Shown: positions 1 through 64,000 of the stretch, one piece after another
Numbering within the stretch: the first letter of the stretch is position 1
Layout: each line of letters begins with the position of its first letter
Source: Candidatus Babeliales bacterium
GTDB taxonomy: Bacteria > Babelota > Babeliae > Babelales > JACPOV01
Length of the DNA stretch: 64,000 bases
Reading direction: 5' to 3'
Assembly: GCA_050250855.1 (NCBI GenBank)
Contig: JBFWNW010000003.1
Location: forward strand, 145,856-209,855
Program-made: the position numbers and the translations under genes
The notes under the pieces: generated by a model
Databases searched by the model: none
What the model saw: only the letters and a program-made list of their open reading frames with translations
What the model was told of the DNA's origin: nothing

Positions 1-709
1 CTGCCTTTAAAAAAACATCCATGACTCCTTGTCTTTCTACCGCATAGCCAACAGGCAAATTTCCTTTATTATTTTTTACAGCACATGCTTTAGGACAGTA
101 GCTCAAAACCTCTTGCAGAATAACTGCATCCTCCTCTTTGAACGATGTTACTAAATTAGCTACCACATAATGCAAAAGAGTATCACCTTGAGTATCCTGG
201 GCCAAAAACAATTTTTGTATACGATCCCTATATAATTTCTCTTTATGTCGTGATAAAAAAATCCACTTTTTTTCAGCTTTTGTTAAGAATGGCTTAAGCT
301 CTTTCCATCTACTATGCAAAACGGCATAATGCAAGGCATTCATCTGATTACTATTTTTTTGGGCTAAATGCTTTGACCAATCAAAACCAAATCTTGAATG
401 TTCAATTTTTTGTATCAAAAAATGTGTTATATACTTGTCAGCTGAAAACAATAACTGCAACAATCCATCCTCATACTCACCTTTAGAAATAACATCAAAA
501 AAATCAATTCCTTTTTGGCTAAGCCGTTCAAACCTTCTCTCTTTTAGAATTTCAATAAATTCCGATCGCATACGCGCTTCTTCTTTTTTTCGTTGTTCTT
601 CTTGAGCTTTAAAGAGAGAACTATTATCATCTTCTCCAAATATGGGAACAAATCCATAAGAGATAAAAAATTGGTTTAAAAAACAGAAAACTAATAAATA
701 TTTTTTCAT
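1..709 (-). CDS. Secreted ankyrin-repeat-like protein, partial (C-terminus runs off the window start)
   Basis: I checked the minus-strand frame codon by codon: it is open from ATG at 709-707 down to nt 2. N-terminus MKKYLLVFCFLNQFF looks like a signal peptide. Ankyrin-like motifs are NALHYAVLH, GDTLLHYVVAN and KGNLPVGYAVE. Not in the ORF track because it is truncated. Confidence 0.6.
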   Translation of the reverse strand, partial: MKKYLLVFCFLNQFFISYGFVPIFGEDDNSSLFKAQEEQRKKEEARMRSEFIEILKERRFERLSQKGIDFFDVISKGEYEDGLLQLLFSADKYITHFLIQKIEHSRFGFDWSKHLAQKNSNQMNALHYAVLHSRWKELKPFLTKAEKKWIFLSRHKEKLYRDRIQKLFLAQDTQGDTLLHYVVANLVTSFKEEDAVILQEVLSYCPKACAVKNNKGNLPVGYAVERQGVMDVFLKA

Positions 710-734
710 AATTACATTTCCCCTAAAACACACT

Positions 735-771
735 CCCCTTGCTGCGCTAAACGGTATTTCGCAGCAAGGGG
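735..771 (-). terminator. Putative rho-independent terminator downstream of the NTT gene
   Basis: Perfect 12-bp stem: ccccttgctgcg (735-746) pairs with cgcagcaagggg (760-771). It lies 17 nt after the stop at 788. The U-tract on the minus strand is only moderate. Confidence 0.5.
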
Positions 772-787
772 ATTTTCTTATCTTTAA

Positions 788-2140
788 TTAACAAACAACT
801 GTTTTTTCTTTGATTGCCTTATTGTAGGTGTTGGCAAGGAAGATTGCAATAAAGAACCATGCCGCCACAAGACCCAAAGAAAAATATACCGCCAAGCTAA
901 GATAAAGCTCAAAGCCAAAAAAGCCCTTAGTTAAATTAGCAAAGGAAGCAGAAGCTTTTGCTGTTCTTGAACCAAATGTTTCAATCCACGCTTGTGATTT
1001 ATATTTAACTTCATGTGATGTAGGAACATAAAGCTGCTTAATACAAGGCCCGTTCAAGGCATAGTTAATAGCTTTTGCGCCGACCATTAAATAAAAAAGC
1101 ACATCAATCAACGGAAATAATTTAAAGGTCAATACAGCGCCACCAATAATAAGAGGTACTAAGCATAATGCTGTTCGCAAACCAAGAAAGCGCTGAATAT
1201 TATTAATACCAAAAAACAAACATAAAAATGCAACCAAATTCACCGAAGATGCATAACTTGCAAAATATTCTGAAGCTTGTGCGCAATCAGGAAAATAAGC
1301 AAAAGTCATCGTTTTAAAGTTGAAGTCAATCACCGTAACAATAAATTCAAAGAATGCTAGAATGCCAAAAATACCAAGAAGATAATTATGTGAAAGCATA
1401 ATTTTTAAACCCTCAAGAAACCCTGGTTCTTCTTCATGTTTCTTTTCTTGTGCTTGATAGCCAACGAGTTCTTTTTGCGGCGTAACTTTAAAGAAAACCC
1501 ACATAAGAACCGCGGTAATTAATACCAATAACCCACAAACACCAACAACTAATGCCAGTGAAGTATTAAACAGTTTTGGCAATTTCATTAAATACTTTGG
1601 CCCTAAAATGCCACCAATTTGACCAATCATTACGATGAGTGCAAATCCATGCTTTGAGGATTTGGTTGTTGAAATATCAACCACCAGCGCCCAAAAAAGT
1701 GCAATTACTAAGGAGCCAAAACTCTCTACAAATGCATACCAGAACCATCCAGAAAGCCGCCATGGGCTTGCTGCCGTATTTGCCAAACCATACGTTGGGT
1801 TAGCAAAGAAAAAGGTCCAAAGAGCAAGTATTACTACATATAAGCAGGCCATTGTATAAAAAAGATTGGTCTTTTTAAGTTTATCCACCATTTTCCCGTA
1901 AAGCATAACAATGGGAAAAAGAACAACAAGTGAAAAAACTTTCGCCCAGGCAAGATAAATATCACGAGAGCCAGCTTTACCAAAGCCAACAATCATATTC
2001 GCAAAAATTGAATCTTTTAAGGGACGAAGCGTCCAGTAGACGCCAATGATGAGGGAAAAAATCAAACCTAAAAAAAGATATTTTTTAAGTTCTTCTCGTT
2101 CAAAGTCGCCAAACCAGACTTTGAATAAACGTGTAAGCAT
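788..2140 (-). CDS. NTT/TLC-family nucleotide (ATP/ADP) translocase, paralog 1
   Basis: 450-aa polytopic membrane protein. Its N-terminus (FGDFEREELKKYLFLGLIFSLIIGVYWTLRPLKDSIF) and the motifs SPWRLSGWFWYAFVESFGS and KSQAWIETFGSR are typical of Rickettsia/Chlamydia Tlc/NTT carriers (PF03219). Confidence 0.85.
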   Translation of the reverse strand: MLTRLFKVWFGDFEREELKKYLFLGLIFSLIIGVYWTLRPLKDSIFANMIVGFGKAGSRDIYLAWAKVFSLVVLFPIVMLYGKMVDKLKKTNLFYTMACLYVVILALWTFFFANPTYGLANTAASPWRLSGWFWYAFVESFGSLVIALFWALVVDISTTKSSKHGFALIVMIGQIGGILGPKYLMKLPKLFNTSLALVVGVCGLLVLITAVLMWVFFKVTPQKELVGYQAQEKKHEEEPGFLEGLKIMLSHNYLLGIFGILAFFEFIVTVIDFNFKTMTFAYFPDCAQASEYFASYASSVNLVAFLCLFFGINNIQRFLGLRTALCLVPLIIGGAVLTFKLFPLIDVLFYLMVGAKAINYALNGPCIKQLYVPTSHEVKYKSQAWIETFGSRTAKASASFANLTKGFFGFELYLSLAVYFSLGLVAAWFFIAIFLANTYNKAIKEKTVVC

Positions 2141-2368
2141 ACAATGCTCCTATCAGAGTTTAAAAAGGTATTAAATAACCGCTTGTAAAAATCTGAGCTC
2201 AGAGGCATTTACAATCTAATTATGCCAGAACTAGCAAAAATTGCAAAAAAAATATCTACCAAGCTCTAAACCTGAAAAAGCTAATATTTCTACCAGAATT
2301 GAGAATAACTCTTAATTTTTTAGCTAAACGGAGCTACACTAAAATAAGATATTAAGTAAGGAACACTC

Positions 2369-2872
2369 ATGAGCATTGATATTCATCCTTTTTTTCCATC
2401 TGACTTAAGCCCTTTGCAAAAGCTTTTTATTGCCCTTAATAAATCACAATCAACATTAGATTCTTACCTTGAAGAACATCAACAGGAAAAGCGGGAGCTC
2501 TTGGTTGCGTATAAAAACAATATCTTGGCAGGCTATCTGACCATCACATGGCATTCTCTTTATCCATTTTTTAATAATAACAGTATCCCAGAAATTATGG
2601 ATTTTAATGTACTTCCTGAATTTCGCAAGCAAGGAATTGGCTCCAACCTTCTTGCCGCTGCAGAACAACTAGTACAAGAAAAAGGTTTTGATACTGTGGG
2701 CATTGGGGTAGGGCTCTATGCCGATTACGGACCGGCACAAAAATTATATGTAAAAAAAGGTTATATTCCTGATGGAAATGGTGTAACCTATAGGTATAAA
2801 TATAGTACACCTGGATCCTCTGTTTGTTTGGATGATGATCTTATTCTTTGGTTTACAAAAAAATTATTATGA
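2369..2872 (+). CDS. GNAT-family N-acetyltransferase
   Basis: 167 aa. Acetyl-CoA motif A is RKQGIGSNLLAAAEQ. The stop overlaps the next start (ATGA at 2869-2872). Confidence 0.75.
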   Translation: MSIDIHPFFPSDLSPLQKLFIALNKSQSTLDSYLEEHQQEKRELLVAYKNNILAGYLTITWHSLYPFFNNNSIPEIMDFNVLPEFRKQGIGSNLLAAAEQLVQEKGFDTVGIGVGLYADYGPAQKLYVKKGYIPDGNGVTYRYKYSTPGSSVCLDDDLILWFTKKLL

Positions 2873-4647
2873 AAATAAACCTTATTTCTATCAACTTTAC
2901 TAAACCATGGTGGCAGCTTATTATCAATCAAAAACTGCTTGCTGCTTCAGTTTTTTCAACAGTTATTATACGCGACGTATTTTGGTCATTAAACCCCTTT
3001 CTAATAACCTTTGCACTAGAGAAAAGTAACTGGTACTTTTTTGCAATAACATGTTTTATATGGGGCTTGGCTGAACTAAATAATCTTTTACAACCTCTTG
3101 CAAATACTAAATTTCAATTGCAATGTATTCACAGCATCTTTTATAATGCCCACCAATTCTTGCTTGCCATAGATCCTCAATATCATATTAAACGCTCAAG
3201 CGGGGTTGTATTGGCAAAAATTGACCGGGCCGCCCGTGGGTATGAAGAGTTACTCGACCAAATTACCTTTGAATTCGCGCCATTGATTATCGGTACTCTA
3301 ACCATGCTCATTGTTTTAAGTCAGTACTCTCTTCTTTTAACACTTGTACTTTGTATTTGCTTGTTCACTATGGTCGGATGTGGTTATTATTTCGTGCAAC
3401 ATGCTTGTCAAAAATGGGAAAATGAATTTATTAAAACTGATGATAACTTTCATGCTGTCGCCTTTGAAAATTTAGCACAAATACATTTAATCCGTGCAAC
3501 CTTTGCAACTGATTATATGCAGCACAAGCTTACCAAAGAAATTTCGATTAATGCTGCGACTGAAAAAAAGCTTTGGCTTGCCTATGCTTTTACCTCAAGA
3601 GTACTTTCCGTTATTTATGCATTTTCAATCTTAGTTTTACTCGGGTATCTGGTCCATTGTATTCAAATCAATTGCATGTCACTCCCTTTTGCCATAGGTC
3701 TTATGATTGCGTATATACAAAGCACCAAACAAATTGTAAAAATTGTTCAGCCATTACGCCGATACATGAAGGGGTTTGCTGCCGTTAAAGATTTATTTGA
3801 ATTTATCCCTCAATTTGGCAAGCAAACCTTCCCTGTTTTCAAGGAAGAGCATGCTCCTATCAGCCTAGGAAAAAAAGAATATACCCTTGTTGCTCAAAAC
3901 ATTTATTTTGGTTATTCAGCGGCAAGAATTTTTGATAATCATTCATTGCACATTAAAACACCCAACAACCAACCTAATAAATTATATGGTATTATTGGAC
4001 CTTCGGGTATCGGCAAAACTACGCTCATTTCCATATTAGGTGGCCAATTAAAGCCACAATCAGGAAGCATTCTGATTAATGAAATTGATATTTATGCAAT
4101 ATCAGATGACATACGCAGACAATTAATTACACTCCAAGGTCAAGTGGCAACAACCGTAAAAGGCACCGTACGTTACAATCTTCTTTTTGGGTTGCCTGAA
4201 CACCATGATTACTCTGATGAATATTTATGTGATATTATCAAACGCGTAGGACTTGATCCCATTTTACGTGAACATCAAGGACTTGATACGCGCTTAGGCG
4301 AAGGCGCTTTAAATATTTCTGGCGGTCAGCGACAACGCCTTAATTTTGCAGCATTATATTTGCGTGCACGTTATTATAAACCAGTTTTAATTCTTATTGA
4401 TGAACCTACAAGTAGTCTTGATGAAATTAGTGAACAAGCAATAACAAGTATGATTCAAGAATTGGCCTCTTCGGCAATCACGCTTGTGATCGCTCATCGC
4501 TTAAAAACACTCAGGGATGCGGCTGGTCTTATAGATTTATCGCTTTTAAAACAATCAAAGGAAATAAAAATATACTCCTCAGAGCAATTAAAAGAACAGT
4601 CCATTTATTATCAAAAGCTTTTAGAAGAAAAAAATGAGCTGGCATAA
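2869..4647 (+). CDS. ABC exporter, fused permease and ATPase
   Basis: N-terminal multi-TM domain. Walker A GPSGIGKTT, signature ISGGQRQR, Walker B LILIDEPTSSLD, H-loop IAHRL. I prefer the ATG at 2869 (ATGA overlap with the upstream stop) to the TTG at 2848 in the ORF track. Confidence 0.85.
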   Translation: MKINLISINFTKPWWQLIINQKLLAASVFSTVIIRDVFWSLNPFLITFALEKSNWYFFAITCFIWGLAELNNLLQPLANTKFQLQCIHSIFYNAHQFLLAIDPQYHIKRSSGVVLAKIDRAARGYEELLDQITFEFAPLIIGTLTMLIVLSQYSLLLTLVLCICLFTMVGCGYYFVQHACQKWENEFIKTDDNFHAVAFENLAQIHLIRATFATDYMQHKLTKEISINAATEKKLWLAYAFTSRVLSVIYAFSILVLLGYLVHCIQINCMSLPFAIGLMIAYIQSTKQIVKIVQPLRRYMKGFAAVKDLFEFIPQFGKQTFPVFKEEHAPISLGKKEYTLVAQNIYFGYSAARIFDNHSLHIKTPNNQPNKLYGIIGPSGIGKTTLISILGGQLKPQSGSILINEIDIYAISDDIRRQLITLQGQVATTVKGTVRYNLLFGLPEHHDYSDEYLCDIIKRVGLDPILREHQGLDTRLGEGALNISGGQRQRLNFAALYLRARYYKPVLILIDEPTSSLDEISEQAITSMIQELASSAITLVIAHRLKTLRDAAGLIDLSLLKQSKEIKIYSSEQLKEQSIYYQKLLEEKNELA

Positions 4648-5170
4648 AAATATAAAAAAAATAGCAATCGTCGGTAATGCCGGCTCGGGCAAATCAACGC
4701 TGGCACTCCAACTTTCTAAAATACTCGGCCTACCGCTTTACCACTTAGATCAATATTTTTGGCTACCCGGTTGGGTTGAACCAGATCGTGCTGATTTTGA
4801 AAAAATTCACAAAAAATTATGTGACCAAAATAGCTGGATTTTGGAAGGATGCGCCATAAGGCTTTTTGACTACCGCATCCAGCAAGCAGATTGTGTTATT
4901 TTTTTAGATATGCCAACCTCTCTATGTTTATATCGCATCTTAAAGCGTGCCTTTGTGCATTATGGCAGAGAACGTTTCTCCAGCGCTAAAGGCTGCCCCG
5001 AACGTGGACCAAGTTGGAAGTTTTTGAAGTTTATTTGGAACTTTAATAGAGAACGTAAACCGATTATTCAAGAGCTTTTACAACAATATAAAGATACCAA
5101 GCAAATTTTTGTAGTTCACAACAAAGCTGAATTAGAAGGGTTATTAAAAAAAATCTTAGGAGCTCTATGA
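4634..5170 (+). CDS. P-loop NTPase/kinase (adenylate-kinase-like, FlaR 'topology modulation' type)
   Basis: 178 aa. Walker A VGNAGSGKST followed by LPLYHLDQYFWLPGW, typical of this small kinase-like family. Overlaps the ABC gene by 14 nt. Confidence 0.65.
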   Translation: MSWHKNIKKIAIVGNAGSGKSTLALQLSKILGLPLYHLDQYFWLPGWVEPDRADFEKIHKKLCDQNSWILEGCAIRLFDYRIQQADCVIFLDMPTSLCLYRILKRAFVHYGRERFSSAKGCPERGPSWKFLKFIWNFNRERKPIIQELLQQYKDTKQIFVVHNKAELEGLLKKILGAL

Positions 5171-6753
5171 TTTCAAGTTTGAAAAACAAACGCTTTTTGA
5201 TCTTAATAATTGCCGTAGCTTTTTTGTCATCATGTTTTTTCAAGCCTACGCCAGGAACTGTTATTATACTTATTGGCACTTCATCTGTAGGAAAAACATC
5301 ACTTATTAATGAATTAAAACCACTGCTCAACAATTATGAAATTGTAGATATCGATAGTTTTACCACTTCATATTTAACAACTCATCCAATGCCAGAACAA
5401 CCTGAGAATTTGGATGAAAAAACAAAAAAAGAATTTGGGCAACATTATACAAAACAACTTGCTGAAAACTTCTATACTTTAATTAGAAATAAGGCATTAC
5501 AAGGCTATAATGTTTTAGTTGATACGGTACCAATATTAGAAAGTGATCTAGAATATAAGATAATTTCTCAAAGCTTAAAAAATATAAAAAATATTTCTAT
5601 GGTACTCTATTGTCCTTTAGATATTACTATGGCAAGAGTTCAACAACGTAATCTAACTGGTATACCAGAAGAACAAAGAAACATTGCTCTACCCTTTGGC
5701 CAATATTTGCTCCTCTACAAACCTCAAGATTCACCGAATGAACCTGTAGTTGAAACCCTCTCAAGCAGCGCTACTAAACAGGTCTTAAAATCTGCGATTA
5801 AACTGTTTATGGATGATTTACCGGAGGAACTTAAAAATAACCCACAAATCGCTGCTGAAAGTTCTGAACATTTTTATAAAGATTTTGTACAACAATTTAA
5901 ACTTGATCAATTGTCAACTATTTCTGTTGTACCAAAAATGCCTTATGACCTCATACTTAATTGTAAAAACACACCTCAAGATCTTGCCAAAGAGGTTATG
6001 CAATTTTTAGAAAAATCGATTACAACCATCCACTCATTTAATGACGTTAATTTTGATACTTTTACTAAAAATGATCTAGTCATATTTGACGTTGATGAAA
6101 CATTAATCCAACCCAAGGATGCATTTGTTCTTAATGAACAAACACCGCAAGCTGATGCGTTTCGTAAAAAACTTCTCCAAAAATATCCAACCGTAACTAT
6201 TAAGGAATGGGAAAATATAGGAAGTCTTTTACTCTTGCAAGCGGAACGGCCACTTTTAGAGCCTTCCGTCATTACAAAAATAGATACCTTACAAAAAAGA
6301 GGAATCCCCGTTATCGCATGCACCGGCATGAATACAGGAACATTAGGCCTTGTACCCAGTATGGAAGCATGGCGCTATAATCATTTAAAAAGTTTGGGAT
6401 TTGAAGGTTCATTTAACAAGACAGAGCTAACATTCAAAACATTTAAACGCAAACCAGTGTTTTACCACGGCATTCTGGCAGCAGATACTGAACCAAAAGG
6501 TCCTGTTGTCGGCGCCTTTCTTGATGCCATGCAATTACATCCTAAAAAGATTATTATGTTTGATGATACCTTGGAATTTTTAGAATCAATGCAAGCAGAA
6601 TGCAAAAAAAGAGGTATCGCCTTTCAAGGCTATGAATATAAAGGTGCTCACGAAAAACCGTGGGATGAAAAGCTCTTTGAGCAACAAGCCGATTATTTAA
6701 TAAAGCACAAAACATGGCGCAGTGATGAGGCATTTCAAGGTGCAAGTATATGA
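5167..6753 (+). CDS. Lipobox-bearing fusion protein: CPT/TmrB-like P-loop kinase domain plus HAD-like (DxDxT) phosphatase domain
   Basis: N-terminus FLILIIAVAFLSSC has a lipobox (L-S-S-C). P-loop GTSSVGKTS. HAD motif I FDVDETL (nt 6088-6102) and motif IV MFDDT. ATGA overlaps at both ends. Confidence 0.6.
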   Translation: MISSLKNKRFLILIIAVAFLSSCFFKPTPGTVIILIGTSSVGKTSLINELKPLLNNYEIVDIDSFTTSYLTTHPMPEQPENLDEKTKKEFGQHYTKQLAENFYTLIRNKALQGYNVLVDTVPILESDLEYKIISQSLKNIKNISMVLYCPLDITMARVQQRNLTGIPEEQRNIALPFGQYLLLYKPQDSPNEPVVETLSSSATKQVLKSAIKLFMDDLPEELKNNPQIAAESSEHFYKDFVQQFKLDQLSTISVVPKMPYDLILNCKNTPQDLAKEVMQFLEKSITTIHSFNDVNFDTFTKNDLVIFDVDETLIQPKDAFVLNEQTPQADAFRKKLLQKYPTVTIKEWENIGSLLLLQAERPLLEPSVITKIDTLQKRGIPVIACTGMNTGTLGLVPSMEAWRYNHLKSLGFEGSFNKTELTFKTFKRKPVFYHGILAADTEPKGPVVGAFLDAMQLHPKKIIMFDDTLEFLESMQAECKKRGIAFQGYEYKGAHEKPWDEKLFEQQADYLIKHKTWRSDEAFQGASI

Positions 6754-7298
6754 ACTTTAGCAACCTACCAATCTTAAAAACCGAACGTTTATTATTACGC
6801 CCGGCAACTATCCAGGATGCTGCTGATATTTTTGCTTATGCATCAGACCCTGAAGTAAGCAAACTTTTGCATTGGTACCCAAGCACCACCATAGAAGAGA
6901 CGTATGAAGTTATTAAGCAATGGCTTGCTGATTATAAGGCAAATAAACCAGCTCCCTGGGTTATTGTTGATGCAACGTCTCATAACGTTATTGGCACTAT
7001 TGGGTTACACGAATATAATGCAGATAAAAAGTCTGCTCTTATTGGTTACTGCATTGCGCGTCACTACTGGGGCAAAGGATTAATACCAGAAGCACTACAG
7101 GCCGTCATTAACTATTTATTTTCACAAACTGAAACAACTGAAATTGTAGCTTTTTGTAGAGTTGATAACCCTCGCTCACAAAGAGTTCTTGAAAAATGTG
7201 GCTTTATAAAACAAGGCAGCAAGCAAGAAGAAGTTAAGGGTGTAATGGCGATCTTTGATCGCTTTGTGCTGTATGATAAAAAAATTTTATTGACATAA
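6750..7298 (+). CDS. GNAT-family N-acetyltransferase (RimJ/RimL-like)
   Basis: 182 aa. LLLRPATIQDA...SDPEV...W and HYWGKGL are typical of the RimJ/L-type GNAT subfamily. ATGA overlap with the upstream gene. Confidence 0.8.
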   Translation: MNFSNLPILKTERLLLRPATIQDAADIFAYASDPEVSKLLHWYPSTTIEETYEVIKQWLADYKANKPAPWVIVDATSHNVIGTIGLHEYNADKKSALIGYCIARHYWGKGLIPEALQAVINYLFSQTETTEIVAFCRVDNPRSQRVLEKCGFIKQGSKQEEVKGVMAIFDRFVLYDKKILLT

Positions 7299-7317
7299 AC
7301 AGAGTTTTGTTTATCAT
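7290..7317 (+). promoter_or_regulatory. Possible sigma70-type promoter for the small secreted-protein gene
   Basis: TTGACA (7290-7295), a 16-nt spacer, then TATCAT (7312-7317), about 50 nt upstream of the ATG at 7371. Sequence pattern only, in an AT-rich background. Confidence 0.25.
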
Positions 7318-7370
7318 TTCAACTGAAAATCGAGTGACTTATTCAAAGTACACGTTTAAGGAGAATTACT

Positions 7371-7625
7371 ATGAAAAAATTACTTATCATTGCAGCCCTT
7401 TTCACGCTTAATGCATATGCAGGAAAAAAAAGCTGCAAAACAGTTAATGAAGTATATAAGCCCAAAAAAGGCGGCTTATACTATACTCGAGAGTGTCCTG
7501 CAACACCAACACCAGAAAAGCCACAACAAGGATGCAAGGTTGTAGCTACTAATACACTTAAATTAGGCCGTGGGGAAAAAAGAGTTACAACCTACCATTG
7601 TCCTGAAAAAAAGCAAAAAGAATAG
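7371..7625 (+). CDS. Small secreted protein, function unknown
   Basis: 84 aa. Signal peptide MKKLLIIAALFTLNAYA. Four Cys. GGAG-type RBS (aaggagaa) upstream. Confidence 0.6.
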   Translation: MKKLLIIAALFTLNAYAGKKSCKTVNEVYKPKKGGLYYTRECPATPTPEKPQQGCKVVATNTLKLGRGEKRVTTYHCPEKKQKE

Positions 7626-7674
7626 TAAAACAAAACAAACCTCCTAAAAAAAGGCAAATACATAAAGGGCTACC

Positions 7675-7941
7675 ATGAAAAAATCAATCATTCTTTCTTT
7701 TATTGGACTAACAATAGCATCTTCTTGGTCATATCTTTCTGCCTCAGACAAAACCCACACCGTCTATGAAAGTAATTCAACTACTGTTTATGGAAGCGCC
7801 AATAAAAGTGAAGTTTCTGTTGGTTTAGTGGTGACGACAAACAAAGATGTTTTAGGAAAAGCAGCAAAAAAAGCCAAAAAACTCAAAAAGATTAAAAAAG
7901 TTAAAAAACTTGGCAAGCATTTAAAGAAAATGAAATTTTAA
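7675..7941 (+). CDS. Small secreted protein with a Lys-rich C-terminus, function unknown
   Basis: 88 aa. Signal peptide MKKSIILSFIGLTIASSWS. C-terminal tail is KKAKKLKKIKKVKKLGKHLKK. Confidence 0.55.
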   Translation: MKKSIILSFIGLTIASSWSYLSASDKTHTVYESNSTTVYGSANKSEVSVGLVVTTNKDVLGKAAKKAKKLKKIKKVKKLGKHLKKMKF

Positions 7942-7960
7942 TAACTGTAGCTAAAAATGG

Positions 7961-7993
7961 TTAAGGGGGCATGCATTGTAGTCATGCCCTTAA
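7961..7993. terminator. Hairpin between convergent genes (possible bidirectional terminator)
   Basis: ttaaggg(gg)catg ... catgcccttaa forms a stem with a 2-nt bulge between the 7941 and 8043 gene ends. No clean U-tract. Confidence 0.35.
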
Positions 7994-8042
7994 CTATTAA
8001 AAGATTTTAATTCTGCAATTTCATTTATTTTTCAATTTAAAA

Positions 8043-9386
8043 TTAGAGCCTCTGGATAAGTGAATTTAGCAATAATGCTAAAAAAACATTCTCTAAATTA
8101 GGAGTGATTTGTGCAACCTTGACTGGCTCACTAATTTCTCCTAAAGTTTTTTGTGTTTCTTGTAAAAGTTGCATAAAAGTATCGTCACTTTCATAGCTTT
8201 GGTTGGCAAAATAGTTAATAATATCTTGTAATCTATTTAATGGTAACGGCAGCATAGATTTCATCACAGTATAAAACATATCATAATTTAAACTGTTTTC
8301 ATGCAATAATGAATTTTCATCATACTCATTTGCCAAGCAAAGTAATGCTTTGATCTTTTCATCAACATATTTAAGTGGATTTTTTATAATATCTTCAATA
8401 GCTGCTTGCAATTTTTTGTTAACAACTTCTTGATTAAAATAAAACTGGCTACATGCATTGATATCAGAACCATGTACAAGAAGCAGTGCTATACAATCAA
8501 TATTATTACTCACAAGAGCACTTACAAGCGGTGTGTAACCTAAAATATCTTTTGCATCTATTTCAACTTTAGCATCAATAAGAAGTTTTAAACACTCTAC
8601 GTGCCCATGCAGAGCAGCCACATGAAGTGGTGTTTCTACATTGTTATCTGGCTTATGAATATCAGCACCATGTTTCATAAAAATCTTTGCGCAATCTTTA
8701 TGACCTCCGCAAATAGCCGCACTAAAAGGTGTTTGACCAGTTGATCCATTTATACTATCTATTTCAGCTTTAGAAGCAATGAGCAATTTAACGCAAGCTA
8801 AGTTTCCTTTTGCAGCTGCTTTATAAAGAGGAGTTTCTCTTTTTTCATCTTTGCTATTTACATTCTCATTATTATTCACCAGAAGCTCTAAACAATGGTC
8901 TTTCCCTTTTTCAGCAAACAAATGAAGAAGTTTGTTTTTATCTTTCTTATCAAGCTTTGCTCCATTTAGAAAAAGATATTCTGCACAATCAGCATCTTTT
9001 TGAAGAAAGGCTATATCAAGTGGTGTATTTTTAGACAGATCTTTTGCATCAACCTTAGCACCATTTTTAATAAGCAATTCAGCGCAATCTTTATATCCCT
9101 TTTGAACAGCACAATGAAGGGGACTGTTTCCCAAATAATTTGACTTATTCACATCAGCACCCTGTTGAATGCTTGTTTCAATTGCTTGCAAAATAATTTG
9201 ATTATGGGTTAAACCCTTTTTCATACCACCAATAAGCCTAGAAATATCATTCTTATTGTGTGCAATAAAAGAAAAAAGATCATATATCTCTGGTCTCTTG
9301 AACGGATTATTTTCAACATCTTCTGCCGCGTACAGGGCCCCCGCAAGACTACAAGTTAGGGTAAAGATGGTAAGTAGTTTTTTCAT
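8043..9386 (-). CDS. Secreted ankyrin-repeat protein
   Basis: 447 aa. Signal peptide MKKLLTIFTLTCSLAGALYA. About 8 ankyrin repeats (NSPLHCAVQKGYKDCAELLIKNGAKV, ETPLHVAALHGHVECLKLLIDAKVEI and others). Confidence 0.9.
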   Translation of the reverse strand: MKKLLTIFTLTCSLAGALYAAEDVENNPFKRPEIYDLFSFIAHNKNDISRLIGGMKKGLTHNQIILQAIETSIQQGADVNKSNYLGNSPLHCAVQKGYKDCAELLIKNGAKVDAKDLSKNTPLDIAFLQKDADCAEYLFLNGAKLDKKDKNKLLHLFAEKGKDHCLELLVNNNENVNSKDEKRETPLYKAAAKGNLACVKLLIASKAEIDSINGSTGQTPFSAAICGGHKDCAKIFMKHGADIHKPDNNVETPLHVAALHGHVECLKLLIDAKVEIDAKDILGYTPLVSALVSNNIDCIALLLVHGSDINACSQFYFNQEVVNKKLQAAIEDIIKNPLKYVDEKIKALLCLANEYDENSLLHENSLNYDMFYTVMKSMLPLPLNRLQDIINYFANQSYESDDTFMQLLQETQKTLGEISEPVKVAQITPNLENVFLALLLNSLIQRL

Positions 9387-9591
9387 TAATGTAACTCAAT
9401 TCTGGCTATTTTGGCTGTTTTAAACTTAACTATATTCTCATGGTAGACAATATTGCATATTTGTCAATGTTGAAAAACATGGCTTCATGCCACAAGCCTT
9501 TCGGAAAAATCAAAGCCTGCTACTTTACCATTAAAGAAAAAACAGTTACAATGACAAATTAATGAAACCATATTAAAGATTAGGATTCTCA

Positions 9592-10158
9592 ATGTCCACC
9601 TCAATTATTAAAAAATCATACCTTATCATTCTTCTTTTATGCTCTATGCAAGGCATCAAAAGCTCTGAAAATACAGAAACTCCAGTAGTTGACTATCAAC
9701 AAGCATCCAAAACTCTTACCTGCTTATCACAAAATCCCTTAACCTTTTTAAGCAATCTTTCAAATACATTAGATCTTAAAGCTATCTATCTATCCCCTCA
9801 AGAAAAAGAAGATCTCATAGAAAAGTTAAAAGGTTTAAAACAAGCTTTTTGCAATCGTTCAAAGCATTCAGTTTTGGTATTACCTCTTCTTGCAACAGTA
9901 TGCTTGGGCCTTAAAACTCTTTTTGACTATGCTGCAGTAAACTATAGTAAAGAGGTCTACAATTCATCATTTTTCTTGTCTGGCATTCATACAGAAAATG
10001 TTAATATTTTCATGACCAGTTTATGTCTTTTTATTGGCTGTTTGGGCTGTTCAATCTTGCTTGAAATGGAACATTCTGAATCTGTTTCTTCATTATTCAG
10101 CAAAGAAGAAAAACTTGAACAAAAAATTGATAAACTTATTACAAAGTTACAACAATAA
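9592..10158 (+). CDS. Hypothetical membrane protein
   Basis: 188 aa. N-terminal signal/anchor plus two hydrophobic segments. No recognisable family. Confidence 0.5.
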   Translation: MSTSIIKKSYLIILLLCSMQGIKSSENTETPVVDYQQASKTLTCLSQNPLTFLSNLSNTLDLKAIYLSPQEKEDLIEKLKGLKQAFCNRSKHSVLVLPLLATVCLGLKTLFDYAAVNYSKEVYNSSFFLSGIHTENVNIFMTSLCLFIGCLGCSILLEMEHSESVSSLFSKEEKLEQKIDKLITKLQQ

Positions 10159-10225
10159 ATAATTAACAAGAATTAAGCAATCTGTTTCTTGACAATTACA
10201 GGATCAACAATATCTTTTGTAAAAA

Positions 10226-10414
10226 ATTAATACCAGAAGCACTGCAAGCCGTCATTAACTATTTATTTTCACAAACTGAAACAACTGAAATTGTAGCTTT
10301 TTGTAGAGTTGATAACCCTCGCTCACAAAAAGTTCTTGAAAAATGTGGCTTTATAAAACAAGGCAGCAAGCAAGAAGAAGTTAAGGGTGTAATGGCGATC
10401 TTTGATCGCTTTGT
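10226..10414 (+). pseudogene. Orphan copy of the 3' end of the GNAT gene at 6750-7298
   Basis: 189 nt aligned by eye to 7079-7267 (offset 3147) with 3 mismatches. Encodes ...IPEALQAVINYLFSQTETTEIVAFCRVDNPRSQKVLEKCGFIKQGSKQEEVKGVMAIFDRFV, with no start codon and no N-terminal part. Confidence 0.85.
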
Positions 10415-10654
10415 AAAATTGCAGCAATAAATGACTTGTAATAAAAATTAGTTTTTCTTTTTTGGTCTTAATAAAAGAGTATCGGTATCATAGGGATATC
10501 GAATATTCCACACTTTCGTATTATCTGAAAATGGACCGACAATATACCTTTTGAGCTCCTCTTACAGCACATACTTTTATAAATTTATTGACATTAAAAA
10601 AAATTATTTAATAAATTTATATCACGTAAATATTATATTAAAAGGGGGCCTTTA

Positions 10655-12016
10655 ATGCTGTTTTTTATTCTATTTATTATTTTTATTGCTATTAATGCAT
10701 CATATCCAGAACTTGATACAAATTTTGGCCAAAATGGTAAAGTCATAACTGATCTTGGCCGCAATACCGGTGGTGTTAATTGTTATCATCCATCAATGCA
10801 TGTTGTAACTCAACCAGATGGAAAAATTATTATCGTTGCAGACATTTATAGCAATAATATATTCGCTTCTACAGAAATTGTAGATTCTGATTTTCTTCTC
10901 ATACGCTACAATCCCGACGGCTCACTTGATAAATCTTTTGGAAATCAAGGAGTAGTTGCTCTTAAAATAAGTACAAGCGAAGATCCTGATGACTTTGCAT
11001 TTGATATTGCTTTGCAAAAAAATGGAAAAATTATCGTTGTAGGCCAAACATGGCAACGAGGAGGAGGTCTTTCTGATGGTGTCTTACTAAGACTAAATCA
11101 AAATGGCTCATTAGACCAATCTTTTGGCAATCAAGGCATTATAATAGAAAATTATTATGGCCATATTATTTCAGGCTTCTTTAGAGTTAAACTACAAGAT
11201 GATGAAAAAATTATCGTTGTTGGTTCAGAAGGCCTTGGAGCACCAAATGCTGATCCAATAGAAAAAAGCTATCGCCAATTCTTCATTGCTCGCTATATAA
11301 AAGAAGGAAAAATTGATACTTCATTTGGTGAAAATGGTTATGCTTCATCACCATTGCAAGATTATGAGATGAGTTTTATTGATGCTATTCATATACAAAA
11401 AAATGGAATTATCCTTGTTGCCGGTGCAACCAATGACGTTCGCACGGCAGATGAATGGAAAGAACCTTTAAAACATACTGGCGTCGTAAGATCATATCAT
11501 CCAGATGGATCTCTTAATGAATCTTTTGGCACTAAAGGAACCGTTATTTTACCAAATATGGCAATATTAGATATTATAGAACAAGAAGATGGTAAAATTT
11601 TAGCTGTAGGCTTTAGTTATAATGCTGGACATAACACACATTGTTGGAAGATTATTCAACTACTGCCAAATGGACAGCTAAACTATGATTTTAATAAGAT
11701 ATTCAACGAAAATAATCCTATTGAAGGAACTATTCAAAAATGTGCCGCAAAAAATATTATAGTTAGCTCAACTAATAAAATTCTTGTTACAGGTTATGCA
11801 GAACTTGATGGCAAAAACTGTTTTGCTGTTGCTTGCTATAATGAAGATGGTAGCCTGGATGAAAACTGGGGCAATGAAGGGAAATTATATACCACCTTCG
11901 ATTCTTATCATGATAAAAGCCTAGCCCTATCACTTCAAGACAATAAATTAATAGTTGTTGGTGAAAGCTTTAATGGCACATATTTTAATATCGCTCTTGC
12001 ACGTTTTTTGCTTTAA
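10655..12016 (+). CDS. Delta-60-repeat (beta-propeller-like) protein with N-terminal signal/anchor
   Basis: 453 aa. About 7 repeats spaced about 50-60 aa apart with the motif D-x-[ST]-F-G-x-x-G (DTNFGQNG, DKSFGNQG, DQSFGNQG, DTSFGENG, NESFGTKG, DENWGNEG), as in TIGR02608. AAGGGGG RBS. Confidence 0.7.
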   Translation: MLFFILFIIFIAINASYPELDTNFGQNGKVITDLGRNTGGVNCYHPSMHVVTQPDGKIIIVADIYSNNIFASTEIVDSDFLLIRYNPDGSLDKSFGNQGVVALKISTSEDPDDFAFDIALQKNGKIIVVGQTWQRGGGLSDGVLLRLNQNGSLDQSFGNQGIIIENYYGHIISGFFRVKLQDDEKIIVVGSEGLGAPNADPIEKSYRQFFIARYIKEGKIDTSFGENGYASSPLQDYEMSFIDAIHIQKNGIILVAGATNDVRTADEWKEPLKHTGVVRSYHPDGSLNESFGTKGTVILPNMAILDIIEQEDGKILAVGFSYNAGHNTHCWKIIQLLPNGQLNYDFNKIFNENNPIEGTIQKCAAKNIIVSSTNKILVTGYAELDGKNCFAVACYNEDGSLDENWGNEGKLYTTFDSYHDKSLALSLQDNKLIVVGESFNGTYFNIALARFLL

Positions 12017-12149
12017 AAAGCAAAATGAAATCAGTCTTTCTTTTTTGCCATTAATGTAAGAGCATCCATATGCATGACCCATTGCCAGCATACATAAAAA
12101 AGCTATTATTTTTTTCATAGAAATTCCATAATTAAAATTATAGAGAAAC

Positions 12150-12611
12150 TTACTTACCAAAAAATAATTTCCAAATTTTATAAAGAAAGTAACCAGGAAT
12201 ATATTTTTCTGCAGAAGATTTTACTGGATACTGTTTTTTAATTATCTTTGGATCTCCAGTACCAGCATAGGATGACAGAATAATATTTTTAGTATCTTCA
12301 TCCATACTATTATTCTGCATCAAACCAAGCTTATGCAAATTATCTACTTTTTCTTTACCAAGAATTTCTGTTGTTATAGATTTTCGCTCTTCTTGTGCAT
12401 TAGACCACAAAGAGCCCTGAAAATTATAATTTTTTTTATCTGCTGCACTATAGCGCCATGTCCAATAATAATCTGAGGCTTCAACTTTTTCTAAGCTAGA
12501 CCAAACTTTATCTATTTTTTCTTGCGGCACATCAACGCCATTGCGCAATACTGTTGCTTGTACCGATAAAACCATAAAACCAGTCAATAAACTCATCATT
12601 ATTTTTTTCAT
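12150..12611 (-). CDS. Secreted protein, function unknown
   Basis: 153 aa. Signal peptide MKKIMMSLLTGFMVLSVQA. Confidence 0.55.
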   Translation of the reverse strand: MKKIMMSLLTGFMVLSVQATVLRNGVDVPQEKIDKVWSSLEKVEASDYYWTWRYSAADKKNYNFQGSLWSNAQEERKSITTEILGKEKVDNLHKLGLMQNNSMDEDTKNIILSSYAGTGDPKIIKKQYPVKSSAEKYIPGYFLYKIWKLFFGK

Positions 12612-12625
12612 AAAATCCTTTATAT

Positions 12626-12656
12626 ATAAAAAAAAGGCAGACTTTCATCTGCCTTT
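12626..12656 (-). terminator. Rho-independent terminator after rpsT
   Basis: Stem aggcaga (12635-12641) pairs with tctgcct (12648-12654). A run of T follows on the minus strand (A-run on plus at 12626-12634). Confidence 0.6.
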
Positions 12657-12685
12657 TAAATTCTTTATAAAACTTTCAACTACGT

Positions 12686-12955
12686 TTAACGAGTAGCTGC
12701 AGCAACTTTTTTTGCAAGGTTGCTAATTTTGCGCTCTACGGTATTAGCGTGTAAAACGCCTTTACTTTTTGCGCGTGATAATTTTGCTTCTGCATCACGA
12801 AGTAACGTTTGCATTTCTTGTGCAGAAAGACCAGTTTCTAAAGCTGCCACAACTTTTTTTATTGCAGTCTTTATTGCTGTTTTACGCGTCAAGTTTTTTT
12901 GACGACGTCCAATATTTTGTTTTGCTCTTTTTTTGGATGACTTAAGTCTTGCCAT
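12686..12955 (-). CDS. rpsT: 30S ribosomal protein S20
   Basis: MARLKSSKKRAKQNIGRRQKNLTRKTAIKTAIKK is a typical S20 N-terminus. 89 aa. Confidence 0.92.
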   Translation of the reverse strand: MARLKSSKKRAKQNIGRRQKNLTRKTAIKTAIKKVVAALETGLSAQEMQTLLRDAEAKLSRAKSKGVLHANTVERKISNLAKKVAAATR

Positions 12956-12970
12956 TAAAATACCTCTATC

Positions 12971-13171
12971 TTAAACAACTTTTTCAACTTTACCTGCTTT
13001 TACACATTTTGTGCAAACAGCACCACGTTTTACCTTGCCTGGCTCTGTATGTAACTTGAAGCGCATGGTGTGCACATTCGGGTAAAGCCAACGTTTTACA
13101 CGATTATTAGCATGGCTCACTAAATTGCCAACGGAAGGTTTTTTATTACAAACAGTACAAATTCGTGCCAT
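12971..13171 (-). CDS. rpmB: 50S ribosomal protein L28
   Basis: MARICTVCNKKPSVGNLVSHANNRVKRW is typical of L28. 66 aa. Confidence 0.92.
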   Translation of the reverse strand: MARICTVCNKKPSVGNLVSHANNRVKRWLYPNVHTMRFKLHTEPGKVKRGAVCTKCVKAGKVEKVV

Positions 13172-13237
13172 GATATATTAAATCCTTACTATAATTATGT
13201 CTTTAATACTATTACTTTACTAAAACTGATATATTTT

Positions 13238-14038
13238 TCAATCTATTTTTACGTTCTGATCATGAAAAAAGCTTAAAAGCTTCCTATGCATGAGATCAGC
13301 CCCCGCTACATATGATCGATAACCAGGTATAACCGGCTTGCCTGTATAGGTGGAAACTATACCGCCAGCCTCCTGAATTAGTATTAAACCAGCTGCCACA
13401 TCCCACCACGATAAATCCTCAAAAAAGATACCATCTGCGCGGCCACAGGCAACGTATGCCTGATCAAGCGCTATTGCTCCCAGGTGCCTAAATGCATAGG
13501 TGCGCGGCGAAATATCCTCAAGATGATGCAGCACACTCAAAAAAGCTTTACCTTTAGCATACGGAAACCCTACTAAAAAGAGAGAACGGTCCAATGAACG
13601 CTCTTTGGATACCGTAATTTTTTGGTCATTCAAAAATGCTCCTGCTCCCTTTTGAGCGTAAAAAAGCTCATCAAAAAGCGGTACATAGATCATGCCAAAA
13701 ACCGGCTGCTGTTTGTAAGTCAATGCTACCGATATGCAAAAATAAGGAATACCAAACGCAAAGTTGGTGGTACCATCAAGGGGATCTATAACCCAACAAT
13801 AATCCGCATCTTGATTGCCTCGCTTGCCCGATTCTTCAGCAAAAAATGATGCTTCCGGCATCACATTGGCAAGCTCTTGCATTAAAAATGTCTCGCTTGC
13901 CAGATCAGCTTCGGTCACAAATCCCTGATCTTTTTTATCACGCCAGGTCATCTGCTTGTGATAATAGAAAAGAAGAATCTCTCCCGCTTTACGTATAATC
14001 GGCTCAACCTGTAGCTTAAGCTCTTTATGCATCAGCAA
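13238..14038 (-). CDS. suhB: Inositol monophosphatase family protein (SuhB-like)
   Basis: IMPase motifs [12 protein letters not shown] and WWDVAAG. 266 aa. Confidence 0.85.
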
Positions 14039-16703
14039 GTGCCTTATCTGTTAAACGAAAACTTTCACGCGGTTCAATACCCAAAAGCTTATAAATTTCA
14101 TCAGCATACAATGTTTCTTTTTCAAGAAGTGTTTTTGCCAAGAGATCAAGCTTGTCGCGATTATCTTTTAATAATTTCTCAGTTCTTTGTTGTGCATCTT
14201 TGAGTAAGTTATGAACTACTTCATCAATCTTTTCAGCAGTTTTTTGTGAATACTCAAATTGGCCGTTACCTTGATTATAAACAACGGTGCCAAGCTCATC
14301 GGTCATACCATAACGGCACACCATATTACGCGCAGCATGTGATGCTTTGTTAAAATCATCAGCAGCACCAGAACTCAATACATTAAAAATAATCGTTTCA
14401 GCAACACGGCCACCTAAGGCAACCATGATATCAGCAAAAATCTCTTCTTTAGTTGCAAGATATTTTTCACGGTCAGGTAATGAATAGGAAACTCCTAATG
14501 CTTTACCTCGTGGCAAAATAGTAACCTTGTGTAAAGGATCTGCATGATCTGGCAATAAAAGACGAATCAACGTATGGCCAGATTCATGGAATGCAACCAT
14601 TTCACGCTCTTTTGGTGATAACACCACTGAACGCAACTCTTTACCTAATAAAATTTTATCACGCGCTTGCTCAAAATCTGTCATGCTTACCGTTTGTTTT
14701 TCTTGATGCTTTGTTGCAAGCAATGCCGCTTCATTGACCAAGTTTGCCAAATCAGCACCAGAAAAGCCTGGCGTTCCTCGTGCAATACGCATCAAATCAA
14801 CATCAGTATCTAATTTTATTTTTTTTGCATGAACAGCAAGAATTTGCTCACGACTTTTAATATCTGGATACGGCACATCAACTCTACGGTCAAATCTGCC
14901 TGGACGCAATAACGCGTTATCAAGCATATCAGGACGGTTTGTTGCCGCCATAACAATAACAGTAGAACCTTCTGAATTAAAACCATCCATTTCTGTTAAC
15001 AATTGGTTTAATGTTTGCGCTCGCTCATCGCTGCCGCCATCAAAACCTGCAACACGCTTGCCACCAACTGCATCAATTTCATCAATAAATACTATAGATG
15101 GCGAGTGTTTACGCACTTGTGCAAAAAGCTCACGTACGCGAGAAGCACCAACGCCAACATACATTTCTACAAAATCTGAAGCACTTACGCTAAAGAATGG
15201 ACAGTTTGCTTCGCCAGCAACTGCTTTGGCCAATAATGTTTTACCATTACCAGGTTCCCCAACAAGCAATACACCACTTGGCAATGTTGCTCCTAGGCGA
15301 CGATATTTTTCAGGATTTTTAAGAAAATCTACCACTTCCTGCAGCTCTTCTTTTGCTTCAGGAATACCAGCAACATCATCAAATTTCGTTTTTACTTGGG
15401 TAGGCATAAACATTTTTGGCTTACTGCTACTTTTACCAAGCATAGCACCACTGCCCATAGAAGCTTTTTTACGCGATTCTAAAATAGCGGTACGTGCATC
15501 AAGTAAATCTTGCATGCCAACTTTTTTCTGATTTTTCTTTGAGCAACTAATAGCTGCTTCATTAACAAGATTTTCTAAATCAGCACCAGAAAAACCTGCT
15601 GTTTCTTGCGCTAATTGCTCAAAATCAATAGCGTCTTCAACGCGCACTTTACGTGTATGAATTTCTAAAATTTCTTTACGTGTTTGTGTATCGGGATATT
15701 CAACCGTCACCCAACGGTCAAAGCGACCAGGGCGCAAGAGCGCTTTATCAAGCACTTCAGGAATATTGGTTGCTGCAATAACAATAACATTAGAATTTAA
15801 TGCATCAAAACCATCCATTTCAGTAAGCAACTGGTTTAATGTTTGTTCACGTTCGTCATGACCACCACCAAAACCACTACCGCGAGAACGGCCAATAGCA
15901 TCAATCTCATCAATAAAAATAATAGCTGGTGCATGTTTGCGAGCCTGTGCAAAAAGATCACGTACACGGGCAGCGCCAACACCAACAAATACTTCTATAA
16001 AATCTGAACCGGTAATACTAAAGAAAGGACAGTTTGCCTCACCTGCAACTGCTTTAGCTAATAATGTTTTACCATTACCAGGTTCACCAACTAATAAAAC
16101 ACCACGAGGAATTTTTGCGCCCAAACGGCGATATTTTTCAGGATTTTTCAAAAAATCAACGATATCGGCAAGCGCTTCTTTTGCCTGCTTTGAACCAGCA
16201 ACAGAATTAAAGCCTACATTAATCATAGAAGGCATTACCATACGCGCTCGGCTTTTGCCCATATTAAAGATGCTGCTCCCACTTCCGCCAGAACCTTGTC
16301 CGCGACGGAAAAAGTACCAAACAGCTAAAGGTAAAAGTAATAACAATGATAAAAAGACCATGTACCACATGCCATAAGAGCTTGATACCGGGATAACGTG
16401 AATATCAACGCCATGCTCTTTTAAAAGATCCCAATTTCTTGGGGTATCAACAATCGTTGCTTCAAAGCGAGTTCCATCTTTATCATTCAAAACACCGTAT
16501 ACATCTTGTCCTGCTATTTGAACAGATTTTACTTTACCCTGCTCTACCGCAGCAATAAAGCTTGAATAATGCATAGTTTTTACCTGACGAGAATAGTCAG
16601 TCAAATAGGTAAGCATAATGATACCAAACAGAAATGCCCCTACCATAATAAGGATATTTTTTGGTCCTTTTGGTACATGATTCATGGTAAATTTGTTTTT
16701 CAT
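14025..16703 (-). CDS. ftsH: FtsH-type membrane AAA+ zinc metalloprotease with two tandem AAA+ modules
   Basis: 892 aa. Two N-terminal TM helices, then two full AAA modules. Both have [14 protein letters not shown] and RPGRFDR. An M41 domain with HESGH follows. Confidence 0.9.
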
Positions 16704-16873
16704 ACTGTCCTTAGATTAAGTTAAATAAAAAATTATGATCTATCAGTAAGAATTAGGTCTAAAAGACCGGTTGTCTTTATATTCTAATTGTACTATAAAA
16801 ATTACAGAAATAAAAAGGTTTAACGCATATTACTCGTTATTATAGTAAAATAGCTTCATTTTGTCGATCTCTA

Positions 16874-18208
16874 TCAACTAACTACTAAAGGAACCTTATA
16901 GGCAGGCGACCAGGCAGGATGGTTACAACGATCCTGTGCTGAGGTCAAAAAGGTTCGCTCTTGCGTAACAAGATTCAGTACCGCTATACGGCTAGCTGAA
17001 CCTGTCTGCACTGTAAAAGCAAGATAGTTGCCACAAGGGGACCAGGTACATTCTTCTTTATGGTTTTTATCAAAGGTTACCTGTTCACTTTTTTTGGTTT
17101 TCATATCATAGACAAAAATTTGCATAGCCCCATCAACAAACGCACTATACGCTATTTTGCCACTTTTAGCACAATAGGCTGGGCTCACACAATGGTCGCC
17201 ATCGGTCAATACTTCTGTTTGCTCGGTAAATGCATGGTAGTAGCACACCTGTGGCCCTTTTTTGTAAGCATCAGAACAAAAAATAATATCCCCATTTTCA
17301 CACAACGTTGGACAAACATTATTACCATTATTAGCAGTAATTGGCCGCACTAAAGATTCATCATCTTTTTGTTCACATACATATAACTGACTTTTTCCAT
17401 TCAATGAACGACAATAAATAACGCGCTTACTATCTGCAGAAAATGAAGGCAACATATTAAACCCGTCAAAATTAGAAACGAGTTTTCGTTGTTTGTGCAA
17501 ATCAACCGACATTAAACGAATGTTAGAACGCGTTGCCTCCGAATATAATAATAATGGTGAAATGCTGTCTTTGTTCCAGCGCAGGGCAAATGCTCTACCC
17601 TTTTCTACTAAGGGCGTGCAAAATTCATTATAGAGTGATTGTGCAGGATCTGCATATGGCGGTGCCAGGCAAATAGTGCGTGCTCGTTTTTTTTCACCCT
17701 GCACTTCTTTACAAAATGCAATACGAGAGGTAAAAAAGCCCTCCTGTCCTGTCAAAAGCGGCCACAATTGCCCTGCTAATAATTCTGCTCTGCAGCGCAC
17801 CGGCATATCTTGTTTTGCAAAACGCTTACCGCGCACCATTGAAGCTACTTTGGTATCATACATGCGCCACTCTAAAAAATTATCCGCTGATTCAGTTATA
17901 AATACCGAAAGAGGAAAACCATCTACGGCCATCTGTTTTACTTGTTTTGTAGTAGGAACTTTTTCAAACGATTTTACCGTAACTTTAAAACCACTGGTGC
18001 GTTGGTTCGTGCGATCAAGCATAATTTTTATATACCGCGCAAACTCATCAAGTTCTGCGGTATGTTTACCAACGACACCAAGCAATAGAGGCATTTTTTG
18101 TTGCTGTTCTTGCTTGCTTTGAATGGTCATGGTTGAGGCTTGCGGCTTTGCATACAATGCTTGCTGCATTACAAAAATCATTACTAATGACAAAAGCTTT
18201 TTTTTCAT
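16874..18208 (-). CDS. tolB: Tol-Pal system beta-propeller protein TolB
   Basis: Signal peptide. GFFTSRIAF motif. Repeated propeller motifs (WSPCGNYLAF, PAWSP). Sits downstream of tolQ-tolR-tolA. Confidence 0.8.
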   Translation of the reverse strand: MKKKLLSLVMIFVMQQALYAKPQASTMTIQSKQEQQQKMPLLLGVVGKHTAELDEFARYIKIMLDRTNQRTSGFKVTVKSFEKVPTTKQVKQMAVDGFPLSVFITESADNFLEWRMYDTKVASMVRGKRFAKQDMPVRCRAELLAGQLWPLLTGQEGFFTSRIAFCKEVQGEKKRARTICLAPPYADPAQSLYNEFCTPLVEKGRAFALRWNKDSISPLLLYSEATRSNIRLMSVDLHKQRKLVSNFDGFNMLPSFSADSKRVIYCRSLNGKSQLYVCEQKDDESLVRPITANNGNNVCPTLCENGDIIFCSDAYKKGPQVCYYHAFTEQTEVLTDGDHCVSPAYCAKSGKIAYSAFVDGAMQIFVYDMKTKKSEQVTFDKNHKEECTWSPCGNYLAFTVQTGSASRIAVLNLVTQERTFLTSAQDRCNHPAWSPAYKVPLVVS

Positions 18209-18245
18209 AATACTCCTAATTTTGTCTAACTACTTTTAAGTTCAT

Positions 18246-18413
18246 ATGGTTCGAAACGTCCAGACTTCGTCAAACTACGCTGGACTCCTCACCATGAACG
18301 GGAGAGGGTAAGCAGTTATCAATTTAATTCAAGTTATTAAGCCTTAGACAAAACTAAAATATTTTTTATCCGTTCATGGTGAGGGTTTTTCAAAGAAAAA
18401 TGTCTCGAACCAT
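18246..18413. repeat. GC-rich inverted-repeat element (locus A) between tolA and tolB
   Basis: Left arm is 18246-18301 (atggttcgaaac...cctcaccatgaacgg). Right arm is 18370-18413 (ccgttcatggtgagg...gtctcgaaccat). The 44-nt right arm is 41/44 identical to 29575-29618. Confidence 0.8.
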
Positions 18414-18428
18414 ACGAACTCTATCAGC

Positions 18429-19148
18429 TTACTGCTTAAAGGTAATAACAACTTCCTTGCCCCATAACTGTTTTGGAAATTTCATATTCATTAATGCTGC
18501 ACGCGCTGCAATATCATACGTAATAACAGACGAAGATTCTTCAATACCACAGGTACGCACAGCACCTTTATGATCAATAACTACCTTCAATGCACAATGC
18601 ACCGTACTTGCAATGCCAACGGGAGGATGCCATACTTTTTGGATTTCTTGCTCAAGCTGATCTTGTAAATCGAGCATAATTTTATCATCACGGCCAACGT
18701 AAATAATCTGTTCTTCCTGTTTTACCGGTGCGGCTTTTGGTGGCATAGTTTTTTGTACCAGTTTTGGTGCGGGTTTTTGTGCTATTTTTTTTTGTTCTAT
18801 TTTTTGCTCAGGTTTTTTTGCTGGCTCAACTTTTTTTTCTGCTACAACCGTTGTCTGTTTTTTTTGTTCAACTTTTTTTGGCACTGGTTGTTGTGCAGCC
18901 TTTTGTTGTGCTACTACTACCGGTTGTTGCGCAATAGTTTTTAATGTTGGCACCAATACTATTTTTGCAGCATGAGCACGCGGTTGCACCACAAGATGCA
19001 GTTTGCTCGGGTGCTGCATTTCATACAACCATAAAATCATACAACAAGCGATACCGTGTAATGTGCTTGAAAGTACAAAAAGCTTACTCAGATACCGATA
19101 GCGTTCAGGCACGCGTTGCAATAGCTTTTTGCATTGCAATATTGACAT
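18429..19148 (-). CDS. tolA: TolA/TonB-like protein (N-terminal anchor, Lys/Pro/Gln-rich linker, C-terminal TonB_C-like domain)
   Basis: Sits between tolR and tolB. Linker is AQQPVPKKVEQKKQ...KPAPK. I prefer the ATG at 19148 with a GGGGGA RBS to the TTG at 19163. Confidence 0.65.
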   Translation of the reverse strand: MSILQCKKLLQRVPERYRYLSKLFVLSSTLHGIACCMILWLYEMQHPSKLHLVVQPRAHAAKIVLVPTLKTIAQQPVVVAQQKAAQQPVPKKVEQKKQTTVVAEKKVEPAKKPEQKIEQKKIAQKPAPKLVQKTMPPKAAPVKQEEQIIYVGRDDKIMLDLQDQLEQEIQKVWHPPVGIASTVHCALKVVIDHKGAVRTCGIEESSSVITYDIAARAALMNMKFPKQLWGKEVVITFKQ

Positions 19149-19545
19149 CTTTAATTCCCCCAATAGTTTTTATGCGGTCAATAACGCCAACCAAAAGATC
19201 ACAAGAACTTTTTGCGTGTGCATGAACCCAAATACTTTGCTCAGAATTATATTTTTGTGCTACATGTTTTTTTACCGCTTCTCCTACGGTATCCAAAGAA
19301 ACTTCATTATTATTAAAAAAGATTTTACCAGCAGTATCAATGGAAATAATAAGCTGCTGCGGCTCTTTACCTGCTTCTTGCGAAGAACCTTTTGGCAAAT
19401 CAATTTTTAATGCATTATGCAACATCGGCGTTGCAACCATAAAAATAATAAGCAACGTTAACGCTGTATCAATAAGTGGAGTTAAACTTACTTCTGGAAT
19501 TACATTGCGTTGACGTTTGCGTTGGTGGTAACGACGCATCATCAT
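19105..19545 (-). CDS. tolR: Biopolymer transport protein TolR/ExbD
   Basis: 146 aa. EVSLTPLIDTALTLLIIFMV is a typical ExbD/TolR TM motif. Confidence 0.85.
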   Translation of the reverse strand: MMMRRYHQRKRQRNVIPEVSLTPLIDTALTLLIIFMVATPMLHNALKIDLPKGSSQEAGKEPQQLIISIDTAGKIFFNNNEVSLDTVGEAVKKHVAQKYNSEQSIWVHAHAKSSCDLLVGVIDRIKTIGGIKDVNIAMQKAIATRA

Positions 19546-19549
19546 AACA

Positions 19550-20236
19550 CTACCTTTTTATAAATAACATTTGTACAAGCCATGACAGTTTGTCTGCCAA
19601 ATTAAACAGCTTGTGTTCAAAACTACGCACTTGTGTATTTAAGTAATGGAACATTAAGAGTGCAGGAATTGCCACTAATAATCCTACCAAGGTAGTAATT
19701 AATGCTTCTGCTATACCGGGTGCAATAGTAGCAATATCTGCTTGTTGCGTTTCACTAATACGAATGAAAGAATGCACCAAGCCCCACACCGTACCAAAAA
19801 GACCAAGTAATGGCGCAGCTGCTGCAGATCCTGACAAAATAGGCAAATATGATTCTTCTTGATACAGCACTTCTTCAATAGTTTGTTCTACATGCTGCAT
19901 TAAAAGTTCTAATTCATGCTCACTCAATGGCATTAAACTTTCTTTAACTTCTAACAATGATTTTAAAAATGATAAATTTTTAGCAACAACGTACCCTGGC
20001 AGCGTGTGAGAAAATGCTGCAGCCATAGTACGTAGATCATCAAGATTGTGAACCTTTTTTAAATAGTTTAGCGCTTCTTTTAATTGCCGCTTTTTAATTC
20101 TAAACATTACTATTTTGTAAAAAAAGACCGTCCAACAAAGAATAGACATGAATAGCAAAATAAGAAGCACAAATTTGGTCATGCTATCTGATTGTGCTAT
20201 TAAATTAAAAAATGCATTACCCTCTAAAAATCCCAT
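19550..20236 (-). CDS. tolQ: MotA/TolQ/ExbB proton-channel protein
   Basis: 228 aa with 3 TM segments. PLLGLFGTVWGLV...IAPGIAEALITTLVGL is typical of TolQ/ExbB. Confidence 0.88.
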   Translation of the reverse strand: MGFLEGNAFFNLIAQSDSMTKFVLLILLFMSILCWTVFFYKIVMFRIKKRQLKEALNYLKKVHNLDDLRTMAAAFSHTLPGYVVAKNLSFLKSLLEVKESLMPLSEHELELLMQHVEQTIEEVLYQEESYLPILSGSAAAAPLLGLFGTVWGLVHSFIRISETQQADIATIAPGIAEALITTLVGLLVAIPALLMFHYLNTQVRSFEHKLFNLADKLSWLVQMLFIKR

Positions 20237-20340
20237 CGCTCTTCCTTTATATAGTGGACAAAAAAATTTTTAAGTACTTTTTACACTTTATAGTAGTGTA
20301 GCGTAGAGTACAAAACTATGACAAGTATTTTAATACTGAA

Positions 20341-20575
20341 TATGACCCTTCGATACAATTTACTACGTAAATCACTCAGGGCGAGCGAAATATAATTTTG
20401 TACATTCACTCCGGTAGCGAATCATCAATCTGAAATCGAGGGTTGAAAACCCGAAGAGTGAGTGTTTGATGCTGAGCGAGAGTGCAATCCAACAGCATGT
20501 TGGTGTATTTTTGTCCAGCCCTTTTGTACAAGCAAAAGGGGTTGGTTCTGCCCCGAATAGGGGTCGTGAGATAAT
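20341..20575. other. GC-rich, hairpin-dense intergenic segment (possible ncRNA or degenerate repeat element)
   Basis: Hairpins at cccttttg/caaaaggg (20519-20540), cccc/gggg (20551-20563) and gggtt/aaccc. Shares the 17-mer acccttcgatacaattt (20345-20361) with 29685-29701 in reverse complement. Confidence 0.4.
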
Positions 20576-20622
20576 GAATACTTAAAAATAAAATATAGTT
20601 AGAAAAATAATTATTAAAAAAA

Positions 20623-22026
20623 CTATTCTTCTAGCACCCGTTTTTTAAGCTCAGCTTTATCACTAATTCCTTCTTGTACTTGAATGTCGTACGCCTTTTT
20701 GAGCAATGCGCCCATACGCGGTCCTGGTTCTGCTACATCCATTAAATCGCGCCCTTGGAGTAATGGCTTTTCATCCTGCGTAAGAATTTTTAAATTTTTT
20801 GCCTTCTTTAAAAATGCTTGAACATCTTTAAAATTTTTACGCAAAGGACGTGAACTTTTAGAGTTTCTTCCTCGTTTATCAGCTATTGCTAACTTTGCAA
20901 GTTGCTCCATAGTAATATCTGGTGCGAGTGCATGCGCTAATCGCCGATAAGCGGGTGGCCGTGCGCCATTTTCAATAAATTGCATCGGTTGCATATGATG
21001 ACGCACTAATTTACTCACCGCAGCAATAAGATCTTTATTATGCGTAATACGTTTGAGCATTTTTGGTGCTATAATTGCACTTTCACCTTCATGCCCCAAA
21101 CTTTTAATAACGCCCTTAATTTTTTTAGTCGTCGTAACTTTCCCAAGATCATGACACAATGCTGCATAGAGCATCATCAGTTTTTCTTTATCATTTTCAT
21201 ACGTAAGCTGCGCGGCCGCATCTAGCGCTTGCATAGAATGCTCAAAAACATCACCCTCTGGATGCCAACTTTTTTCTTGCTTAACTCCCCGTGTTGCGGC
21301 AAGTTCTGGCAATATTTCATCAAGGCGTCCGATTTTTGCAAGCCAACGAATACCATCTGATGGATATTTTGATTTAAGCAGTAGCTTTTCAAACTCTGTT
21401 TCAATGCGCTCGCGCGAAACATCTTTGATCGACATTTTTTTGCATAATGCGGTCAATGTTTTTGCTGGTTTAAAACCAAACCTGCCAATAAATTGCATGA
21501 CGCGGAAAAAGCGTAAGGGATCTTCTAAAAATAAGGTTGCATCTGGTGCGCGTAAAATTCCTTTTTTTAAATCTTTCAAACCGTGCCAGGGGTCAACTAA
21601 TTTTTTTGAGCTCAGATCAATTGCCATAGCGTTGATCGTCAAATCACGTCGTGCGCATGCTTTTTTTATGCCCATAAAAGGATCGATTTCCACTTTTGGT
21701 TTTCTGCCAGAAGCATCAGTACGCGGCACGGACCAATCAACATCAAGCTTATGCACGCGCAGAACGCCGTACACTTTGCCTACAGTGCTCACTTTACCAA
21801 ATTTTTTTAATAATTTTTCTACCTCATTGAGTGCGAGGCCATGCAGTTCAATATCTAAATCTTTTACCGGCAAACCAAGCAGCAAATCACGCACGGCGCC
21901 GCCAACAAGTAATGCTTGGCCACCATGAGCATCAATCTCATGTACAATTTTTTTTACTAACGGATATTTTCTGAGTATACTGTCAAGGTTTCTTTGTTGT
22001 TCGGCCGTAAGGTTTATAGAATTCAT
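20623..22026 (-). CDS. cca: CCA-adding tRNA nucleotidyltransferase (PolyA_pol family with HD domain)
   Basis: GGAVRDLLLG...DLDIE nucleotidyltransferase motif. RRDLTINAMA. HD-domain HDLGK. Confidence 0.85.
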   Translation of the reverse strand: MNSINLTAEQQRNLDSILRKYPLVKKIVHEIDAHGGQALLVGGAVRDLLLGLPVKDLDIELHGLALNEVEKLLKKFGKVSTVGKVYGVLRVHKLDVDWSVPRTDASGRKPKVEIDPFMGIKKACARRDLTINAMAIDLSSKKLVDPWHGLKDLKKGILRAPDATLFLEDPLRFFRVMQFIGRFGFKPAKTLTALCKKMSIKDVSRERIETEFEKLLLKSKYPSDGIRWLAKIGRLDEILPELAATRGVKQEKSWHPEGDVFEHSMQALDAAAQLTYENDKEKLMMLYAALCHDLGKVTTTKKIKGVIKSLGHEGESAIIAPKMLKRITHNKDLIAAVSKLVRHHMQPMQFIENGARPPAYRRLAHALAPDITMEQLAKLAIADKRGRNSKSSRPLRKNFKDVQAFLKKAKNLKILTQDEKPLLQGRDLMDVAEPGPRMGALLKKAYDIQVQEGISDKAELKKRVLEE

Positions 22027-22049
22027 GACATTCCTATCTTTTTACAAGG

Positions 22050-22859
22050 ATGTTTATGATACGCATTCTCATGTATCATGCTTTTCTTTTACTATTTTTA
22101 TCTATTCCCTATCAAGCATGCGCACTTTTTTCTTTTAAAGATATGGCCAATTGGATGGCGGGCAATAAACAAGAAACATTGCATAAAGAGTTTTCTTGTC
22201 CCCATGAATGCACCTTAAGTGTAGAAAATCATTATGGATCAATATACATTAAAAGTTGGGCACTTTCAAAAATTATGCTCCAAGCAACCAAAACGGCAAA
22301 AGATAAAGATCTTGATTGCGTGCCCTTTGAGACTGAAGTAACCAAAGATACGATTAGCATCACCACACAGCTTGATGCCAAAAAAACAAAACAAGCTCTT
22401 GATTATTATATTATGGTACCGGAACATGTTTGCTTAAAATTAGCAACTAAACAGGGAACTATTAAAGTAAAAAATGTACCGACAAGCATTCATGCAAAAG
22501 TACACAGCGGCTCAATAGAAATTCATGATGCACGCGGCAATCTGTTTTTAAAAAATGAAAATGGCACCATTGTGGTAAGCATGCGCGAACTGCCAGCAAC
22601 AACCCATCTAATGCTGGAAGCACATGGTGCACTGACGCTCTCGCTGCCCCTTGGCGCCAATGCGGACATTAGCGCAAAAGCAACCAATGGCACTATAACG
22701 TCTGACCATTATGTGACGTTCAAACCGTTCACCACGAAATTAAATCAGCAAGCATGGTCTGCCTTTAAACGGGATATTAATGCGTATATAGGAAAAGATG
22801 GTGGCGCAGAGATAAAACTACTGGCCACCAATGGACATATTAAGATACTTGAATATTGA
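22050..22859 (+). CDS. Secreted beta-strand-repeat protein (DUF4097/adhesin-like)
   Basis: Signal peptide. Repeated G-[ST]-I motifs (SGSIEI, NGTIVV, NGTITS, NGHIKI). The start could instead be the ATG at 22056. Confidence 0.5.
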   Translation: MFMIRILMYHAFLLLFLSIPYQACALFSFKDMANWMAGNKQETLHKEFSCPHECTLSVENHYGSIYIKSWALSKIMLQATKTAKDKDLDCVPFETEVTKDTISITTQLDAKKTKQALDYYIMVPEHVCLKLATKQGTIKVKNVPTSIHAKVHSGSIEIHDARGNLFLKNENGTIVVSMRELPATTHLMLEAHGALTLSLPLGANADISAKATNGTITSDHYVTFKPFTTKLNQQAWSAFKRDINAYIGKDGGAEIKLLATNGHIKILEY

Positions 22860-22868
22860 GGTAGTCTA

Positions 22869-23585
22869 TCAATGAAACAACAGTGGAACAATAGTATTAT
22901 GAGCCATATGAGAAATAACCGGTACTAAAGAAAGATTTGTGGTGCTTCTCAATGTACGGTGACGCAGGAAATTACGCACCCCGCTACCAATAGATAAAGG
23001 TAATGGATAACATGAATGGACACTAGCAAAAAGAATTGGCATTAAATAGTTACTCAATCTAGGCATTATCGTAGATGGAGAATAGGTATACAAAAGTTCT
23101 TCAAATATTGGAGCAACTAGTATCGCACCTACCCAAGGTACTTTTTCTTGTGGAAAGCTTTTAGGGGTAAAAAGCAAATAATAAACTTTTGAAATTATCA
23201 CGTTTTGAATAATTCCATAAAGAGTTACTCTTAATCCAGCATAGAGATTTTTTTTAAATGAAAATTGATCAACATTATCATGAAAATGGAAAACTCCTTT
23301 TTCATCTTTATAAAAACATGGGCTACCATTATTAAACTCACTAAGACCTAAATCTGATTTAATAGTTTGAATAATAGTACGAAAAAAGCCATCCTTCTTT
23401 GGTGCTTCATGTTTTTCAGGGCTGCAAGAAGGATTCTGCTTTTCAGCATGCTCTAAGCCTTGCTTGGCAAGAGCAGAGAGATTATTTTTATAGTTCTGCC
23501 ATGAAAGATCTTGCTCTGAACTGGCCGGCTGCCAACCCAAAAACAAAACTATACATACTGCTATTTTTATTACATTCTTATTCAT
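22869..23585 (-). CDS. CPBP (CAAX protease/Abi) family intramembrane protease
   Basis: Motif 1 is APIFEELLY (EExxx), motif 2 is FASVH, motif 3 is HMAHN. Multi-TM protein, 238 aa, with an N-terminal signal-like segment. Confidence 0.65.
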   Translation of the reverse strand: MNKNVIKIAVCIVLFLGWQPASSEQDLSWQNYKNNLSALAKQGLEHAEKQNPSCSPEKHEAPKKDGFFRTIIQTIKSDLGLSEFNNGSPCFYKDEKGVFHFHDNVDQFSFKKNLYAGLRVTLYGIIQNVIISKVYYLLFTPKSFPQEKVPWVGAILVAPIFEELLYTYSPSTIMPRLSNYLMPILFASVHSCYPLPLSIGSGVRNFLRHRTLRSTTNLSLVPVISHMAHNTIVPLLFH

Positions 23586-23779
23586 AAAAACCTATAATAT
23601 TTTAAAAGCTTTAATAATAACGACCCAGAGCACCAATTAGTCTTAACTAATATGCCAGAAAACCATCTTTATGTACAGATACAAAACAGCCAAAATACCC
23701 ATATCTCTATTGACTTTTTATGGATTTATGGCAAATTGGAAATATATAGCATCATGAACCCAAAATAGAGAAAACACTT

Positions 23780-24697
23780 ATGACCCTTAAAAAGATAACT
23801 TTAGCCGCATTACTTGCCGCATACACCTGCCTGCCTCTACAGGCAATGGAAATCGATCCGTTTAAAAAGACTGGGATCCCTACTATGGATCAGCACAGCA
23901 CCCTTGTTAAATTATATGCTGCTGGGATACAAAAATTTGTTAATAGTTCAGTTGGAAAAACAGTTATGCCGTGGTATAGACAAAAATCTATTGATCTCTT
24001 AAAAAATAATCTTTTTTATGACCCCTCATCATATTTCGACGCAAGCCCAGAAATTCAACAGTTGGGTAAAGAAGCTCAAGAAAAATTAGAAATACCACAA
24101 GAACAGCAAGTTCCTATAAAACTTATGGCTATGAAAGTAAATATAGCAGCAGGATATACTCTCCCTACAGGGATATTTATCGGGCCTCCTAGCAAGAGAG
24201 CTCGGGATAAATTAATCTTACTACATGAATCAGCGCATAAAAAATATTATGATTGCGAAATACATTCTATAGAAGAATTATTAAACCTTATTACAAGCTC
24301 TTCTCTAGCTTATTTTTGCACAAAGACTCTAAAAAATTTTAAATTGACAAATAATTCTCTTTCTAAAAAATTTTTAGGCATAACTTCATTTCTAGGATCC
24401 TTGAAACTATTAGGAATTGGTATAGATAATAGTAGTAAATTTCGAGAATCTCGTGCCGACTTTACAGCGTTCCATGCCCTTGGTTGCCATAAGTGTGTAA
24501 GTGAATATTCTGAATTTAGGCCCACTCAAGATTCTGATAGGGGTAAAGAACTGAGAAGAGAAGGTTACTTTCCAAAAAACGATCTGGAAATCATTTCGGA
24601 AAAATTTCGTAAAGAAAATAGAGTTTGTGATTATCATGTTCAGCAGCAACAAAATATTTTCCAAAAAGCATGGCGAAATTTAAGGAACATCTTATGA
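23780..24697 (+). CDS. M48-like zinc metalloprotease paralog A1 (signal peptide, HExxH...ExxAD, C-terminal Cys/His motif)
   Basis: HESAH at nt 24224-24238. Hydrophobic segments follow, then ESRAD at 24446-24460. CHKC...CDYH near the C-terminus. The stop overlaps the next start (ATGA at 24694-24697). Confidence 0.7.
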   Translation: MTLKKITLAALLAAYTCLPLQAMEIDPFKKTGIPTMDQHSTLVKLYAAGIQKFVNSSVGKTVMPWYRQKSIDLLKNNLFYDPSSYFDASPEIQQLGKEAQEKLEIPQEQQVPIKLMAMKVNIAAGYTLPTGIFIGPPSKRARDKLILLHESAHKKYYDCEIHSIEELLNLITSSSLAYFCTKTLKNFKLTNNSLSKKFLGITSFLGSLKLLGIGIDNSSKFRESRADFTAFHALGCHKCVSEYSEFRPTQDSDRGKELRREGYFPKNDLEIISEKFRKENRVCDYHVQQQQNIFQKAWRNLRNIL

Positions 24698-25635
24698 CCC
24701 TTAAAAAGATAACTTTAGCTGCATTACTTGCCGCATACAGTTGCGGCCTGCCTTTACAGGCGATGGAAATCAATCCGTTTAAAAAGACGGGCATTCCTAC
24801 CATGGACCAGCACGGCACCCTTGTTAAAGTATGGGAAACAGGAATTCAAAAAGTTATTCAGCATAATAGCTTTATACGCGAAACTTTTTTGCCCGGAATA
24901 CGTAAAAAGCATAATGGGAACTGGGACCCTGCATGGCTCTCGGATGCAAATCCTGAAATACAACAACTAGGCAAAGAGGCGCAAGAAAAATTAGAAATAC
25001 CTCTGGAACAGCAAGTTCCCATAAAGCTTATGTATGGCAATCGTGCAGCTGGATACACTACCTCTATGGGAATATTTGTCCAAGATTTTAATAACAGGTC
25101 TATAAATAGATTTGTCTTATTTCATGAGGCTGCGCATAGAAAATATTGGGATGACAAACATGAGCTGCATTTTGCATCAACAGATACAGATAGTTTATTA
25201 GGAGCAACAGGAAATTTTTTCTTAGCAAGTTCATTAACCTACCTATTAATCTCAAACGAGTTTAAAAGTATTGCAAAATATTTTGCACTTCCTCAAACGA
25301 AATTTTCAGCTATTGCAAAAATAAGCTCTTCAGTAGGATACTTACTAGCATTTAAAGCTTGGAGAGATTATATAAATAATGAATATCCTAGTAAAAGAGA
25401 TGCCTTTGTAGAATCTCGTGCCGATTATACAGCATTCCATGCTCTTGATTGTCATAAATGTATCAGTGAGAGTTCTGAATTAAGTGCTAGCCAAGATTCT
25501 GATAGAGGTAAAAAACATCGCGAACGAGGTTATTTTCTAAAAGAGGATATGGAAATCATTGCGGAAAAATTCCGTAAGGAAAATAAAATTTGTGATTATC
25601 ATGCTCAGCAAAAAAATATTACACAGAATTTGTAA
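24694..25635 (+). CDS. M48-like zinc metalloprotease paralog B1
   Basis: HEAAH at 25123-25137. ESRADYTAFHAL. DCHKC...CDYH. Start chosen at the conserved MTLKKITLAALLAAY, not the upstream ATG at 24670. Confidence 0.7.
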   Translation: MTLKKITLAALLAAYSCGLPLQAMEINPFKKTGIPTMDQHGTLVKVWETGIQKVIQHNSFIRETFLPGIRKKHNGNWDPAWLSDANPEIQQLGKEAQEKLEIPLEQQVPIKLMYGNRAAGYTTSMGIFVQDFNNRSINRFVLFHEAAHRKYWDDKHELHFASTDTDSLLGATGNFFLASSLTYLLISNEFKSIAKYFALPQTKFSAIAKISSSVGYLLAFKAWRDYINNEYPSKRDAFVESRADYTAFHALDCHKCISESSELSASQDSDRGKKHRERGYFLKEDMEIIAEKFRKENKICDYHAQQKNITQNL

Positions 25636-25655
25636 ATAAAATAGAGAAAACACTT

Positions 25656-26534
25656 ATGAACCTTAAAAAAATAACCCTAACCGCATTACTTGCAGCATAC
25701 AGTTGCGGCCTGCCTTTACAGGCAATGGAAATTGATCCCTTTAAAAAGACTGGCATCCCGACCATGGATCAGCACAGCACCCTTGTTAAATTATATGCAA
25801 CTGGCATACAAAAATTTATTAATAGTTCAATTGGAAAAACAGTTATGCCGTGGTATAGAAACATAAATGCTGCTCTATACAATATCTTTGATAATTCAGC
25901 GTCATATAAGGATGCAAGTCCAGAGGTTCAACAACTGGGAAAAGAAGCACAAGAGAAACTTGGCATACCCCCAGAACAACAAGTCCCTATAAAACTTAGT
26001 GGCAGCTTTTTATCAAATTATAATTCTTCTGCAGGAATATTTATCGGAGATAACTCCAATAACCCAACAAATAGATGGATTCTATTTCATGAAGCGGCAC
26101 ACAGAAAATATTGGGATCCAGATATAGGATTACCAGAAGTTATTCTCAGCTTTCCTTTAACTTATTTCATTGGTACTAGCATTCCAAAAATCTTACAGGG
26201 ATTAGGGCTTATAAATGAATGTAGTGAAGGAATTATCGCCTATTCAATTCTTGCATCATTTGGAATGTTTTCCTATTTTTTAACAAAACATCAAGCCTTT
26301 CGTGAATCTCGTGCTGAGTATACAACTTTACATGCTCTTGATTGCTATGTATGCCCGACAGAAAGCTCTATATTACAATCTAGCCAAGATTCTGAGAGAG
26401 GCAAAGAAGAAAGAAAACTAGGTTATTTTTGTACGGAAGATGTACAAAAAGTAACAGATGAGTTGCGCAAAAAAAATAGATTATGTGCTTATCATGCTCA
26501 ACAGCAACAAAATATTATCCAAAAAGCATGGTAA
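25656..26534 (+). CDS. M48-like zinc metalloprotease paralog A2
   Basis: HEAAH at 26088-26102. ESRAEYTTLHAL. DCYVC...CAYH. The N-terminal 65 aa are nearly identical to A1. Confidence 0.7.
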   Translation: MNLKKITLTALLAAYSCGLPLQAMEIDPFKKTGIPTMDQHSTLVKLYATGIQKFINSSIGKTVMPWYRNINAALYNIFDNSASYKDASPEVQQLGKEAQEKLGIPPEQQVPIKLSGSFLSNYNSSAGIFIGDNSNNPTNRWILFHEAAHRKYWDPDIGLPEVILSFPLTYFIGTSIPKILQGLGLINECSEGIIAYSILASFGMFSYFLTKHQAFRESRAEYTTLHALDCYVCPTESSILQSSQDSERGKEERKLGYFCTEDVQKVTDELRKKNRLCAYHAQQQQNIIQKAW

Positions 26535-26551
26535 AACTTGAGGAACCTCTT

Positions 26552-27523
26552 ATGAACCTTAAAAAGATAACTTTAGCAGCATTACTTGCCGCATACAGCT
26601 GCGGCCTACCTCTACAGGCGATGGAAATCAATCCCTTTAAAAAGACGGGCATTCCTACCATGGACCAGCACGGCACCCTTGTTAAAGTATGGGAAACAGG
26701 GATTCAAAAAGTTATTCAACATAATAGTTTTGTACGCGAAACGCTTCTGCCCAGAATACGTAAAGAAAATATCAATCACTTAAAGGGTAATGAATTTGAA
26801 GACCCTGCATTGCACTTTGATGCAAGTCCTGAAATGCAACAACTAGGCAAAGAGGCGCAAGAAAAACTAGGCATAACACTAGAACAACAAGTTCCTATAA
26901 AAATTATGAAAAATGATGACCCTTTTGATGTTCTGGCCAAGCATAACTCGGCAGGAATATTTATAAAAAATTATAGTACAAAAGATGATTTGAATCAGGA
27001 GCTTAAAAAATCTTTAGATAAGCATGTATTATTTCATGAGTCAGCACACAGAAAATATTGGGATTCAGAGCTAGGAACGGAATTTTCACTGTTTCTAGCA
27101 GGATACCTTCCCATAGCTCTTTCTTCTTTTTATTTAGGATATTCAAAACGAGTTAAAAATACCATTGAACAATACATACCTGATCAAAATCCAGGAGATA
27201 TACAATTTTTGGGAACATGTTCTTATCTTATTTCAATAGGATTGGCGTGGGCTTACTATGCATTTATTAAATATCCTCAACAAAAAAGTGCTTTCATTGA
27301 ATCTCGTGCCGATTATACCGCTTTACATGCCCTTGATTGCCACATTTGCGTAATAAATTGTTCTCAATTGTGGATGAGCCAAGATTCTGATGGGGGCAAA
27401 GAAAGAAAAAAATTAGGTTATTTTCCAAAAGAAGATATCGAAATCATTGCAGAAAAACTCTATAAGAAAAATAGAATCTGTGATTATCATGCTCAGCAAA
27501 AAAATATTACACAAAATTTATAA
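26552..27523 (+). CDS. M48-like zinc metalloprotease paralog B2
   Basis: HESAH at 27035-27049. ESRADYTALHAL. DCHIC...CDYH. Start at the conserved MNLKKITLAALLAAY. N- and C-termini are nearly identical to B1. Confidence 0.7.
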   Translation: MNLKKITLAALLAAYSCGLPLQAMEINPFKKTGIPTMDQHGTLVKVWETGIQKVIQHNSFVRETLLPRIRKENINHLKGNEFEDPALHFDASPEMQQLGKEAQEKLGITLEQQVPIKIMKNDDPFDVLAKHNSAGIFIKNYSTKDDLNQELKKSLDKHVLFHESAHRKYWDSELGTEFSLFLAGYLPIALSSFYLGYSKRVKNTIEQYIPDQNPGDIQFLGTCSYLISIGLAWAYYAFIKYPQQKSAFIESRADYTALHALDCHICVINCSQLWMSQDSDGGKERKKLGYFPKEDIEIIAEKLYKKNRICDYHAQQKNITQNL

Positions 27524-27623
27524 GATACCTAAAACTTTTTGCTTATTGTTTTATTTTTCATCTTTTGCATATTTTTGCTAGACTAAAATTTATATACACT
27601 AAAAATTTTATAGGTAAAAAAGT

Positions 27624-29381
27624 ATGAAGAAATCTCTTATATCCCTTAGTATCCTCTTTTTCTCTCTTACTTGTCTGCATGCAGCAACCGTTGATCTTAA
27701 ACTTAATAAAATCGATGAAAAAACTTATAAAGCGGAAGTCAGCTTTGCACTCCAAGATGGCGAGCTCCTGTATCAACACGTTACTGATTTTTCTGTAGAT
27801 AGTCCTTATGTCGCTCTAGGACCGGTCAACGCACACAAAAGCCCGCTTAATAAATATGACCCTATCAGTAAAGAAACGCGTTTGATTTTTGAGCATGACG
27901 TTACTTATAGCATGGATCTTGCCAATAAAAAAGAAGGCTCCAATCCTGCACGGTTTTACGTTACGTATCAAACAAACCAACAAACAGTTCCTGATTATAA
28001 AATTTTTGAACTCCCATTTTCTGTAAAAGCAGCAGAAGAAACAACTTTAACTAAACCTGAAAAAGCTGCTGAACAAAAAACTGTTCATACGGCAAAGCAA
28101 CAATCATGGCTTAATATTCATGCATGGTCTTCATTACTTTCTTCCGTTATTGAACAAAGTAAATCATTGCCAATTCGTTTAGCATTAGTATTCTTGCTTG
28201 GCTTATTGCTCAGCTTAACGCCCTGCATTTATCCTATGATTCCGATCACCGTTGGCATTTTACAAACACAACAAAAAAAATCAGTATTTCATAATTTTTT
28301 AAATGCTTTTGCTTACACTATAGGAATTTCTACTACGTTTGCTTGCCTTGGTCTCTTGGCAAGTTTTAGTGGCCCCATTTACGGCAAACTGCTCATGAGC
28401 CCTATTTCTGTAGGGATATTAGTTATAATGCTTGGGTATTTAGGATTATCTATGTTTGGACTTTATGATATTCAAGTGCCACAATTTTTGCGTACTCAAA
28501 AAACAATGCCGACGGGTGCTTCTTATATTTCATCATTTTTATTTGGTGCTGCAAGCGGTACCATTGCTTCACCGTGCGTATCACCAGGACTTATTTTATT
28601 GCTCAGTATTGTTGCTGGCCTTGGCAGTGTTTTTCTTGGGTTTCTCTTGCTCTTTGCTTTTGGCGTAGGATTAAGTATGCCGTTATTGCTTATTGGCACT
28701 TTTTCAACATCACTGAATATACTACCCCGCGCAGGACTGTGGATGGTGGAAGTAAAAAAGATTTTTGGCATCATGCTCTTTGCCGTCTGCTTTTATTATT
28801 TGCATAATATTATGGCATTAACAACGCTCATGTATTTGATAAGTATATTTTTAATGGCCCTTGGTACTTATTTTCTGGTAACAAGTCATAAAACAACTTC
28901 TTACGGCATTAAGCGCTATCATACGCTTATGGGATTTGTTTTGATATGCGCGTCACTTCTTTGCCTTGGTTATACCCTGCAGCATGCTTATTTAGTAGTG
29001 CCAGAAGAAAAACATGCTACTAATTTTTGGAACACCAATTATCAAGAAGCACGTCAAAAAGCAATCAATGAACACAAGTTATTATTCTTAGATTTTTGGG
29101 CAGAATATTGCAGCTTATGCAAAGCAATTAATAAAAAATTAATCTCTCAAGAAGGTATTAAAAAAGCTCTTCAAAAAACAGTACCAGTCAATATTAATGG
29201 TACTGATGAACAGCAAGAACCCTACAAAACGTTGCATACAAAGTTTTCTATTAAAGGCTTTCCGACCTATTTACTCGTTGATCCAACTAATGAGCTTGTG
29301 CTCAAAGAATGGCACAGTGAGTTGTATCACATGGATGAAGAAACTTTTGTTCAGGAATTAGAGCTGTATACTAAACGATAA
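27624..29381 (+). CDS. dsbD: Thiol:disulfide interchange protein DsbD-like (TM core plus C-terminal thioredoxin domain)
   Basis: TM cysteines in LSLTPCIYPM and ASPCVSPG. C-terminal thioredoxin WAEYCSLCK. The N-terminal periplasmic domain has no Cys. Confidence 0.8.
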   Translation: MKKSLISLSILFFSLTCLHAATVDLKLNKIDEKTYKAEVSFALQDGELLYQHVTDFSVDSPYVALGPVNAHKSPLNKYDPISKETRLIFEHDVTYSMDLANKKEGSNPARFYVTYQTNQQTVPDYKIFELPFSVKAAEETTLTKPEKAAEQKTVHTAKQQSWLNIHAWSSLLSSVIEQSKSLPIRLALVFLLGLLLSLTPCIYPMIPITVGILQTQQKKSVFHNFLNAFAYTIGISTTFACLGLLASFSGPIYGKLLMSPISVGILVIMLGYLGLSMFGLYDIQVPQFLRTQKTMPTGASYISSFLFGAASGTIASPCVSPGLILLLSIVAGLGSVFLGFLLLFAFGVGLSMPLLLIGTFSTSLNILPRAGLWMVEVKKIFGIMLFAVCFYYLHNIMALTTLMYLISIFLMALGTYFLVTSHKTTSYGIKRYHTLMGFVLICASLLCLGYTLQHAYLVVPEEKHATNFWNTNYQEARQKAINEHKLLFLDFWAEYCSLCKAINKKLISQEGIKKALQKTVPVNINGTDEQQEPYKTLHTKFSIKGFPTYLLVDPTNELVLKEWHSELYHMDEETFVQELELYTKR

Positions 29382-29446
29382 AATTTAAAATTATACTATT
29401 TACTTTTAGTAAATTTGCACATTTAAAATACAGAACTTAGTTTATC

Positions 29447-29618
29447 CCGTTCGTGGTGAGGAGCAAACTTGTTTAGTTTGCGTTCCTGTCCTGAGCTCGA
29501 CGAAGGGTCGAACCATAACGACAAATTTCCTAAAAAAGATAAAACCATAAATCTTACTTTAATTTTGAGTTCGAATGGTTCGAGACGTTTTTCTTCGAAA
29601 AACCCTCACCACGAACGG
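29447..29618. repeat. GC-rich inverted-repeat element (locus B), same family as 18246-18413
   Basis: Left arm is 29447-29516 (ccgttcgtggtgagg...gtcgaaccat). Right arm is 29575-29618 (atggttcgagacgtttttcttcgaaaaaccctcaccacgaacgg). Confidence 0.8.
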
Positions 29619-29704
29619 AATATAGGATTTTAAGTATATACCTCTTAAGCCAATTTTGACTTAAAAATTAGCCTTTTGCAACGCAAATTGTATCGAAGGG
29701 TAGT

Positions 29705-30043
29705 TTACGCACCGTGATACGAGGTATCTTTTCTCTCTTTCTCTTCTAGTTCTTTGCGTTTGGTAATAATTTGACGGTACATAGTATCAATAACGCGGTC
29801 AAGTACGTCATAAAAATCTGGCCCCTCGTAATCTGAGTTTAAATAATAACGAGGTGTTTTAACTAAAATATGCACTTTGTGATGCGCATGAATTTTTGAA
29901 GGGTCAAGAAAAATTTCAAGATAAATAGGTTCACGTTCATGCTCAAGAATTTTTTCAATTTTTTTAATCTGTTGGTTAATATAATCTTCCATTACTTGCG
30001 AGTGATCCATACCACGAAAGGTAATTTTTTTTTCCATAATCAT
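29705..30043 (-). CDS. hpf: Ribosome hibernation promoting factor (short HPF/RaiA family)
   Basis: ITFRGMDHSQVMEDYI...HKVHILV...DFYDVLDRVIDTMYRQI is typical of sigma-54 modulation/HPF proteins. The start may be the ATG at 30037. Confidence 0.8.
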   Translation of the reverse strand: MIMEKKITFRGMDHSQVMEDYINQQIKKIEKILEHEREPIYLEIFLDPSKIHAHHKVHILVKTPRYYLNSDYEGPDFYDVLDRVIDTMYRQIITKRKELEEKERKDTSYHGA

Positions 30044-30178
30044 AGTTCCTTTTTTTATATTTTTAACACCATAACTTTAGCAAAATCTCTGCTCCCCTGC
30101 AATAAACATTAAAGCCATTTGCATAATAACCAATCTTTTATGTATGCTTGGCATAAATAATTAAAAAAAGGAGCTCGT

Positions 30179-30757
30179 ATGAAAAAAATAATATCTTCCT
30201 TACTACTTCTAGCTACAGCAAATATATATGCTATCATGTTTGATGCTGAAACTGAAAAAAAAATGAAAAAAGGCAACGAACTTTTTTATTTTGAGTGCGT
30301 TGCATGCGAACAGCTCCTTGATGAAACATTTCCTCTCACGACTATTGCTAAAGCAACAAAAGATAAATTTGATGCATTAAGACCAGGAACTATTCTCTAT
30401 GCAGCGAGTTTTGAACAATCTCGTACCATAGCAACAGAACTTCTTGATATCATAGAAAATCAAACAGATTATCAAGAAGCCTTGCAGCAAGCACAAGCAT
30501 TTGATACCAGTGAAGCATGGAGCATTGTGCACGCTATTGTCTATAAAAAAGCACGAGAACTCATTCAAGAAAAAAGCGACCTTGTTTTTCCATCACTCTT
30601 AAAAGATTACACTGATATGAAGTTAAAGCTTCGTGAATTTGCACAAGCAAATAAAACCATTGATCCTAAAAAGAATGGGCCTTATTTGGAAGCGCTTTCC
30701 TTTGTTATCTATCATATTGAATATATAAAAAAGGAATCACAAACGGTTGAAGATTAA
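30179..30757 (+). CDS. Secreted protein, function unknown
   Basis: 192 aa. Signal peptide MKKIISSLLLLATANIYA. GGAG RBS. Confidence 0.55.
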   Translation: MKKIISSLLLLATANIYAIMFDAETEKKMKKGNELFYFECVACEQLLDETFPLTTIAKATKDKFDALRPGTILYAASFEQSRTIATELLDIIENQTDYQEALQQAQAFDTSEAWSIVHAIVYKKARELIQEKSDLVFPSLLKDYTDMKLKLREFAQANKTIDPKKNGPYLEALSFVIYHIEYIKKESQTVED

Positions 30758-32079
30758 CGTTTAACCATCTTGCGTAGCACAAATACAACAGGCACACCAA
30801 GCAGATCAAATTGATCACGCATAACGTTTTCAAAAAATGCAAGCTGGCTTGGTCCAAACCACGTTGGATGATTTACTTTGACCAGCAACGTCAACGGTGC
30901 TGCCGAGATTTGTTTAACGCTTCGCACATGTAATAATTCACCAGAATGATAAAGAGGCGTTCTATGCAATGCATCTTTAAAAAGCATCGTCAGTGTATGA
31001 TCAGAAATTTTTTGGTTATAACGCTCCCAGACCTGTTTAATTAAAGGTAAAATTTTGCCAACATTTTTACCACTTTTGCATGAAATAAAAAGATGAGGAA
31101 TCTTTTTGAACAATTGACGATAAAACTCAAATTGCTCTTCAAATTTTTCACGTATTTCTTCATCAACTAAATCTGTTTTATTAATCAGAAGAATAAGCGC
31201 TTTACCTTGTTCAAATGCATAAAAAGCTAATTTTAATTCTTGGTCACTTAATTGTCCTTCAGAGCCATCAACCAACAATAAAACAATATCTGCATTATCA
31301 ATAGCGGTGAATGATGTTTTGACCATCAATTTTTCTAGAGGCTCTTCCACTTTGCGCTTACGTCTAATTCCTGGCGTATCAGTCAAGGTAAATGTTTCTT
31401 GATAAAATTTTATCGGTTCAGTAATTGCTTCGCGCGTGGTACCTGGAATTTCGCTCACTAAAACACGTTCTTGCTCTAGCATAATATTCATGAGTGAAGA
31501 TTTTCCAACGTTTGGCTTACCAATAAATGTTACACGCAAGGTTGGTTCTTCTTGTTTGCTTTGAGACTTTTCAGGAAGTACCGCAAGCAATGCATCAAGT
31601 ACCTCTGCTATACCGGTACCATGCTGCGCAGAAATACCAAGAACATCAGAAAAACCTAATTGAAAAAAATCATACGTATTTGCTTGTGCCTGTTGATTAT
31701 CAATTTTATTAACGGCAATAATGACCGGTTTTCCTGTTTTGTGCAGCACTTTTGCAAGTTCACGATCTTCTACCGTAAGACCAGCGCTTCCATCAACAAC
31801 AAAAAGTAATACATCCCCCTGATCTAATAAATTCAAACCAAGTAGACGCACCTGCTCTGCCAAAGGATCTTGTGATTTTCTTAATGAAATACCACCACTA
31901 TCAAGCAAGGTAAAGCAACGATCTTGCCAACAGATCACATCTTTTACAAAATCTCGCGTTACCCCTTCATAATTAAGGGCAAGGCTTTTTACATTTTCTG
32001 ACAAACGATTAAAAAAAGTAGATTTGCCAACGTTGGTACGACCAACAATAATAACTTGGGGCAATTTATGCATGCTCAT
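30754..32079 (-). CDS. der: Ribosome-associated GTPase Der (EngA)
   Basis: Two G domains (GRTNVGKST and GKPNVGKSS) plus a C-terminal KH-like domain. Confidence 0.92.
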   Translation of the reverse strand: MSMHKLPQVIIVGRTNVGKSTFFNRLSENVKSLALNYEGVTRDFVKDVICWQDRCFTLLDSGGISLRKSQDPLAEQVRLLGLNLLDQGDVLLFVVDGSAGLTVEDRELAKVLHKTGKPVIIAVNKIDNQQAQANTYDFFQLGFSDVLGISAQHGTGIAEVLDALLAVLPEKSQSKQEEPTLRVTFIGKPNVGKSSLMNIMLEQERVLVSEIPGTTREAITEPIKFYQETFTLTDTPGIRRKRKVEEPLEKLMVKTSFTAIDNADIVLLLVDGSEGQLSDQELKLAFYAFEQGKALILLINKTDLVDEEIREKFEEQFEFYRQLFKKIPHLFISCKSGKNVGKILPLIKQVWERYNQKISDHTLTMLFKDALHRTPLYHSGELLHVRSVKQISAAPLTLLVKVNHPTWFGPSQLAFFENVMRDQFDLLGVPVVFVLRKMVKR

Positions 32080-33757
32080 CCTTTGGAACTTCCGTCACGG
32101 TGCCGGGAAAAATTTTTAATACTAAATTTGTTTTTTTCCATCTATCAGTATCTGATACATCAATTGCTTTTTCTACTACCTTTTTTTGTGGAGATGCGTA
32201 TAGAGGGCGCTTTTGAGAGCTGAACTTTTCTGGCTGTTGCGCTTGCTGCTTTGGTCTTGGTGCAACAGGTGGCCTTACTGTAGATAGTTCACGCGGTACA
32301 GGTGTTGTCTGCTTTGCTGGATCTGCAAATAGAGATTTGACGGTTGTTGTTGCGCCAAAAAGCTGCGCAATAATAGGCTGCCAATCTTTTGCCGTATCTT
32401 TAAGAAGATCTTCAAAAAATGAAAAGTTTTCAGGAAATATGAGGGTAATAATAGTATCTTCATGCGCAGCAAATCGCCCTTGCTTGAATACCGAAAAAAC
32501 AAGTGGATCATTCAACAAGGAAACTTTTTCTAAAAAAGAATGCCACAGCGGATTCCCTGCTGTTTGATTTTCTATCGGTGCTGCTTTTTGCGGTAACACC
32601 GTTGGCTTGACTGCATCTGAAGTATGTACCGAAGCTTTTTCACGTGATTGCGAACCATGATTACCACCTTTAACTTTTTGCGCTATGCATACTAAAACAT
32701 ATTCAAGCACAGCATGTTGGGCTCGCGTTTTTGCAAACAACAACTCATGATCGTAAAAAAGCTGTAAACATTCGGTGAAAAACTGAGTAGAATGGCGCTC
32801 TATCAATAGTGCTAATTCTTCAGAAAAAGAAACGGTGATACCATATCCTGACCATAACGCCTTACGCATTAATTCTACACTTGCATCCCATGCAATTGAT
32901 GCAGAAAAAGAATGGAATGAAATTTCCTGCATATAAGAAAGTGCTTGTGCAATGTTTCCTTGTAAAATAAAGGAAAACAGATGCATTAAACGCTCTTGAT
33001 CCAAATGACCAAGTACACCCAATACAGCTTGCGCGCTCACCGTACGTGCCGTAAAACGCACTTGCTCTAACAAGTTAAGGGCATCACGCACAGAGCCTTC
33101 TGTTTGTTTGACAATCAGCTCAAGCGCTTCTTTCTCATAGGAAATTTCTTCTTTTGTGCAAACAAATTCTAAATGCTTTACTAATGCGGCAGAAGGTAAT
33201 GCTTTGAAAAAAACTTGAAAGCAACGCGATGTTACGGTTTCTATAATTTTTTGAGGATCGGTTGTTGCTAAAATAAAAAATACTGAAGCTGGTGGTTCTT
33301 CTAAAATCTTTAAAAAGGCATTAAAAGCTGCCTTACTGAGCATATGGGCTTCATCAATCAGATAAATTTTTTTGCGCCCAAGCAGTGGCATAAGAGAAGC
33401 GGCATCAATAATGCTGCGTACATTATCAACGCCCGTATGAGAAGCGGCATCAATTTCTATAAAATCTGGATGGTTACCGCCTTTCATGGCACTACAAGAA
33501 GCACACGAAAGGCAAGGGATTGCTTCTTTAGGGTTTTTCTGAAATACCGGCAAATTTTGGCAATTAACCGCAGCAGCAAATATACGTGCTGCCGTTGTTT
33601 TTCCACAGCCTCGCTGGCCAGAAAAAAGATACACGGGGAAGTAATGGTCCAGATATAAACTGTTTTTTAGCATACGTACTGGCAGCTCTTGCCCAACGAT
33701 TTCATTAAAGGTACGGGAGCGCCATTTACGTGCTAAGTTTAACTTTATTTCACTCAT
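32066..33757 (-). CDS. dnaX: DNA polymerase III subunit gamma/tau
   Basis: Walker A GQRGCGKTT. Zinc-module cysteines CQNL...CLSCASC. IDEAHML. Sensor TSRC. Confidence 0.9.
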   Translation of the reverse strand: MSEIKLNLARKWRSRTFNEIVGQELPVRMLKNSLYLDHYFPVYLFSGQRGCGKTTAARIFAAAVNCQNLPVFQKNPKEAIPCLSCASCSAMKGGNHPDFIEIDAASHTGVDNVRSIIDAASLMPLLGRKKIYLIDEAHMLSKAAFNAFLKILEEPPASVFFILATTDPQKIIETVTSRCFQVFFKALPSAALVKHLEFVCTKEEISYEKEALELIVKQTEGSVRDALNLLEQVRFTARTVSAQAVLGVLGHLDQERLMHLFSFILQGNIAQALSYMQEISFHSFSASIAWDASVELMRKALWSGYGITVSFSEELALLIERHSTQFFTECLQLFYDHELLFAKTRAQHAVLEYVLVCIAQKVKGGNHGSQSREKASVHTSDAVKPTVLPQKAAPIENQTAGNPLWHSFLEKVSLLNDPLVFSVFKQGRFAAHEDTIITLIFPENFSFFEDLLKDTAKDWQPIIAQLFGATTTVKSLFADPAKQTTPVPRELSTVRPPVAPRPKQQAQQPEKFSSQKRPLYASPQKKVVEKAIDVSDTDRWKKTNLVLKIFPGTVTEVPKDEHA

Positions 33758-33814
33758 AGTAGTTTAAGAATAGAGCAAAAAGAGAAATTTGCCAAAGTAT
33801 ACTTAAAAATCCTG

Positions 33815-34027
33815 CTAATCTTGCTTTTCTTTTTGACTTAGATCAGTAGAACTCACGTGACCGTACTGTTGATTTTGTACGTCATTGACCGGTGGGGTTA
33901 TTAATCCTTTTTCTTGGAAATAGTGCCACAAAAATTCCAGGCAATTTGAACAACCCTCTGCTTCATCCATACCTTGTACTGCAAAAACCATGCTACATGC
34001 TACTACTAATAAGAACTTCTTCATCAA
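33815..34027 (-). CDS. Small secreted protein, function unknown
   Basis: 70 aa. Signal peptide MMKKFLLVVACSMVFAVQG. A GAGG RBS sits 7 nt upstream, right after the SRP RNA U-tract. Confidence 0.45.
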   Translation of the reverse strand: MMKKFLLVVACSMVFAVQGMDEAEGCSNCLEFLWHYFQEKGLITPPVNDVQNQQYGHVSSTDLSQKEKQD

Positions 34028-34044
34028 AAAACCTCAAAAAAAAT

Positions 34045-34128
34045 GGGAAGCGATACAAGATATTTTACACTTCTGCTGCTTCGTTTCCGACCTGACAGGG
34101 TGAGCATAAAAAACCTTTATTGCTTCCC
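34045..34128 (-). ncRNA. ffs: Small (4.5S-type) signal recognition particle RNA
   Basis: The minus-strand RNA starts GGGAAGCAAUA and ends UAUCGCUUCCC, which together form the closing helix. The apical domain IV, CAGGUCG-GAAA-CGAAGCAGC, matches E. coli CAGGUCC-GGAA-GGAAGCAGC. A U-tract follows. Confidence 0.85.
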
Positions 34129-34220
34129 AAACTTATAATTTCATTAACAAGATATTGTTATGGTATCTTATTTTATAAAAAAAACAACCGAAAAATAAAA
34201 GGCCCGCTACGCGCGACGGC

Positions 34221-34253
34221 GGATGGCCGTGCCATACGTAGCTTTAGCGAAGT
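34221..34253. repeat. Direct repeat copy 1 (ggatggccgtgccatacgtagctttagcgaagt)
   Basis: Identical to 34359-34390 apart from a 1-nt indel. Lies in a GC-rich segment between ffs and tRNA-Ser. Confidence 0.75.
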
Positions 34254-34358
34254 TAGACTTCTGTATTAAGTTCGGCCCTACTACGCCAAGGCTTCGAAGG
34301 GCATACTTCGCTTTCGTTTTCTTTAGTTAATCGTTCTTATTATATCAACCTTTAAAAA

Positions 34359-34390
34359 GGATGGCCTGCCATACGTAGCTTTAGCGAAGT
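34359..34390. repeat. Direct repeat copy 2, abutting the 3' end of tRNA-Ser
   Basis: ggatggcctgccatacgtagctttagcgaagt ends 1 nt from the tRNA CCA end at 34392. Confidence 0.75.
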
Positions 34391-34391
34391 A

Positions 34392-34483
34392 TGGCGGAGA
34401 GAGAGGGATTCGAACCCTCGATGCCTTTTTAGAGACATACACGATTTCCAATCGTGCTCCTTCGACCGCTCGGACATCTCTCC
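34392..34483 (-). tRNA. tRNA-Ser (anticodon GGA), CCA encoded
   Basis: Folded by hand. Acceptor stem is GGAGAGA/TCTCTCC. Anticodon stem is CACGA/TCGTG with loop TTGGAAA. It has a long variable arm, T-arm GAGGG-TTCGAAT-CCCTC, discriminator G and CCA. Confidence 0.9.
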
Positions 34484-34494
34484 AACCTTTTAGT

Positions 34495-35346
34495 CTATTT
34501 TTTTGCAGTTTTTACCGGCTCTTTAGTTTTCATTTTCTTAAGAACAGGTTTTTCTGCTTTTTCTTTTTTAGATGTTGTTTCTTCTTCTTCATCTAATACT
34601 GCTACATCAGTCTCTGCAGCTTTAATTTCTTCAACCGTTGGCTTTTTCTGCTCTTTAGGTTTACTTACAGATGCCTGCTGACCTTTTTGAACTGCTTGCG
34701 CAAGATAGTCTAAAATAATGCTAATTGATTTTGGCGCATCATCATTGCATGGGATAACATAATCAACCGCGCTTGGATCGCTATTTGTATCTACTAATGC
34801 AACAACAGGAATTCCCATGCTCATTGCCTCACGCAATGCTGTTGACTCTTTTTTGACATCAACAAGAACAATAGCCGCCACAGGCCAGCTCATATTAATA
34901 ATTGAGCCGATGTTTTTGTTAAGGCGGTCAATGCTCTTTTGCATAACGCCAAGCTCTTTTTTAGTATAATGTGCATGCTCAGTTTTTTTGACAACATCCT
35001 CAAGATGCAACAGCTTAGTGAATGATTTTTTCACTTGGGGATTATTAGTAAGCGTACCACCAATCCAACGATGTGTTACAAAAGGATTGTTAAGCTTTTC
35101 GCCTACTTGCTTGATAATCCCTTGAGCAGCTTTCTTGGTACCAATCCACATAATGGTTTTACCTTCTGCTGCAACATTTTCTAGAAATTTAGCAGCACGA
35201 TCTAACTGACGAGCTGTTTTTGAAACATCAATAAGATGTATGCCATCACGGTAGCCCCAAATATAAGGTTCCATTTTAGGGTTCCAGCGAGACATTTTGT
35301 GTCCAAAGTGGACACCTGCTTCTACAAGCTTTTTATAATCGATCAT
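34495..35346 (-). CDS. rpsB: 30S ribosomal protein S2 with Lys/Glu-rich C-terminal extension
   Basis: LVEAGVHFGHKMSRWNPKM is a typical S2 N-terminus. 283 aa. Confidence 0.92.
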   Translation of the reverse strand: MIDYKKLVEAGVHFGHKMSRWNPKMEPYIWGYRDGIHLIDVSKTARQLDRAAKFLENVAAEGKTIMWIGTKKAAQGIIKQVGEKLNNPFVTHRWIGGTLTNNPQVKKSFTKLLHLEDVVKKTEHAHYTKKELGVMQKSIDRLNKNIGSIINMSWPVAAIVLVDVKKESTALREAMSMGIPVVALVDTNSDPSAVDYVIPCNDDAPKSISIILDYLAQAVQKGQQASVSKPKEQKKPTVEEIKAAETDVAVLDEEEETTSKKEKAEKPVLKKMKTKEPVKTAKK

Positions 35347-35476
35347 AATATCCTTTCAGGTTATATCGATCGCCTTCTGGGTTTGGCCTACACAGGCCAA
35401 TAACCACCCGATTTACAAAGAAGGCAAGAGTTAATAAGTGTAGCAAATAGTTTAAAAATCACAATCAAAAGCTGCT

Positions 35477-36877
35477 TTAGCTCCCAATAACCTCATTATT
35501 CTTGACAGCACGAGCATAGCGTTTACCCAATAAATAGGCAGTTGCCAACCAACCAATAATAACAAGTATGAAGGTCGAGCCGTGAACTACAAACTGCATA
35601 ACCGGCCCAACAAAGTCTGAAATAATATTGAATACAGACCCGCAACCTCGTGCCATTTTTGATCCAAAAGCATCAATCCATGCCTTGGATTTAAATTTAA
35701 TATCTTTAACAGTAGGAATATACAAGCTTTCTCTAACCGGCATTGCAAACGCATAATTCACTGATTTCATCATAACAAAAACCAAGGTTAACGTTAGAGG
35801 GGAAGGCCACACCCAAAAAAACAAAAGAAGCAAGCCATTTACTGCAGGAATAAACAATAAGCAAAAACGTTCACCTAAAAAGCGCATCATATTTCTCGTT
35901 CCTATCAAAGAAATAAAAAATCCTGCAAGATGCATAGAAAACATTTGTTGGTACAAACGATAGCTAATATCAGAAACAGAGCTAGCATCTAATTGCACAA
36001 CCACAAGGCGCTGATAACTTAAAATTGCATTCAACACTTCGTAAAAAAAGAGCATACCAAAAATCCCTAATATATAAGGACGACTGAACAACATGGTCAA
36101 TCCGGACCAAAGACCAAGACTCTCTTCTTTTTCTACTTTCTTTTCTTTTTCTTTCTCTTTTTCTAGTTGATAAACCGCTTCATAGCCATGTAAAAAACTA
36201 CCAGGAACAGATTTCATAAGATATTTAACAACGAAAGGAATTACTAATGCAAAACATGAAAAGACTATCAATAAAATTTGATGATTGACAACATCAGAAA
36301 AAAATGGCTTTCCACTAACATCTCGCATTGTCAAAAAAAACCATGCAAAGCCTGCACTTAAAATACCACCTAGCTTTGAGCCTGATACTAAAACGCCATA
36401 ATTCTTTTTGGCCATCTGAGGATCACTCACTGAATTCGAGAATGCCCAGAATACACTCACCACAAAAGGAGAATATCCTTCTACAAAAAAATAAAACACC
36501 CAGCCAAACAAACGCCATGGACTTGCATCAGTATTTAACAACCCAATAGTCGGATGCCCAATAACATACGCACATATAAAGCCAAAAATTGCATAGGCAA
36601 TGCTATAAAAATAAAGAAGCTGATAACGGCGAAGTTTATCAACAAGTAATGAATAAAAAAGAATGGCTGGTATAAGAACAACCATTGCCAAACCTTTGGC
36701 ATAGGGAACATATTCTCTGCCAACAACGGTCATAAAAATTGAACTTTTTAGATCATAGATCATGGTATATGCAGCAATCACAAATAAATAAGTAAGTGAT
36801 AGTAACATAATTTTTGTTCGTTCATGTTTTTCTTTGCCAAACAGAGAAACCGATATCTGTGAAAGCACCTGATTCAT
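35477..36877 (-). CDS. NTT/TLC-family nucleotide translocase, paralog 2
   Basis: Polytopic protein with the motifs SPWRLFGWVFYFFVEGY and KSKAWIDAFGSK shared with the other NTTs. I prefer the ATG at 36877 with an AGGGGA RBS to the TTG at 36943. Confidence 0.8.
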   Translation of the reverse strand: MNQVLSQISVSLFGKEKHERTKIMLLSLTYLFVIAAYTMIYDLKSSIFMTVVGREYVPYAKGLAMVVLIPAILFYSLLVDKLRRYQLLYFYSIAYAIFGFICAYVIGHPTIGLLNTDASPWRLFGWVFYFFVEGYSPFVVSVFWAFSNSVSDPQMAKKNYGVLVSGSKLGGILSAGFAWFFLTMRDVSGKPFFSDVVNHQILLIVFSCFALVIPFVVKYLMKSVPGSFLHGYEAVYQLEKEKEKEKKVEKEESLGLWSGLTMLFSRPYILGIFGMLFFYEVLNAILSYQRLVVVQLDASSVSDISYRLYQQMFSMHLAGFFISLIGTRNMMRFLGERFCLLFIPAVNGLLLLFFWVWPSPLTLTLVFVMMKSVNYAFAMPVRESLYIPTVKDIKFKSKAWIDAFGSKMARGCGSVFNIISDFVGPVMQFVVHGSTFILVIIGWLATAYLLGKRYARAVKNNEVIGS

Positions 36878-36982
36878 CAAAAAATCCCCTAGACTTAATT
36901 CATTCAAAAACAGTTTAGCTACAAAAATAGCCTTCCAAAGCAAATCTGGAAGGCTATAATTTATTAGTTCATCATAACAAAC

Positions 36983-38365
36983 TTAACAAATAACTTCTTT
37001 GCGTTTGATTGCAGTATTATACGTACGAGCAACGTACACCGCAATAAAGAACCAAACACCAATAAGCCCTAGAGAAATTACAGAACTTACTACAATAAAC
37101 CATGCGGCACCATCAAGATATCCTTGGTTCTTGATGAAGAGGCCACGATAGTCATTGATATATGAACCTGCAGCTTTTGAACCGCGAGAACCAAACATCT
37201 CAATCCATGCTTGAGATTTATATTTAGTATCCGTTGAAGTTGGAATATAAAGCTGCTTTAAAGTTGGTTGATTTAATGCATAGTTAACCGCTTTTGCAAT
37301 TACCATGATCCAGAACACTATTGATAAACTTGGATCCGCATAAAGAACAAATACTGCTGTACCCACCAAAAGAGGCATCAATACTAATGAAGCAGTCATA
37401 CCCATTTTACGTTGAATATTGTTAATACCAAAAATAACACACAAGGTAGCTACTACGCCAGTCATCACTGCATAATTATTTAAATATTCAGCATGATCAA
37501 TTTCAATCGGGAATGCAGCTTTTGACATAGCTTTAAGCAAGAAGTCAAAAATGGTAACAATTACTTCGTAAATAGAAACAACTAAGAAAATACCAAGCAA
37601 ATATGGCTGTGTTAAAAGAAGCTTTAAGCCCTCCCAGAAGCCAGGCTCTTCACCTTCGCGTTTTGCAGCTGTGTCTTTTGATTCAAAACCTTTTAGCTGT
37701 CTTTTTGGTGTTGTCTTTAAGAATAGCCACATTAAGAATGCCATACCAAAACAAAAAACACCTACAATAGCAATAATAGGGCTACTGTTTGCAAAACCTA
37801 AACGCTTTGCACGCAAGAAGTATGGCCCAAAAATATTACCCATTTGACCTAGCAATGCAATAATAGGAAAACCACGTCTTGCAGAATCTTCCGGCGTAAT
37901 ATCAACAGTAATCGCCCAAAAGAGCGCTACAATTAATGAACCAAAGCTTTCTACAAATACATACCACAACCAACCAATGATTCGTGTTGAATCAGTTGTA
38001 GTATTTGGCAAGCCGTATACAGGATGGCTTAGATAGTATGCAAAGACTAAGCTTGCGATACCATAAAAAACGGTCAATACATAGAAAAGCTTTTGACGTG
38101 GAAACATGTCAATCAATTTGCTATAGATAATTACCAAAGGAACGATGATAAGCAAAGAAAGCCACTTTGCGCGAGGTTGCCAGTCAACACCCACAATAGC
38201 TGCAAAGATACTATCTTTTATCGGACGGAACGCCCAGTAAGAACCAATAATAAGACCAAAAATAGCACCTAAGAAAAGAAATTTTTGCAACTCTTCTCTA
38301 CTCTCAAACTCACCCCACATTGAAGTGGCAAAACTTTTTAAACGAGAAACAACACCGTTTAACAT
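36983..38365 (-). CDS. NTT/TLC-family nucleotide translocase, paralog 3
   Basis: 460 aa. WGEFESREELQKFLFLGAIFGLIIGSYWAFRPIKDSIF closely parallels paralog 1. KSQAWIEMFGSR. Confidence 0.85.
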   Translation of the reverse strand: MLNGVVSRLKSFATSMWGEFESREELQKFLFLGAIFGLIIGSYWAFRPIKDSIFAAIVGVDWQPRAKWLSLLIIVPLVIIYSKLIDMFPRQKLFYVLTVFYGIASLVFAYYLSHPVYGLPNTTTDSTRIIGWLWYVFVESFGSLIVALFWAITVDITPEDSARRGFPIIALLGQMGNIFGPYFLRAKRLGFANSSPIIAIVGVFCFGMAFLMWLFLKTTPKRQLKGFESKDTAAKREGEEPGFWEGLKLLLTQPYLLGIFLVVSIYEVIVTIFDFLLKAMSKAAFPIEIDHAEYLNNYAVMTGVVATLCVIFGINNIQRKMGMTASLVLMPLLVGTAVFVLYADPSLSIVFWIMVIAKAVNYALNQPTLKQLYIPTSTDTKYKSQAWIEMFGSRGSKAAGSYINDYRGLFIKNQGYLDGAAWFIVVSSVISLGLIGVWFFIAVYVARTYNTAIKRKEVIC

Positions 38366-38800
38366 AAAAATGGAACCTTTCCTTTAAACAAAGGGAAATA
38401 AATGTAACACGTCCGAACACGATTTCACCAAGGATTGTAGCAAAAGATTAAGCATTTGTAAAAATATTTACTCTTTTAAGGCCATAAAAAGCACTTTTTA
38501 ACGCAAAAATCACAACAACCCTGCCTACAAAACCCTCTTTCCTATTTTTTCATAAAAACACCTCCTTAAAGATACAAAACAGCCTAATTACTTGGAATTT
38601 TCACGTTATTATTAAGTTTACTATTCTCTTAATATTTGGTAAAATTTTAGTAGCATAAAAATGGAGGATTTTACCTACTTTTAGAGAAAAAACAGGTTCA
38701 AAGAGCCCTTATAGACAAGCCCATTTGACCAAAATAGAAATTTTTAATAAAATTATACCAAGAGCTAGTTTCAAATAGAAAATTAAGTGAGGAATGCCCT

Positions 38801-41233
38801 ATGAATTCAGAAATTATTAACCAACAGCCCCTGCACCAACCCCCTCTGCACAATATGCTACCTCTTTTACCGCTTAAAAATGTAGTCATATTGCCTAAGA
38901 CTATCGTGCCTATAATTGTTGGACGAGAGATTTCTGTAAAGGCTGTGGAAGAGGCATTAAGAGGTGATGGCTCTATTTTTATCTCCACTCAAAAGGATGG
39001 CGAGGTAGAAAACCCTACCCAAAAAGATGTTTTTGAGTATGGTATACGTGCCACTATCCTTCAGGTTCCCAAAGAAGAACAACGCCGTTATAATGGTATG
39101 TTTAAAATCTTGGTAGAAGGCCTTTCTCGAGCAAAAATAGTAAGCTCTCATGTTGAAAATGGCTTTATTATGGTTACCTGCCAAGACCTTCCTACAACAA
39201 ATCTAGAGCTTTCTACCCATATGCAGGCATTATGGCGCTATGCAAAAGGACTCTATGAAAGCTATGCTCGTCTTAATGAAAAAATCCCCGCCGATTTAAT
39301 GAGCTTGGCAAAAACAGCAGAAGATATGGATACTATTGCAGATACTATTGCTGTTCATTTAAATCTTTCTTTTTTTGATCGCCAAGAACTTGTTGAAACA
39401 GTTGATCTTAAAGAACGTTTAACAAAACTTAGCAAATTCTTAGCACAAGAAATCGAAATTCTTGAAACAGAAAAACGTATTAAAGGCCGCGTTCAAAATC
39501 AGGTTGAAAAAAATCAACGTGAATATTATTTAACAGAACAAATTAAAGCTATCCAAAAAGAGCTTGGCCGTGATGATCATCAACATGATATTAATGAAAT
39601 TCGTGCAAAAATAAAAACGCTTGGCTTGCCAGAAGAAGTCTATGAAAAGACAGAAAAAGAGTTAAAGCGCTTAGATCAGATGCCACCTCTTTCTGCTGAA
39701 GCAGTTGTTTCTCGTAACTATGTTGACTGGGTAATTTCATTACCATGGAATAAACAAAGTAAAGATCGCATTAGCTTGGCCCAAGCCGAAAAAATTTTAA
39801 ATCAAAAACATGCAGGCTTAAGCAAAGCAAAAGAACGTATTATCGAGTTCTTGGCTGCAAAAAAATATTCTAAATCGTTAGAACGCTCCCCTATTATTTG
39901 CCTTGTAGGAGCTCCAGGTGTTGGTAAAACATCACTTGCTTCTTCTATTGCAGAAAGTTTGGGGCGTGAATTTGTACGTATCTCTTTAGGTGGTATTCGC
40001 GATGAAGCTGAAATTCGTGGTCATCGCAGAACCTATATTGGTGCATTACCAGGAAAAATTTTACAAGCCATGCGTAAAGCAAAAACAGTAAACCCAGTTA
40101 TTTTGCTTGATGAGATTGATAAAATGACCCGTGATATTCATGGTGATCCTGCTGCCGCATTACTTGAGGTACTTGACCCAGAACAAAACAAAAATTTTGT
40201 AGATCATTTTCTTGAAGTTGAATATGACCTTTCAAAGGTTATGTTTATTGCTACTGCCAATATGATTGATACTATTCCGTTACCGCTTTTTGACCGTATG
40301 GAAATTATCACGTTACCTGGTTATATCGACGAAGAAAAAGTTACCATCGCTCGAAAATTCTTGATCCCTAAAGGACTTAAAGAACACAGTTTGGATGCTC
40401 ATGCTTTTAAAATAAGCGATGAGCTTTTAGAGCATCTTGTTTCTTATTACACGCGAGAAGCTGGGGTCCGTCAGCTAGAACGAGTTTTAAATAAACTTAT
40501 GCGCAAAGTTATTCAAGAACTACTCAACAAACCAGAAAAAAAATCGGTCGCTATAACTAAAGAGTTGATTGTTGAGTGGCTTGGCTATCAAAAATACAAA
40601 AAAACATCACTTGACCATTCAAAAGATCGCTGTGGACTTGCTACAGGACTTGCTTGGACAGAAGTTGGTGGTGATATTTTAGAGATTGAATCTACCGTGC
40701 TTCCTGGCAAAGGTAATGTAACCCTAACAGGACAGCTTGGTGAAGTAATGCAAGAATCTGCTCAGGCAGCATTAAGCTATATTCGCTCTCGCTCAGCTGC
40801 ACTTGGAATTAATGCTTCGTTCCACTCAAATAAGGACATTCACGTTCATTTACCAGAAGGTGCAACCCCTAAAGATGGCCCATCTGCTGGTATTACCATG
40901 TGTGCGGCTTTAGTTTCTATGCTTACTAAAAACCCTACCAAAGCGGCTGTTGCCATGACAGGTGAAATAACCTTGCGTGGCCGCGTATTGGCAGTTGGTG
41001 GCCTTAAAGAGAAACTTTTAGCTGCTCAACAACATGGGATGAAAACCGTTCTTGTTCCTAAAGAAAATGAAGATGACATTAATGAAATGTCTAAAGAAGT
41101 GAAAACTAGCCTTTCTATCATCTTTGTTGAAAATATGGATGAAGTACTTAAGCATGCATTGGTTAATGACCCTTTCATTCTTAAGCCAAAAAGAAAAAGA
41201 AAAAAAAGAACTAAAAAGAAAAGTAAGAAGTAA
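38801..41233 (+). CDS. lon: ATP-dependent Lon protease
   Basis: LON N-domain. Walker [10 protein letters not shown]. Catalytic-serine motif [20 protein letters not shown]. Polybasic C-terminal tail. Confidence 0.93.
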
Positions 41234-41321
41234 AAAAAACTAAAAATTTTTATTTACTTCTTTTTCTCAAGAGTATTATATTCATTTCCAGTACAAGAAT
41301 TTATTTTGTATAAAAAAGGAT

Positions 41322-42554
41322 ATGAATATGAAAAAAAAGATAGTACTATTTTCTTTTTGGTTACTGTTAGCGCATAATGCTTTAGGTTCAAAAAATATAT
41401 TTTTTGATGCAATCAGCGCATTCTTTTCTCCAAAAAAACCACTCACCGTTATTGTCTATATGGCTGCGCGAAATGATTTACATTCTTTTATATTTGATGA
41501 TCTTTCAGAAATGGAGAAAGTTGGCTCAACCAGTTACCTTAATATCTTAGTATATTTAAATGCATTATCACCAGAGCAAGAAAAAATAACACGTAAACTG
41601 GTAATTCATAAAGGACATACTACGCAATATGGTCCTGATAAAAGCAAAGATAGTGGCGATGCACAAACTGTTATTGATGCCTGCAAGTGGGCTATTAAAC
41701 ATTATCCTTCAGATCAATTTGTTCTTATTTTCTGGAACCATGGTTCTGGCTCACTTAATAGAAACCCTCGTAGCGTATGTTACGATGATGCTACAGGAAA
41801 TTACTTAACCGATTATGACATTAAATTTGCCCTTAAAGAAGTAACTAGACTCTTAGGTAAAAAAATTGACATCGTTGCTTTTGATGCATGCTTAATGGCA
41901 GATCTTGAAATCGCATACATGTTAAGAGAATACGCTCAGTACATCGTAGCATCTCAAGAATTAGTTCCTGGAAAAGGATTTGGCTATGATCTTATATTCG
42001 AATATCCAGCTTCTCATCGCGTTAATTCTTATGAATTAGCAAAAATTATGGTGCATGCTTTTGAAAAAGAATATATCAATGAAACACAAGAATACACACT
42101 CTCTGCTCTTAATCTATCAAAAATTGATGGCATCACTATGAATAATAATAGGATAGCAGAACTACTGACTCGAGCGCTAGAAACAAAAGATTCAAATGTC
42201 GCCCTCATTGCTGCTGCTCTTGCTGAGTGTACCTGCTTTGATAAAAAATATATGGACTTGTATCATTTTTACCAAAACATACAAAAACTTCTAACGCAGT
42301 TTAACCTCAGCGCTCCTGATAAAAAAAATCTTAATGAACTTCTTGAGGAAGGATTTGACCTTATCAAACGAGCTACGGTTGATTATGTTCATGGCAACTT
42401 ATATCCAAATTCCCATGGACTTTCTCTCTATTTTGATCCTATTGCTATGGATAGCACCTATCCAACAACATTATGGGCTCAAGATACGCATTGGATAAAA
42501 TTTCTCACAACCTACTATGCCATGAAAACTAATCCTGCTGTTCAACCTGCTTGA
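41322..42554 (+). CDS. Secreted clostripain-like cysteine peptidase (family C11)
   Basis: Signal peptide. VYMAARNDL. Catalytic dyad context is FWNHGSG (His) and VAFDACLMA (Cys). The start may be the ATG at 41328. Confidence 0.7.
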   Translation: MNMKKKIVLFSFWLLLAHNALGSKNIFFDAISAFFSPKKPLTVIVYMAARNDLHSFIFDDLSEMEKVGSTSYLNILVYLNALSPEQEKITRKLVIHKGHTTQYGPDKSKDSGDAQTVIDACKWAIKHYPSDQFVLIFWNHGSGSLNRNPRSVCYDDATGNYLTDYDIKFALKEVTRLLGKKIDIVAFDACLMADLEIAYMLREYAQYIVASQELVPGKGFGYDLIFEYPASHRVNSYELAKIMVHAFEKEYINETQEYTLSALNLSKIDGITMNNNRIAELLTRALETKDSNVALIAAALAECTCFDKKYMDLYHFYQNIQKLLTQFNLSAPDKKNLNELLEEGFDLIKRATVDYVHGNLYPNSHGLSLYFDPIAMDSTYPTTLWAQDTHWIKFLTTYYAMKTNPAVQPA

Positions 42555-43218
42555 CATGATTAAGCATAGTTGAAACTGTTTGGTCTAAGGTAAGGTTAGA
42601 ATTATCAACAACATATGCATTTTTAGGAATGGTCAAGGGCGCAATATCGCGCTCTTGATCTCGCGTATCTCGCTCTTCAATCTGAGCTTCAGCATCTTTC
42701 AGCGTTATAGCATTGCCATAGGATTTTTGTAATTCTTGTAATCTGCGAGCTCGTTCAGCAAGAGCTGCCGTTAAATAAAACTTGATCTCCGCAGCATCAA
42801 AAACTACAGAACCGCTATCACGTCCTTCAACTACAACGTCACGTTGTTTAATGCATTCACGTTGCATGAGATTTAAAGCATCTCTAACATCTTTATTGGC
42901 AGCAATAATAGATGCACCCTGAGAAACTAAATCACTTTTTAAAAATGGCGTGATATCTTGATTACCATAAATAACTTTTCCACAATTAGTTTGATCTAGG
43001 CAATATTGAAATTTTTGTGGATCAAGAGCATCACGTATATCATCGGCATTCAAATGTTCTAATGTTTCTTTTGAATACCCATAAAAATTCAACAATATAT
43101 AAGCAAGTGCGCGATATAAATAACCGCTACTCAAACAATAGAAATTAAGATCTTTTGCTAATTTTTGTGCAACAGATGATTTACCACTTGCAGTGGGACC
43201 ATCAATAGTAATAATCAC
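42529..43218 (-). CDS. cmk: Cytidylate kinase
   Basis: IITIDGPTASGKSS P-loop. GTG start overlapping the recJ stop (GTGA). Confidence 0.88.
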   Translation of the reverse strand: MIITIDGPTASGKSSVAQKLAKDLNFYCLSSGYLYRALAYILLNFYGYSKETLEHLNADDIRDALDPQKFQYCLDQTNCGKVIYGNQDITPFLKSDLVSQGASIIAANKDVRDALNLMQRECIKQRDVVVEGRDSGSVVFDAAEIKFYLTAALAERARRLQELQKSYGNAITLKDAEAQIEERDTRDQERDIAPLTIPKNAYVVDNSNLTLDQTVSTMLNHVKQVEQQD

Positions 43219-44954
43219 GGTAAATCCTTATTTGTTGTAAGCGCACAATCGACACCTAGTAATTCTACGCTTGTTTTTCCTTGCCAATGATTTTCTGTTA
43301 CATGAACAGCTATATCAAAGCTTTCTTGTTGTTGTTGTTTGAAGAATTCAAATAATTCTGGACGATTAAAAAAAACAAGTGGTTTTATAATACCATCAGC
43401 AAACACTGAACATTTGACATGTACATCTTTAAGAAGCACTGGCTCTTGCACTATGCTTACCTCTTTTACATGAAAAACTGGTTGAGGATTCTCATTACCA
43501 AATGGTTCTAAATGTCGTAAATCTTGTACCAATTTTTGCGTAACATCAGAGAGCGGCAAATCAGCATCAATAACAATTTTTTGCTGTAAATCAAAAGGAT
43601 CAAGTTTTTCCTGCACCATGTCTTCTAAATGTTTCTTTAAAAGCGGCACATTATCCAAAGAAAGCGCTAAGCCTGCTGCCAGTGAGTGGCCGCCAAATGA
43701 ATCAAGCAATGATGATGCACTCTGTAAAGCATCAAACATATTAAACTCTGGAATAGATCTACAAGAACCTTTTGCTTTTCCATCGCTGGTAATGTGAAAT
43801 AGTATGGTAGGCTTACCATATGCACTTACCAAACGCGAAGCTACAAGACCTATAACACCGGGAGGCCATTGCTTACTTGCTGCAATAATAACATTTTCAT
43901 GCTCAAGATTAATTTTCTTTGATTCAATCTGTGTTACAACGTCTGCAAAAATACCACGCTCAATCTCTTTACGCGCCTGATTCAATTCTAAAAGAACGGT
44001 ACCAACCTGATCAATTTCTTTATAATCAGAGCCTATAAGAAATTTTACTCCCTGCCGAGGATCTTCTAATCTACCAAGAGCATTAAGCTGCGGCGCTATA
44101 GAAAAGCCAATATCAGTTGCTGATAAAATCGATCGCGTTACATTTCCATTCTTTTTTAAGACTTTAAAAGCATAACTTTCCATTTGATTAATATACTGCA
44201 AGCCATAACGAACCCAGTAACGATTTTCCCCTTTTAAAGGAACAACATCCGCTATAGTTCCTAGAAGTAATAACTCTATTGCCTTTGGTGGAATAGGTTT
44301 TTGCAACGTTTCATATAACAAAGCAATAAGTTTAAAGGTAACGCCTACACCGGCCAAACTTTTGAAAGGATAAGGGCAATCGGCTTGATTAGGATTAACA
44401 ACAGCAAATGCTGTTGGAATATGATCATGAGGGCGATGGTGATCGGTAATAATAAGATCCATTCCTAAATCTAATGCTCGCTTGGCAGGTTCAAAAGCAG
44501 TAATGCCATTGTCTACGGTAATAATAACTTTATACCCATTTTGTGCAGCACGTTCAACAACTTTGGTAGAAAGTCCATAACCATCTTTCACGCGATGTGG
44601 TAAATAAAAATTAATTAAAGCACCTAATGGCTGCAATGCCAACATCATTAAGGATGAAGATGTAATGCCATCAACATCATAATCCCCAAAAACTAGTATT
44701 TTTTCATTATGTTTTATGGCATGCAAAATACGCTCAACAGCCTTTTGAGCATCTTTTAATAAGGAAGGATGCGCAACGTCTCTTTCTAATGAAGTAAAAA
44801 GAAAAGAGTCGATGGCTTGCGTTGTTTCATAACCACGGGTAAATAATGTTTGTGCTACTGCTGATGAAATATTGTATGAGCTTGCACAATCAATAATCTT
44901 TTTTGGGTCACCTTGAGCTAGGCGCCATGCATATTTTTTACCTTGAAGATACAT
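43215..44954 (-). CDS. recJ: Single-stranded-DNA-specific exonuclease RecJ
   Basis: DHH motifs (FGDYDVDG, ITVDNG, ITDHH) and DHHA1 motif GGHSLAAG. Confidence 0.9.
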   Translation of the reverse strand: MYLQGKKYAWRLAQGDPKKIIDCASSYNISSAVAQTLFTRGYETTQAIDSFLFTSLERDVAHPSLLKDAQKAVERILHAIKHNEKILVFGDYDVDGITSSSLMMLALQPLGALINFYLPHRVKDGYGLSTKVVERAAQNGYKVIITVDNGITAFEPAKRALDLGMDLIITDHHRPHDHIPTAFAVVNPNQADCPYPFKSLAGVGVTFKLIALLYETLQKPIPPKAIELLLLGTIADVVPLKGENRYWVRYGLQYINQMESYAFKVLKKNGNVTRSILSATDIGFSIAPQLNALGRLEDPRQGVKFLIGSDYKEIDQVGTVLLELNQARKEIERGIFADVVTQIESKKINLEHENVIIAASKQWPPGVIGLVASRLVSAYGKPTILFHITSDGKAKGSCRSIPEFNMFDALQSASSLLDSFGGHSLAAGLALSLDNVPLLKKHLEDMVQEKLDPFDLQQKIVIDADLPLSDVTQKLVQDLRHLEPFGNENPQPVFHVKEVSIVQEPVLLKDVHVKCSVFADGIIKPLVFFNRPELFEFFKQQQQESFDIAVHVTENHWQGKTSVELLGVDCALTTNKDLP

Positions 44955-45004
44955 AAAAACCTTCTACATAATAGTATTTTGCTATTAAGTATGCTCTTTT
45001 TATT

Positions 45005-45040
45005 AAAAAATTAAAGCCCCCTGATTTTCAGAGGGCTTTT
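45005..45040 (-). terminator. Rho-independent terminator after the cPLA2-like gene
   Basis: Stem aaagccccctg (45013-45023) pairs with cagagggcttt (45029-45039), with 1 mismatch. A T-rich run follows on the minus strand. Confidence 0.6.
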
Positions 45041-45061
45041 AACACACAAAAAATATAGTCG

Positions 45062-46954
45062 TTATGCTGCTGGATTAAGACGTCGCTTCATCCACGTTTT
45101 AAGAGCTTCTTTATTTGCTATAAGATTATTACCCGCCAACGCAGAAAGTTCATTAAATGTTTTCTTGCCATACCCAAAGTTAAAAGTATTGCATTCACTT
45201 TCTTTTACGCAAGCCTGCGGATCAAAAGTAGCCACTGTATCAAATAATCCCGCAGTTTTTAATACTGCATCATCTTTCATATAGTTAACATATATAATTA
45301 AAGGAGGCTTGACTGAAGGATAATCTTTATAATTATTTTGCGGCTCAAATACCTTAAATGTTTTATTATCAACTACTTTATTATAGGTAATACCATAAAA
45401 ACTTTGAACGTCTTTAAGGCCAAGAACAAGCTCACTGTCATCACCATTTGGTTTATCAACAACATTGGCAGAAGCATCACCAACGATAATAATATCTATT
45501 TTGCGCTCTGGTCTAAAGAGTGGACGTATTGGAATATTATAAGAAAGACCTGCGTCAACTAAGGTTAAATAATCATATTGTTGCAAGGCAGAAGAGGCTT
45601 GCGCAAAACCTTTAAAAGGATTAAATACTTGTGCTGGTGAAATACGCTGAGGAACTTCTAATCGTTTTTTTCTTATATCCAGTTTATACTCACCTGTTGC
45701 AGCCCATGCTCTGACTAATCGTGAGCCAGCATAATCTTTGGCATCGTTAAATACTTTTTCAATATCGCCTTTTGCTAAATTCTTAGCCCCTTTTTTAATA
45801 AGGTTTGCAAAATCTTGCACTTCTTTTTTTGCCTTATCAAGCACACTTTTATTCTTTGCGTCCTCAGCCTCCATACTTGGAAACATAAGATTAGCAATTG
45901 ATTGAGCATTAATCGTATATGCAGAACCAAAAATTCCCATTAAAAACCCAAAACTTTGACCTGCAGAGAATTTACCTGTCCCTTTAGAAAATTTAGTACC
46001 AAATGCCCATGATGGGAAGAAAAGACTTTCTTCCAAATTTCTTACCTCTTCTGGATTAAATTCATACCAATGATAGGTAAAATCACGCGGCACTGCACCA
46101 TCACGTATACCAGCAGCAGTATAAATTGGCCATGGCGTATTACCGGTACTAACAAGAGGCAACTGAGAAAAAATTCTTTGTTGATGACGAGCCTCTCCTT
46201 TTTGAGCTAACAAATAATGAGAAAGAACACCGCCATAAAGATCTACCGATGTTATGGTTTGTCCAAATATAATTTTTGGCCAAAGAATGTTTGCATTAAA
46301 ATTTGAAAAATTAAAATCAGTAAGTGCATCTTTCTTTGTTGCTATATCAAAATGGTTTGTATCTATCTTTCTTACCAAAAGAGCATTAAACTCCGATGGG
46401 GTCAAAGGCATTAATTGTGCTGGTTGTATCACCCCACGAATACGCGGTCTAAAACCACCTGTTTTGCTTTCTAATAACCAAGGCCCCAAATACCATGTTG
46501 AACCAGATAACGCAGAAACATATAAAATAGAGTTTAAAATACCTAATTTTTCTAATGCTTCCATCCACCCTGCTGTTGCAATCATAGCACGATAGCCGCC
46601 ACCACTAAATGCACATGCCACATTTAAATCTTGCTTAACGGTTTCCCCTAAAAACGCAGAAAGAGCTTGTTGGGCTTTAGCTCGTCTTTTTGTTAAAAAT
46701 GATCTCTCAGCTGCGCTCATTTGATTATTTTTTGCAACATACGCTGTTTGATTTCTGTAAGGATAATCAGGATCGGTAGACTTCATATTATCAGTATAAA
46801 ATTTGGTAAAACTGGGCAAACTAAATAGTTGCCAAAATTCTGCCATACGCGTTTGTATGCTTTTGGTGAATTCTGTTATAGAGCTAAAATCTTTTGCTCC
46901 ATACAATGCATTGCTCACGAGCAACATAGCTAATAATATCTTTTTCTTCTGCAT
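45062..46954 (-). CDS. Secreted eukaryote-type cytosolic-PLA2/lysophospholipase-like enzyme (PLA2_B domain)
   Basis: Signal peptide. SGGGYRAM (oxyanion/Arg), YVSALSGSTWY (nucleophile Ser, codon about nt 46505-46507) and LVDAGLSYNIP (Asp) parallel human cPLA2-alpha SGGGFRAM, GLSGSTWY and VDSGLTFNLP. Confidence 0.8.
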   Translation of the reverse strand: MQKKKILLAMLLVSNALYGAKDFSSITEFTKSIQTRMAEFWQLFSLPSFTKFYTDNMKSTDPDYPYRNQTAYVAKNNQMSAAERSFLTKRRAKAQQALSAFLGETVKQDLNVACAFSGGGYRAMIATAGWMEALEKLGILNSILYVSALSGSTWYLGPWLLESKTGGFRPRIRGVIQPAQLMPLTPSEFNALLVRKIDTNHFDIATKKDALTDFNFSNFNANILWPKIIFGQTITSVDLYGGVLSHYLLAQKGEARHQQRIFSQLPLVSTGNTPWPIYTAAGIRDGAVPRDFTYHWYEFNPEEVRNLEESLFFPSWAFGTKFSKGTGKFSAGQSFGFLMGIFGSAYTINAQSIANLMFPSMEAEDAKNKSVLDKAKKEVQDFANLIKKGAKNLAKGDIEKVFNDAKDYAGSRLVRAWAATGEYKLDIRKKRLEVPQRISPAQVFNPFKGFAQASSALQQYDYLTLVDAGLSYNIPIRPLFRPERKIDIIIVGDASANVVDKPNGDDSELVLGLKDVQSFYGITYNKVVDNKTFKVFEPQNNYKDYPSVKPPLIIYVNYMKDDAVLKTAGLFDTVATFDPQACVKESECNTFNFGYGKKTFNELSALAGNNLIANKEALKTWMKRRLNPAA

Positions 46955-47122
46955 ATAATCTCCTCTTTTTTATACAGAAAACTTTGTTCTAACAACACCT
47001 TGGAGTATAAAAGGTAGCGTGCAAAAAAAGCAACATTTTAAAAATAACAAATCAACTATTGCTCTTTATAAAATTAACACGCTATACTGCGTACAAAAAT
47101 GAAATAGTAAGGAGATTAAGGA

Positions 47123-49372
47123 ATGAAAACATTCAGATTTTTTAGTATAATTATAGCTGCATGCATACTGCATACTATCCATGCACAAGAATCACTTCAA
47201 CAAGAACTTTCAAAAAAAGTAAATGCAAGAGCTCCTTTTTCTGGTTCCATTTTTAATAATATTTTAGCACAACTTCAAATACCCCAAGCCTCAATTAATA
47301 TTGTTAAAGGCCTTTTTATAAAAACTCCTGTTCCCATTAAGCTTCCTGGCGAACTGACAAGTGGGACAGCTTTTGAAGGAGATGTTTTTTTCAAAGGAAA
47401 AGACACTAAAATTAAAGTTGTAGTTGGCCAAACGTTAACAAATCCTGAAGCTTTTAGTTTATCACTTGCTTTACCAGCGGGATGGAAGCTTTCTGATATT
47501 AGCTCACAACTTAGTTATTTAGATGAACTTTCTCTTACTAATGGTCAACTTATTTATTCAAATTTTATGTACAAAGATCTAGAACTTGCCACTGAAGTAC
47601 AAGCTGGTCTTAACTTTGTTGCAGATATCGCGCTAAAACCACCGCTCACTGTTTTGAATAAACTGATGGCAAATCAAAAAAAATTAAATGGGCTCGTAGT
47701 CGAAGGCGGCGCTGCAAAATTTAAAGGAACAGTAGCGCCAGATATAACCCAATCCTCATTTCTTATAGATTTACCGTTACGTTTTGGTGTTAATTTTGAA
47801 GCATTAGCAAAAAACCCAACCATACAAAACAATAAAGATGCAGAAAAAGTCGCACAAGCAGTAGCAAAAGTAATAAAAGAAATAACATCCGATACGTTTA
47901 CCGTAGAAGTAACACCACCGCCAAGTGTTGGCTTTTCAGTTGGCAGTGGCGTACGACTCCTGCTTGCAACACAAAAAGAACCAATAAGTTTTGATATGAG
48001 CGGACAACTTGTTGCTGGAGCACAAGAAGCACTTAATATGGTAGGGCAAATGAAAGGACCCCTGCACCTTGCCCAATGGCTTACTTTTTCTGATGCAGGA
48101 TTAGAGATTGATTGGGATTTTGCCCTTATTTCAGAGCTTGCCGCTGTTGGTATTCCTCTTCCTTTCACCGGCCTTGGCATGAGTGGCTGGGTTTATCTTG
48201 GCAAGGAAGGTGATAAACAAGCAGCTATAAATCTTACCGGTGGCCTTCGCTTCAAACAAGGAGATAAATTTCCTTCAGAATTTGCATTCCAAGGCATTGG
48301 TAAAAATTTAGATTTTAAATATGTAGTACAATTTTTAGCAGAAAAAATTGCAAAAAAAAGAATTAATGCAAGTATCCCTACTATGATGCTAAAAGACTTT
48401 ATCGTAAAAGCATCCCCCGTACCTACTAAATTTATCGGAGAAAAATATGAAGCAGGAATGCTTTTTGATGGTAATGCACAACTTTTTGATGTTGATGCTT
48501 CTCTTCATTTTAGTTTAAATCCAGACCCAACAGTTTTGGCTATGACAGGAAATGGAAAAGCTTCTGTCATAAATATCACTTCCCAAGGCAAAAAGCTTTT
48601 CACGCTTTCTGGATCAAAACCTAATGAAGGACCTTCTTTGAGCTTCTTGGTATCAGCAAAAAATCCTGAAGCAACTAACTTTATGTTTGACGGCACACTC
48701 GATATTCCTGTATTAGGAATACGAGAACAAGTAAAAAATTTACGCGTAGAGCTTGATAGAATATCAGGAACTTTTGAATCAAAACTTGGTAATCTTCTTG
48801 ATGTTGATGCTACCGTTAACATTCAACCATCACAACCACTCAAATCTGAAGTTGATCTTGCCTTCAAACAAAATATTGTAGACGTGCTTTCAAAATCTGT
48901 TTCTGCAAAGCTCCGCGCAGCAAAGGTGCAATTTGAAAAAACTAAAGCAGAAAAAGAGCTTGAAGAAAAAAAACAAGAGTTTCATGACAAGTGCAAAGGA
49001 ACTAATTATTTTAAACATATAAAAACATGCTCAAAGTTATCCGCAGAAATAACGGCGCTAGGAACAAAAGTTGCCGCAGAAAAAACTAAACAAGCTTTTG
49101 ATCCAAAAAGAATTAAAGATATCTTAGAAGAAATTGCACAAAAAGCATTAGTTCCTGCGCTCAAAGCTTTTGAAATCAAAGAAATGAGTGCTTCATGGAA
49201 AGCTTCACAGGGATTACCTGTTATTAACAAGATGGTAATACACATTAACGTCGCAAGCTTTAAAAAGGTAATTGAGCTCACTAATATCTCCTTTGACCCT
49301 AAGAATATAGCTAAAGACCTTGATACCTGGGCAAACCTGATTGTAAAAGAGATCATTAACCAGATAAAATAG
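47123..49372 (+). CDS. Large secreted protein, function unknown
   Basis: 749 aa. Signal peptide MKTFRFFSIIIAACILHTIHA. AGGAG RBS. Coiled-coil-like C-terminal 150 aa. No recognisable family. Confidence 0.7.
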   Translation: MKTFRFFSIIIAACILHTIHAQESLQQELSKKVNARAPFSGSIFNNILAQLQIPQASINIVKGLFIKTPVPIKLPGELTSGTAFEGDVFFKGKDTKIKVVVGQTLTNPEAFSLSLALPAGWKLSDISSQLSYLDELSLTNGQLIYSNFMYKDLELATEVQAGLNFVADIALKPPLTVLNKLMANQKKLNGLVVEGGAAKFKGTVAPDITQSSFLIDLPLRFGVNFEALAKNPTIQNNKDAEKVAQAVAKVIKEITSDTFTVEVTPPPSVGFSVGSGVRLLLATQKEPISFDMSGQLVAGAQEALNMVGQMKGPLHLAQWLTFSDAGLEIDWDFALISELAAVGIPLPFTGLGMSGWVYLGKEGDKQAAINLTGGLRFKQGDKFPSEFAFQGIGKNLDFKYVVQFLAEKIAKKRINASIPTMMLKDFIVKASPVPTKFIGEKYEAGMLFDGNAQLFDVDASLHFSLNPDPTVLAMTGNGKASVINITSQGKKLFTLSGSKPNEGPSLSFLVSAKNPEATNFMFDGTLDIPVLGIREQVKNLRVELDRISGTFESKLGNLLDVDATVNIQPSQPLKSEVDLAFKQNIVDVLSKSVSAKLRAAKVQFEKTKAEKELEEKKQEFHDKCKGTNYFKHIKTCSKLSAEITALGTKVAAEKTKQAFDPKRIKDILEEIAQKALVPALKAFEIKEMSASWKASQGLPVINKMVIHINVASFKKVIELTNISFDPKNIAKDLDTWANLIVKEIINQIK

Positions 49373-49470
49373 GTTTTATCGCTAAAAAAGGCTAAATTAT
49401 TGATTTTAAGCTAAAAAAAGCAGTATCCTGAAAGAAATAGTAAAACTGACCTTAAAAAGGAATTTGAGTT

Positions 49471-50760
49471 ATGAAGAAACGTATAATAATAGTTGCAGGT
49501 TTTCTTGTGTTATCTGCAGGAATCTTGCAAGCGTTTAGCTTTAAAGATATTGGCAAAGGTATAGAAAAGGGTGCTCATGAGGTTGAAAAAGGCGTAAAAA
49601 AAGGTGCCCATGAAGTTGAAAAGGGTGGCAAAACTGCCGTGGGAGCCATTACCAACATAAATCCAGCAGCCGAAGCAAATAAACTTACCAATAAAGCGTT
49701 AGGTACTCTAGGTATAAACCTTCCTGGTATTGAAAAAGATATTGTCATTATTGAGCAAAATATAGATAGACTTATTAATGATGTAGGAGCACTAAAAAAG
49801 ACCGTAAATCCTACTATAGATCAGGCAAAAAATATTGTTAGAGATTTGGGTAATTTTCAAAAAGAAGCTAAAAAAGTTGTAGGCGAAGTAAAAGCAGACG
49901 TGAAAAAAATAGCCGGTGCAATAACCGATCCTTCAAAAATTCCTGGCTTAGCACTTGAAGCTGGCAAAGAAGGACTTACGGGTATAAAAGCACTTGCTGA
50001 CATACACGCAACTTTATTAAAAGATATTGACGGCCTTGAACTTAAAGCTACGCTTGATCTAGCCTCACGTTTAACGCAAGAAGTTTCTTCTCTTTTAAAT
50101 GCTATTGAAGGATTAGAAAAAAACACTGGTCGTCTCGGTTCTCTGGTAATACCAAACAACTTAAAAACAGCATTATCACAAGCAAAACAACATATTAATA
50201 ATCTTGCCTTACATACCGGTAAAATTTATCAACCAATAGGCCTCTCTGCTCAAGAAATGGAACTTCAAGTTGCTATGGGACTTCTTTCCAACTTATCGGG
50301 AATAGTAAGCTTAAAAGATGATATTACAAAAACGGTTTCCGTAACGAAAGAACAGATTGGTATTATTACCAAAACACTTCCATTGCTAAAGCAGCAAATA
50401 GGCGCTTTGAAAAAATATGCTAAAGATTTACCAAAAACAGTTGCTAATGGTTTATTGGATAGATTCAAAAGCAACCCGCCAGCAATCATTGTAGCGGGTC
50501 CTAGTTATGCAGTTACATCAGTGCAAGCGGCAATAAAAACATTTAATACCTACATAAATAATATTATGCGTGATGGTAATAAATTATTACTTGCTCTGAG
50601 CACGATCATTAGCACTGGTGCTGCAGCAGCAGATACGTTTAATAAAACATTAAAAGATCATGCTATTCTGCCTCAACAATCTCTTGATGCGCTCAAAGAT
50701 GTTGGTGTAGATACTAAAGACTTATCACAAGATGTGGTAAATCTTGGACGAGCATTGTAA
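49471..50760 (+). CDS. Secreted, predicted all-helical protein, function unknown
   Basis: 429 aa. Signal peptide. Tandem KGAHEVEKG x2 near the N-terminus (nt about 49567-49626). Heptad-like Leu/Ile/Ala/Lys-rich sequence throughout. Confidence 0.7.
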   Translation: MKKRIIIVAGFLVLSAGILQAFSFKDIGKGIEKGAHEVEKGVKKGAHEVEKGGKTAVGAITNINPAAEANKLTNKALGTLGINLPGIEKDIVIIEQNIDRLINDVGALKKTVNPTIDQAKNIVRDLGNFQKEAKKVVGEVKADVKKIAGAITDPSKIPGLALEAGKEGLTGIKALADIHATLLKDIDGLELKATLDLASRLTQEVSSLLNAIEGLEKNTGRLGSLVIPNNLKTALSQAKQHINNLALHTGKIYQPIGLSAQEMELQVAMGLLSNLSGIVSLKDDITKTVSVTKEQIGIITKTLPLLKQQIGALKKYAKDLPKTVANGLLDRFKSNPPAIIVAGPSYAVTSVQAAIKTFNTYINNIMRDGNKLLLALSTIISTGAAAADTFNKTLKDHAILPQQSLDALKDVGVDTKDLSQDVVNLGRAL

Positions 50761-50800
50761 AAATAGAAGTTATTATAATACCTAAAAAAAGGAGATCGTA

Positions 50801-51958
50801 ATGAAAAAGCTAATGTTAGCAGTTTTAGCGGCTGCAACAATAACCAATATCTATGCAGAACGCTTATCCCCAAGGATAGGCATTACAAGAAAACCAAAAA
50901 ATGAAGTAAATTTCAGTATTTTAACTATTAATATGGGACTTCTTGCGCTGACTACTGATATTTTGCAAGATCTTGGCGGCGATGAATTAAAGAAAATTGG
51001 TGCAGAAGACATTGTTAAAAATATATTGAATATTTTTGGACTTGGTGGCTCAACAAAGCTTATGGAAGTTGGAAAGCTAAAACACAACAAAGAACGTGCT
51101 TTACTCTTGAGCGAAACTCTTAAAAGATTACAGCGTGAAGGTAAGTTGCCGGGAATTGTTTTAATGCAGGAAGGCTTTGACGTACCTGTTGTAAAAAATG
51201 ATTTTTATAAAGCTATGAGCTCGGTATATCCTTACCACTATCAAGATGAACGCGCTGGCCGTGTAACGGTTGATGCAAGAGGTAAAAAAATAAAATTACC
51301 AATTGGTACCAACTCTGGGTTATCTTTATTTAGTATGTATCCTCTTAAAAAAGTACAAGTTTGGGACTATGAATGTTTTGTTGGTGAAGGAGCATTCGCA
51401 CGTAAAGGTCTTTTAGGTGCTGAAGTTAACATTAATGGTCAAACCGTATACGTCTTTACAACGCACTTGCAAGCAGGAGTTGGTGCTGAACCATTCAAAT
51501 TCCTTAATAAAGAAAACCTTCTTCCTACACAATGTAAACTTGATGGTAAACTTATAGATCCAAAAACGCAAAAACTAACAACTGATGATGTTCGTAAAGC
51601 AGAATTACAACAAGCAGCTCAACTTATCAATCAATTTGCTACTGATAAAAAGGCTCCCGTAATCCTTGCCGGTGACTTTAATATGAATGCTAATGATCCT
51701 AAAAAAATAGAAACTATTAAATCAGTATTCCCTCAGGCAGAGTTGCTTTATAATGCAGGAAAATCAGCTCCTCATACAGGAACTGTATGGAATGTAACCA
51801 ATAAAAAGCTTGATGAAGGAAATAGAATTGACCACATGATCATTATCCGTAATCCAGGTAATAGACTTACGGGTGATGCATGGATTGATGCTATAAACTT
51901 CACGTGGCAAATATCTGACCATGCTGCTATGATTGGTGAATTCTCATTACAAAAATAA
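50801..51958 (+). CDS. Secreted sphingomyelinase-C-like EEP-family phosphodiesterase
   Basis: Signal peptide. VLMQEGFD, VFTTHLQAG, LAGDFNMN and ISDHAAM match the EEP catalytic motifs and the THLQA context of bacterial neutral sphingomyelinases. Confidence 0.75.
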   Translation: MKKLMLAVLAAATITNIYAERLSPRIGITRKPKNEVNFSILTINMGLLALTTDILQDLGGDELKKIGAEDIVKNILNIFGLGGSTKLMEVGKLKHNKERALLLSETLKRLQREGKLPGIVLMQEGFDVPVVKNDFYKAMSSVYPYHYQDERAGRVTVDARGKKIKLPIGTNSGLSLFSMYPLKKVQVWDYECFVGEGAFARKGLLGAEVNINGQTVYVFTTHLQAGVGAEPFKFLNKENLLPTQCKLDGKLIDPKTQKLTTDDVRKAELQQAAQLINQFATDKKAPVILAGDFNMNANDPKKIETIKSVFPQAELLYNAGKSAPHTGTVWNVTNKKLDEGNRIDHMIIIRNPGNRLTGDAWIDAINFTWQISDHAAMIGEFSLQK

Positions 51959-51977
51959 ATGCCCATACTAAAAATGT

Positions 51978-52013
51978 AAAAAGAGCTTGGTGTCAAGACA
52001 CCAAGCTCTTTTT
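51978..52013. terminator. Strong bidirectional rho-independent terminator
   Basis: Perfect stem aaaaagagcttggtgtc / gacaccaagctcttttt with a 2-nt loop. It sits between convergent genes, with A- and T-runs on both sides. Confidence 0.8.
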
Positions 52014-52030
52014 ATTTCCTCAAATTCCTA

Positions 52031-52831
52031 TTACAAGGTAACTTGCACAAAAAATGAAGTATGCAAATCAAATTTTCTTTGTATACCAAAAAGATGTTGC
52101 CCTATAGGACCTTGCACAAGAAGCTCTACTACCAAATTTTTACGTGTCCAAATAAAAAGAGGCCCAAAAAAAATGACATTCGCCCCACTATTTAAATCAG
52201 TAATCCCTTTTATTTTATCTCGTTCAAAAATAAAGGCATCAAACTCTGCTACCAAAAAAAAATCAGATTTTGAACTCTTAAACCGCCTACCAAAACCCAT
52301 ATCCAAAAAATAACTATTACCTATTTTCGTACCATTTTTATGAGTACGCGTTAAAAAAGCTCCTGGTCCAAAATCAAAAAACCAATAATCAGACGAATGA
52401 AGAAACTGGCCTTCAATAGTAAATCCTAGTTTTCCCGATCCTAAAAACGGCATTTTATCACTTCTACCAGTAGGTAACGTAATCCCTCCCATAATTATGG
52501 CAAGATTGCTCGGAGCCTGAAAAAACCGCCATTGAAATTCTGCGACTAAATCTGCTATGCCAGAATGCTGGCCATCAAACGTCTTTCGCTTAAAAAAGAA
52601 AGGCGCAAAAATATCAATTTGTGTTCGCTCAGTAGTACCATATGACATATTAAACGTATAAATAAGATCATAATTCTTTTCAGCTTTAAAATATTCTATT
52701 TCATGACTCAACTGCAGCTGCCCTTTTCCTGTCGTAATACGCTGTGCAACAGAAGGTAAATCTCGAATTAAAGCTTCTTGAGCATCAACAAATTTTATTG
52801 TTATTAAAATTATAAATACTATCTTTCGCAT
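52031..52831 (-). CDS. Signal-peptide protein, possibly an outer-membrane beta-barrel (MetA/phenol-degradation-like transporter)
   Basis: 266 aa. Signal peptide MRKIVFIILITIKFVDAQ. Alternating hydrophobic/aromatic strands. The family assignment is tentative. Confidence 0.4.
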   Translation of the reverse strand: MRKIVFIILITIKFVDAQEALIRDLPSVAQRITTGKGQLQLSHEIEYFKAEKNYDLIYTFNMSYGTTERTQIDIFAPFFFKRKTFDGQHSGIADLVAEFQWRFFQAPSNLAIIMGGITLPTGRSDKMPFLGSGKLGFTIEGQFLHSSDYWFFDFGPGAFLTRTHKNGTKIGNSYFLDMGFGRRFKSSKSDFFLVAEFDAFIFERDKIKGITDLNSGANVIFFGPLFIWTRKNLVVELLVQGPIGQHLFGIQRKFDLHTSFFVQVTL

Positions 52832-52980
52832 ACTACTCTTCTTTATTGTTAAACTATATTGTATCTAGAAATCTTATTATGTATTTATGCTATATTAATG
52901 GTAGCAAAAAAGAAAATTCTACAAATTAATTGCCTTTTTACCTCAAATGGTGCTACATAAAAAATAATCAAAGGAGACTA

Positions 52981-53538
52981 ATGATGTTTTCGTGTGACCT
53001 TAACTTTTATCAAATATTTCTTGGTGATCATACTATTAATTTGTGCCCCATCTTAGAAATAATTTTTCGTACAAGCTTTATGTATTTTTATACCATTCTC
53101 AATATTCGTTTGATGGACAAACGAAGCATGGGCCAACTTTCCCCTTTTGAAATTATTATCATCATTGCATTGGGTACCTCAGTTGGTGACCCTATGTTCT
53201 ATACGCATGTTCCTCTTTTGCAGGCAATGATTGTTATTTCAACGATTGTGTTAGTTGAACGTTTTATCTCAAAACTCATTGATAAAAGTTCATGGGCCGA
53301 AACATTTATGGTTGGTAACCCTGTCTTATTAATTGAACATGGAGAACCGAACCATAAAGCTCTTGATAAACAAAGTATTTCCATGAATGAACTGTGCTCT
53401 TTTTTACGCATAAAAGGAGTATCTGATATCGGCCAAGTTGAATATGCATTTCTTGAACCGTCTGGTAATATTAGCGTTCTGCTTGCACAAAATCCCAAAA
53501 AAAGTTTATCAACCGCTATGCATGCTCTCAAAAAATAA
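52981..53538 (+). CDS. DUF421 (YetF-like) membrane protein
   Basis: RSMGQLSPFEIIIIIALGTSVGDPMFY is typical of DUF421. I prefer the ATG at 52981 with an AAGGAG RBS to the TTG at 52930. Confidence 0.65.
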   Translation: MMFSCDLNFYQIFLGDHTINLCPILEIIFRTSFMYFYTILNIRLMDKRSMGQLSPFEIIIIIALGTSVGDPMFYTHVPLLQAMIVISTIVLVERFISKLIDKSSWAETFMVGNPVLLIEHGEPNHKALDKQSISMNELCSFLRIKGVSDIGQVEYAFLEPSGNISVLLAQNPKKSLSTAMHALKK

Positions 53539-53541
53539 CTA

Positions 53542-54156
53542 TTATTTAAGAGCAATCTGTAGATTATCCTCTGCTTGTTGCCAATTGATAACATGCCACC
53601 ATGCATCAATATAGTCTGGTCTTCGATTTTGATATTTTAAATAATACGCATGCTCCCAAACATCAAGACCTATTATAGGTTTATAACCTTTAGAGATAGG
53701 ATTATCCTGATTATGCGTTGTTGTTACCAGTAAATGACCATTGCTATCTAAACACAACCAAGCCCATCCACTGCCAAATACCGTCTTTGCAGCTTCATTA
53801 AATTCTTGTTTAAAAAGAGAAAAATCTTGAAAATCTTTTTTAATATGTTGCGCTAAAAAACCAACGGGATCTCCACCGCCATTTTTTTTCATTAAAGACC
53901 AGAACATTGTATGATTAAAATCACCACCACCTTGATTACGAATTGCGGTACGAACAGGATCTGGTAATGCTGTTAAATCTTTTAACAAAGATCCTAAATT
54001 CCTATTTTGAAGTTCAGGATAATTCTCAACGGCTTTATTCAAATTATTTACATATCCTTGATGATGCTTGGTATAATGAATTTCCATAGTTTTTGCATCA
54101 ATATAGGGTTCTAATGCATCAAATGCGTAAGGCAATGGTGCTAATTTATAACTCAT
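53542..54156 (-). CDS. sodA: Superoxide dismutase (Fe/Mn family, Mn-type signatures)
   Basis: MSYKLAPLPYAFDALEPYIDAKTMEIHYTKHH, GGGDFNHTMFW, HNQDNP and DVWEHAYYL. Start at the conserved MSYKL (54156) rather than 54207. Confidence 0.88.
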   Translation of the reverse strand: MSYKLAPLPYAFDALEPYIDAKTMEIHYTKHHQGYVNNLNKAVENYPELQNRNLGSLLKDLTALPDPVRTAIRNQGGGDFNHTMFWSLMKKNGGGDPVGFLAQHIKKDFQDFSLFKQEFNEAAKTVFGSGWAWLCLDSNGHLLVTTTHNQDNPISKGYKPIIGLDVWEHAYYLKYQNRRPDYIDAWWHVINWQQAEDNLQIALK

Positions 54157-54457
54157 GTTCTCGTCCTTCATTATGAGTAGTAAGATAAAAAATTTGTTCT
54201 TGTTCATGCGCTAGTTGCAACTGCTCACGCGCAATTTTTTCTTTATAAAAAGCATAACGGTGCCATTCATGCAACGATGTTTCTAGGACAGCCACTTCTT
54301 GTGCTAATACATCTATTTGAGCTTCAAGCATAAAATTTTCTTTACGCAAGCGCAATAATAATGGTAATCCCTGGCTACCAAATAAATATAAAAAAATAAT
54401 AGCTAAAACTTCTATACCAAAAAATATTTTAATCCATGCTTTGTGCAGTATATTCAT
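54146..54457 (-). CDS. FtsB/DivIC-like septum formation initiator
   Basis: 103 aa. One TM helix, a coiled coil and a conserved EKIAREQLQL tail. ATGA overlap with the rapZ stop. Confidence 0.6.
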   Translation of the reverse strand: MNILHKAWIKIFFGIEVLAIIFLYLFGSQGLPLLLRLRKENFMLEAQIDVLAQEVAVLETSLHEWHRYAFYKEKIAREQLQLAHEQEQIFYLTTHNEGREHEL

Positions 54458-55344
54458 AATGATACTTGAACCTCCTTTACATAAGAATCTGCTTGAATGT
54501 CTCTATGTTTTGTTACAAAAACAAATCGTTCTTGCTGTAACAAAGAAAGCTTATGAACAAAAGCTACAGAACGGTGTCTTCCACCGGTACAGCCAAGTGC
54601 TACCGTTATAAAGAAACGCCCCTCTTTGTACGAACGTTCTAACGTAAAAGAAAAAAAATCAAAAAAGCGCTGCCAATATTCTTGTACATCTGGCAAATTA
54701 AATAAATAGTTTTGTATGGCATCACTCGTACCATCTAGTACACGCAACTGCGGATCAATATAAGGATTTGGTAACGACCTAAGATCATAAACATAATTGC
54801 AATCAGAAGGCGCTCCATACTTAAAACCAAAAGAAACAAGATTAACAAGTAATGCATTCTTTTTTTCAATCAATGAGCTACATACAAAATGACGAAGTTG
54901 CTGAGCAGAAAGCTGATCTGTTGGCACTATAACATCTGCCAATACCTTAAGTGGTTCTAACATCTTTTTTTCAAGCTCAATAGCCGCTTGCATATCTCGA
55001 TCATGAGCAAGAGGATGGCTACGACGTGTTTCTTGAAAACGCTTTTGGAGTAACGAACTATTGGCAATAAAAAAAATTATTGTCACTTTTATATGTGGCG
55101 CATTTTTTGCTTCTTTAACAGCCTTAACGAAATATTCGAGGGTATCACCACTGCGAATATCAAGCCCTAAAGCAAACCGATTTTTTGCTCCTTGTGCAAG
55201 AAGCTGAAAAAAGGGTCCTATCAAAGCGCTGGGCAAGTTATCAACACAAAAAAAACCTGCATCTTCAAAGGCTCGCAAGGCAGTTGTTTTGCCAGCACCA
55301 GAATAACCAGTAATAATAAAAAGTTCACAGGAAGCATCATTCAT
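54454..55344 (-). CDS. rapZ: RNase adapter protein RapZ (YhbJ)
   Basis: P-loop GYSGAGKTT, FCVDNLP and C-terminal CTGGRHRSV. Confidence 0.88.
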   Translation of the reverse strand: MNDASCELFIITGYSGAGKTTALRAFEDAGFFCVDNLPSALIGPFFQLLAQGAKNRFALGLDIRSGDTLEYFVKAVKEAKNAPHIKVTIIFFIANSSLLQKRFQETRRSHPLAHDRDMQAAIELEKKMLEPLKVLADVIVPTDQLSAQQLRHFVCSSLIEKKNALLVNLVSFGFKYGAPSDCNYVYDLRSLPNPYIDPQLRVLDGTSDAIQNYLFNLPDVQEYWQRFFDFFSFTLERSYKEGRFFITVALGCTGGRHRSVAFVHKLSLLQQERFVFVTKHRDIQADSYVKEVQVSL

Positions 55345-55483
55345 ACTAAACCTCTTATATTTTCATACATCTTGAGTATTATCATGGTAACACAATTATG
55401 GTCAATATATTATGTTTTGGTTGTATTTTAATACATAAACATATTAGACTACTGCTAGAACTATTTTTTTAAGGAGTAGAGCA

Positions 55484-56974
55484 ATGAACCAGTACAAAAA
55501 AATTTTTAGTGTACTACTATTTTTTTCTGCCAATCTCTATGCCCCTACACCCCAAGAACCAAAAAAGCCCGTAGAGTTTGATAAAACTATTTATAAATGG
55601 TCAAAGCCACTTTCTGAAGCTTTTTCACTTATGCATAAAGAACATGTCAACGAATCAGATCCTGAAAAACCAATGGTTGAAATGATCAAAACATTCGTAA
55701 AAAGTTTTGACCCTCATTCATATTTTCTTGATCAAAAAGGCTATGACGATATTTTGCAAAGCACTAAAGGTGAACTAAGCGGTGGCATAGGAATTTTAAT
55801 TGATAACACCAAAGAACCGGATGATGATTTTTTAAAAATTATAGATACTATTCCAACGGGCCCTGCTGATAAAGCTGGCCTTAAAGCAGATGATAAAATT
55901 ATTGAAATCGATGGCGAAGCGGTAAAAGGAATGGCTGTTGATGAAGCCGTTTCTAAACTTAAAGGAAAACGTGGCACTCAAGTACATATTAAAGTACTGC
56001 GCAGTGATACGGTACGCATGCTCCCGTTCACCCTTACTAGAGATATTGTCAAAGAGCCAAATGCTCTGTGCTATCATATTAAAGATCACAATGTAATTTA
56101 TTTATGCTTGACAATGTTTACAGAAAACTCTGTCAAGCAGCTTGAACAGGTATTTAAAAAAATTAAAGATTATAAATCAAAAGCTTTAATTATTGATCTA
56201 CGTAATAACTCGGGCGGATTACTTGATGCTGCTATTGATATTGCCAGTCTCTTTTTACCGCGCAACAGCCTTGTAGTTATTACCAAAGGAAGAAATGATA
56301 AAGAGCTTGATCGCTATCACACCAAAAAAGACCCTATCGCTCCGCTTAATGTACCTATATTTTTTATTGTAAATAATTTTACTGCCTCTGCTGCAGAAAT
56401 TTTACCAGGCTGCCTGCAAAAACATGCTGATCAAAAACAAGGCGATAAAAACGTTGGGCAACATGTTTTTATAGTCGGCACCAAAACATACGGCAAAGGA
56501 AATTGGCAAGAAGTAAAACCGATCAGCAATGATTGTGCTATTGCTATTACTAAAGGGGTATACTGTTTACCTGATGGCTCATGCATTCAAGGCGAAGGCA
56601 TTATGCCAGATTTCTGCATAGAAGCAAAGCTTCCACCATCACAAGAGGTATTATGGTACAATAAAATGCATGGCAGAGAAAGTAATCACAAAAATGCTCT
56701 TAAAAATAATCATGAAAACAGCACACAAAAAACTAACGGCAAAAAAGAAGAACAAAAAAAAGAAGCTGAAAAAAGTTGGCATGAAAAAAAACAGGAGCTT
56801 ATAGGTTCTGATTATATGATTTTGAGCACCCTGCGCTTGATTGAACTGTTTGATATGGCTCAAAAAAGCTATGCTGACAAGATGAAAACCCGCAAAGGAA
56901 CTATGGAACTTCTGCAAAAACTCTATACACCAGATGACAAGGCTGCCCTAGAAGAAATTAAAATTGAGGGCTAA
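55484..56974 (+). CDS. ctp: S41-family C-terminal processing peptidase with PDZ domain
   Basis: Signal peptide. PDZ motif GPADKAGLKADDKIIEIDG. DLRNNSGGLL. FTASAAEIL (Ser) and TYGKG (Lys). Confidence 0.85.
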   Translation: MNQYKKIFSVLLFFSANLYAPTPQEPKKPVEFDKTIYKWSKPLSEAFSLMHKEHVNESDPEKPMVEMIKTFVKSFDPHSYFLDQKGYDDILQSTKGELSGGIGILIDNTKEPDDDFLKIIDTIPTGPADKAGLKADDKIIEIDGEAVKGMAVDEAVSKLKGKRGTQVHIKVLRSDTVRMLPFTLTRDIVKEPNALCYHIKDHNVIYLCLTMFTENSVKQLEQVFKKIKDYKSKALIIDLRNNSGGLLDAAIDIASLFLPRNSLVVITKGRNDKELDRYHTKKDPIAPLNVPIFFIVNNFTASAAEILPGCLQKHADQKQGDKNVGQHVFIVGTKTYGKGNWQEVKPISNDCAIAITKGVYCLPDGSCIQGEGIMPDFCIEAKLPPSQEVLWYNKMHGRESNHKNALKNNHENSTQKTNGKKEEQKKEAEKSWHEKKQELIGSDYMILSTLRLIELFDMAQKSYADKMKTRKGTMELLQKLYTPDDKAALEEIKIEG

Positions 56975-57088
56975 AGATATTTTCCGATAAGAATTAAGCA
57001 TTAATACTAGTACGGAGCCATTCACTTCTATTTTATTAATATTTTGTTAAAATAATACTAGTTAGATAGCTCAACAAAGGAAATCTTC

Positions 57089-57841
57089 ATGAGCCAGCCA
57101 TTTATAAAAATTAAAAACGTTTCAAAAATATACCAAACAAAAGATACATCGGTTCGTGCCCTTAATGCTATTAATCTTGATATTTACAAGGGTGAAGTAT
57201 TATCTTTACTTGGTGTTAATGGAGCTGGAAAAACTACATTATCCTCAATTTTGGCGACTCTTCATCCCCCTACAAGTGGTGATGTTCTGTACCAGGACCA
57301 CTCTATCTATAATAATCTTATAGCATATCGCACTGCTATGGGATTTTGTCCTCAACGTCCCAATTTGGATCCTTTTTTAAATGTTGAAGAAAACCTTATT
57401 TTTGCCGGTCACTATTTTTTGCTAGACAAAAAAACTATTGAACAAAGAAAAAATCATCTCATAAAGCTCCTTGGCTTACAAAAATACATTCATTTTAAGG
57501 TCGATAGACTTTCTGGTGGTTACAAACAGCGCTTACTTATTGCTCGTGCCCTCATGCATAATCCTGATTTAATTATTCTAGATGAACCAACTGTTGGCCT
57601 TGACCCAGATATTCGTCATCAACTATGGGATATTATTATCGCGTTAAAAAATGAAGGTAAAACTGTTATCTTAACAACACATTATTTGCAAGAGGCAGAA
57701 AAATTATCTGATCGCGTTTGCATTTTAAGCAAAGGTAAAATCATTATGATAGCAACATTACATGACCTCAAGGAAAAGCATAAAAAAGAAACTCTTGAAG
57801 AAATCTTTTTAGATCTCGTACACAAAGAAGAAGATGAATAA
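57089..57841 (+). CDS. ABC transporter ATP-binding protein (ABC-2 type)
   Basis: Walker A GVNGAGKTT, signature LSGGYKQR, Walker B LIILDEPTVGLD. Confidence 0.88.
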   Translation: MSQPFIKIKNVSKIYQTKDTSVRALNAINLDIYKGEVLSLLGVNGAGKTTLSSILATLHPPTSGDVLYQDHSIYNNLIAYRTAMGFCPQRPNLDPFLNVEENLIFAGHYFLLDKKTIEQRKNHLIKLLGLQKYIHFKVDRLSGGYKQRLLIARALMHNPDLIILDEPTVGLDPDIRHQLWDIIIALKNEGKTVILTTHYLQEAEKLSDRVCILSKGKIIMIATLHDLKEKHKKETLEEIFLDLVHKEEDE

Positions 57842-58634
57842 AAGTACGTTCAATATTTTAGTTGCCCTACAGCTCATAAGACGAGACCTTCTAGTTATAA
57901 TTAAAAATCGCTTGTTTGATGATCTTATTGATACAACTCTTGTTACATTTTTATTCAATTTTATATTTGGCTATTTAAGCCCTCTTATGGGAATAGATAA
58001 AAATCTTATTGCAGCTACTTTTTTGGGATCATTTACCGGCAGTATTGTTTTTATTTGTTTTTCACGAGCACTTAATGATTTAGCTGATCTTGAGATGAAT
58101 AAATTTATCGATTACCGCAGAACGCTCCCTTTTTCTTCGCGTTGGTTTTTAACGACACAAGTAATAAGCTATGCTCTACATTGCCTGATTACAACGCTTC
58201 CCGTTTTGATAATTGGAATACTATTATTAAAAAATCGTTTAGATTTTTCACATGCAAATTGGGCTTTATTTAGCATACTCTATATAAATGTCATTATGCT
58301 TATTGCTTCATTCTTTTCATGTTTGGTTTTTACTAGTTCCTTTGCCTGGTTTAAATTCAATGTATGGCAGCGCATTTTAAGCCCTTTGCTTCTTTTAGGG
58401 TGTTCATTTTTTTCTTGGAAAAAAGCATACCTCTTTTCTCCTATTTTTGCTCAGTCTCTTTTGATTAATCCCATGACCTACTGCATTGAAGGACTAAGAT
58501 CAGGACTATTTGGCAGCATACTTTTCTTGCCAGTTTCCTTGTGCTTTCCTGTTGTTGCTCTAGTATGCGGTATTTTATTCGGTACATTACTAACATTGAT
58601 ATTAAAAAATCTTGATTGGGTAAAAGAATCATGA
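57834..58634 (+). CDS. ABC-2-type transporter permease
   Basis: 266 aa with about 6 TM segments. Overlaps the ATPase stop. Confidence 0.7.
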   Translation: MNKSTFNILVALQLIRRDLLVIIKNRLFDDLIDTTLVTFLFNFIFGYLSPLMGIDKNLIAATFLGSFTGSIVFICFSRALNDLADLEMNKFIDYRRTLPFSSRWFLTTQVISYALHCLITTLPVLIIGILLLKNRLDFSHANWALFSILYINVIMLIASFFSCLVFTSSFAWFKFNVWQRILSPLLLLGCSFFSWKKAYLFSPIFAQSLLINPMTYCIEGLRSGLFGSILFLPVSLCFPVVALVCGILFGTLLTLILKNLDWVKES

Positions 58635-59428
58635 GTTTAACACTACGCTTCGTACGTATTTTTGGTTATTTCTTACTACGTGATATATATGCTTTTAAAA
58701 ACCATTGGCGGCGTGTTTTTTTTAATTTTTCAACCATTCTTCCTTTGGTTTCTTCTCTTGTATTCGGCTACTTTTTACCAAATAGTACCATGATTAATGC
58801 AACACCAGTAGAAAGCACTATTTTTTTTGTCGGTTGCATTCTATGGAGCATATTTCCTTTAGCATTCCTCATGAATCTTGACTTAATATTTGATTTGGAA
58901 CATCAGCGATTTATTGATTATCAAATTATAATGTTTAATCCTATTCTCATTTTATTAGAAAAAATTATTTTTTCAGGTCTTATAACGTTTTTTAATATTG
59001 TATTATTCTTTCCTATTTCAAAAATAATTTTAGGTAGCTATTTTTATACTACTAATACTTCGTGGCCCTCCCTCTTTCTTATTCTCATGCTTGGATCATT
59101 GTTTTGTGCAACCTTCAACATATTCATGCTTTGTTATATCAAAAGCAGCCAATCAATTGGAAGATTCTGGATGCGCGTAAACAATCCTCTTATCACATTA
59201 GGAGGCCTCTTTATGCCCTGGTATATCATGGCAAAATATTCCTATTTTTTGGGTAATTTGGCATTAGCAAATCCTTTAATATATCTTACAGAGGGCGTTC
59301 GAGCTTCAATTATAGGGGGACCCCATTTTTTCTCTGTTTTCACAGCAAGTCTTGCTCTTATCATATTCTCGACCTTCTTTTTTATTCTGAGCTGTATTTT
59401 TTTTAAAAAAAAGGTTGATTATGTATAA
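58631..59428 (+). CDS. ABC-2-type transporter permease (second subunit)
   Basis: About 6 TM segments. I prefer the ATG at 58631 (ATGA overlap with the upstream stop) to the TTG at 58616. Confidence 0.7.
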   Translation: MSLTLRFVRIFGYFLLRDIYAFKNHWRRVFFNFSTILPLVSSLVFGYFLPNSTMINATPVESTIFFVGCILWSIFPLAFLMNLDLIFDLEHQRFIDYQIIMFNPILILLEKIIFSGLITFFNIVLFFPISKIILGSYFYTTNTSWPSLFLILMLGSLFCATFNIFMLCYIKSSQSIGRFWMRVNNPLITLGGLFMPWYIMAKYSYFLGNLALANPLIYLTEGVRASIIGGPHFFSVFTASLALIIFSTFFFILSCIFFKKKVDYV

Positions 59429-59652
59429 CTTTTTTAAGAATATCTTGACTACAATGGGAAAAAGGCGTATCATCTCCTTTATCCAGATTGAAAGATCTTA
59501 ACCCTCTTTATATAGGTCTTTATGTGTAGGAAAAATAGATATCGACTTACTGTATCGCTGCTTTCAGGATGTGCATTTCTTTTCGTTTTTGCTCTAACCT
59601 CTCACTATCCACCTAAGAAAAATTCCCTTAAACATAAGATTATATACTCTGC

Positions 59653-60930
59653 CTAAAGCACAGGCTCAAACCTAAAATCTAAGAGCTTTTTACAAATGTC
59701 ATATCTATTCATCAGATCAAGCTGATCGTAAGCCCCTAGGTTAATCAGGGCGTAGCGAAAGCTATGACCATCCTTTTTATGATCTTCAGAAAGCTTTTGG
59801 CCAACGTCACCAAAAATCTCTACATGCATATCAGGAAAAATAGTTTGCAACTGCTTGATAGATCCTTCACTTGGCAGTTTTGTAATAATATGATCTTCAA
59901 ATAACCGCAATACAAAACTTGCTGCTATTTTAAACGCACCTGCTCGTTTTTTAATAATAGGCCTCTGCCCTAAAGATAACTCAATCATTATTTCATAGGT
60001 ATTAAATCCATCTACCCGCTCAAAAAGATCAGCAAATTGAGAGCTAATGCGAGGATTAATTTCTATAATCTTTATAGCCCCTGTTACTGGACTATACATG
60101 CATTCCACGTTAAAAAGAGTATTATTTAAACCCATATGCTTTATAACCCTTGCAACATCTTCTCCCATACGTTGCTGCACATCAGGCTGCAATGATGAAG
60201 GATATTCAAAACGCATAAAACTGATAGTCTGAGGATAAAAATGAGAATCAACAATACCAAGAATTGTGACTTCATTATTATAAATAAAACCTTCTACGGT
60301 CGTTTGATAACCTTGCAAAAATTCTTCTGCTATACTATTGCACGCATCATACTCAAACAGTTCATACTGTTTTAGAAAATAGTTAAATACTCCTAAAAAA
60401 TGCACCTTGGAAGCCTGAGATATTTTTTCTGCAATCTCATGAGTAGCTCTAATGATGTGAGTACCAGCGCTAAAGGTTGATTTAACTGGTTTAATAATAA
60501 AAGGAAGAGGTATTGTATTATCAATAACAGTATTATTTTTGACTAATGAATAATAAGGAACAATATCCTTGAGCACCTGCATTTGGTAGATACGCGCATA
60601 ATATTTATGCTCACACAAAAGTATAGAAAGAAGAGATGTTCCATATATTTTGAGTTTTTCCCTCAACACTGCACTCATAACATTTGCAGGATAATCATCG
60701 GTACTTACCAAACCATCAATGGCACCATTGGCATATTTAGCAACAATAACATCAAGTGCTTCCTGAGTTTTTTGCGCAATTACTTCTTGGCTTTGCGTAA
60801 CATTGCATAAGGTAGATAACCAAGAAAGGCTCGTTTCTTCAAATATAATATCATATTGCTTAAACTGCGGCCTTGAAAGCTCTCGCCTATCTCGCTGAAT
60901 GCCATTCAAAACCAAAATCTTTTTCTTCAT
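59653..60930 (-). CDS. ATP-grasp domain protein, substrate unknown
   Basis: 425 aa. PFIIKPVKSTFSAG, AEEFLQG and IKIIEINPRIS are ATP-grasp-like motifs. Confidence 0.6.
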   Translation of the reverse strand: MKKKILVLNGIQRDRRELSRPQFKQYDIIFEETSLSWLSTLCNVTQSQEVIAQKTQEALDVIVAKYANGAIDGLVSTDDYPANVMSAVLREKLKIYGTSLLSILLCEHKYYARIYQMQVLKDIVPYYSLVKNNTVIDNTIPLPFIIKPVKSTFSAGTHIIRATHEIAEKISQASKVHFLGVFNYFLKQYELFEYDACNSIAEEFLQGYQTTVEGFIYNNEVTILGIVDSHFYPQTISFMRFEYPSSLQPDVQQRMGEDVARVIKHMGLNNTLFNVECMYSPVTGAIKIIEINPRISSQFADLFERVDGFNTYEIMIELSLGQRPIIKKRAGAFKIAASFVLRLFEDHIITKLPSEGSIKQLQTIFPDMHVEIFGDVGQKLSEDHKKDGHSFRYALINLGAYDQLDLMNRYDICKKLLDFRFEPVL

Positions 60931-60976
60931 ACCAACAAAGCCCCTTGTAGAAGGTTATACTCTTTGGCATTAAGCT

Positions 60977-62821
60977 TTATTCAACGGTAACAGATTTTGC
61001 AAGATTTCGTGGTTTATCAATAGGACATCCAAGTACATGTGCAATTTCATAGACAAAAAATTGCATAAGTCCGGTCATGGCAAGAGGTGCTAGTAATGGA
61101 TTTACTTTAGGAATAATAAAACTACAATCAGCAAGCTCTTGTAGTTGATCTTGGCCTTCAAAAACAAATGCTACCAAATGTGCCTTGCGAGCTTTAACTT
61201 CTTGTGCATTGGAAAGCACTTTCTGATAAATATACGGATCAAGATGAGAAAATAAAATAACAGGTGTCTCTGCATCTAAAAGCGCTATAGGACCATGCTT
61301 TAACTCTCCTGCAGGATAACACTGAGAGAAAATATAAGAGATTTCTTTTAACTTAAGTGCCGCCTCTAAAGCAAAAGGATAACTTATGTGGCGACCTAAA
61401 AAAATAAATCGTTTGAACTGTGCATAAAATGGTGCATACTCTTTAACTATTTTTTGTCGATACTTCTCAAGTGAATTTTCAAGCACTTCAGTCGCAATGG
61501 CAGCATCATCATACATCTTTTCCATGCCTGCTTGATCAATCAATGCTTTTTCTAAAGCTATATAATGAGCAAACCAATACAGCGCTATCAACTGTGTTGA
61601 AAAAGCTTTTGTTGAAGCCACTGCAATCTCACGGCCAGCTTTTGTCAAAATATAACCAGACGCTTCACGCACCATAGTACTTGAAGCTACATTCGTTATA
61701 GCTAGAACAAAATTGCCCTGCTCTTTTACCAAGCGTAAACATTCAAGCGTATCTAACGTTTCTCCTGATTGCGATATGCAAATCGTAAGATTTTTTTCCT
61801 CTTTAAAATAAGGCATATACCGAAACTCAGAAGCAAGCATAACGCGAGCAGGAATTTTGCATAATGATTCAAAGAAAAATTGTGCTATGCGGCCAGCATG
61901 CCATGAAGTACCAGCAGCAACAATAGTAATAGATCTTAATTCTTGCAGCGACAGTTTACTTACGCCAAGCTGTCTAAAAATAGCATCAGCATCTAATGAT
62001 CGCAACAAAGAAAGTGTTGATTGAATGCCATTCTTCTGTTCGTAAATTTCTTTAAGCATAAAATGTTTGTACCCATTTTTTCCATCATCAGACCACTGCA
62101 TATCAAAGGGAACAATTTCTGGATTGAGTAAGGTACCATTAAAATCGTAGAGCTCTATATTATTTTTACCAACCAAAGCAAAACTTTGATCGGGCAAAAA
62201 AATAACATGTTGCGCAAACCCTGCAAATGCTAAGGGATCTGAGGCAACAAAGGTCTGATCATGAGCTATACCAATACAAAGCGGCGAACCTTTTCTGACT
62301 GCTATAAGCTGATCTGGCTTATCTTTAAACAAAGCAACAAAAGCATACGCGCCTTCTAAGTTTTTAACGACACTTTTGATAGCGCTCAAAGCATCATTAT
62401 CCTTAAATGCTTCCTCACAACTGTGAGCGAGAACTTCTGTATCTGTTAAAGAATGGAATACATGACCTTTTTTGATCAAGGAAGCTCTTAATTCATGATG
62501 GTTTTCAATAATGCCGTTATGAACTAATGCTAACGTTTTTTTGCAATCAAAATGGGGATGAGCATTTTGCTCAGAAATTTCACCATGAGTAGCCCATCGA
62601 GTATGCCCGATACCTATAGAACCATCAATGGGAAAACTATTGAGTTTGTCGATAAGATTTTTTAGCTGGCCTTCAGCTTTTTGATAGGTTAGGGAGTGAG
62701 TTTTGTTATCGATACAGGCAAATCCTGCAGAATCGTAACCTCGATACTCTAAGCGCCCTAACCCCTCAATAATATACTGCCTACAATACTTGTTACCTAT
62801 ATAGCCAACAACTCCACACAT
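60977..62821 (-). CDS. glmS: Glutamine--fructose-6-phosphate aminotransferase
   Basis: N-terminal MCGVVGYIG (Cys nucleophile), two SIS domains and C-terminal KPRNLAKSVTVE. Confidence 0.95.
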   Translation of the reverse strand: MCGVVGYIGNKYCRQYIIEGLGRLEYRGYDSAGFACIDNKTHSLTYQKAEGQLKNLIDKLNSFPIDGSIGIGHTRWATHGEISEQNAHPHFDCKKTLALVHNGIIENHHELRASLIKKGHVFHSLTDTEVLAHSCEEAFKDNDALSAIKSVVKNLEGAYAFVALFKDKPDQLIAVRKGSPLCIGIAHDQTFVASDPLAFAGFAQHVIFLPDQSFALVGKNNIELYDFNGTLLNPEIVPFDMQWSDDGKNGYKHFMLKEIYEQKNGIQSTLSLLRSLDADAIFRQLGVSKLSLQELRSITIVAAGTSWHAGRIAQFFFESLCKIPARVMLASEFRYMPYFKEEKNLTICISQSGETLDTLECLRLVKEQGNFVLAITNVASSTMVREASGYILTKAGREIAVASTKAFSTQLIALYWFAHYIALEKALIDQAGMEKMYDDAAIATEVLENSLEKYRQKIVKEYAPFYAQFKRFIFLGRHISYPFALEAALKLKEISYIFSQCYPAGELKHGPIALLDAETPVILFSHLDPYIYQKVLSNAQEVKARKAHLVAFVFEGQDQLQELADCSFIIPKVNPLLAPLAMTGLMQFFVYEIAHVLGCPIDKPRNLAKSVTVE

Positions 62822-62867
62822 AGGACAAACATCCTTTTTTTTTGCTTCACGGTATGTAGGAACACTA

Positions 62868-63305
62868 TTAACGTTTTACAAACTGGAACTTACGGCGAGC
62901 TGCTTTTTGTCCATATTTTTTACGTTCTTTTTGACGAGAATCAATAGTCAAAAGACCATGTTCACGCAAAGTGGGACGCAAATCTTCATCTACAGCAAGA
63001 AGTGCGCGAGCAATGCCAACTTTAAGAGCTCCTGATTGACCTTTAAGACCGCCACCCTGAATGATGGCTTCTACATCAAAGTTCATGGCTGCAGGAATAA
63101 CCTGAAAAGGCTTCGCGGCCTCTAGGCGTGCTGTTTCTGTGTCAAAATATGTTTGGTAGTCACGATTGTTAATCTTTATTGAACCAGTTCCCTTACGGAG
63201 CCAGACGCGTGCCACAGACTTTTTGCGGCGACCAACACCTTCAGCCAACGGAGAACCCTTTTTTACAGGAGTAGCTTTGGTTTTTGCTGCTTTTTGCTTT
63301 ACCAT
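62868..63305 (-). CDS. rpsI: 30S ribosomal protein S9
   Basis: GVGRRKKSVARVWL...GGGLKGQSGALKVGIARAL...RRKFQFVKR. Confidence 0.92.
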   Translation of the reverse strand: MVKQKAAKTKATPVKKGSPLAEGVGRRKKSVARVWLRKGTGSIKINNRDYQTYFDTETARLEAAKPFQVIPAAMNFDVEAIIQGGGLKGQSGALKVGIARALLAVDEDLRPTLREHGLLTIDSRQKERKKYGQKAARRKFQFVKR

Positions 63306-63442
63306 AACAGTTATGAATCCTTCATCAAAATACGCTTTGAAAATTTAATAAATACCCTATGATAGTAACAAATTTCAAGAAAAAGTCAAAACTGGAGCCA
63401 ATGATCAATAGAGAGATTGACCCCCAGGTTATTTACCTTTTT

Positions 63443-63808
63443 TTAAAATTCTTGTTTTTGGTCCTCAAAGAGCTCCTGGCACACCAAACATCTGGTAGCA
63501 TTGGGATACGATTTGAGTCTTTTTTCAGAAATAGGCTGCTCACAATCTATGCACAGACCGTAAGAACCTTCCTCAAGCATTTTAAGCGCCTGCCTAATCA
63601 TGCTGTATTCTTCCAGTTCTGTATCCTGTAAGGATATATCCAGTGTTTCTTGAGAAAGCAATTGCGCTAAATCACCCGGATCTTGTACTTGCCCTGGATT
63701 CTCTTTATTCTTATACAAATCAACAAGGAGCCTTTCTAGCTCACTTTTACGTTCAAGCAACTTTTTTTTAATAGCTTCCAACTCACTATTTTTTCTTGCC
63801 TCAGTCAC
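63443..63808 (-). CDS. DksA/TraR-family C4 zinc-finger protein
   Basis: 121 aa. Coiled-coil N-terminus and CIDCEQPI...RCLVC zinc finger. Confidence 0.75.
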   Translation of the reverse strand: MTEARKNSELEAIKKKLLERKSELERLLVDLYKNKENPGQVQDPGDLAQLLSQETLDISLQDTELEEYSMIRQALKMLEEGSYGLCIDCEQPISEKRLKSYPNATRCLVCQELFEDQKQEF

Positions 63809-64000
63809 GATTCTTCCTTTTTTGTTTAAAAAAATTTTTCAATAAGTAAGCAGATTGTTCTGCCAATAATCCTTCTTGAACATCAATATCTTTTTTATAT
63901 AGCGAAGATTGCCCCTCTTTGTCAAGCTGGTACCCAAAAAGCTTTGACCGCGCTCCATATACGACACGACTTATCCTGCTTAGTTGGATCAGCCCCATGC
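63801..64000 (-). CDS. tadA: tRNA-specific adenosine deaminase TadA, C-terminal part (gene continues past the window end)
   Basis: MGLIQLSRISRVVYGA corresponds to the conserved C-x-M-C-x-G-A-I-x-x-S-R-I-x-R-V-V-[YF]-G-A region. The Met at 63998 is internal. Confidence 0.7.
   Translation of the reverse strand, partial: MGLIQLSRISRVVYGARSKLFGYQLDKEGQSSLYKKDIDVQEGLLAEQSAYLLKNFFKQKRKNRD

Follow-up and report, generated by a model that had tools for sequence, protein, structure and literature searches.

A two-module FtsH in a Tol gene neighbourhood

The window, that is, the whole stretch of 64,000 nucleotides of Candidatus Babeliales DNA that was analysed, contains an ftsH gene located between a gene for a TolB-like beta-propeller protein and a gene of the inositol monophosphatase family, the start of which overlaps the ftsH stop by 14 nt (Table 1). 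The order tolQ-tolR-tolA-like-tolB-like-ftsH is conserved in the window, L028 and L029, and is followed by the genes for inositol-P, L28 and S20, of which L029 shows only S20.

Table 1. Features of the ftsH locus and of the deduced FtsH product (positions in the window)
Feature	Position (nt)	Strand	Evidence or details
TolB-like beta-propeller gene, upstream of ftsH	16874..18208	(-)	Pfam PD40; same order in L028, L029
ftsH ORF, tandem-AAA architecture, 892 aa	14025..16703	(-)	ORF list, Pfam, NCBIfam; full-length orthologs 55-78% identical
TM helix 1, ~aa 17-37	16593..16655	(-)	hydrophobic stretch; AF2 helix aa 15-40
Periplasmic FtsH_ext domain, ~aa 38-110	16374..16592	(-)	PF06480 aa 17-103, E=3.4e-9
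TM helix 2, ~aa 111-132	16308..16373	(-)	hydrophobic stretch; AF2 helix aa 112-135
Repeat unit 1, aa 134-409: Gly/Ser linker, MGKSRARM motif, D1 AAA large + lid subdomains	15477..16304	(-)	direct repeats, Pfam, self-alignment
D1 key residues			Walker A aa 206-213, pore-1 F239-V-G, Walker B D265/E266, sensor-1 N313, Arg fingers R324/R327
Repeat unit 2, aa 410-685: linker, GKSSSKPKM motif, D2 AAA large + lid subdomains	14649..15476	(-)	direct repeats, Pfam, self-alignment
D2 key residues			Walker A aa 482-489, pore-1 Y515-V-G, Walker B D541/E542, sensor-1 N589, Arg fingers R600/R603
Peptidase_M41, aa 694-872	14088..14624	(-)	PF01434 E=2.7e-59
Zinc site HESGH, aa 706-710	14574-14588	(-)	within Peptidase_M41
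D783, likely third zinc ligand	14355-14357	(-)	invariant across 103 orthologs
Inositol monophosphatase-family gene, downstream	13238..14038	(-)	Pfam Inositol_P E=4e-61; same position in L026, L028

The ftsH reading frame starts with ATG and contains a single stop codon, at its end, which rules out a hidden frameshift or stop and agrees with the original prediction of one intact ORF in the normal FtsH frame. The complete product belongs to the FtsH equivalog TIGR01241 (1189.6 bits versus a cutoff of 600), and scored 916.6 with the E. coli-type FtsH model NF008004, under its cutoff of 1008. Pfam identified FtsH_ext, two AAA domains, two AAA_lid_3 domains and Peptidase_M41. The N-terminus shows the anchor typical of FtsH, with two transmembrane (TM) helices, as was predicted, around a periplasmic domain, as deduced from the FtsH_ext match and two helices in the AF2 model. 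The HESGH zinc site is likewise at the predicted position, and H706, E707, H710 and D783 are invariant in 103 orthologs, providing the HExxH motif and third ligand that characterize M41 peptidases. Unlike canonical FtsH, with one AAA module per chain, this protein contains two AAA+lid modules; it is, hence, an FtsH by descent with a non-canonical architecture.

The two AAA modules derive from an ancient internal duplication

Self-alignment of the protein paired aa 134-416 with aa 411-693; the two segments are 60% identical, and their alignment has two gaps, each of one residue. The DNA contains direct repeats with a start-to-start spacing of exactly 828 nt (14826-15125 and 15654-15953, 71% identity; 14725-14800 and 15553-15628, 74%). 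There are thus two full AAA+ modules exactly 276 codons apart, D1 and D2, as originally proposed. Both contain the Walker A sequence GEPGNGKT (aa 206 and 482) and the RPGRFDR sequence (aa 324 and 600). A 25-mer that had been cited as common to both copies does occur exactly twice, at 15233-15257 and 16061-16085, with no match in 100 shuffled sequences.

The duplication is detectable in the DNA, although its recency had been overstated. In a 251-codon core, D1 and D2 show 68% nucleotide identity, and their third codon positions are 52% identical versus 32% expected by chance, indicating that conserved residues and biased codon use account for most of the similarity between the DNA copies. With 68-74% nucleotide identity and third positions near saturation, the duplication is ancient rather than recent. 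The antisense ORFs at 15058-15531 and 15937-16377, whose peptides had been described as near-identical, are so over only ca. 24 residues, and are mechanical by-products of two copies read backwards.

Both modules are conserved in orthologs from Dependentiae

A homolog search with the 892-aa protein, from which we examined the best 120 matches, yielded 103 proteins of 830-943 aa that were taken as orthologs, all of them with two Walker A motifs, two Walker B motifs and one HExGH motif. Those with a name come from Candidatus Babeliales, Babeliaceae or Dependentiae MAGs. Dependentiae, the phylum formerly known as TM6, to which the Babeliales belong, are intracellular parasites, in keeping with the endosymbiont source assumed from the sequence. 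Counting AAA domains per homolog, we found the two-module layout in more than 120 independent protein clusters from NCBI, JGI, ENA and Logan assemblies. A second search, using the single-module FtsH from the Babela-like contig L026 as query, retrieved ca. 20 further two-module clusters, on contigs of up to 1.87 Mb; 119 of its best 120 matches were double-module, because two-module proteins outscore single-module ones, and this list is therefore no basis for counting single-module FtsH in Dependentiae. A pattern scan of genome contigs, with the patterns chosen, matched only canonical FtsH genes of unrelated phyla and none from Dependentiae.

The Walker A K/T, the Walker B D/E, the pore-1 aromatic-V-G, the sensor-1 N, both Arg fingers and the DGF intersubunit motif are invariant in both modules in 103 out of 103 orthologs, the D2 pore-1 aromatic being Y in 86 and F in 17. 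The original view that neither module is decayed was thus well founded, and its motif coordinates were right. Mean identity among orthologs is 71% within D1 and 68% within D2, indicating that neither copy is relaxed, and the distance between the two Walker A motifs is 270-278 aa, mostly 275-277. To judge from this conservation, both copies are kept under strong purifying selection; likewise, their motifs suggest that both modules are apparently active and catalytically competent. The D2 pore-2 loop region is variable, with a within-group identity of 0.62 versus 0.84 for D1, and translocation by D2 may therefore differ from that of a canonical ring. The pore-2 region is more canonical in D1 and the lid leading to the protease is slightly more canonical in D2, which fits an orientation with D1 towards the membrane and D2 towards the protease.

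Origin of the duplication and single-module relatives

In a module tree, D1 and D2 sequences formed clades with bootstrap values of 92% and 59%, respectively, and both grouped together, without canonical FtsH, at 80%. The module trees point to a single old duplication in this lineage, in an ancestor of most of the sampled Dependentiae. In this ancestor, the whole ATPase unit of 276 aa, comprising the post-membrane linker with the GKS+A+M motif, the AAA large subdomain and the lid, was copied in tandem and in frame.

The two-module layout is not universal in Dependentiae, because Babela massiliensis contains a single-module FtsH of 602 aa directly after TolQ-ExbD, i.e., at the same locus. Contig L026, in turn, carries single-module FtsH genes together with a degenerate three-module gene (12638-15898) whose product has lost Walker B in all three modules, which suggests that the extra ring is dispensable in some members. 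One of its single-module genes (6772-8613) combines a D1-like large subdomain with a D2-like lid, although both states are also canonical and only two to three columns are strictly diagnostic; it could be either a D1/D2 recombinant collapse or a pre-duplication form.

Assembly of the tandem protein

Tandem repeats can misassemble and, beyond this general expectation, nothing favours the idea that the tandem gene is an artefact of assembly or annotation, be it a repeat that was collapsed or expanded, two adjacent genes joined through a sequencing error, or a pseudogene. The two copies differ at ca. 30% of their nucleotides, beyond what would confuse an assembler, and more than 120 independent clusters share this architecture, observations that together rule out an assembly artefact; with the open reading frame and no M41 remnant between D1 and D2, we regard any version of this explanation as having a negligible chance of being correct. 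The lack of an M41 remnant also rules out a fusion of two whole FtsH genes, true examples of which are P0068, P0162 and P0280.

The most likely assembly, as suggested by the sequence features, is a stacked double-ring hexamer. Six chains would assemble via the M41 ring, as in ordinary FtsH, to form a three-tier cytoplasmic machine under the membrane, whose tiers would be the D1 ring, the D2 ring and the protease chamber. Each module keeps all the residues required to bind and hydrolyse ATP, to activate in trans the site of the neighbouring subunit and to grip the polypeptide in the central pore, and the substrate would be threaded from D1 to D2 and on to the protease, as in the double-ring unfoldases ClpA or Cdc48/p97. 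The trans-acting Arg fingers are kept in both modules and make sense only in a ring. AF2 monomer models of the full protein and of D1-D2 alone, the latter from a 12-sequence alignment, gave confident domains, with pTM of 0.52 and 0.45 and an unreliable D1-D2 orientation, and predicted a disordered linker of ca. 25 aa between the modules (pLDDT <50 at aa 415-427).

A disordered linker of this length makes it sterically possible for the modules to lie side by side, and D1 and D2 could then alternate in one six-membered ring made of three chains, or the protein could form hetero-oligomers with single-module FtsH paralogs, which adjoin the multi-module gene in L026. Two- and three-module proteins do divide six evenly, but four-module relatives do not, and three chains would supply only three protease domains. 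Crystal and cryo-EM structures of FtsH establish that the six-fold M41 ring drives its assembly, and this domain is highly conserved here; additionally, the C-terminus of an FtsH lid exits on the protease side and the N-terminus of the module lies on the membrane side, which favours stacking. We consequently deem such topologies improbable. Within a stacked hexamer, one of the rings, either D1 or D2, could mainly bind nucleotide and stabilise or regulate the hexamer, leaving a single motor. Such a division of roles is frequent among type II AAA+ proteins, having been proposed for p97 D1 or NSF D2, and would agree with the variable pore-2 region of D2, with the decay of modules in relatives such as the three-module protein of L026, and with Bacteroidales four-module proteins in which module 3 has neither pore-1 nor SRH motifs. 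However, rings that serve only for assembly typically lose some catalytic residues, and the Walker B Glu, sensor 1, both Arg fingers and the pore-1 aromatic are present in both modules of every one of the 103 orthologs, so we consider a single motor unlikely, if clearly worth bearing in mind. Overall, we favour with reasonable but far from complete confidence an ancient tandem duplication of the ATPase in Babeliales FtsH, leading to a probable stacked double-ring hexamer, possibly with reinforced unfolding.

Proteolytic context and possible significance

To our knowledge, no other membrane AAA+ protease than FtsH is both essential and near-universal. In its textbook design, a single ATPase ring sits on a single protease ring, and its weak unfolding power is thought to determine the choice of substrates. 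A second active ring might provide a firmer grip and more unfolding power to this normally weak unfoldase, although this is speculative.

Gene counts for Babela massiliensis and TM6SC1 are, respectively, 0 and 0 for ClpP, ClpX and HslUV, 2 and 3 for Lon, and 4 and 1 for FtsH (PMC4378268, Additional file 11). The absence of ClpP, ClpX and HslUV from these two sequenced Dependentiae may explain a reinforced FtsH, which would suit a lineage that seems to have no ATP-dependent proteases other than FtsH and Lon.

If both rings are active across the lineage, these proteins would constitute a natural experiment on what a second ring adds in terms of grip, processivity and extraction of membrane proteins. 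They would also show how new interfaces between rings arise following an internal duplication, and how the reduced genomes of intracellular parasites offset the loss of Clp and HslUV.

Multi-module FtsH proteins in other bacteria

Homolog searches also revealed tandem FtsH proteins with two, three or four modules in Muribaculaceae, Thermoleophilaceae, Melainabacteria and other groups, which arose separately from the version in Dependentiae. One multi-module cluster from outside Dependentiae comprises 1047 member sequences, and a relative, P0081, is found on a gut-metagenome contig. These versions, together with the more than 120 clusters in Dependentiae, all of them labelled as plain FtsH in databases, indicate that the architecture is not peculiar to the Babeliales genome studied here.

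Full-text literature searches found no description of an FtsH with tandem AAA modules; proteases are not mentioned in the TM6 comparative-genomics paper, nor FtsH in one supplementary file of the Chromulinavorax paper. The novelty originally claimed holds, then, for the published descriptions covered by these searches and fails for the architecture as such, which is common among homologs: the two-AAA FtsH is frequent in databases and seems undescribed as an architecture. The independent versions with two to four modules suggest that AAA+ proteases evolve by a general route that has been overlooked, hidden under the FtsH annotation. More tentatively, and with somewhat less than even confidence, we propose that these proteins represent a natural 'type II' FtsH, in which two active ATPase rings stacked on an M41 chamber would form a membrane-bound machine of three tiers and the second ring would turn a weak into a strong unfoldase. 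On this view, it would have been fixed in Dependentiae after the loss of ClpXP/ClpAP/HslUV and would have evolved independently, with two to four modules, in Muribaculaceae and related gut Bacteroidales, Thermoleophilaceae, Melainabacteria and other groups.

Comparison with known AAA+ proteins

The Babeliales protein shares with canonical FtsH and with the m-AAA and i-AAA proteases (AFG3L2, YME1; MEROPS M41) the two TM helices, the periplasmic domain, a classic-clade AAA with SRH and the M41 zinc protease. Solved FtsH structures are ca. 50% identical to its D2+M41 region, which in the model superposes on AFG3L2 chain 6nyy_E with a TMt of 0.90 and an rmsd of 2.5 Å. Canonical FtsH differs in having one AAA+lid module per chain instead of two; solved FtsH chains are all of 644 aa or less, and no solved structure contains two AAA modules and M41 in one chain.

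Two tandem AAA modules in one chain are a defining trait of type II AAA+ proteins, and the Babeliales protein has them, as do the classic-clade Cdc48/p97/VCP, NVL, archaeal VAT and NSF. The D1-linker-D2 region of p97 (197-702) aligns collinearly, in a single stretch, to aa 159-667 with 36-38% identity. In a PDB fold search, the AF2 models, which are low-pTM monomers, superposed on p97 and NVL chains only collinearly, with an rmsd of 8.7-27 Å and a TMq of ca. 0.4, and thus did not recover the D1-D2 orientation of p97. Unlike the Cdc48/p97 class, the protein has no N-domain for cofactors, and it has a membrane anchor and a protease in the same chain; its score with the CDC48 model TIGR01243 was 469.5 versus a cutoff of 802.65 and its N-terminus is the TM/periplasmic FtsH anchor, placing it outside that family. 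The likeness to Cdc48/p97 is convergent, because in the tree the two modules lie within FtsH and are most closely related to each other.

ClpA/ClpC-ClpP offer a functional analogy, as a two-tier unfoldase feeding a proteolytic chamber, and two papers report that double rings are better at gripping and unfolding stable substrates (PMC11570520, PMC7568338). Nevertheless, the D1 and D2 of Clp proteins come from different AAA+ clades and their serine peptidase is separate, whereas the Babeliales protein joins two FtsH-type modules covalently to a metalloprotease. Hsp100/Clp type II proteins (ClpA/ClpB/ClpC) combine a classic-clade D1 and an HCLR D2 with Clp_N or M domains; the Babeliales modules are 60% identical to each other, and Pfam detected no Clp domains, which places the protein outside this group.

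Orf2971 from Chlamydomonas, a Ycf2 ortholog, and the plant FtsHi proteins also derive from FtsH, and Orf2971 reportedly contains two AAA+ ATPase domains, both active in vitro (PMC9421593). In these proteins, however, the M41 protease or its zinc site has been lost, and their roles are in chloroplast import and quality control, whereas HESGH is intact and invariant in the two-module FtsH of Babeliales, which sets it apart from the FtsHi/Ycf2 pseudo-proteases.

Domain architecture and age of the duplication

The ftsH gene of the window is a single ORF that opens with ATG and encodes 892 aa, uninterrupted by frameshifts or stops, as originally predicted. Pfam identified FtsH_ext (aa 17–103), two AAA and two AAA_lid_3 domains and one Peptidase_M41 (aa 694–872), in agreement with a score of 1189.6 (cutoff, 600) for TIGR01241, the NCBIfam FtsH equivalog. 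The motif coordinates of the original prediction were all right, and its two modules 276 codons apart were borne out: direct repeats in the gene are spaced by exactly 828 nt, and aa 134–416 and 411–693 are 60% identical when aligned, with two gaps of one residue each. The duplicated unit starts at the linker after TM2, which contains the GKS+A+M motif, and ends with the lid helix; the first and second units are designated D1 and D2. Judging from its sequence, the gene is by descent an FtsH whose two AAA modules are both catalytically complete and whose protease is intact, and this state has been retained over a long evolutionary time.

The claim that the duplication is still visible in the DNA holds in part. 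A 25-mer said to be common to both copies occurs exactly twice, which was matched in none of 100 shuffles, and the 828-nt repeats are evident; however, the similarity reflects mostly conserved residues and AT-biased codon use, and the antisense ORFs taken as a further trace are only by-products. The copies show 71–74% nucleotide identity in the best repeat segments and 68% in a 251-codon core, with third codon positions 52% identical versus 32% expected from composition. Synonymous sites are close to saturation, and the duplication is old. An assembly artefact is discarded, because copies diverged to 68–74% identity could not be mixed up by any assembler.

Distribution and gene neighbourhood

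Among the best 120 matches to the window protein in a collection of 5.8 billion proteins, 103 were full-length orthologs (830–943 aa, 55–78% identity), all with two modules as deduced from two Walker A, two Walker B and one HExGH motifs. The distance between Walker A motifs is kept at 270–278 residues, and those matches that carry names are annotated "ATP-dependent zinc metalloprotease FtsH" and derive from MAGs of Candidatus Babeliales, Babeliaceae or Dependentiae. A second homolog search retrieved about 20 further clusters, some on contigs of 1.5–1.9 Mb.

The neighbourhood is conserved among the window and two relatives' contigs, L028 and L029, in the order poly(A) polymerase/CCA enzyme, tolQ, tolR, tolA-like, tolB-like, ftsH, inositol monophosphatase, L28 and S20, with S20 alone shown downstream of ftsH in L029. 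The remaining window is consistent with the genome of an intracellular member of Dependentiae, given its GC content of ca. 36%, its ankyrin-repeat protein and its Lon gene. Three of its genes (ankyrin-repeat, DUF5122 and PLA2_B) are of eukaryote-like or effector type, typical of intracellular parasites. An Rfam scan of the window found no rRNA, its sole matches being an SRP RNA and a tRNA.

Features of the window and of related loci
Locus	Feature	Coordinates	Strand	Remarks
Window	Ankyrin-repeat protein	8043–9386	−	
Window	DUF5122 beta-propeller protein	10655–12016	+	
Window	Tandem-AAA FtsH	14025–16703	−	
Window	Bacterial small SRP RNA	34039–34131	−	Rfam
Window	tRNA	34395–34483	−	Rfam
Window	Complete LonA protease	38801–41233	+	LON substrate-binding domain, AAA, Lon_lid, Lon_C
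Window	PLA2_B lysophospholipase-domain protein	45062–46954	−	
Window	ORF, 749 aa	47123–49372	+	No Pfam match at E≤1e-5
L026	Canonical FtsH, 613 aa	6772–8613		
L026	FtsH P0240, 637 aa	10001–11914		Different N-terminus; 62% identical to window D2+M41
L026	Three-module FtsH, 1086 aa	12638–15898		HESGH kept, every Walker B lost
L001	Four-module FtsH P0081	8001–12392		Gut-metagenome contig; gene follows rsfS

Both modules are conserved

D1 and D2 from the 103 orthologs were aligned together with 23 modules from canonical FtsH and those of multi-AAA proteins from Bacteroidales. The Walker A Lys/Thr, the Walker B Asp/Glu, the sensor-1 Asn, both SRH arginines and the Asp-Gly-Phe intersubunit signalling motif are invariant in D1 and D2 alike (103/103), as predicted for copies that have not decayed. 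Likewise, both keep the pore-1 aromatic-Val-Gly in all orthologs, with Phe throughout D1 and Tyr (86) or Phe (17) in D2, and the zinc-site residues H706, E707, H710 and D783 are invariant. Both modules therefore look active at the sequence level.

Mean identity was 71% within D1, 68% within D2, 63% between D1 and D2, and 54% between either and canonical FtsH; there was no sign of gene conversion between D1 and D2 among the 103 orthologs. In a neighbour-joining tree, D1 and D2 form their own clades (92 and 59% bootstrap) and group together (80%), separate from canonical and Bacteroidales modules. This topology and the identity pattern point to a single duplication in the ancestor of the sampled lineage, after which both copies would have evolved independently under constraint.

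The tandem layout is not general to all Dependentiae. Babela massiliensis has a 602-aa FtsH directly after TolQ-ExbD, whose size leaves room for one module only, and the Babela-like contig L026 (27% GC) contains three FtsH genes in a row, an arrangement shared by L027. The single-module form may be older than the duplication or result from a collapse of the tandem form. The 1086-aa protein of L026, with degenerate Walker B sites (ILFIPKIH, IVFISNIEE and IIFIKNVE), may be a bacterial FtsHi-like pseudo-ATPase; its gene precedes Inositol_P-L28-S20, the syntenic place of tandem-AAA FtsH elsewhere.

Multi-AAA FtsH in other bacteria

The window protein was also searched against 1.84 billion cluster representatives. 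Among the best 150, 14 contained two AAA modules with M41, nine contained three and one contained four; another had three modules and no detected M41, and two were whole FtsH-FtsH fusions. Named members included Muribaculaceae and Thermoleophilaceae (three modules) and Melainabacteria (two). The Bacteroidales proteins (P0081 and clusters P0002, P0069, P0094 and P0160, one of them named Muribaculaceae) have 1193–1470 aa, 3–4 tandem AAA modules and one M41; P0002, a four-module cluster to which P0081 is related, comprises 1047 sequences. In the four-module forms, the pore-1 aromatic and the SRH are missing from module 3, and the other modules look intact. The module tree suggests that they arose independently of the Dependentiae duplication, and nearest-neighbour patterns indicate several independent module duplications.

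Further multi-AAA lineages (P0163, P0185, P0295/P0332, P0166/P0246, P0202 and P0217) include Thermoleophilaceae with three and two modules, Melainabacteria with two, a group with four and three modules and an unusual Walker B context, and proteins with mutually nearest modules, i.e. recent internal duplications. Whole-gene fusion is a distinct route to a double FtsH, seen in P0068, P0162 and P0280 (two AAA and two M41, 1021–1490 aa), although P0068 and its cluster are on contigs of ca. 4.8 kb and some fusions may be assembly or gene-calling artefacts.

Proteolytic context

According to the supplementary COG table for Babela massiliensis (PMC4378268, Additional file 11), ClpP, ClpX, HslU and HslV are all absent from Babela and from TM6SC1, another sequenced Dependentiae, and Lon and FtsH are thus the sole ATP-dependent proteases in at least these two genomes. 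They contain, respectively, two and three Lon, four (two highly divergent) and one FtsH (COG0465), one ClpA/B-type protein each (ClpB in Babela), and an expanded set of 13 and five COG0464 Cdc48/SpoVK-type AAA ATPases. We hypothesize that a reinforced FtsH would make sense where Lon and FtsH alone remain. Besides ftsH, lonA is the only AAA+ protease gene within the 64-kb window.

Predicted assembly

In FtsH modules the N-terminus faces the membrane and the C-terminus of the lid faces the protease, and M41 forms a six-fold base in all FtsH structures known to us. The trans-acting arginine fingers and the DGF motif would place each module in a ring, the six-fold base would imply six chains with twelve modules, and the polarity of the modules would make stacking the natural topology. 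Additionally, D1-D2 aligns in one stretch with p97/Cdc48 D1-D2 (aa 159–667 versus 197–702). For these reasons we favour a machine in which six chains would stack as a D1, a D2 and an M41 ring, with substrate threaded through two sets of pore loops toward M41. The pore-2 region is more conserved and more canonical in D1 than in D2 (within-group identity 0.84 versus 0.62), and the lid leading into the protease is slightly more canonical in D2, as expected if D1 occupied the membrane-facing, substrate-engaging position and D2 contacted M41.

Other arrangements may also apply: D1 and D2 may alternate in a single ring built by three chains, one ring may be regulatory instead of a motor, or the protein may join hetero-oligomers with paralogs. 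Two AlphaFold monomer models gave good domains (pLDDT 80 and 77) with low pTM (0.52 and 0.45); D2+M41 matched AFG3L2 (TMt 0.90), but D1-D2 superposed on p97/NVL only at a high rmsd (9–27 Å) in these low-pTM models. The stacked three-ring machine is the arrangement we favour from the ring motifs, the M41 base, module polarity and the p97/Cdc48 collinearity.

Comparison with known systems

Both modules are FtsH-type, which excludes the protein from the Clp family and, together with a TIGR01243 score under the cutoff, from the Cdc48 family. The original prediction that the architecture is undescribed stands as regards the PDB, with no chain combining two AAA modules and M41, and a full-text literature search, with no description found of an FtsH with tandem AAA modules; nevertheless, public databases clearly contain it under the FtsH name, and it is, therefore, not a new family. 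The nearest published item is Orf2971/Ycf2 of Chlamydomonas, with two AAA domains (PMC9421593); unlike it, the window FtsH keeps the protease. Specialists in AAA+ proteins and proteostasis should find tandem-AAA FtsH genuinely interesting. The protein most likely works like a type II AAA+ protease, a mechanism put forward here as a proposal.

What the first reader, a model, noticed from the sequence alone, without database searches (positions are those of the whole stretch)
23780..27523. A-B-A-B tandem array of four signal-peptide M48-like metalloprotease paralogs
Four consecutive same-strand genes (292-323 aa) share one architecture. Each starts with a conserved signal peptide (M[TN]LKKITLAALLAAY.C.LPLQAMEI[DN]PFKKTGIPTMDQH). 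A QQLGKEAQEKL..P.EQQVPIKL segment follows, then an HExxH motif (nt 24224, 25123, 26088, 27035). One or two variable hydrophobic segments come next, then E-S-R-A-[DE]. The C-terminus carries C-x-x-C ... C-[DA]-Y-H. HExxH followed by TM helices and ExxAD is the signature of M48 (Ste24/HtpX) zinc proteases. Genes 1 and 3 share one N/C-terminal flavour (STLVKLYA.GIQKF ... QQQQNI.QKAW). Genes 2 and 4 share another (GTLVKVWETGIQKV ... AQQKNITQNL). The 5' leader aaaatagagaaaacactt precedes both gene 1 and gene 3. This means a two-gene unit of about 1.87 kb was duplicated. The conserved ends contrast with very divergent middles. At the gene 1/2 junction the stop seen in gene 3 (gcatggTAA) has become gcatggCGA. 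Gene 1 therefore reads on into an ATGA overlap with gene 2.
Basis: partly seen in the sequence, partly recalled or inferred. Interest (0 to 1): 0.7.

Follow-up and report, generated by a model that had tools for sequence, protein, structure and literature searches.

The report
Tandem exported M48-like zinc protease genes
Four neighbouring genes in a Babeliales (Dependentiae) intracellular bacterium encode exported zinc proteases of an uncurated family distantly related to the HtpX/BepA (M48) proteases; the family recurs in tandem arrays in this phylum, which makes it interesting but not a new kind of system.

Summary
Four same-strand genes (23780-27523) encode 292-323 aa paralogs that are 51-58% identical. 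Each has a signal peptide, HExxH, ESRA[DE] and CxxC...CxxH. No window protein hits Pfam, NCBIfam or PDB on its own. An exhaustive profile search found 254 relatives. In 100 aligned members the HExxH residues, D at +5, ExRAD, CxxC and CxxH are each conserved in 93-100%.

The link to M48 rests on several weak to moderate results:
- The family consensus passes the Pfam Peptidase_M48 cut-off (31.9 vs 20.3 bits), covering both motifs.
- 38 of 100 members hit M48 at E <= 1 (best 1e-06).
- A deep-alignment AF2 model (pLDDT 83) finds M48, M56 and minigluzincin structures first, but only weakly.

Named relatives are all Dependentiae hypothetical proteins. One relative carries eight tandem copies.

The A-B-A-B signal is confined to the leader, the first ~90 codons and the last ~12 codons, so the history is mosaic (gene conversion). 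The hydrophobic hairpin is only marginally hydrophobic and is absent in about 11% of members, so transmembrane helices are unproven.

Verdict: a new, lineage-restricted variant of M48-like gluzincins with a novel Cys3His C-terminal module. It is probably an extracytoplasmic protease. Moderate interest.

The parts
23762..23779 (+). 5' leader of g1 (AAAATAGAGAAAACACTT). The same 18-mer precedes g3 at 25638-25655.
   Evidence: repeat family D5.
23780..24697 (+). g1, 305 aa. Signal peptide 23780-23845; HESAH 24224-24238; ESRAD 24446-24460; CHKC 24485-24496; CDYH 24626-24637. A 7-codon C-terminal extension follows because TAA has become CGA.
   Evidence: The first 195 codons are confirmed in a second assembly.
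24694..25635 (+). g2, 313 aa, start overlapping the g1 stop (ATGA). AAGGAAC Shine-Dalgarno-like leader. HEAAH 25123-25137; ESRAD 25411-25425.
   Evidence: This is the protein modelled by AF2.
25656..26534 (+). g3, 292 aa. HEAAH 26088-26102; ESRAE 26304-26318; CYVC and CAYH. The most divergent C-terminal third of the four.
26552..27523 (+). g4, 323 aa. GAGGAAC leader. HESAH 27035-27049; ESRAD 27299-27313.
   Evidence: The identical sequence, with the same downstream genes, occurs in a second assembly.
24662..24963 (+). g1/g2 junction segment: last ~12 codons of g1, the leader, and the first ~90 codons of g2. It is the homologue of the g3/g4 junction segment at about 26499-26821. The segment starting 40 nt before the start codon and running 270 nt into the gene is 83.5% nt identical between g2 and g4, against 70-73% for cross-type pairs. 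The matching g1 and g3 segments (23740-24049 and 25616-25925) are 81.3% identical.
27624..29381 (+). Downstream DsbD-type thiol:disulfide interchange protein. It is a neighbour, not shown to be part of the system. It is included because the array proteins carry three invariant exported cysteines.
   Evidence: DsbD_TM 6.5e-45. The adjacency is not found in the other loci fetched.

Best explanation
The four genes are a lineage-specific tandem expansion of a Dependentiae-restricted, uncurated family of Sec-exported zinc metallopeptidases. The catalytic core of the family is a divergent M48-type gluzincin.

**Shown**
- Each protein has a cleavable-looking signal peptide: KK n-region, a ~13-residue h-region and LQA|ME.
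- The predicted core runs in the gluzincin order. A backing helix (LGKEAQEKL) is followed by a small beta-sheet (VPIK...GIF), then the zinc helix with HExxH and a conserved Asp five residues after the second His. A later helix carries E-x-R-A-D.
- These residues are 93-100% conserved over 100 homologs.
- They align co-linearly with HExxH-x4-[H/D] and ExxAD of HtpX, BepA, LoiP and YcaL.

**Inferred mechanism**
- Zn2+ is held by the two His of HExxH and the Glu of ExRAD.
- The Glu of HExxH activates the water.
- Peptide substrates dock on the edge strand of the sheet.

**Two family-specific additions**
1. A 60-90 residue helical hairpin is inserted between the zinc helix and the Glu helix. This is the same position as H3/H4 of HtpX. 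It is hypervariable, only marginally hydrophobic, and missing in some members. I read it as an accessory membrane-docking or substrate-gating element, not as part of the catalytic machinery.
2. A confidently predicted C-terminal helical module carries invariant CxxC...CxxH. It most likely forms a structural Cys3His zinc site; a disulfide is the alternative.

**Location and role**
Export places the whole active site outside the cytoplasm. Three features point to proteolysis of extracytoplasmic or host-derived targets rather than one housekeeping quality-control job:
- The organism is an obligate intracellular parasite of protists.
- The family is repeatedly amplified in tandem (2, 4 and 8 copies).
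- Leaders are homogenised while bodies diverge.

**Array evolution**
The array arose by duplication. Later gene conversion or unequal exchange homogenised the junction-spanning segments in an alternating pattern.
For: **The family is real**
- 254 relatives at E <= 1e-3 and 117 at E <= 1e-10.
- Motif census over 151 sequences: HExxH 144, ExRA[DE] 137, CxxC 150, CxxH 147.
- Column conservation in 100 sequences: H 96, E 98, H 99, D(+5) 93, E 99, R 96, A 100, D 95, C 100, C 100, Y 97, C 99, H 99.

**Relationship to M48**
- Consensus versus PF01435: E = 1.5e-7, 31.9 bits against a cut-off of 20.3, profile positions 5-152 of 186.
- 38 of 100 members hit M48, 13 hit M56.
- Member L009:541-1335 scores 20.4 bits.
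- A PDB profile search finds selecase MJ1213 at E = 1.9e-4.
- hhalign against four E. coli M48 proteins aligns both motifs over 144 columns, at E = 6e-4 and probability 29%.

**Structure**
- AF2 with 100 sequences gives pLDDT 82.8 and pTM 0.78. The catalytic core and the C-terminal module reach 87-97.
- The Foldseek top list is 3c37 (annotated only as a putative Zn-dependent peptidase; I recall it as an M48 homologue), BepA, abylysin (prob 0.95), selecase (prob 0.91, rmsd 2.1 over 74 columns), BlaR1 and Ste24.

**Export**
- An N-terminal hydrophobic segment is present in 111 of 135 members and in all four window proteins.

**Tandem amplification elsewhere**
- L008 has 8 copies; L002 and L012 have 2 each.

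**Taxonomy**
- Named sources are Candidatus Babeliales or Dependentiae.
- A published Dependentiae genome paper lists secreted M48 peptidases among putative effectors and reports signal peptides on 44% of CDS (PMC6561590).

**Mosaic evolution**
-.
Against: - No individual window protein reaches any curated family threshold.
- Foldseek found no match at E <= 0.001. Whole-chain TM-scores are 0.15-0.32, so only the ~75-100 residue core superposes.
- The hhalign probability against the shallow E. coli profile is only 29-49%.
- I could not read model coordinates. The zinc ligands (E217 versus D130 as third ligand) and the Cys3His site are therefore inferred from sequence position only.
- No signal-peptide or topology predictor was available.
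- The host-directed role is inference from lifestyle and copy number. Genomic context is not conserved, so it gives no functional clue.
- One L008 copy has lost HExxH and the Glu but keeps the Cys motif. Non-catalytic roles therefore exist within the family.
Confidence: 0.62

Rival explanations
1. These are housekeeping envelope quality-control proteases. On this reading the four proteins do what BepA, YcaL and LoiP (periplasm and outer membrane) or HtpX (inner membrane) do in E. coli: they degrade stalled or misfolded membrane proteins of the bacterium itself. The paralogs would simply divide that substrate range between them.
For: The closest characterised relatives by profile and fold are exactly these enzymes. 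The proteins carry an export signal. The neighbours are envelope and housekeeping genes: Tol-Pal, DsbD, FtsH and Der.
Against: - Quality-control M48 enzymes are normally conserved single-copy orthologs that curated models recognise. These proteins are unrecognised by Pfam and NCBIfam.
- They are at most 30% identical to any protein outside the array.
- They are confined to one phylum.
- They are independently amplified to 2-8 tandem copies with fast-diverging bodies.
- They lack the TPR or lipoprotein features of BepA, LoiP and YcaL.
Confidence: 0.25
2. These are integral-membrane HtpX-type proteases. The N-terminal segment would be an uncleaved anchor. The two hydrophobic segments between HExxH and ExxAD would be true transmembrane helices, giving a polytopic protease with its active site at the outer face of the inner membrane.
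For: - The insert sits at the same position as the H3/H4 hydrophobic pair of HtpX.
- AF2 predicts two helices of about 30 residues each.
- g3 and g4 each have two segments with Kyte-Doolittle hydropathy (19-residue window) of about 1.26-1.5.
Against: - No segment reaches the usual 1.6 threshold.
- A crude Hessa-scale sum (scale values recalled from memory) gives +2 to +7 kcal/mol for the window proteins, with a family median of about +5.
- g1 has only one weak segment.
- 43 of 135 members have no segment at hydropathy >= 1.4.
- 15 of 135 members have a 17-48 residue hydrophilic linker instead.
- The signal h-region is only about 13 residues and is followed by LQA|ME.
Confidence: 0.3
3. These are non-catalytic zinc- or thiol-dependent binding proteins (pseudoproteases), or members of a different HExxH family such as SprT/WLM-like or M78 ImmA/IrrE-like. 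On this reading the resemblance to M48 is superficial.
For: - 5 of 100 members give weak hits to SprT-like, and 5 of 100 to M78.
- SprT-type proteins also combine HExxH with a C-terminal Cys-rich zinc module (my own knowledge).
- IrrE/PprI structures appear in the Foldseek list.
- One L008 paralog lost the catalytic residues but kept the Cys motif.
Against: - M48 hits are far more frequent (38 of 100). Only M48 is matched across both HExxH and ExxAD and above its curated cut-off.
- All four window proteins keep every catalytic residue.
- SprT and ImmA proteins are cytoplasmic, whereas these carry signal peptides.
Confidence: 0.08
4. The array is an assembly artefact. The true copy number or order differs because repeats were collapsed, expanded or chimerically joined.
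For: A second assembly of the same strain breaks inside the array, at window 24366 and 26433. The conserved junction segments are 81-84% identical between alternate copies.
Against: - Each gene has a unique middle, with only about 40% nt identity between copies.
- All four reading frames are intact, with all motifs present.
- Both flanks, and the g3-tail-to-g4 junction, are reproduced base for base in the second assembly.
- Repeats of >= 85% identity are shorter than about 170 nt.
- Comparable arrays exist in unrelated assemblies.
Confidence: 0.05

Closest known systems
Peptidase family M48 (Pfam PF01435): HtpX, BepA/YfgC, LoiP/YggG, YcaL, Ste24, Oma1
   Same: It shares HExxH followed by H/D at +5, and a downstream E-x-x-A-D helix. 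The order of backing helix, beta-sheet, zinc helix and Glu helix is co-linear. As in HtpX, a hydrophobic helical pair is inserted between the zinc helix and the Glu helix. As in BepA, LoiP and YcaL, the protein is exported.
   Different: - Individual proteins fall below the Pfam cut-off.
- There are no N-terminal TM1/TM2 helices (HtpX), no TPR domain (BepA) and no lipobox (LoiP, YcaL).
- The M48 C-terminal 'HP...R' region is replaced by a helical module with invariant CxxC...CxxH.
- The family is phylum-restricted and tandemly amplified.
Minigluzincins (selecase MJ1213, proabylysin, projannalysin; PDB 4qhf-4qhj, 4jiu, 4jix)
   Same: Selecase is the only PDB entry found by sequence profile (E = 1.9e-4). 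These entries also give the best local structural superpositions (prob 0.91-0.95, rmsd 2.1-3.2 over 74-79 columns). The hairpin-less family members (L008, L010-L012) are similarly compact.
   Different: Minigluzincins are ~100-residue cytosolic archaeal proteins that use a third His as zinc ligand (PMC6925264). This family has Glu in ExRAD, a signal peptide, N- and C-terminal extra modules and usually the hairpin insert.
Peptidase M56 (BlaR1/MecR1 zinc-protease domain)
   Same: 13 of 100 members hit PF05569 weakly around HExxH. BlaR1 cryo-EM structures appear in the Foldseek list. It is a gluzincin core associated with hydrophobic or re-entrant helices.
   Different: All hits are below the curated cut-off. 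There is no sensor domain and no ExxCD-type motif, and the topology and size differ.
SprT-like / WLM metalloproteases
   Same: HExxH plus a C-terminal Cys-rich putative zinc module. There are weak Pfam hits in 5 of 100 members.
   Different: The hits cover only ~40 residues around HExxH. SprT/WLM proteins are cytoplasmic or nuclear and lack ExxAD. This family is exported and matches M48 over both motifs.

Membership tests
Peptidase M48 (PF01435) | HExxH zinc-binding and catalytic motif. | tested here: met
   Present in all four window proteins. The three residues are 96-99% conserved in 100 homologs. hhalign places it on the HExxH of HtpX, BepA, LoiP and YcaL.
Peptidase M48 (PF01435) | Third-ligand glutamate in an E-x-x-A-D helix downstream of HExxH. 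This motif is invariant in the four E. coli M48 proteins. | tested here: met
   ESRAD or ESRAE in all four. Conservation across the family is E 99%, A 100%, D 95%. hhalign aligns it with the ExxAD of the E. coli M48 profile. Actual metal ligation was not testable.
Peptidase M48 (PF01435) | Score at or above Pfam's gathering threshold (20.3 bits). | tested here: inconclusive
   The four window proteins give no hit even at E <= 10. The family consensus scores 31.9 bits, E = 1.5e-7, over profile positions 5-152 of 186. Natural member L009:541-1335 scores 20.4 bits. 38 of 100 members match at E <= 1.
Peptidase M48 (PF01435) | Gluzincin/M48 catalytic fold. | tested here: inconclusive
   The AF2 model is good (pLDDT 82.8). 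The Foldseek top list is dominated by M48, M56 and minigluzincin entries. All hits have E >= 0.08, and only the ~75-100 residue core superposes well.
Peptidase M48 (PF01435) | Zinc-dependent endopeptidase activity. | not testable with these tools
   This needs recombinant protein, metal analysis and activity assays with Glu-to-Ala mutants.
HtpX subfamily (M48B integral-membrane) | Two N-terminal TM helices and a membrane-embedded hydrophobic pair between HExxH and Glu, with a cytoplasm-facing active site. | tested here: not met
   There is only one N-terminal hydrophobic segment, and it looks like a signal peptide. The insert is marginally hydrophobic, and it is absent in 15 of 135 members. 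The predicted orientation is extracytoplasmic (inference).
Minigluzincins | A ~100-residue soluble scaffold with HExxH plus a third His ligand. | tested here: not met
   The proteins are 292-323 aa with extra modules. The position of the third ligand carries Glu (ExRAD). The His-ligand criterion is taken from PMC6925264. Similarity to selecase is local only.
SprT-like (PF10263) | Pfam match above the cut-off (25.6 bits). | tested here: not met
   The best E-value is 0.01, in 5 of 100 members. The one example listed (P0033, 15.5 bits) covers only about 40 residues around HExxH.

The most novel reading that the evidence does not exclude
The family is a Dependentiae-specific arsenal of secreted, host-directed proteases.
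- Conserved leaders and pro-segments are kept uniform by gene conversion.
- The inserted hairpin diversifies to retarget the enzyme to different host membranes or substrates.
- The invariant CxxC...CxxH module acts as a redox- or zinc-dependent latency switch. It would keep the enzyme inactive until it leaves the bacterial periplasm.

On this reading the tandem arrays of 2-8 copies are the footprint of an arms race with protist hosts.
Probability: 0.2. Interest if true: 0.65.

Novelty: new variant of a known kind. Interest (0 to 1): 0.42.

Why it matters
Dependentiae (TM6) are widespread, almost uncultured intracellular parasites of protists. Very few of their effectors have been characterised.

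This work defines a family of at least 254 sequence clusters that curated databases miss and that sources label 'hypothetical protein'. It assigns the family a testable catalytic mechanism: an M48-type gluzincin. It also shows repeated tandem amplification with homogenised export leaders.

The hairpin-containing and hairpin-less natural variants offer a ready-made comparison. They could show what the hydrophobic insert of HtpX-like proteases contributes. The Cys3His module has not been described as an appendage of this protease clan.

The catalytic chemistry itself is ordinary. No function has been demonstrated.

Tried and rejected
- **Direct family and structure searches with the four proteins.** Pfam, NCBIfam and a PDB sequence search gave nothing.
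- **Word-indexed homolog search.** It returned only the window's own proteins, one partial from the same strain and, in the second search, one other family member. It misses this family. Only the exhaustive HMM search worked.
- **AF2 with the four paralogs alone.** The model was useless (pLDDT 43) and I did not use it for fold search.
- **Pattern scan with the 100-sequence alignment.** A 15-sequence subset worked.
- **Conserved operon context.** Only one related locus (L011) shares the CCA-enzyme neighbour. DsbD, DUF4097 and the Rce1-like neighbour are not conserved next to family members. I therefore rejected any DsbD-linked operon model.
- **Promoter and terminator scan.** It found no more sites than in shuffled sequence and was uninformative.
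- **Viral collection.** No relatives were found, so I rejected a phage or giant-virus origin.
- **dN/dS in the variable middle.** Values of about 0.6-1.4 come with saturated dS and about 40% nt identity. I rejected this as evidence of positive selection.
- **Lipoprotein reading of the signal-peptide Cys (AAYSC).** The residues at -3 to -1 do not fit a lipobox, and the Cys is not conserved across the family. I rejected this, though only weakly.
- **hhalign against single HtpX and a 4-sequence E. coli M48 alignment.** The motifs align co-linearly but probabilities are low (49% and 29%). I use this only as supporting evidence.

Full report
**1. What is in the sequence**

Between 23780 and 27523 there are four consecutive + strand ORFs. 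Using the start codons that line up with each other, the genes are:
- g1: 23780-24697, 305 aa
- g2: 24694-25635, 313 aa
- g3: 25656-26534, 292 aa
- g4: 26552-27523, 323 aa

For g2 and g4 the mechanical ORF list gives longer upstream starts. The homologous M[TN]LKK starts are preceded by AAGGAAC or GAGGAAC, so I used those.

The proteins are 51-58% identical to each other. They share:
- an almost invariant N-terminus, M[TN]LKKITLAALLAAY.C.LPLQAMEI[DN]PFKKTGIPTMDQH
- a QQLGKEAQEKL..P.EQQVPIK block
- HE[SA]AH.KY.D
- a variable, partly hydrophobic stretch
- ESRA[DE]
- C..C, GYF and C[DA]YH

That covers HExxH at 24224, 25123, 26088 and 27035, the 18-nt leader before g1 and g3, the TAA-to-CGA change and the ATGA overlap.

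The hmmsearch over the window's ORFs of at least 80 codons finds no fifth copy.

**2. Organism and assembly**

The only named close hit is a partial protein from a 'Candidatus Babeliales bacterium' MAG. Two contigs of that assembly (GCA_050181685.1) match the window with 0 mismatches in 7091 bases and 2 in 6587 bases. They end at window 24366 (inside g1) and begin at 26433 (inside the g3 tail).

The left flank with the first 195 codons of g1 is therefore independently confirmed. So is the stretch from the end of g3 through g4 and DsbD. The interior of the array rests on the window's own 222-kb contig. The unique, about 40% identical gene middles make a collapse or expansion artefact unlikely.

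The surrounding genes are ordinary housekeeping ones: CCA-adding enzyme, TolQ/ExbD/TonB-like, FtsH, DsbD, HPF and Der.

**3. The family**

None of the four proteins matches Pfam, NCBIfam or PDB sequences. The word-indexed search finds almost nothing.

The exhaustive profile search finds 254 cluster representatives at E <= 1e-3, and 117 at E <= 1e-10. Most are 260-300 aa.

Among the 151 sequences in hand, the motif counts are HExxH 144, ExRA[DE] 137, CxxC 150 and CxxH 147.

In a 100-sequence alignment the near-invariant columns, in g2 mature numbering, are:
- H121 (96%), E122 (98%) and H125 (99%)
- D130 (93%)
- E217 (99%), R219 (96%), A220 (100%) and D221 (95%)
- C230 and C233 (both 100%)
- Y257 (97%)
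- C277 and H280 (both 99%)

**4. Relationship to known proteases**

Scanning all 100 members against Pfam at E <= 1 gives Peptidase_M48 in 38 (best 1e-6), M56 in 13, M78 in 5 and SprT-like in 5.

The HMM consensus of the family hits PF01435 with E = 1.5e-7 and 31.9 bits, above the 20.3-bit gathering score. The match covers consensus residues 72-219 against profile positions 5-152 of 186. That runs from the LGKEAQ helix through HExxH to ExRAD. One natural member, L009:541-1335, reaches 20.4 bits.

A PDB profile search finds only selecase MJ1213, a minigluzincin, at E = 1.9e-4.

I fetched the four real E. coli M48 proteins: HtpX, BepA, LoiP and YcaL. Their alignment shows invariant HExxH and E..AD, with H or D five residues after the second His. 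hhalign of the family profile against them aligns HExxH with HExxH, KYxD with the +5 H/D, and ERRAD with E.EAD over 144 columns. The template is shallow, so the statistics are weak: E = 6e-4 with probability 29%, and 49% against HtpX alone.

**5. Structure**

AF2 with four sequences failed (pLDDT 43). With the 100-sequence alignment it gave pLDDT 82.8 and pTM 0.78. The region from residue 61 to 130 and the C-terminal 80 residues reach 87-97.

The predicted order of elements is:
- N-terminal helices
- helix 64-76 (LGKEAQEKL)
- three short strands
- helix 112-127 carrying HExxH
- a poorly predicted loop
- two helices of about 30 residues each (145-174 and 178-207)
- helix 209-228 carrying ESRAD
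- four short helices, with CxxC at the start of one and CxxH at the start of the last

Foldseek against PDB gave no hit at E <= 0.001, but the ranking is coherent:
- 3c37, annotated as a putative Zn-dependent peptidase (an M48 homologue by my recollection)
- BepA 6ait
- proabylysin 4jiu (prob 0.95, rmsd 3.2 over 79 columns)
- IrrE/PprI
- selecase 4qhh (prob 0.91, rmsd 2.1 over 74 columns)
- BlaR1 8exr
- projannalysin 4jix
- Ste24 4il3

The catalytic core therefore looks like a minimal gluzincin. The rest of the chain has no counterpart in PDB.

**6. The insert and topology**

The distance from HExxH to the Glu is 60-110 residues in 118 of 135 members. In 15 it is only 17-48 residues, and those linkers are not hydrophobic. 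Examples are the L008 array and L010-L012. The hairpin is thus an optional insertion at the position where HtpX has its H3/H4 pair.

Its hydrophobicity is marginal:
- The Kyte-Doolittle 19-residue maxima are 1.1-1.5 in the window proteins.
- A crude Hessa-scale sum (scale values from memory) gives +2 to +7 kcal/mol, with a family median near +5.

I therefore do not accept 'TM helices' as shown. A membrane-docking or re-entrant hairpin, or a hydrophobic lid, are equally possible.

The N-terminal segment looks like a Sec signal peptide rather than an anchor. It has a KK n-region, a ~13-residue hydrophobic core and LQA|ME. This judgement is by rule of thumb, since no predictor was available.

**7. 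Evolution of the array**

The four paralogs are each other's closest relatives. They are at most 30% identical to anything else, so this is a lineage-specific expansion.

The A-B-A-B pattern is strong only in a segment spanning each gene junction:
- Informative sites give 37:3:3 for (g1,g3)(g2,g4) in the leader plus the first 90 codons.
- They give 5:0:0 in the last 12 codons.
- They give 21:30:14 in between (Fisher p = 4e-8).

Synonymous divergence is 0.2-0.5 within types at the 5' end. In the well-aligned LGKEAQ and HExxH blocks it is mostly >= 1 or saturated. The main exceptions are the g2-g4 pair in the LGKEAQ block (dS 0.53) and the g1-g2 pair in the HExxH block (0.74). In the C-terminal third the closest pair is g1-g2 (dS 0.53) and g3 is the outlier.

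A single duplication of a 1.87-kb two-gene unit cannot give this pattern by itself. Old paralogs with later conversion or unequal-exchange tracts across the junctions fit better.

The apparent dN/dS of about 1 in the hairpin is not interpretable, because the region is saturated and poorly aligned.

**8. Distribution**

A pattern scan of one genome per GTDB species found 13 loci. Those with informative names are Babeliales or Dependentiae. Several are labelled only 'uncultured bacterium' or 'uncultured Pseudomonadota'. One of the latter, L011, carries a CCA-enzyme ortholog scoring 568 bits against the window's, about 2.6 kb upstream of its family gene (with another ORF between). Its label is therefore doubtful.

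Tandem copies recur:
- L008 has eight in a row. Several of the copies share a nearly identical signal peptide, MNFKIKILSILVLLSLNCFAME, while the copies are only 26-56% identical overall. One copy has lost HExxH and the Glu but kept CxxC...CxxH.
- L002 and L012 have two each.

Named cluster members are 'hypothetical protein' from Candidatus Dependentiae. One entry comes from a rotifer assembly. No relatives exist in the viral collection.

A paper on the cultured Dependentiae Chromulinavorax lists secreted M48 peptidases among putative effectors. It also notes that 44% of its CDS carry signal peptides (PMC6561590).

**9. Interpretation**

The best-supported reading is that these are exported zinc endopeptidases with an M48-type active site.
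- *Shown:* motif identity, conservation and co-linearity.
- *Inferred:* His/His/Glu zinc ligation with the HExxH Glu as general base.

They carry an optional hairpin insert and a new C-terminal Cys3His module. That module is probably a structural zinc site; a disulfide is the alternative. The DsbD gene immediately downstream is suggestive, but the adjacency is not conserved elsewhere.

I lean towards a host- or environment-directed role rather than pure envelope quality control, for these reasons:
- The family is restricted to an obligately host-dependent phylum.
- It is invisible to curated ortholog models.
- It is repeatedly amplified in tandem, with homogenised leaders and fast-diverging bodies.

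This step is inference.

**10. Verdict**

The central interpretation (M48-like) is supported as remote homology. The duplication model and the TM assignment need revision.

This is a new, phylum-restricted variant within a known protease clan. It is worth curating and testing, but it is not a new kind of system.

Noticed in passing
window 22869-23585 (-): The 238-aa membrane protein transcribed divergently from the array has FEELLY, H and HxxxN-type motifs. It gives a weak Rce1-like/CPBP (type II CAAX protease) Pfam hit at E = 0.0042, 17.8 bits, below the cut-off. It may be a second putative membrane protease next to the array. The adjacency is not seen in other loci.
   Followed up: partly
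L008:4697-10629: This Candidatus Dependentiae MAG carries eight tandem family copies. Several share a near-identical signal peptide, and the inserts are short or acidic instead of the hydrophobic hairpin. Copy 7916-8926 has lost HExxH (FLAAVKAKYKD) and the Glu (QHRTD) but keeps CxxC...CxxH, so it is a likely pseudoprotease.
   Followed up: partly
window 24243 (g1 codon 155); window 24366 and 26433: The second assembly of the same strain differs by one non-synonymous change, K155I. This residue is the family-conserved Lys of HxKY, right after HExxH. That assembly's contigs break inside the array. This may reflect population heterogeneity in the array.
   Followed up: partly
P0005 (CAF1448257.1, Didymodactylos carnosus): A 353-aa 'rotifer' protein consists of a truncated family copy fused to a full one. 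It sits on a 5.3-kb contig. It is probably contamination from a Dependentiae symbiont, or a mis-called tandem pair, rather than an animal gene.
   Followed up: no
L009:1295-2209 and L009:3262-4038: Two further signal-peptide proteins lie next to a family member. They have HExxH and E.RA[DE] about 45 residues apart but lack the complete CxxC...CxxH pair: one has neither motif, the other only an N-terminal CxxC upstream of HExxH. One gives a weak M48 hit at E = 0.044. They may be intermediates between canonical M48 and this family.
   Followed up: partly
L011 (CAYPXP010000069.1) and L003, L010, L012, L013: These records are titled 'uncultured Pseudomonadota'. L011 encodes a CCA-adding enzyme scoring 568 bits against the window's, about 2.6 kb upstream of its family gene with another ORF between. 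The taxonomic label is probably wrong and the records are likely Dependentiae.
   Followed up: partly
window 27624-29381 (+): A DsbD-type thiol:disulfide transporter lies 100 nt downstream of g4 on the same strand. This is tempting given the three invariant exported cysteines of the array proteins. The pairing is not conserved in the other loci examined.
   Followed up: partly
window 30179-30757 (+): A 192-aa ORF with a signal-peptide-like N-terminus (MKKIISSLLLLATANIYA) has no family match at any useful threshold. It is another exported orphan.
   Followed up: no
method (versus 21): The word-indexed homolog search returned, besides the window's own proteins and a same-strain partial, only one other family member (P0113, in the second search), even with a 100-sequence profile. 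The exhaustive HMM search found 254 relatives. Families this divergent are invisible to the indexed tool.
   Followed up: yes

Follow-up and report, generated by a model that had tools for sequence, protein, structure and literature searches.

A candidate exported cPLA2-type phospholipase at a conserved recJ-cmk locus in Dependentiae

Introduction

Proteins with a PLA2_B domain (PF01735) are best known from eukaryotes, and these cPLA2/PLB enzymes are known for lysophospholipase and transacylase activities. The human members cPLA2-alpha (group IVA, 1CJY) and cPLA2-delta (5IXC/5IZ5) are cytosolic, and they have in common with the bacterial protein described here the family domain, the fold, a Ser-Asp dyad and a GGGxR motif. 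A second well-described branch is the secreted phospholipase B of fungi (PLB1 of Cryptococcus, Candida and Saccharomyces; PF01735), which joins a signal peptide to PLA2_B and has no C2 domain. Fungal PLB works outside the cytoplasm in a disulfide-compatible environment, where its substrates are phospholipids of the host or the surroundings; it is also an established virulence factor. Among bacteria, the patatin-like effectors (ExoU, VipD, PlpD and Rickettsia Pat1/2; PF01734) form a separate family that likewise pairs a Ser-Asp dyad with a Gly-rich oxyanion loop; they act on host membranes on behalf of intracellular or pathogenic bacteria, and they travel by T3SS, T4SS or T5SS and not by a Sec-only route.

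The Dependentiae (TM6/Babeliales) are obligate parasites inside protists. TM6 bacteria lack both fatty-acid synthesis and fatty-acid degradation and are thought to use host lipids by a mechanism that is not known, and a core T2SS is common to them (PMC4776705). Babela retains phospholipid synthesis but not fatty-acid synthesis and has T2SS as its only secretion system, and Dependentiae have been reported to take up eukaryotic genes (PMC4378268). In Chromulinavorax, signal peptides were found on 44% of CDS, and secreted hydrolases and vesicles have been proposed; host lysis is seen in cultured members such as Babela and Chromulinavorax, whereas others, Vermiphilus for example, keep stable non-lytic relations (PMC6561590). 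Chlamydia obtains fatty acids through the host's own cPLA2, which it recruits to the inclusion and activates there (PMC5693948). The main Dependentiae genome papers make no mention of a phospholipase (PMC4776705, PMC4378268, PMC6561590), nor did a cPLA2-type annotation appear in the available portions of the supplements to the Babela and Chromulinavorax papers. Here we describe such a gene in a 64-kb stretch of DNA, which as a whole we call the window; its sequence comes from landfill metagenomes.

Results

The gene and its surroundings

A sequence-only reading of the window had proposed a eukaryote-type phospholipase with its own terminator. The open reading frame lies on the minus strand, which that reading had left unstated, and encodes exactly the protein sequence that was quoted, and a hairpin with a T run does follow its stop codon. 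The gene and its neighbours are laid out as follows:

45062..46954, minus strand: CDS of the PLA2_B (cPLA2/PLB-type) phospholipase, an ORF with ATG start and 630 aa; assignment by PF01735, 1CJY and AF2/Foldseek
46960..46964, minus strand: Shine-Dalgarno sequence AGGAG, 5 nt upstream of the phospholipase ATG, read from the sequence
45003..45039, minus strand: intrinsic terminator-like hairpin and T run, between the phospholipase gene and recJ
43215-44954, minus strand: recJ (Pfam), conserved downstream neighbour of the phospholipase gene
42529-43218, minus strand: cmk (Pfam), conserved downstream neighbour; together recJ and cmk (42529..44954) mark the orthologous locus

The hairpin itself (45039..45013, minus strand) begins 22 nt past the stop and has a 12-bp stem with 6 G-C pairs and a 3-nt loop ahead of the T run; terminator-like sites were five times commoner in this region than in shuffled sequence. 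A promoter scan returned no more sites than the shuffles, so we assign no promoter, and the RNA runs that were searched gave no match to the gene. Elsewhere in the window are three TLC ATP/ADP translocases and ankyrin and further signal-peptide proteins, which fit a Dependentiae (TM6/Babeliales) genome and its intracellular lifestyle, and a DsbD (27624-29381). One of the signal-peptide proteins, an EEP protein 4 kb from the phospholipase gene, has weak similarity to sphingomyelinase C/beta-hemolysin. No T2SS genes were found within the 64-kb window.

A cPLA2-type enzyme and not a patatin

The family assignment made from the sequence alone was borne out. PF01735 matched the 630-aa protein at 92.8 bits (E 2.2e-26) against a curated gathering cut-off of 23, and nine relatives scored 73-121 bits. 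Assignment to patatin or another bacterial lipase family had been named in advance as the outcome that would tell against this, and PF01734 reached only 13.8 bits, under its cut-off of 27.7. The Pfam scan found no C2, as had been claimed, and no domain other than PLA2_B; an NCBIfam search gave no meaningful match. Against the PDB, phmmer placed human cPLA2-alpha (1CJY) at the top (E 1.1e-26) and cPLA2-delta next. A profile of the bacterial family aligned with 1CJY continuously over residues 145-722 (301 bits, E 1.3e-88), so that homology runs end to end over the human catalytic domain, whereas the same profile matched PlpD at E 0.2 only. The predicted structure agrees: the AF2 model (pLDDT 85.2, pTM 0.88) has a cPLA2-type alpha/beta fold with a cap region, and its ten best Foldseek matches are all cPLA2-alpha or cPLA2-delta (E 2.7e-23 to 7e-15, TM 0.51-0.64). 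Within these, 1CJY was matched at E 2.7e-23 and TM 0.62-0.64, with about 21-22% identity in the structural alignment, while patatin, ExoU and VipD stayed at E 0.06-0.5 and TM 0.12-0.17. Profile and model comparisons together confirm the protein as a cPLA2/PLB-type (PF01735) enzyme rather than a patatin. The short matches that came from Bradyrhizobium and genomes like it, by contrast, are genuine patatins (64 bits).

Catalytic residues and variable regions

Three motif matches to the human enzyme had been pointed out, and all three are seen in the 1CJY alignment (SGGGYRAM/SGGGFRAM, ALSGSTWY/GLSGSTWY and VDAGLSYN../VDSGLTFN..). Their positions, with two further regions of note, are these:

46589..46603, minus strand: GGGYR, codons 118-122, predicted oxyanion-hole glycines and phosphate-binding Arg (human G197, G198, R200), from alignments
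46499..46513, minus strand: ALSGS nucleophile elbow, codons 148-152, with Ser150 (human Ser228), from the 1CJY alignment
45548..45559, minus strand: VDAG, codons 466-469, with catalytic Asp467 (human Asp549), from the 1CJY alignment
45191..45211, minus strand: C-x5-C pair, codons 582-588, a candidate disulfide, invariant in family alignment A2
45646..45904, minus strand: Lys-rich, variable helical hairpin at the position of the cPLA2 cap/lid, codons 351-437, from AF2 and the 1CJY alignment

The numbering of the nucleophile as Ser150 holds as well: the residue aligns with human Ser228 and is present in 280/280 relatives, as is G151, and the catalytic Asp467 is kept in 279/280. The GGGYR motif is invariant in two family alignments (A1 and A2), and across the 280 relatives its positions G118-G119-G120-Y-R122 are conserved in 275-278, with G119 in 275, G120 in 276 and R122 in 276, these three aligned to human G197, G198 and R200. 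R566 and a TFNF-Y motif are also shared with human cPLA2-alpha in the family alignment. At the first Gly of the G-x-S-x-G elbow the window protein has Ala, and this position varies through the family (Gly in 107, Ala in 73, Ser in 43 and Thr in 40 of 280). These alignments support an intact catalytic apparatus with Ser150 as the predicted nucleophile.

The bacterial proteins also differ from the human enzyme. A C-x5-C pair is conserved in the bacterial family (C582 in 192/280 and C588 in 221/280 relatives), human cPLA2-alpha having no Cys at either position, and it may form a disulfide. The cap/lid is shorter than in human cPLA2, helical and variable; AF2 places its helices at 361-387 and 395-420 with pLDDT 65-83, and its length differs among relatives.

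The two ends of the protein

The protein was also said to carry an N-terminal Sec signal, and signal-like features are indeed found both in it and in most of its relatives.

46895..46954, minus strand: Sec-type signal peptide, codons 1-20 (KKK n-region, ILLAMLLV core, SNA/YGA c-region), read from sequence features

In the N-terminus, MQKKKILLAMLLVSNALYGA, three Lys, a hydrophobic core of 8 residues and a small-x-small SNA site can be recognised; because it contains no Cys, and hence no lipobox, it is not a lipoprotein signal. In the AF2 model residues 4-17 form a low-confidence helix and residues 21-80 are helical. By the same sequence features, an N-terminus of this kind is present in 185 of 218 full-length relatives. 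Most of the closest relatives also end in an acidic-aromatic-Gly-Gly tail that is absent from the window protein; if this tail were a sorting signal, the window copy may behave differently. We rejected the tail as a sorting signal shared generally by nearby secreted proteins, since among 335 ORFs only 12 have it, the phospholipase itself making up 8 of these.

An old family of the Dependentiae

The window protein is a member of a large and deeply diverged Dependentiae/Babeliales family, whose proteins public records mostly label hypothetical. All of the best 120 matches listed by a word-index search and the best 150 listed by an exhaustive search of representatives are Dependentiae-type proteins, the closest relatives standing at 26-39% identity. 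Our survey of genome contigs for the family used a profile from 14 sequences that relies on two motifs, and absence from other phyla in that survey is not rigorous. The family is expanded, with several paralogues per genome and varied N-terminal domains; one paralogue carries an ankyrin-repeat fusion, ankyrin repeats being a host-interaction domain, and the extra N-terminal domain of others is confidently predicted as a beta-sandwich. We considered whether that domain might be a C2 and discarded the idea: no PDB match fell below E 1e-3, and no C2 stood in the top 50.

The same position upstream of recJ-cmk is occupied by the phospholipase gene in 12 other species-level genomes. The recJ of the window is 60-75% identical to recJ of Babeliales MAGs, in keeping with an origin of the window in this lineage, and pairwise divergence of the phospholipase follows that of recJ (Mantel r 0.67, p 0.0002), although the phospholipase evolves much faster (25-68% identity between genomes, against 56-90% for recJ). 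A comparison of composition with the window, which the sequence-only reading had proposed as a check, showed a native gene: GC of 0.361, GC3 of 0.231 and a codon distance of 0.65 are all inside the window's range. We found no mobile-element features flanking the gene, and a plasmid search gave no match; a search of IMG/VR returned one 43-residue motif match only and BFVD weak patatin-like matches only, so nothing points to a mobile or viral carrier. Vertical inheritance follows from the recJ-cmk synteny, the co-divergence with recJ and the native GC and codon usage, and the gene is an old part of the Dependentiae lineage, not a recent theft from the host.

This bears on the earlier proposal that the gene was acquired from a eukaryotic host. 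For this genome the proposal is not supported, given the Dependentiae family, the synteny in 12 genomes, the co-divergence with recJ and the native composition, and the result comes close to the deep bacterial clade that the proposal itself had named as evidence against transfer. What stands is a strong affinity to eukaryotic enzymes at the level of the family, which would make an ancient inter-domain transfer, in either direction, the simplest plausible origin. Human cPLA2-alpha was the only eukaryotic sequence in the family comparisons, and for some paralogues it falls inside the bottom quarter of the family's ranking, so that these comparisons do not establish a clean separation of bacterial from eukaryotic enzymes. 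In a neighbour-joining tree of 281 sequences with the human enzyme as root, the internal branches had almost no length, and we draw no conclusion from it.

Discussion

Set beside the described systems, the window protein resembles human cPLA2 in its catalytic domain and fungal PLB in its architecture. Unlike metazoan cPLA2 it has no C2 domain, and Ca2+-driven docking to membranes is therefore not expected; its signal-like N-terminus likewise sets it apart from the cytosolic human enzymes. A signal peptide and PLA2_B without C2 is the architecture of fungal PLB, so the arrangement is not an unusual one. The likeness to the fungal enzymes is one of architecture, and since the window protein is bacterial, neither glycosylation nor GPI anchoring is expected.

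We favour, as somewhat probable, a reading in which the gene product is an active serine phospholipase, exported by Sec, that hydrolyses host phospholipids and belongs to a vertically inherited Dependentiae family. Export is favoured by the signal-like N-termini across the family, by its Cys pair and by the DsbD in the window. The signal peptide would carry the protein across the inner membrane; once outside the cytoplasm it would fold, a Cys582-Cys588 disulfide probably forming, and then pass to the host-derived vacuole or into the host cell through T2SS, which the literature gives as the only secretion system of the phylum, or in outer-membrane vesicles. There the Ser150-Asp467 dyad would cleave the ester-linked acyl chains of host glycerophospholipids, acting as a PLA2, PLA1 or lysophospholipase, with Gly119 and Gly120 forming the oxyanion hole and Arg122 holding the phosphate; lacking a C2 domain, the enzyme would do so with no Ca2+-dependent docking. 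The released fatty acids and lysophospholipids could feed a bacterium that has no fatty-acid synthesis, and a higher dose of the same activity might weaken the vacuolar or host membrane. Reading it as a secreted membrane-active effector, as the sequence-only reading did, is a reasonable inference. Cleavage and export of the protein, its passage beyond the periplasm, its substrate and its physiological role are what we infer here, and substrate and positional specificity cannot be read from sequence. The most likely role would be lipid supply, host membrane damage, or both.

How far the balance tips towards damage is the first matter to weigh. ExoU and fungal PLB1 damage host membranes, and the window enzyme might mainly rupture the phagosome or vacuole, or lyse the host for exit, with nutrition at most a by-product. 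This account would draw on the same enzymology and export evidence as lipid scavenging, and it gains from the several paralogues per genome, their varied N-terminal domains and the ankyrin fusion, all typical of effector families, as well as from the nearby EEP protein with its weak similarity to a sphingomyelinase or hemolysin. Cultured Babela and Chromulinavorax do lyse their hosts, but Vermiphilus keeps a stable non-lytic relation (PMC6561590), and the recJ-adjacent copy holds its position in deeply diverged genomes, as one would expect of a core function. We regard a mainly lytic enzyme as rather unlikely on this balance; lysis and scavenging are not mutually exclusive.

That same conserved position beside housekeeping genes might instead point inwards, to a periplasmic or outer-membrane lysophospholipase or transacylase that works on the cell's own or already imported lipids and does not touch host membranes directly. 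Both activities are known for cPLA2/PLB enzymes, a Sec signal is the only evident export feature, and the conserved Cys pair together with DsbD would suit a periplasmic protein. Such a housekeeper would sit awkwardly with a divergence so much faster than that of recJ (25-68% against 56-90% identity), and an expanded family whose paralogues carry beta-sandwich or ankyrin domains looks more like a set of host-facing proteins; we judge this role improbable. Least probable by far is a recent horizontal acquisition by this genome from its current eukaryotic host. It has in its favour that PF01735 is best known from eukaryotes and that the best solved relatives are the human cPLA2 enzymes, and Dependentiae do live inside protists. 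Uptake of eukaryotic genes by them has also been reported (PMC4378268). Against it stand the closest relatives among the matches listed, which are all Dependentiae at 26-39% identity, the recJ-cmk synteny in 12 genomes with its co-divergence, and a native composition and codon usage with no flanking mobile-element features.

Returning to an exported enzyme that hydrolyses host phospholipids, it is tempting to see a functional analogy with Chlamydia, which recruits the host's own cPLA2, whereas here the bacterium would bring its own copy (PMC5693948). We speculate, as a possibility that may well prove wrong, that secreted cPLA2-type enzymes form a family spread through the whole phylum Dependentiae, passed on vertically and duplicated again and again, with which these bacteria strip acyl chains off the membranes of the host. 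They would thus own what Chlamydia has to borrow, and the family would descend from one very old inter-domain transfer of PLA2_B, in either direction.

The kind of enzyme, PF01735, is known already; what is added is a predicted exported member in the Dependentiae with a conserved recJ-cmk locus. Comparative genomics has left open how TM6/Dependentiae obtain host lipids (PMC4776705), and the cPLA2-type family offers a concrete, testable candidate, as well as a candidate for damage to host membranes. The family also adds a large bacterial branch to a group of proteins commonly regarded as eukaryotic, and this branch bears on the origin of cPLA2/PLB enzymes and on gene exchange between protists and their parasites.

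The phospholipase, its family and its active site

The open reading frame proposed in the sequence-only reading exists, with a translation identical to the one quoted there, and it has its own terminator, as that reading had claimed.

45062..46954, minus: phospholipase coding sequence, ATG start, 630 aa
5 nt upstream of the ATG, minus: Shine-Dalgarno-like AGGAG, read from sequence
45039..45013, minus: 12-bp hairpin and T run, 22 nt past the stop codon

Two antisense ORFs within the gene are without support. Past the nucleophile helix lies a 21-residue insertion, ESKTGGFRPRIRGVIQPAQLM (codons 161-181, window 46412-46474), which is missing in 13/13 close relatives aligned and is modelled with low confidence.

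The protein matches the lysophospholipase catalytic domain PLA2_B (PF01735) in Pfam at 92.8 bits (E 2.2e-26, curated cut-off 23); an NCBIfam search matched nothing meaningful. With the phospholipase as query, human cytosolic PLA2-alpha (1CJY, E 1.1e-26) ranks first among all PDB sequences, ahead of cPLA2-delta, and the three motif matches to the human enzyme on which the original assignment was built are all present in the alignment to 1CJY. A profile built from 73 aligned relatives extends this similarity over the whole catalytic domain of cPLA2-alpha, in one unbroken stretch (residues 145-722, 301 bits, E 1.3e-88), and reaches 221 bits with cPLA2-delta. An AlphaFold2 model from the same alignment (mean pLDDT 85.2, pTM 0.88) has significant Foldseek matches to cPLA2-alpha and delta chains only (E 2.7e-23 to 7e-15, TM 0.51-0.64). 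We considered and rejected a patatin identity: PF01734 reaches 13.8 bits where its cut-off requires 27.7, patatin-like PlpD is found by the profile no better than at E 0.2, and VipD, ExoU, PlpD, patatin and CBASS phospholipases each fall at E > 0.05 in Foldseek.

Conserved active-site residues, counted in an alignment of 280 relatives and the human cPLA2-alpha domain
Ser150: 280/280 relatives; human Ser228
Asp467: 279/280 relatives; human Asp549
Arg122: 276/280 relatives; human Arg200
Gly119: 275/280 relatives; human Gly197
Gly120: 276/280 relatives; human Gly198

The profile match, the fold match and the near-invariant catalytic residues together indicate a cPLA2/PLB-type enzyme that is under selection to stay active. 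The position of the cPLA2 cap/lid is taken, in the model and alignment, by a Lys-rich helical hairpin (residues 351-437) whose length differs between relatives. Pfam gives no C2 domain, in keeping with the absence noted at the outset, and residues 21-80 are modelled as helical with modest confidence.

Source organism and distribution of the family

The window has a GC content of 36% and encodes, besides the phospholipase and its downstream neighbours recJ and cmk, the following features, along with many further signal-peptide proteins without known domains.

788-2140, 35477-36943 and 36983-38365, all minus: three paralogous TLC ATP/ADP translocases, mutual identity 28-46%
8043-9386, minus: ankyrin-repeat protein with signal peptide
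14025-16703, minus: FtsH-like protease, 892 aa (longer than ordinary FtsH), two AAA stretches, then an M41 peptidase domain
23780-27523, plus: four tandem paralogous genes (305, 321, 292 and 346 aa), no Pfam match
27624-29381, plus: DsbD
34039-34483, minus: small SRP RNA and adjoining tRNA
41322-42554, plus: clostripain-family (C11) peptidase with signal peptide, 3' end overlapping that of the convergent cmk by 26 nt
47123-49372 and 49471-50760, both plus: two signal-peptide proteins, 749 and 429 aa, without match in Pfam and PDB sequence searches
50801-51958, plus: endonuclease/exonuclease/phosphatase (EEP) family protein (PF03372, 27.8 bits) with signal peptide, 385 aa, 4 kb from the phospholipase

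Signal peptides and N-termini are almost identical among the four tandem paralogues (..KKITLAALLAAYSCGLPLQAMEI[DN]PFKKTGIPTMDQH..). TLC translocases are a hallmark of energy parasitism; together with the ankyrin and signal-peptide proteins, a RecJ with 60-75% identity to those of MAGs labelled Candidatus Babeliales, Dependentiae or TM6, and the presence of the exact phospholipase gene in landfill metagenome runs, they identify the source, as judged from sequence, as an uncultured member of the Dependentiae, a phylum whose members are obligate parasites living inside protist cells (PMC6561590, PMC4378268, PMC4776705).

The phospholipase family appears to share this home. Of 213 relatives retrieved in a word-index search, the best 120 all carry PF01735 at 26-39% identity and, where the organism is named, belong to Babeliales or Dependentiae without exception. 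An exhaustive search of 1.84 billion representatives returned 1598 at E<=1e-3, 1023 at E<=1e-10 and 348 at E<=1e-30, and a scan of one genome per GTDB species, which depended on two motifs, found about 60 full-length relatives, essentially all in Dependentiae-type MAGs and with two or three copies in several genomes. Some relative-bearing MAGs are labelled 'uncultured Pseudomonadota' and one 'Alteromonas', with Dependentiae-like synteny; their labels or binning are probably wrong. The Dependentiae-type PLA2-recJ-cmk arrangement or other family members occur in these mislabelled-looking scanned genomes: L060 (JBLICC010000002.1, label Alteromonas naphthalenivorans) and, with the Pseudomonadota label, L002, L030, L034, L036 and others. 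Short matches in Bradyrhizobium and other phyla were rejected as true patatins with only the SGGGYRAM motif in common; these (L061-L080; Bradyrhizobium, Acidobacteriota, Patescibacteria and others) form a conserved family of about 400 aa that scores 64 bits with PF01734, retains the motif including its Arg, and reaches 21.9 with PLA2_B, just under the 23-bit threshold. No relative was found in a plasmid search and no cPLA2-type relative in a viral structure search, and IMG/VR yielded just one 43-residue motif match. NCBI names relatives mostly 'hypothetical', with one 'Lysophospholipase catalytic domain protein', and JGI uses 'phospholipase A2'.

Inheritance of the phospholipase gene

The sequence-only reading had proposed acquisition from a eukaryotic host. 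In 12 other species-level genomes a homologue lies directly upstream of recJ in the same position and orientation, with cmk following recJ in 9 of the 12 and lon beyond cmk in two; the divergent gene of the 749-aa protein is not kept beside homologues elsewhere. Pairwise identity within the set of 13 genomes ranges over 25-68% for the phospholipase and 56-90% for RecJ, and the phospholipase matrix correlates with that of RecJ (Mantel r 0.67, permutation p 0.0002); L004, the genome nearest to the window by RecJ (74%), also gives its top phospholipase identity (38%). Composition, suggested there as a check on transfer, is typical of the 46 window ORFs: GC 0.361, GC3 0.231 and codon-usage distance 0.65 lie inside their spread (means 0.363, 0.269 and 0.82). 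The shared locus, the co-divergence with RecJ and the native composition speak against a recent acquisition and for vertical inheritance: the gene already adjoined recJ in a common ancestor of these Babeliales and has evolved fast since, as exported host-facing proteins often do.

Of the transfer hypothesis, an ancient event at the base of the family is left. Such an event is plausible, since PLA2_B is otherwise known from eukaryotes, inside which Dependentiae live. With human enzymes as the only eukaryotic sequences in the comparison, distances inside the family (median 1.35) match in size those to the human enzyme (1.15-2.1), which for some paralogues outscores a quarter of bacterial relatives.

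Export and paralogue architectures

The Sec signal originally proposed at the N-terminus is borne out by signal-like features: three Lys, a hydrophobic core of eight residues, an S-N-A site and no Cys, which point to a signal-peptidase-I type rather than a lipoprotein signal. A simple hydrophobicity and charge rule finds signal-like N-termini in 185/218 full-length relatives. A C-x5-C pair (Cys582 in 192/280 and Cys588 in 221/280 relatives) is missing in human cPLA2-alpha. These N-termini, the cysteine pair and the DsbD encoded in the window are consistent with folding outside the cytoplasm; the Cys582-Cys588 disulfide, removal of the signal and any movement past the periplasm are predictions. 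Most of the close relatives, 8 recJ-adjacent orthologues among them, have an acidic-aromatic-Gly-Gly tail at the C-terminus (..PEFGG, ..EFEFGGGF, ..EFEFEF; e.g. L002-L010 from the genome scan and P0002-P0049 from the representative library). The window protein ends ..RRLNPAA, with the tail absent at 45062-45100, and ORFs neighbouring the homologues do not generally carry the tail.

In many paralogues (e.g. P0060, P0096) about 120 aa near the N-terminus (residues about 20-150, motif ITVHNTT..YVAIYY) make up an additional domain, for which AF2 confidently predicts a beta-sandwich fold (pLDDT 88). No PDB entry matches this domain under E 1e-3, and a C2 identity was ruled out. L058 has three tandem copies ahead of the catalytic domain, and P0128 (905 aa) has ankyrin repeats fused C-terminally to PLA2_B.

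Proposed function

TM6 bacteria neither synthesize nor degrade fatty acids and probably draw on the lipids of their hosts by an unknown route, and type II secretion components are common to all their genomes (PMC4776705). Babela keeps phospholipid but not fatty-acid synthesis and has T2SS as its sole secretion system (PMC4378268). In Chromulinavorax 44% of genes have signal peptides, and host dismantling by secreted hydrolases and vesicles has been proposed (PMC6561590); Chlamydia obtains part of its fatty acids by recruiting the cPLA2 of the host to the inclusion and activating it there (PMC5693948). From this literature we propose that Sec would export the phospholipase and T2SS or vesicles would release it into the vacuole or host, where the Ser150-Asp467 dyad would hydrolyse host glycerophospholipids without Ca2+/C2 control. 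The freed fatty acids and lysolipids would nourish the bacterium, and stronger activity would add to membrane rupture.

The main rivals, a primarily lytic effector and a periplasmic lipid-remodelling enzyme, differ from this proposal in emphasis. Fast evolution, paralogue expansion, the beta-sandwich domains and the ankyrin fusion in relatives favour a host-facing role for the family, and a position conserved like that of a core gene speaks for a basic nutritional one. The EEP protein, which in the PDB most resembles sphingomyelinase C and staphylococcal beta-hemolysin (weakly, E 3e-4 to 4e-3), may be a second exported enzyme attacking host lipids, and it and the clostripain-like protease would be consistent with a local group of exported enzymes that degrade the host.

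All the criteria of sequence and fold that were applied place the phospholipase in PF01735. It differs from group IV cPLA2 in the strict sense, being without C2 and predicted to be non-cytosolic, and its architecture is equal to that of fungal secreted phospholipase B; to patatin-type bacterial effectors it would be a functional analogue with no relationship at family level. No description of PF01735 enzymes from Dependentiae or any other bacteria turned up in a literature search, and phospholipases go unmentioned in the three key Dependentiae genome papers (PMC6561590, PMC4378268, PMC4776705). The family is a bacterial branch of PF01735, an enzyme family already known; the branch is real, probably important and so far unstudied.
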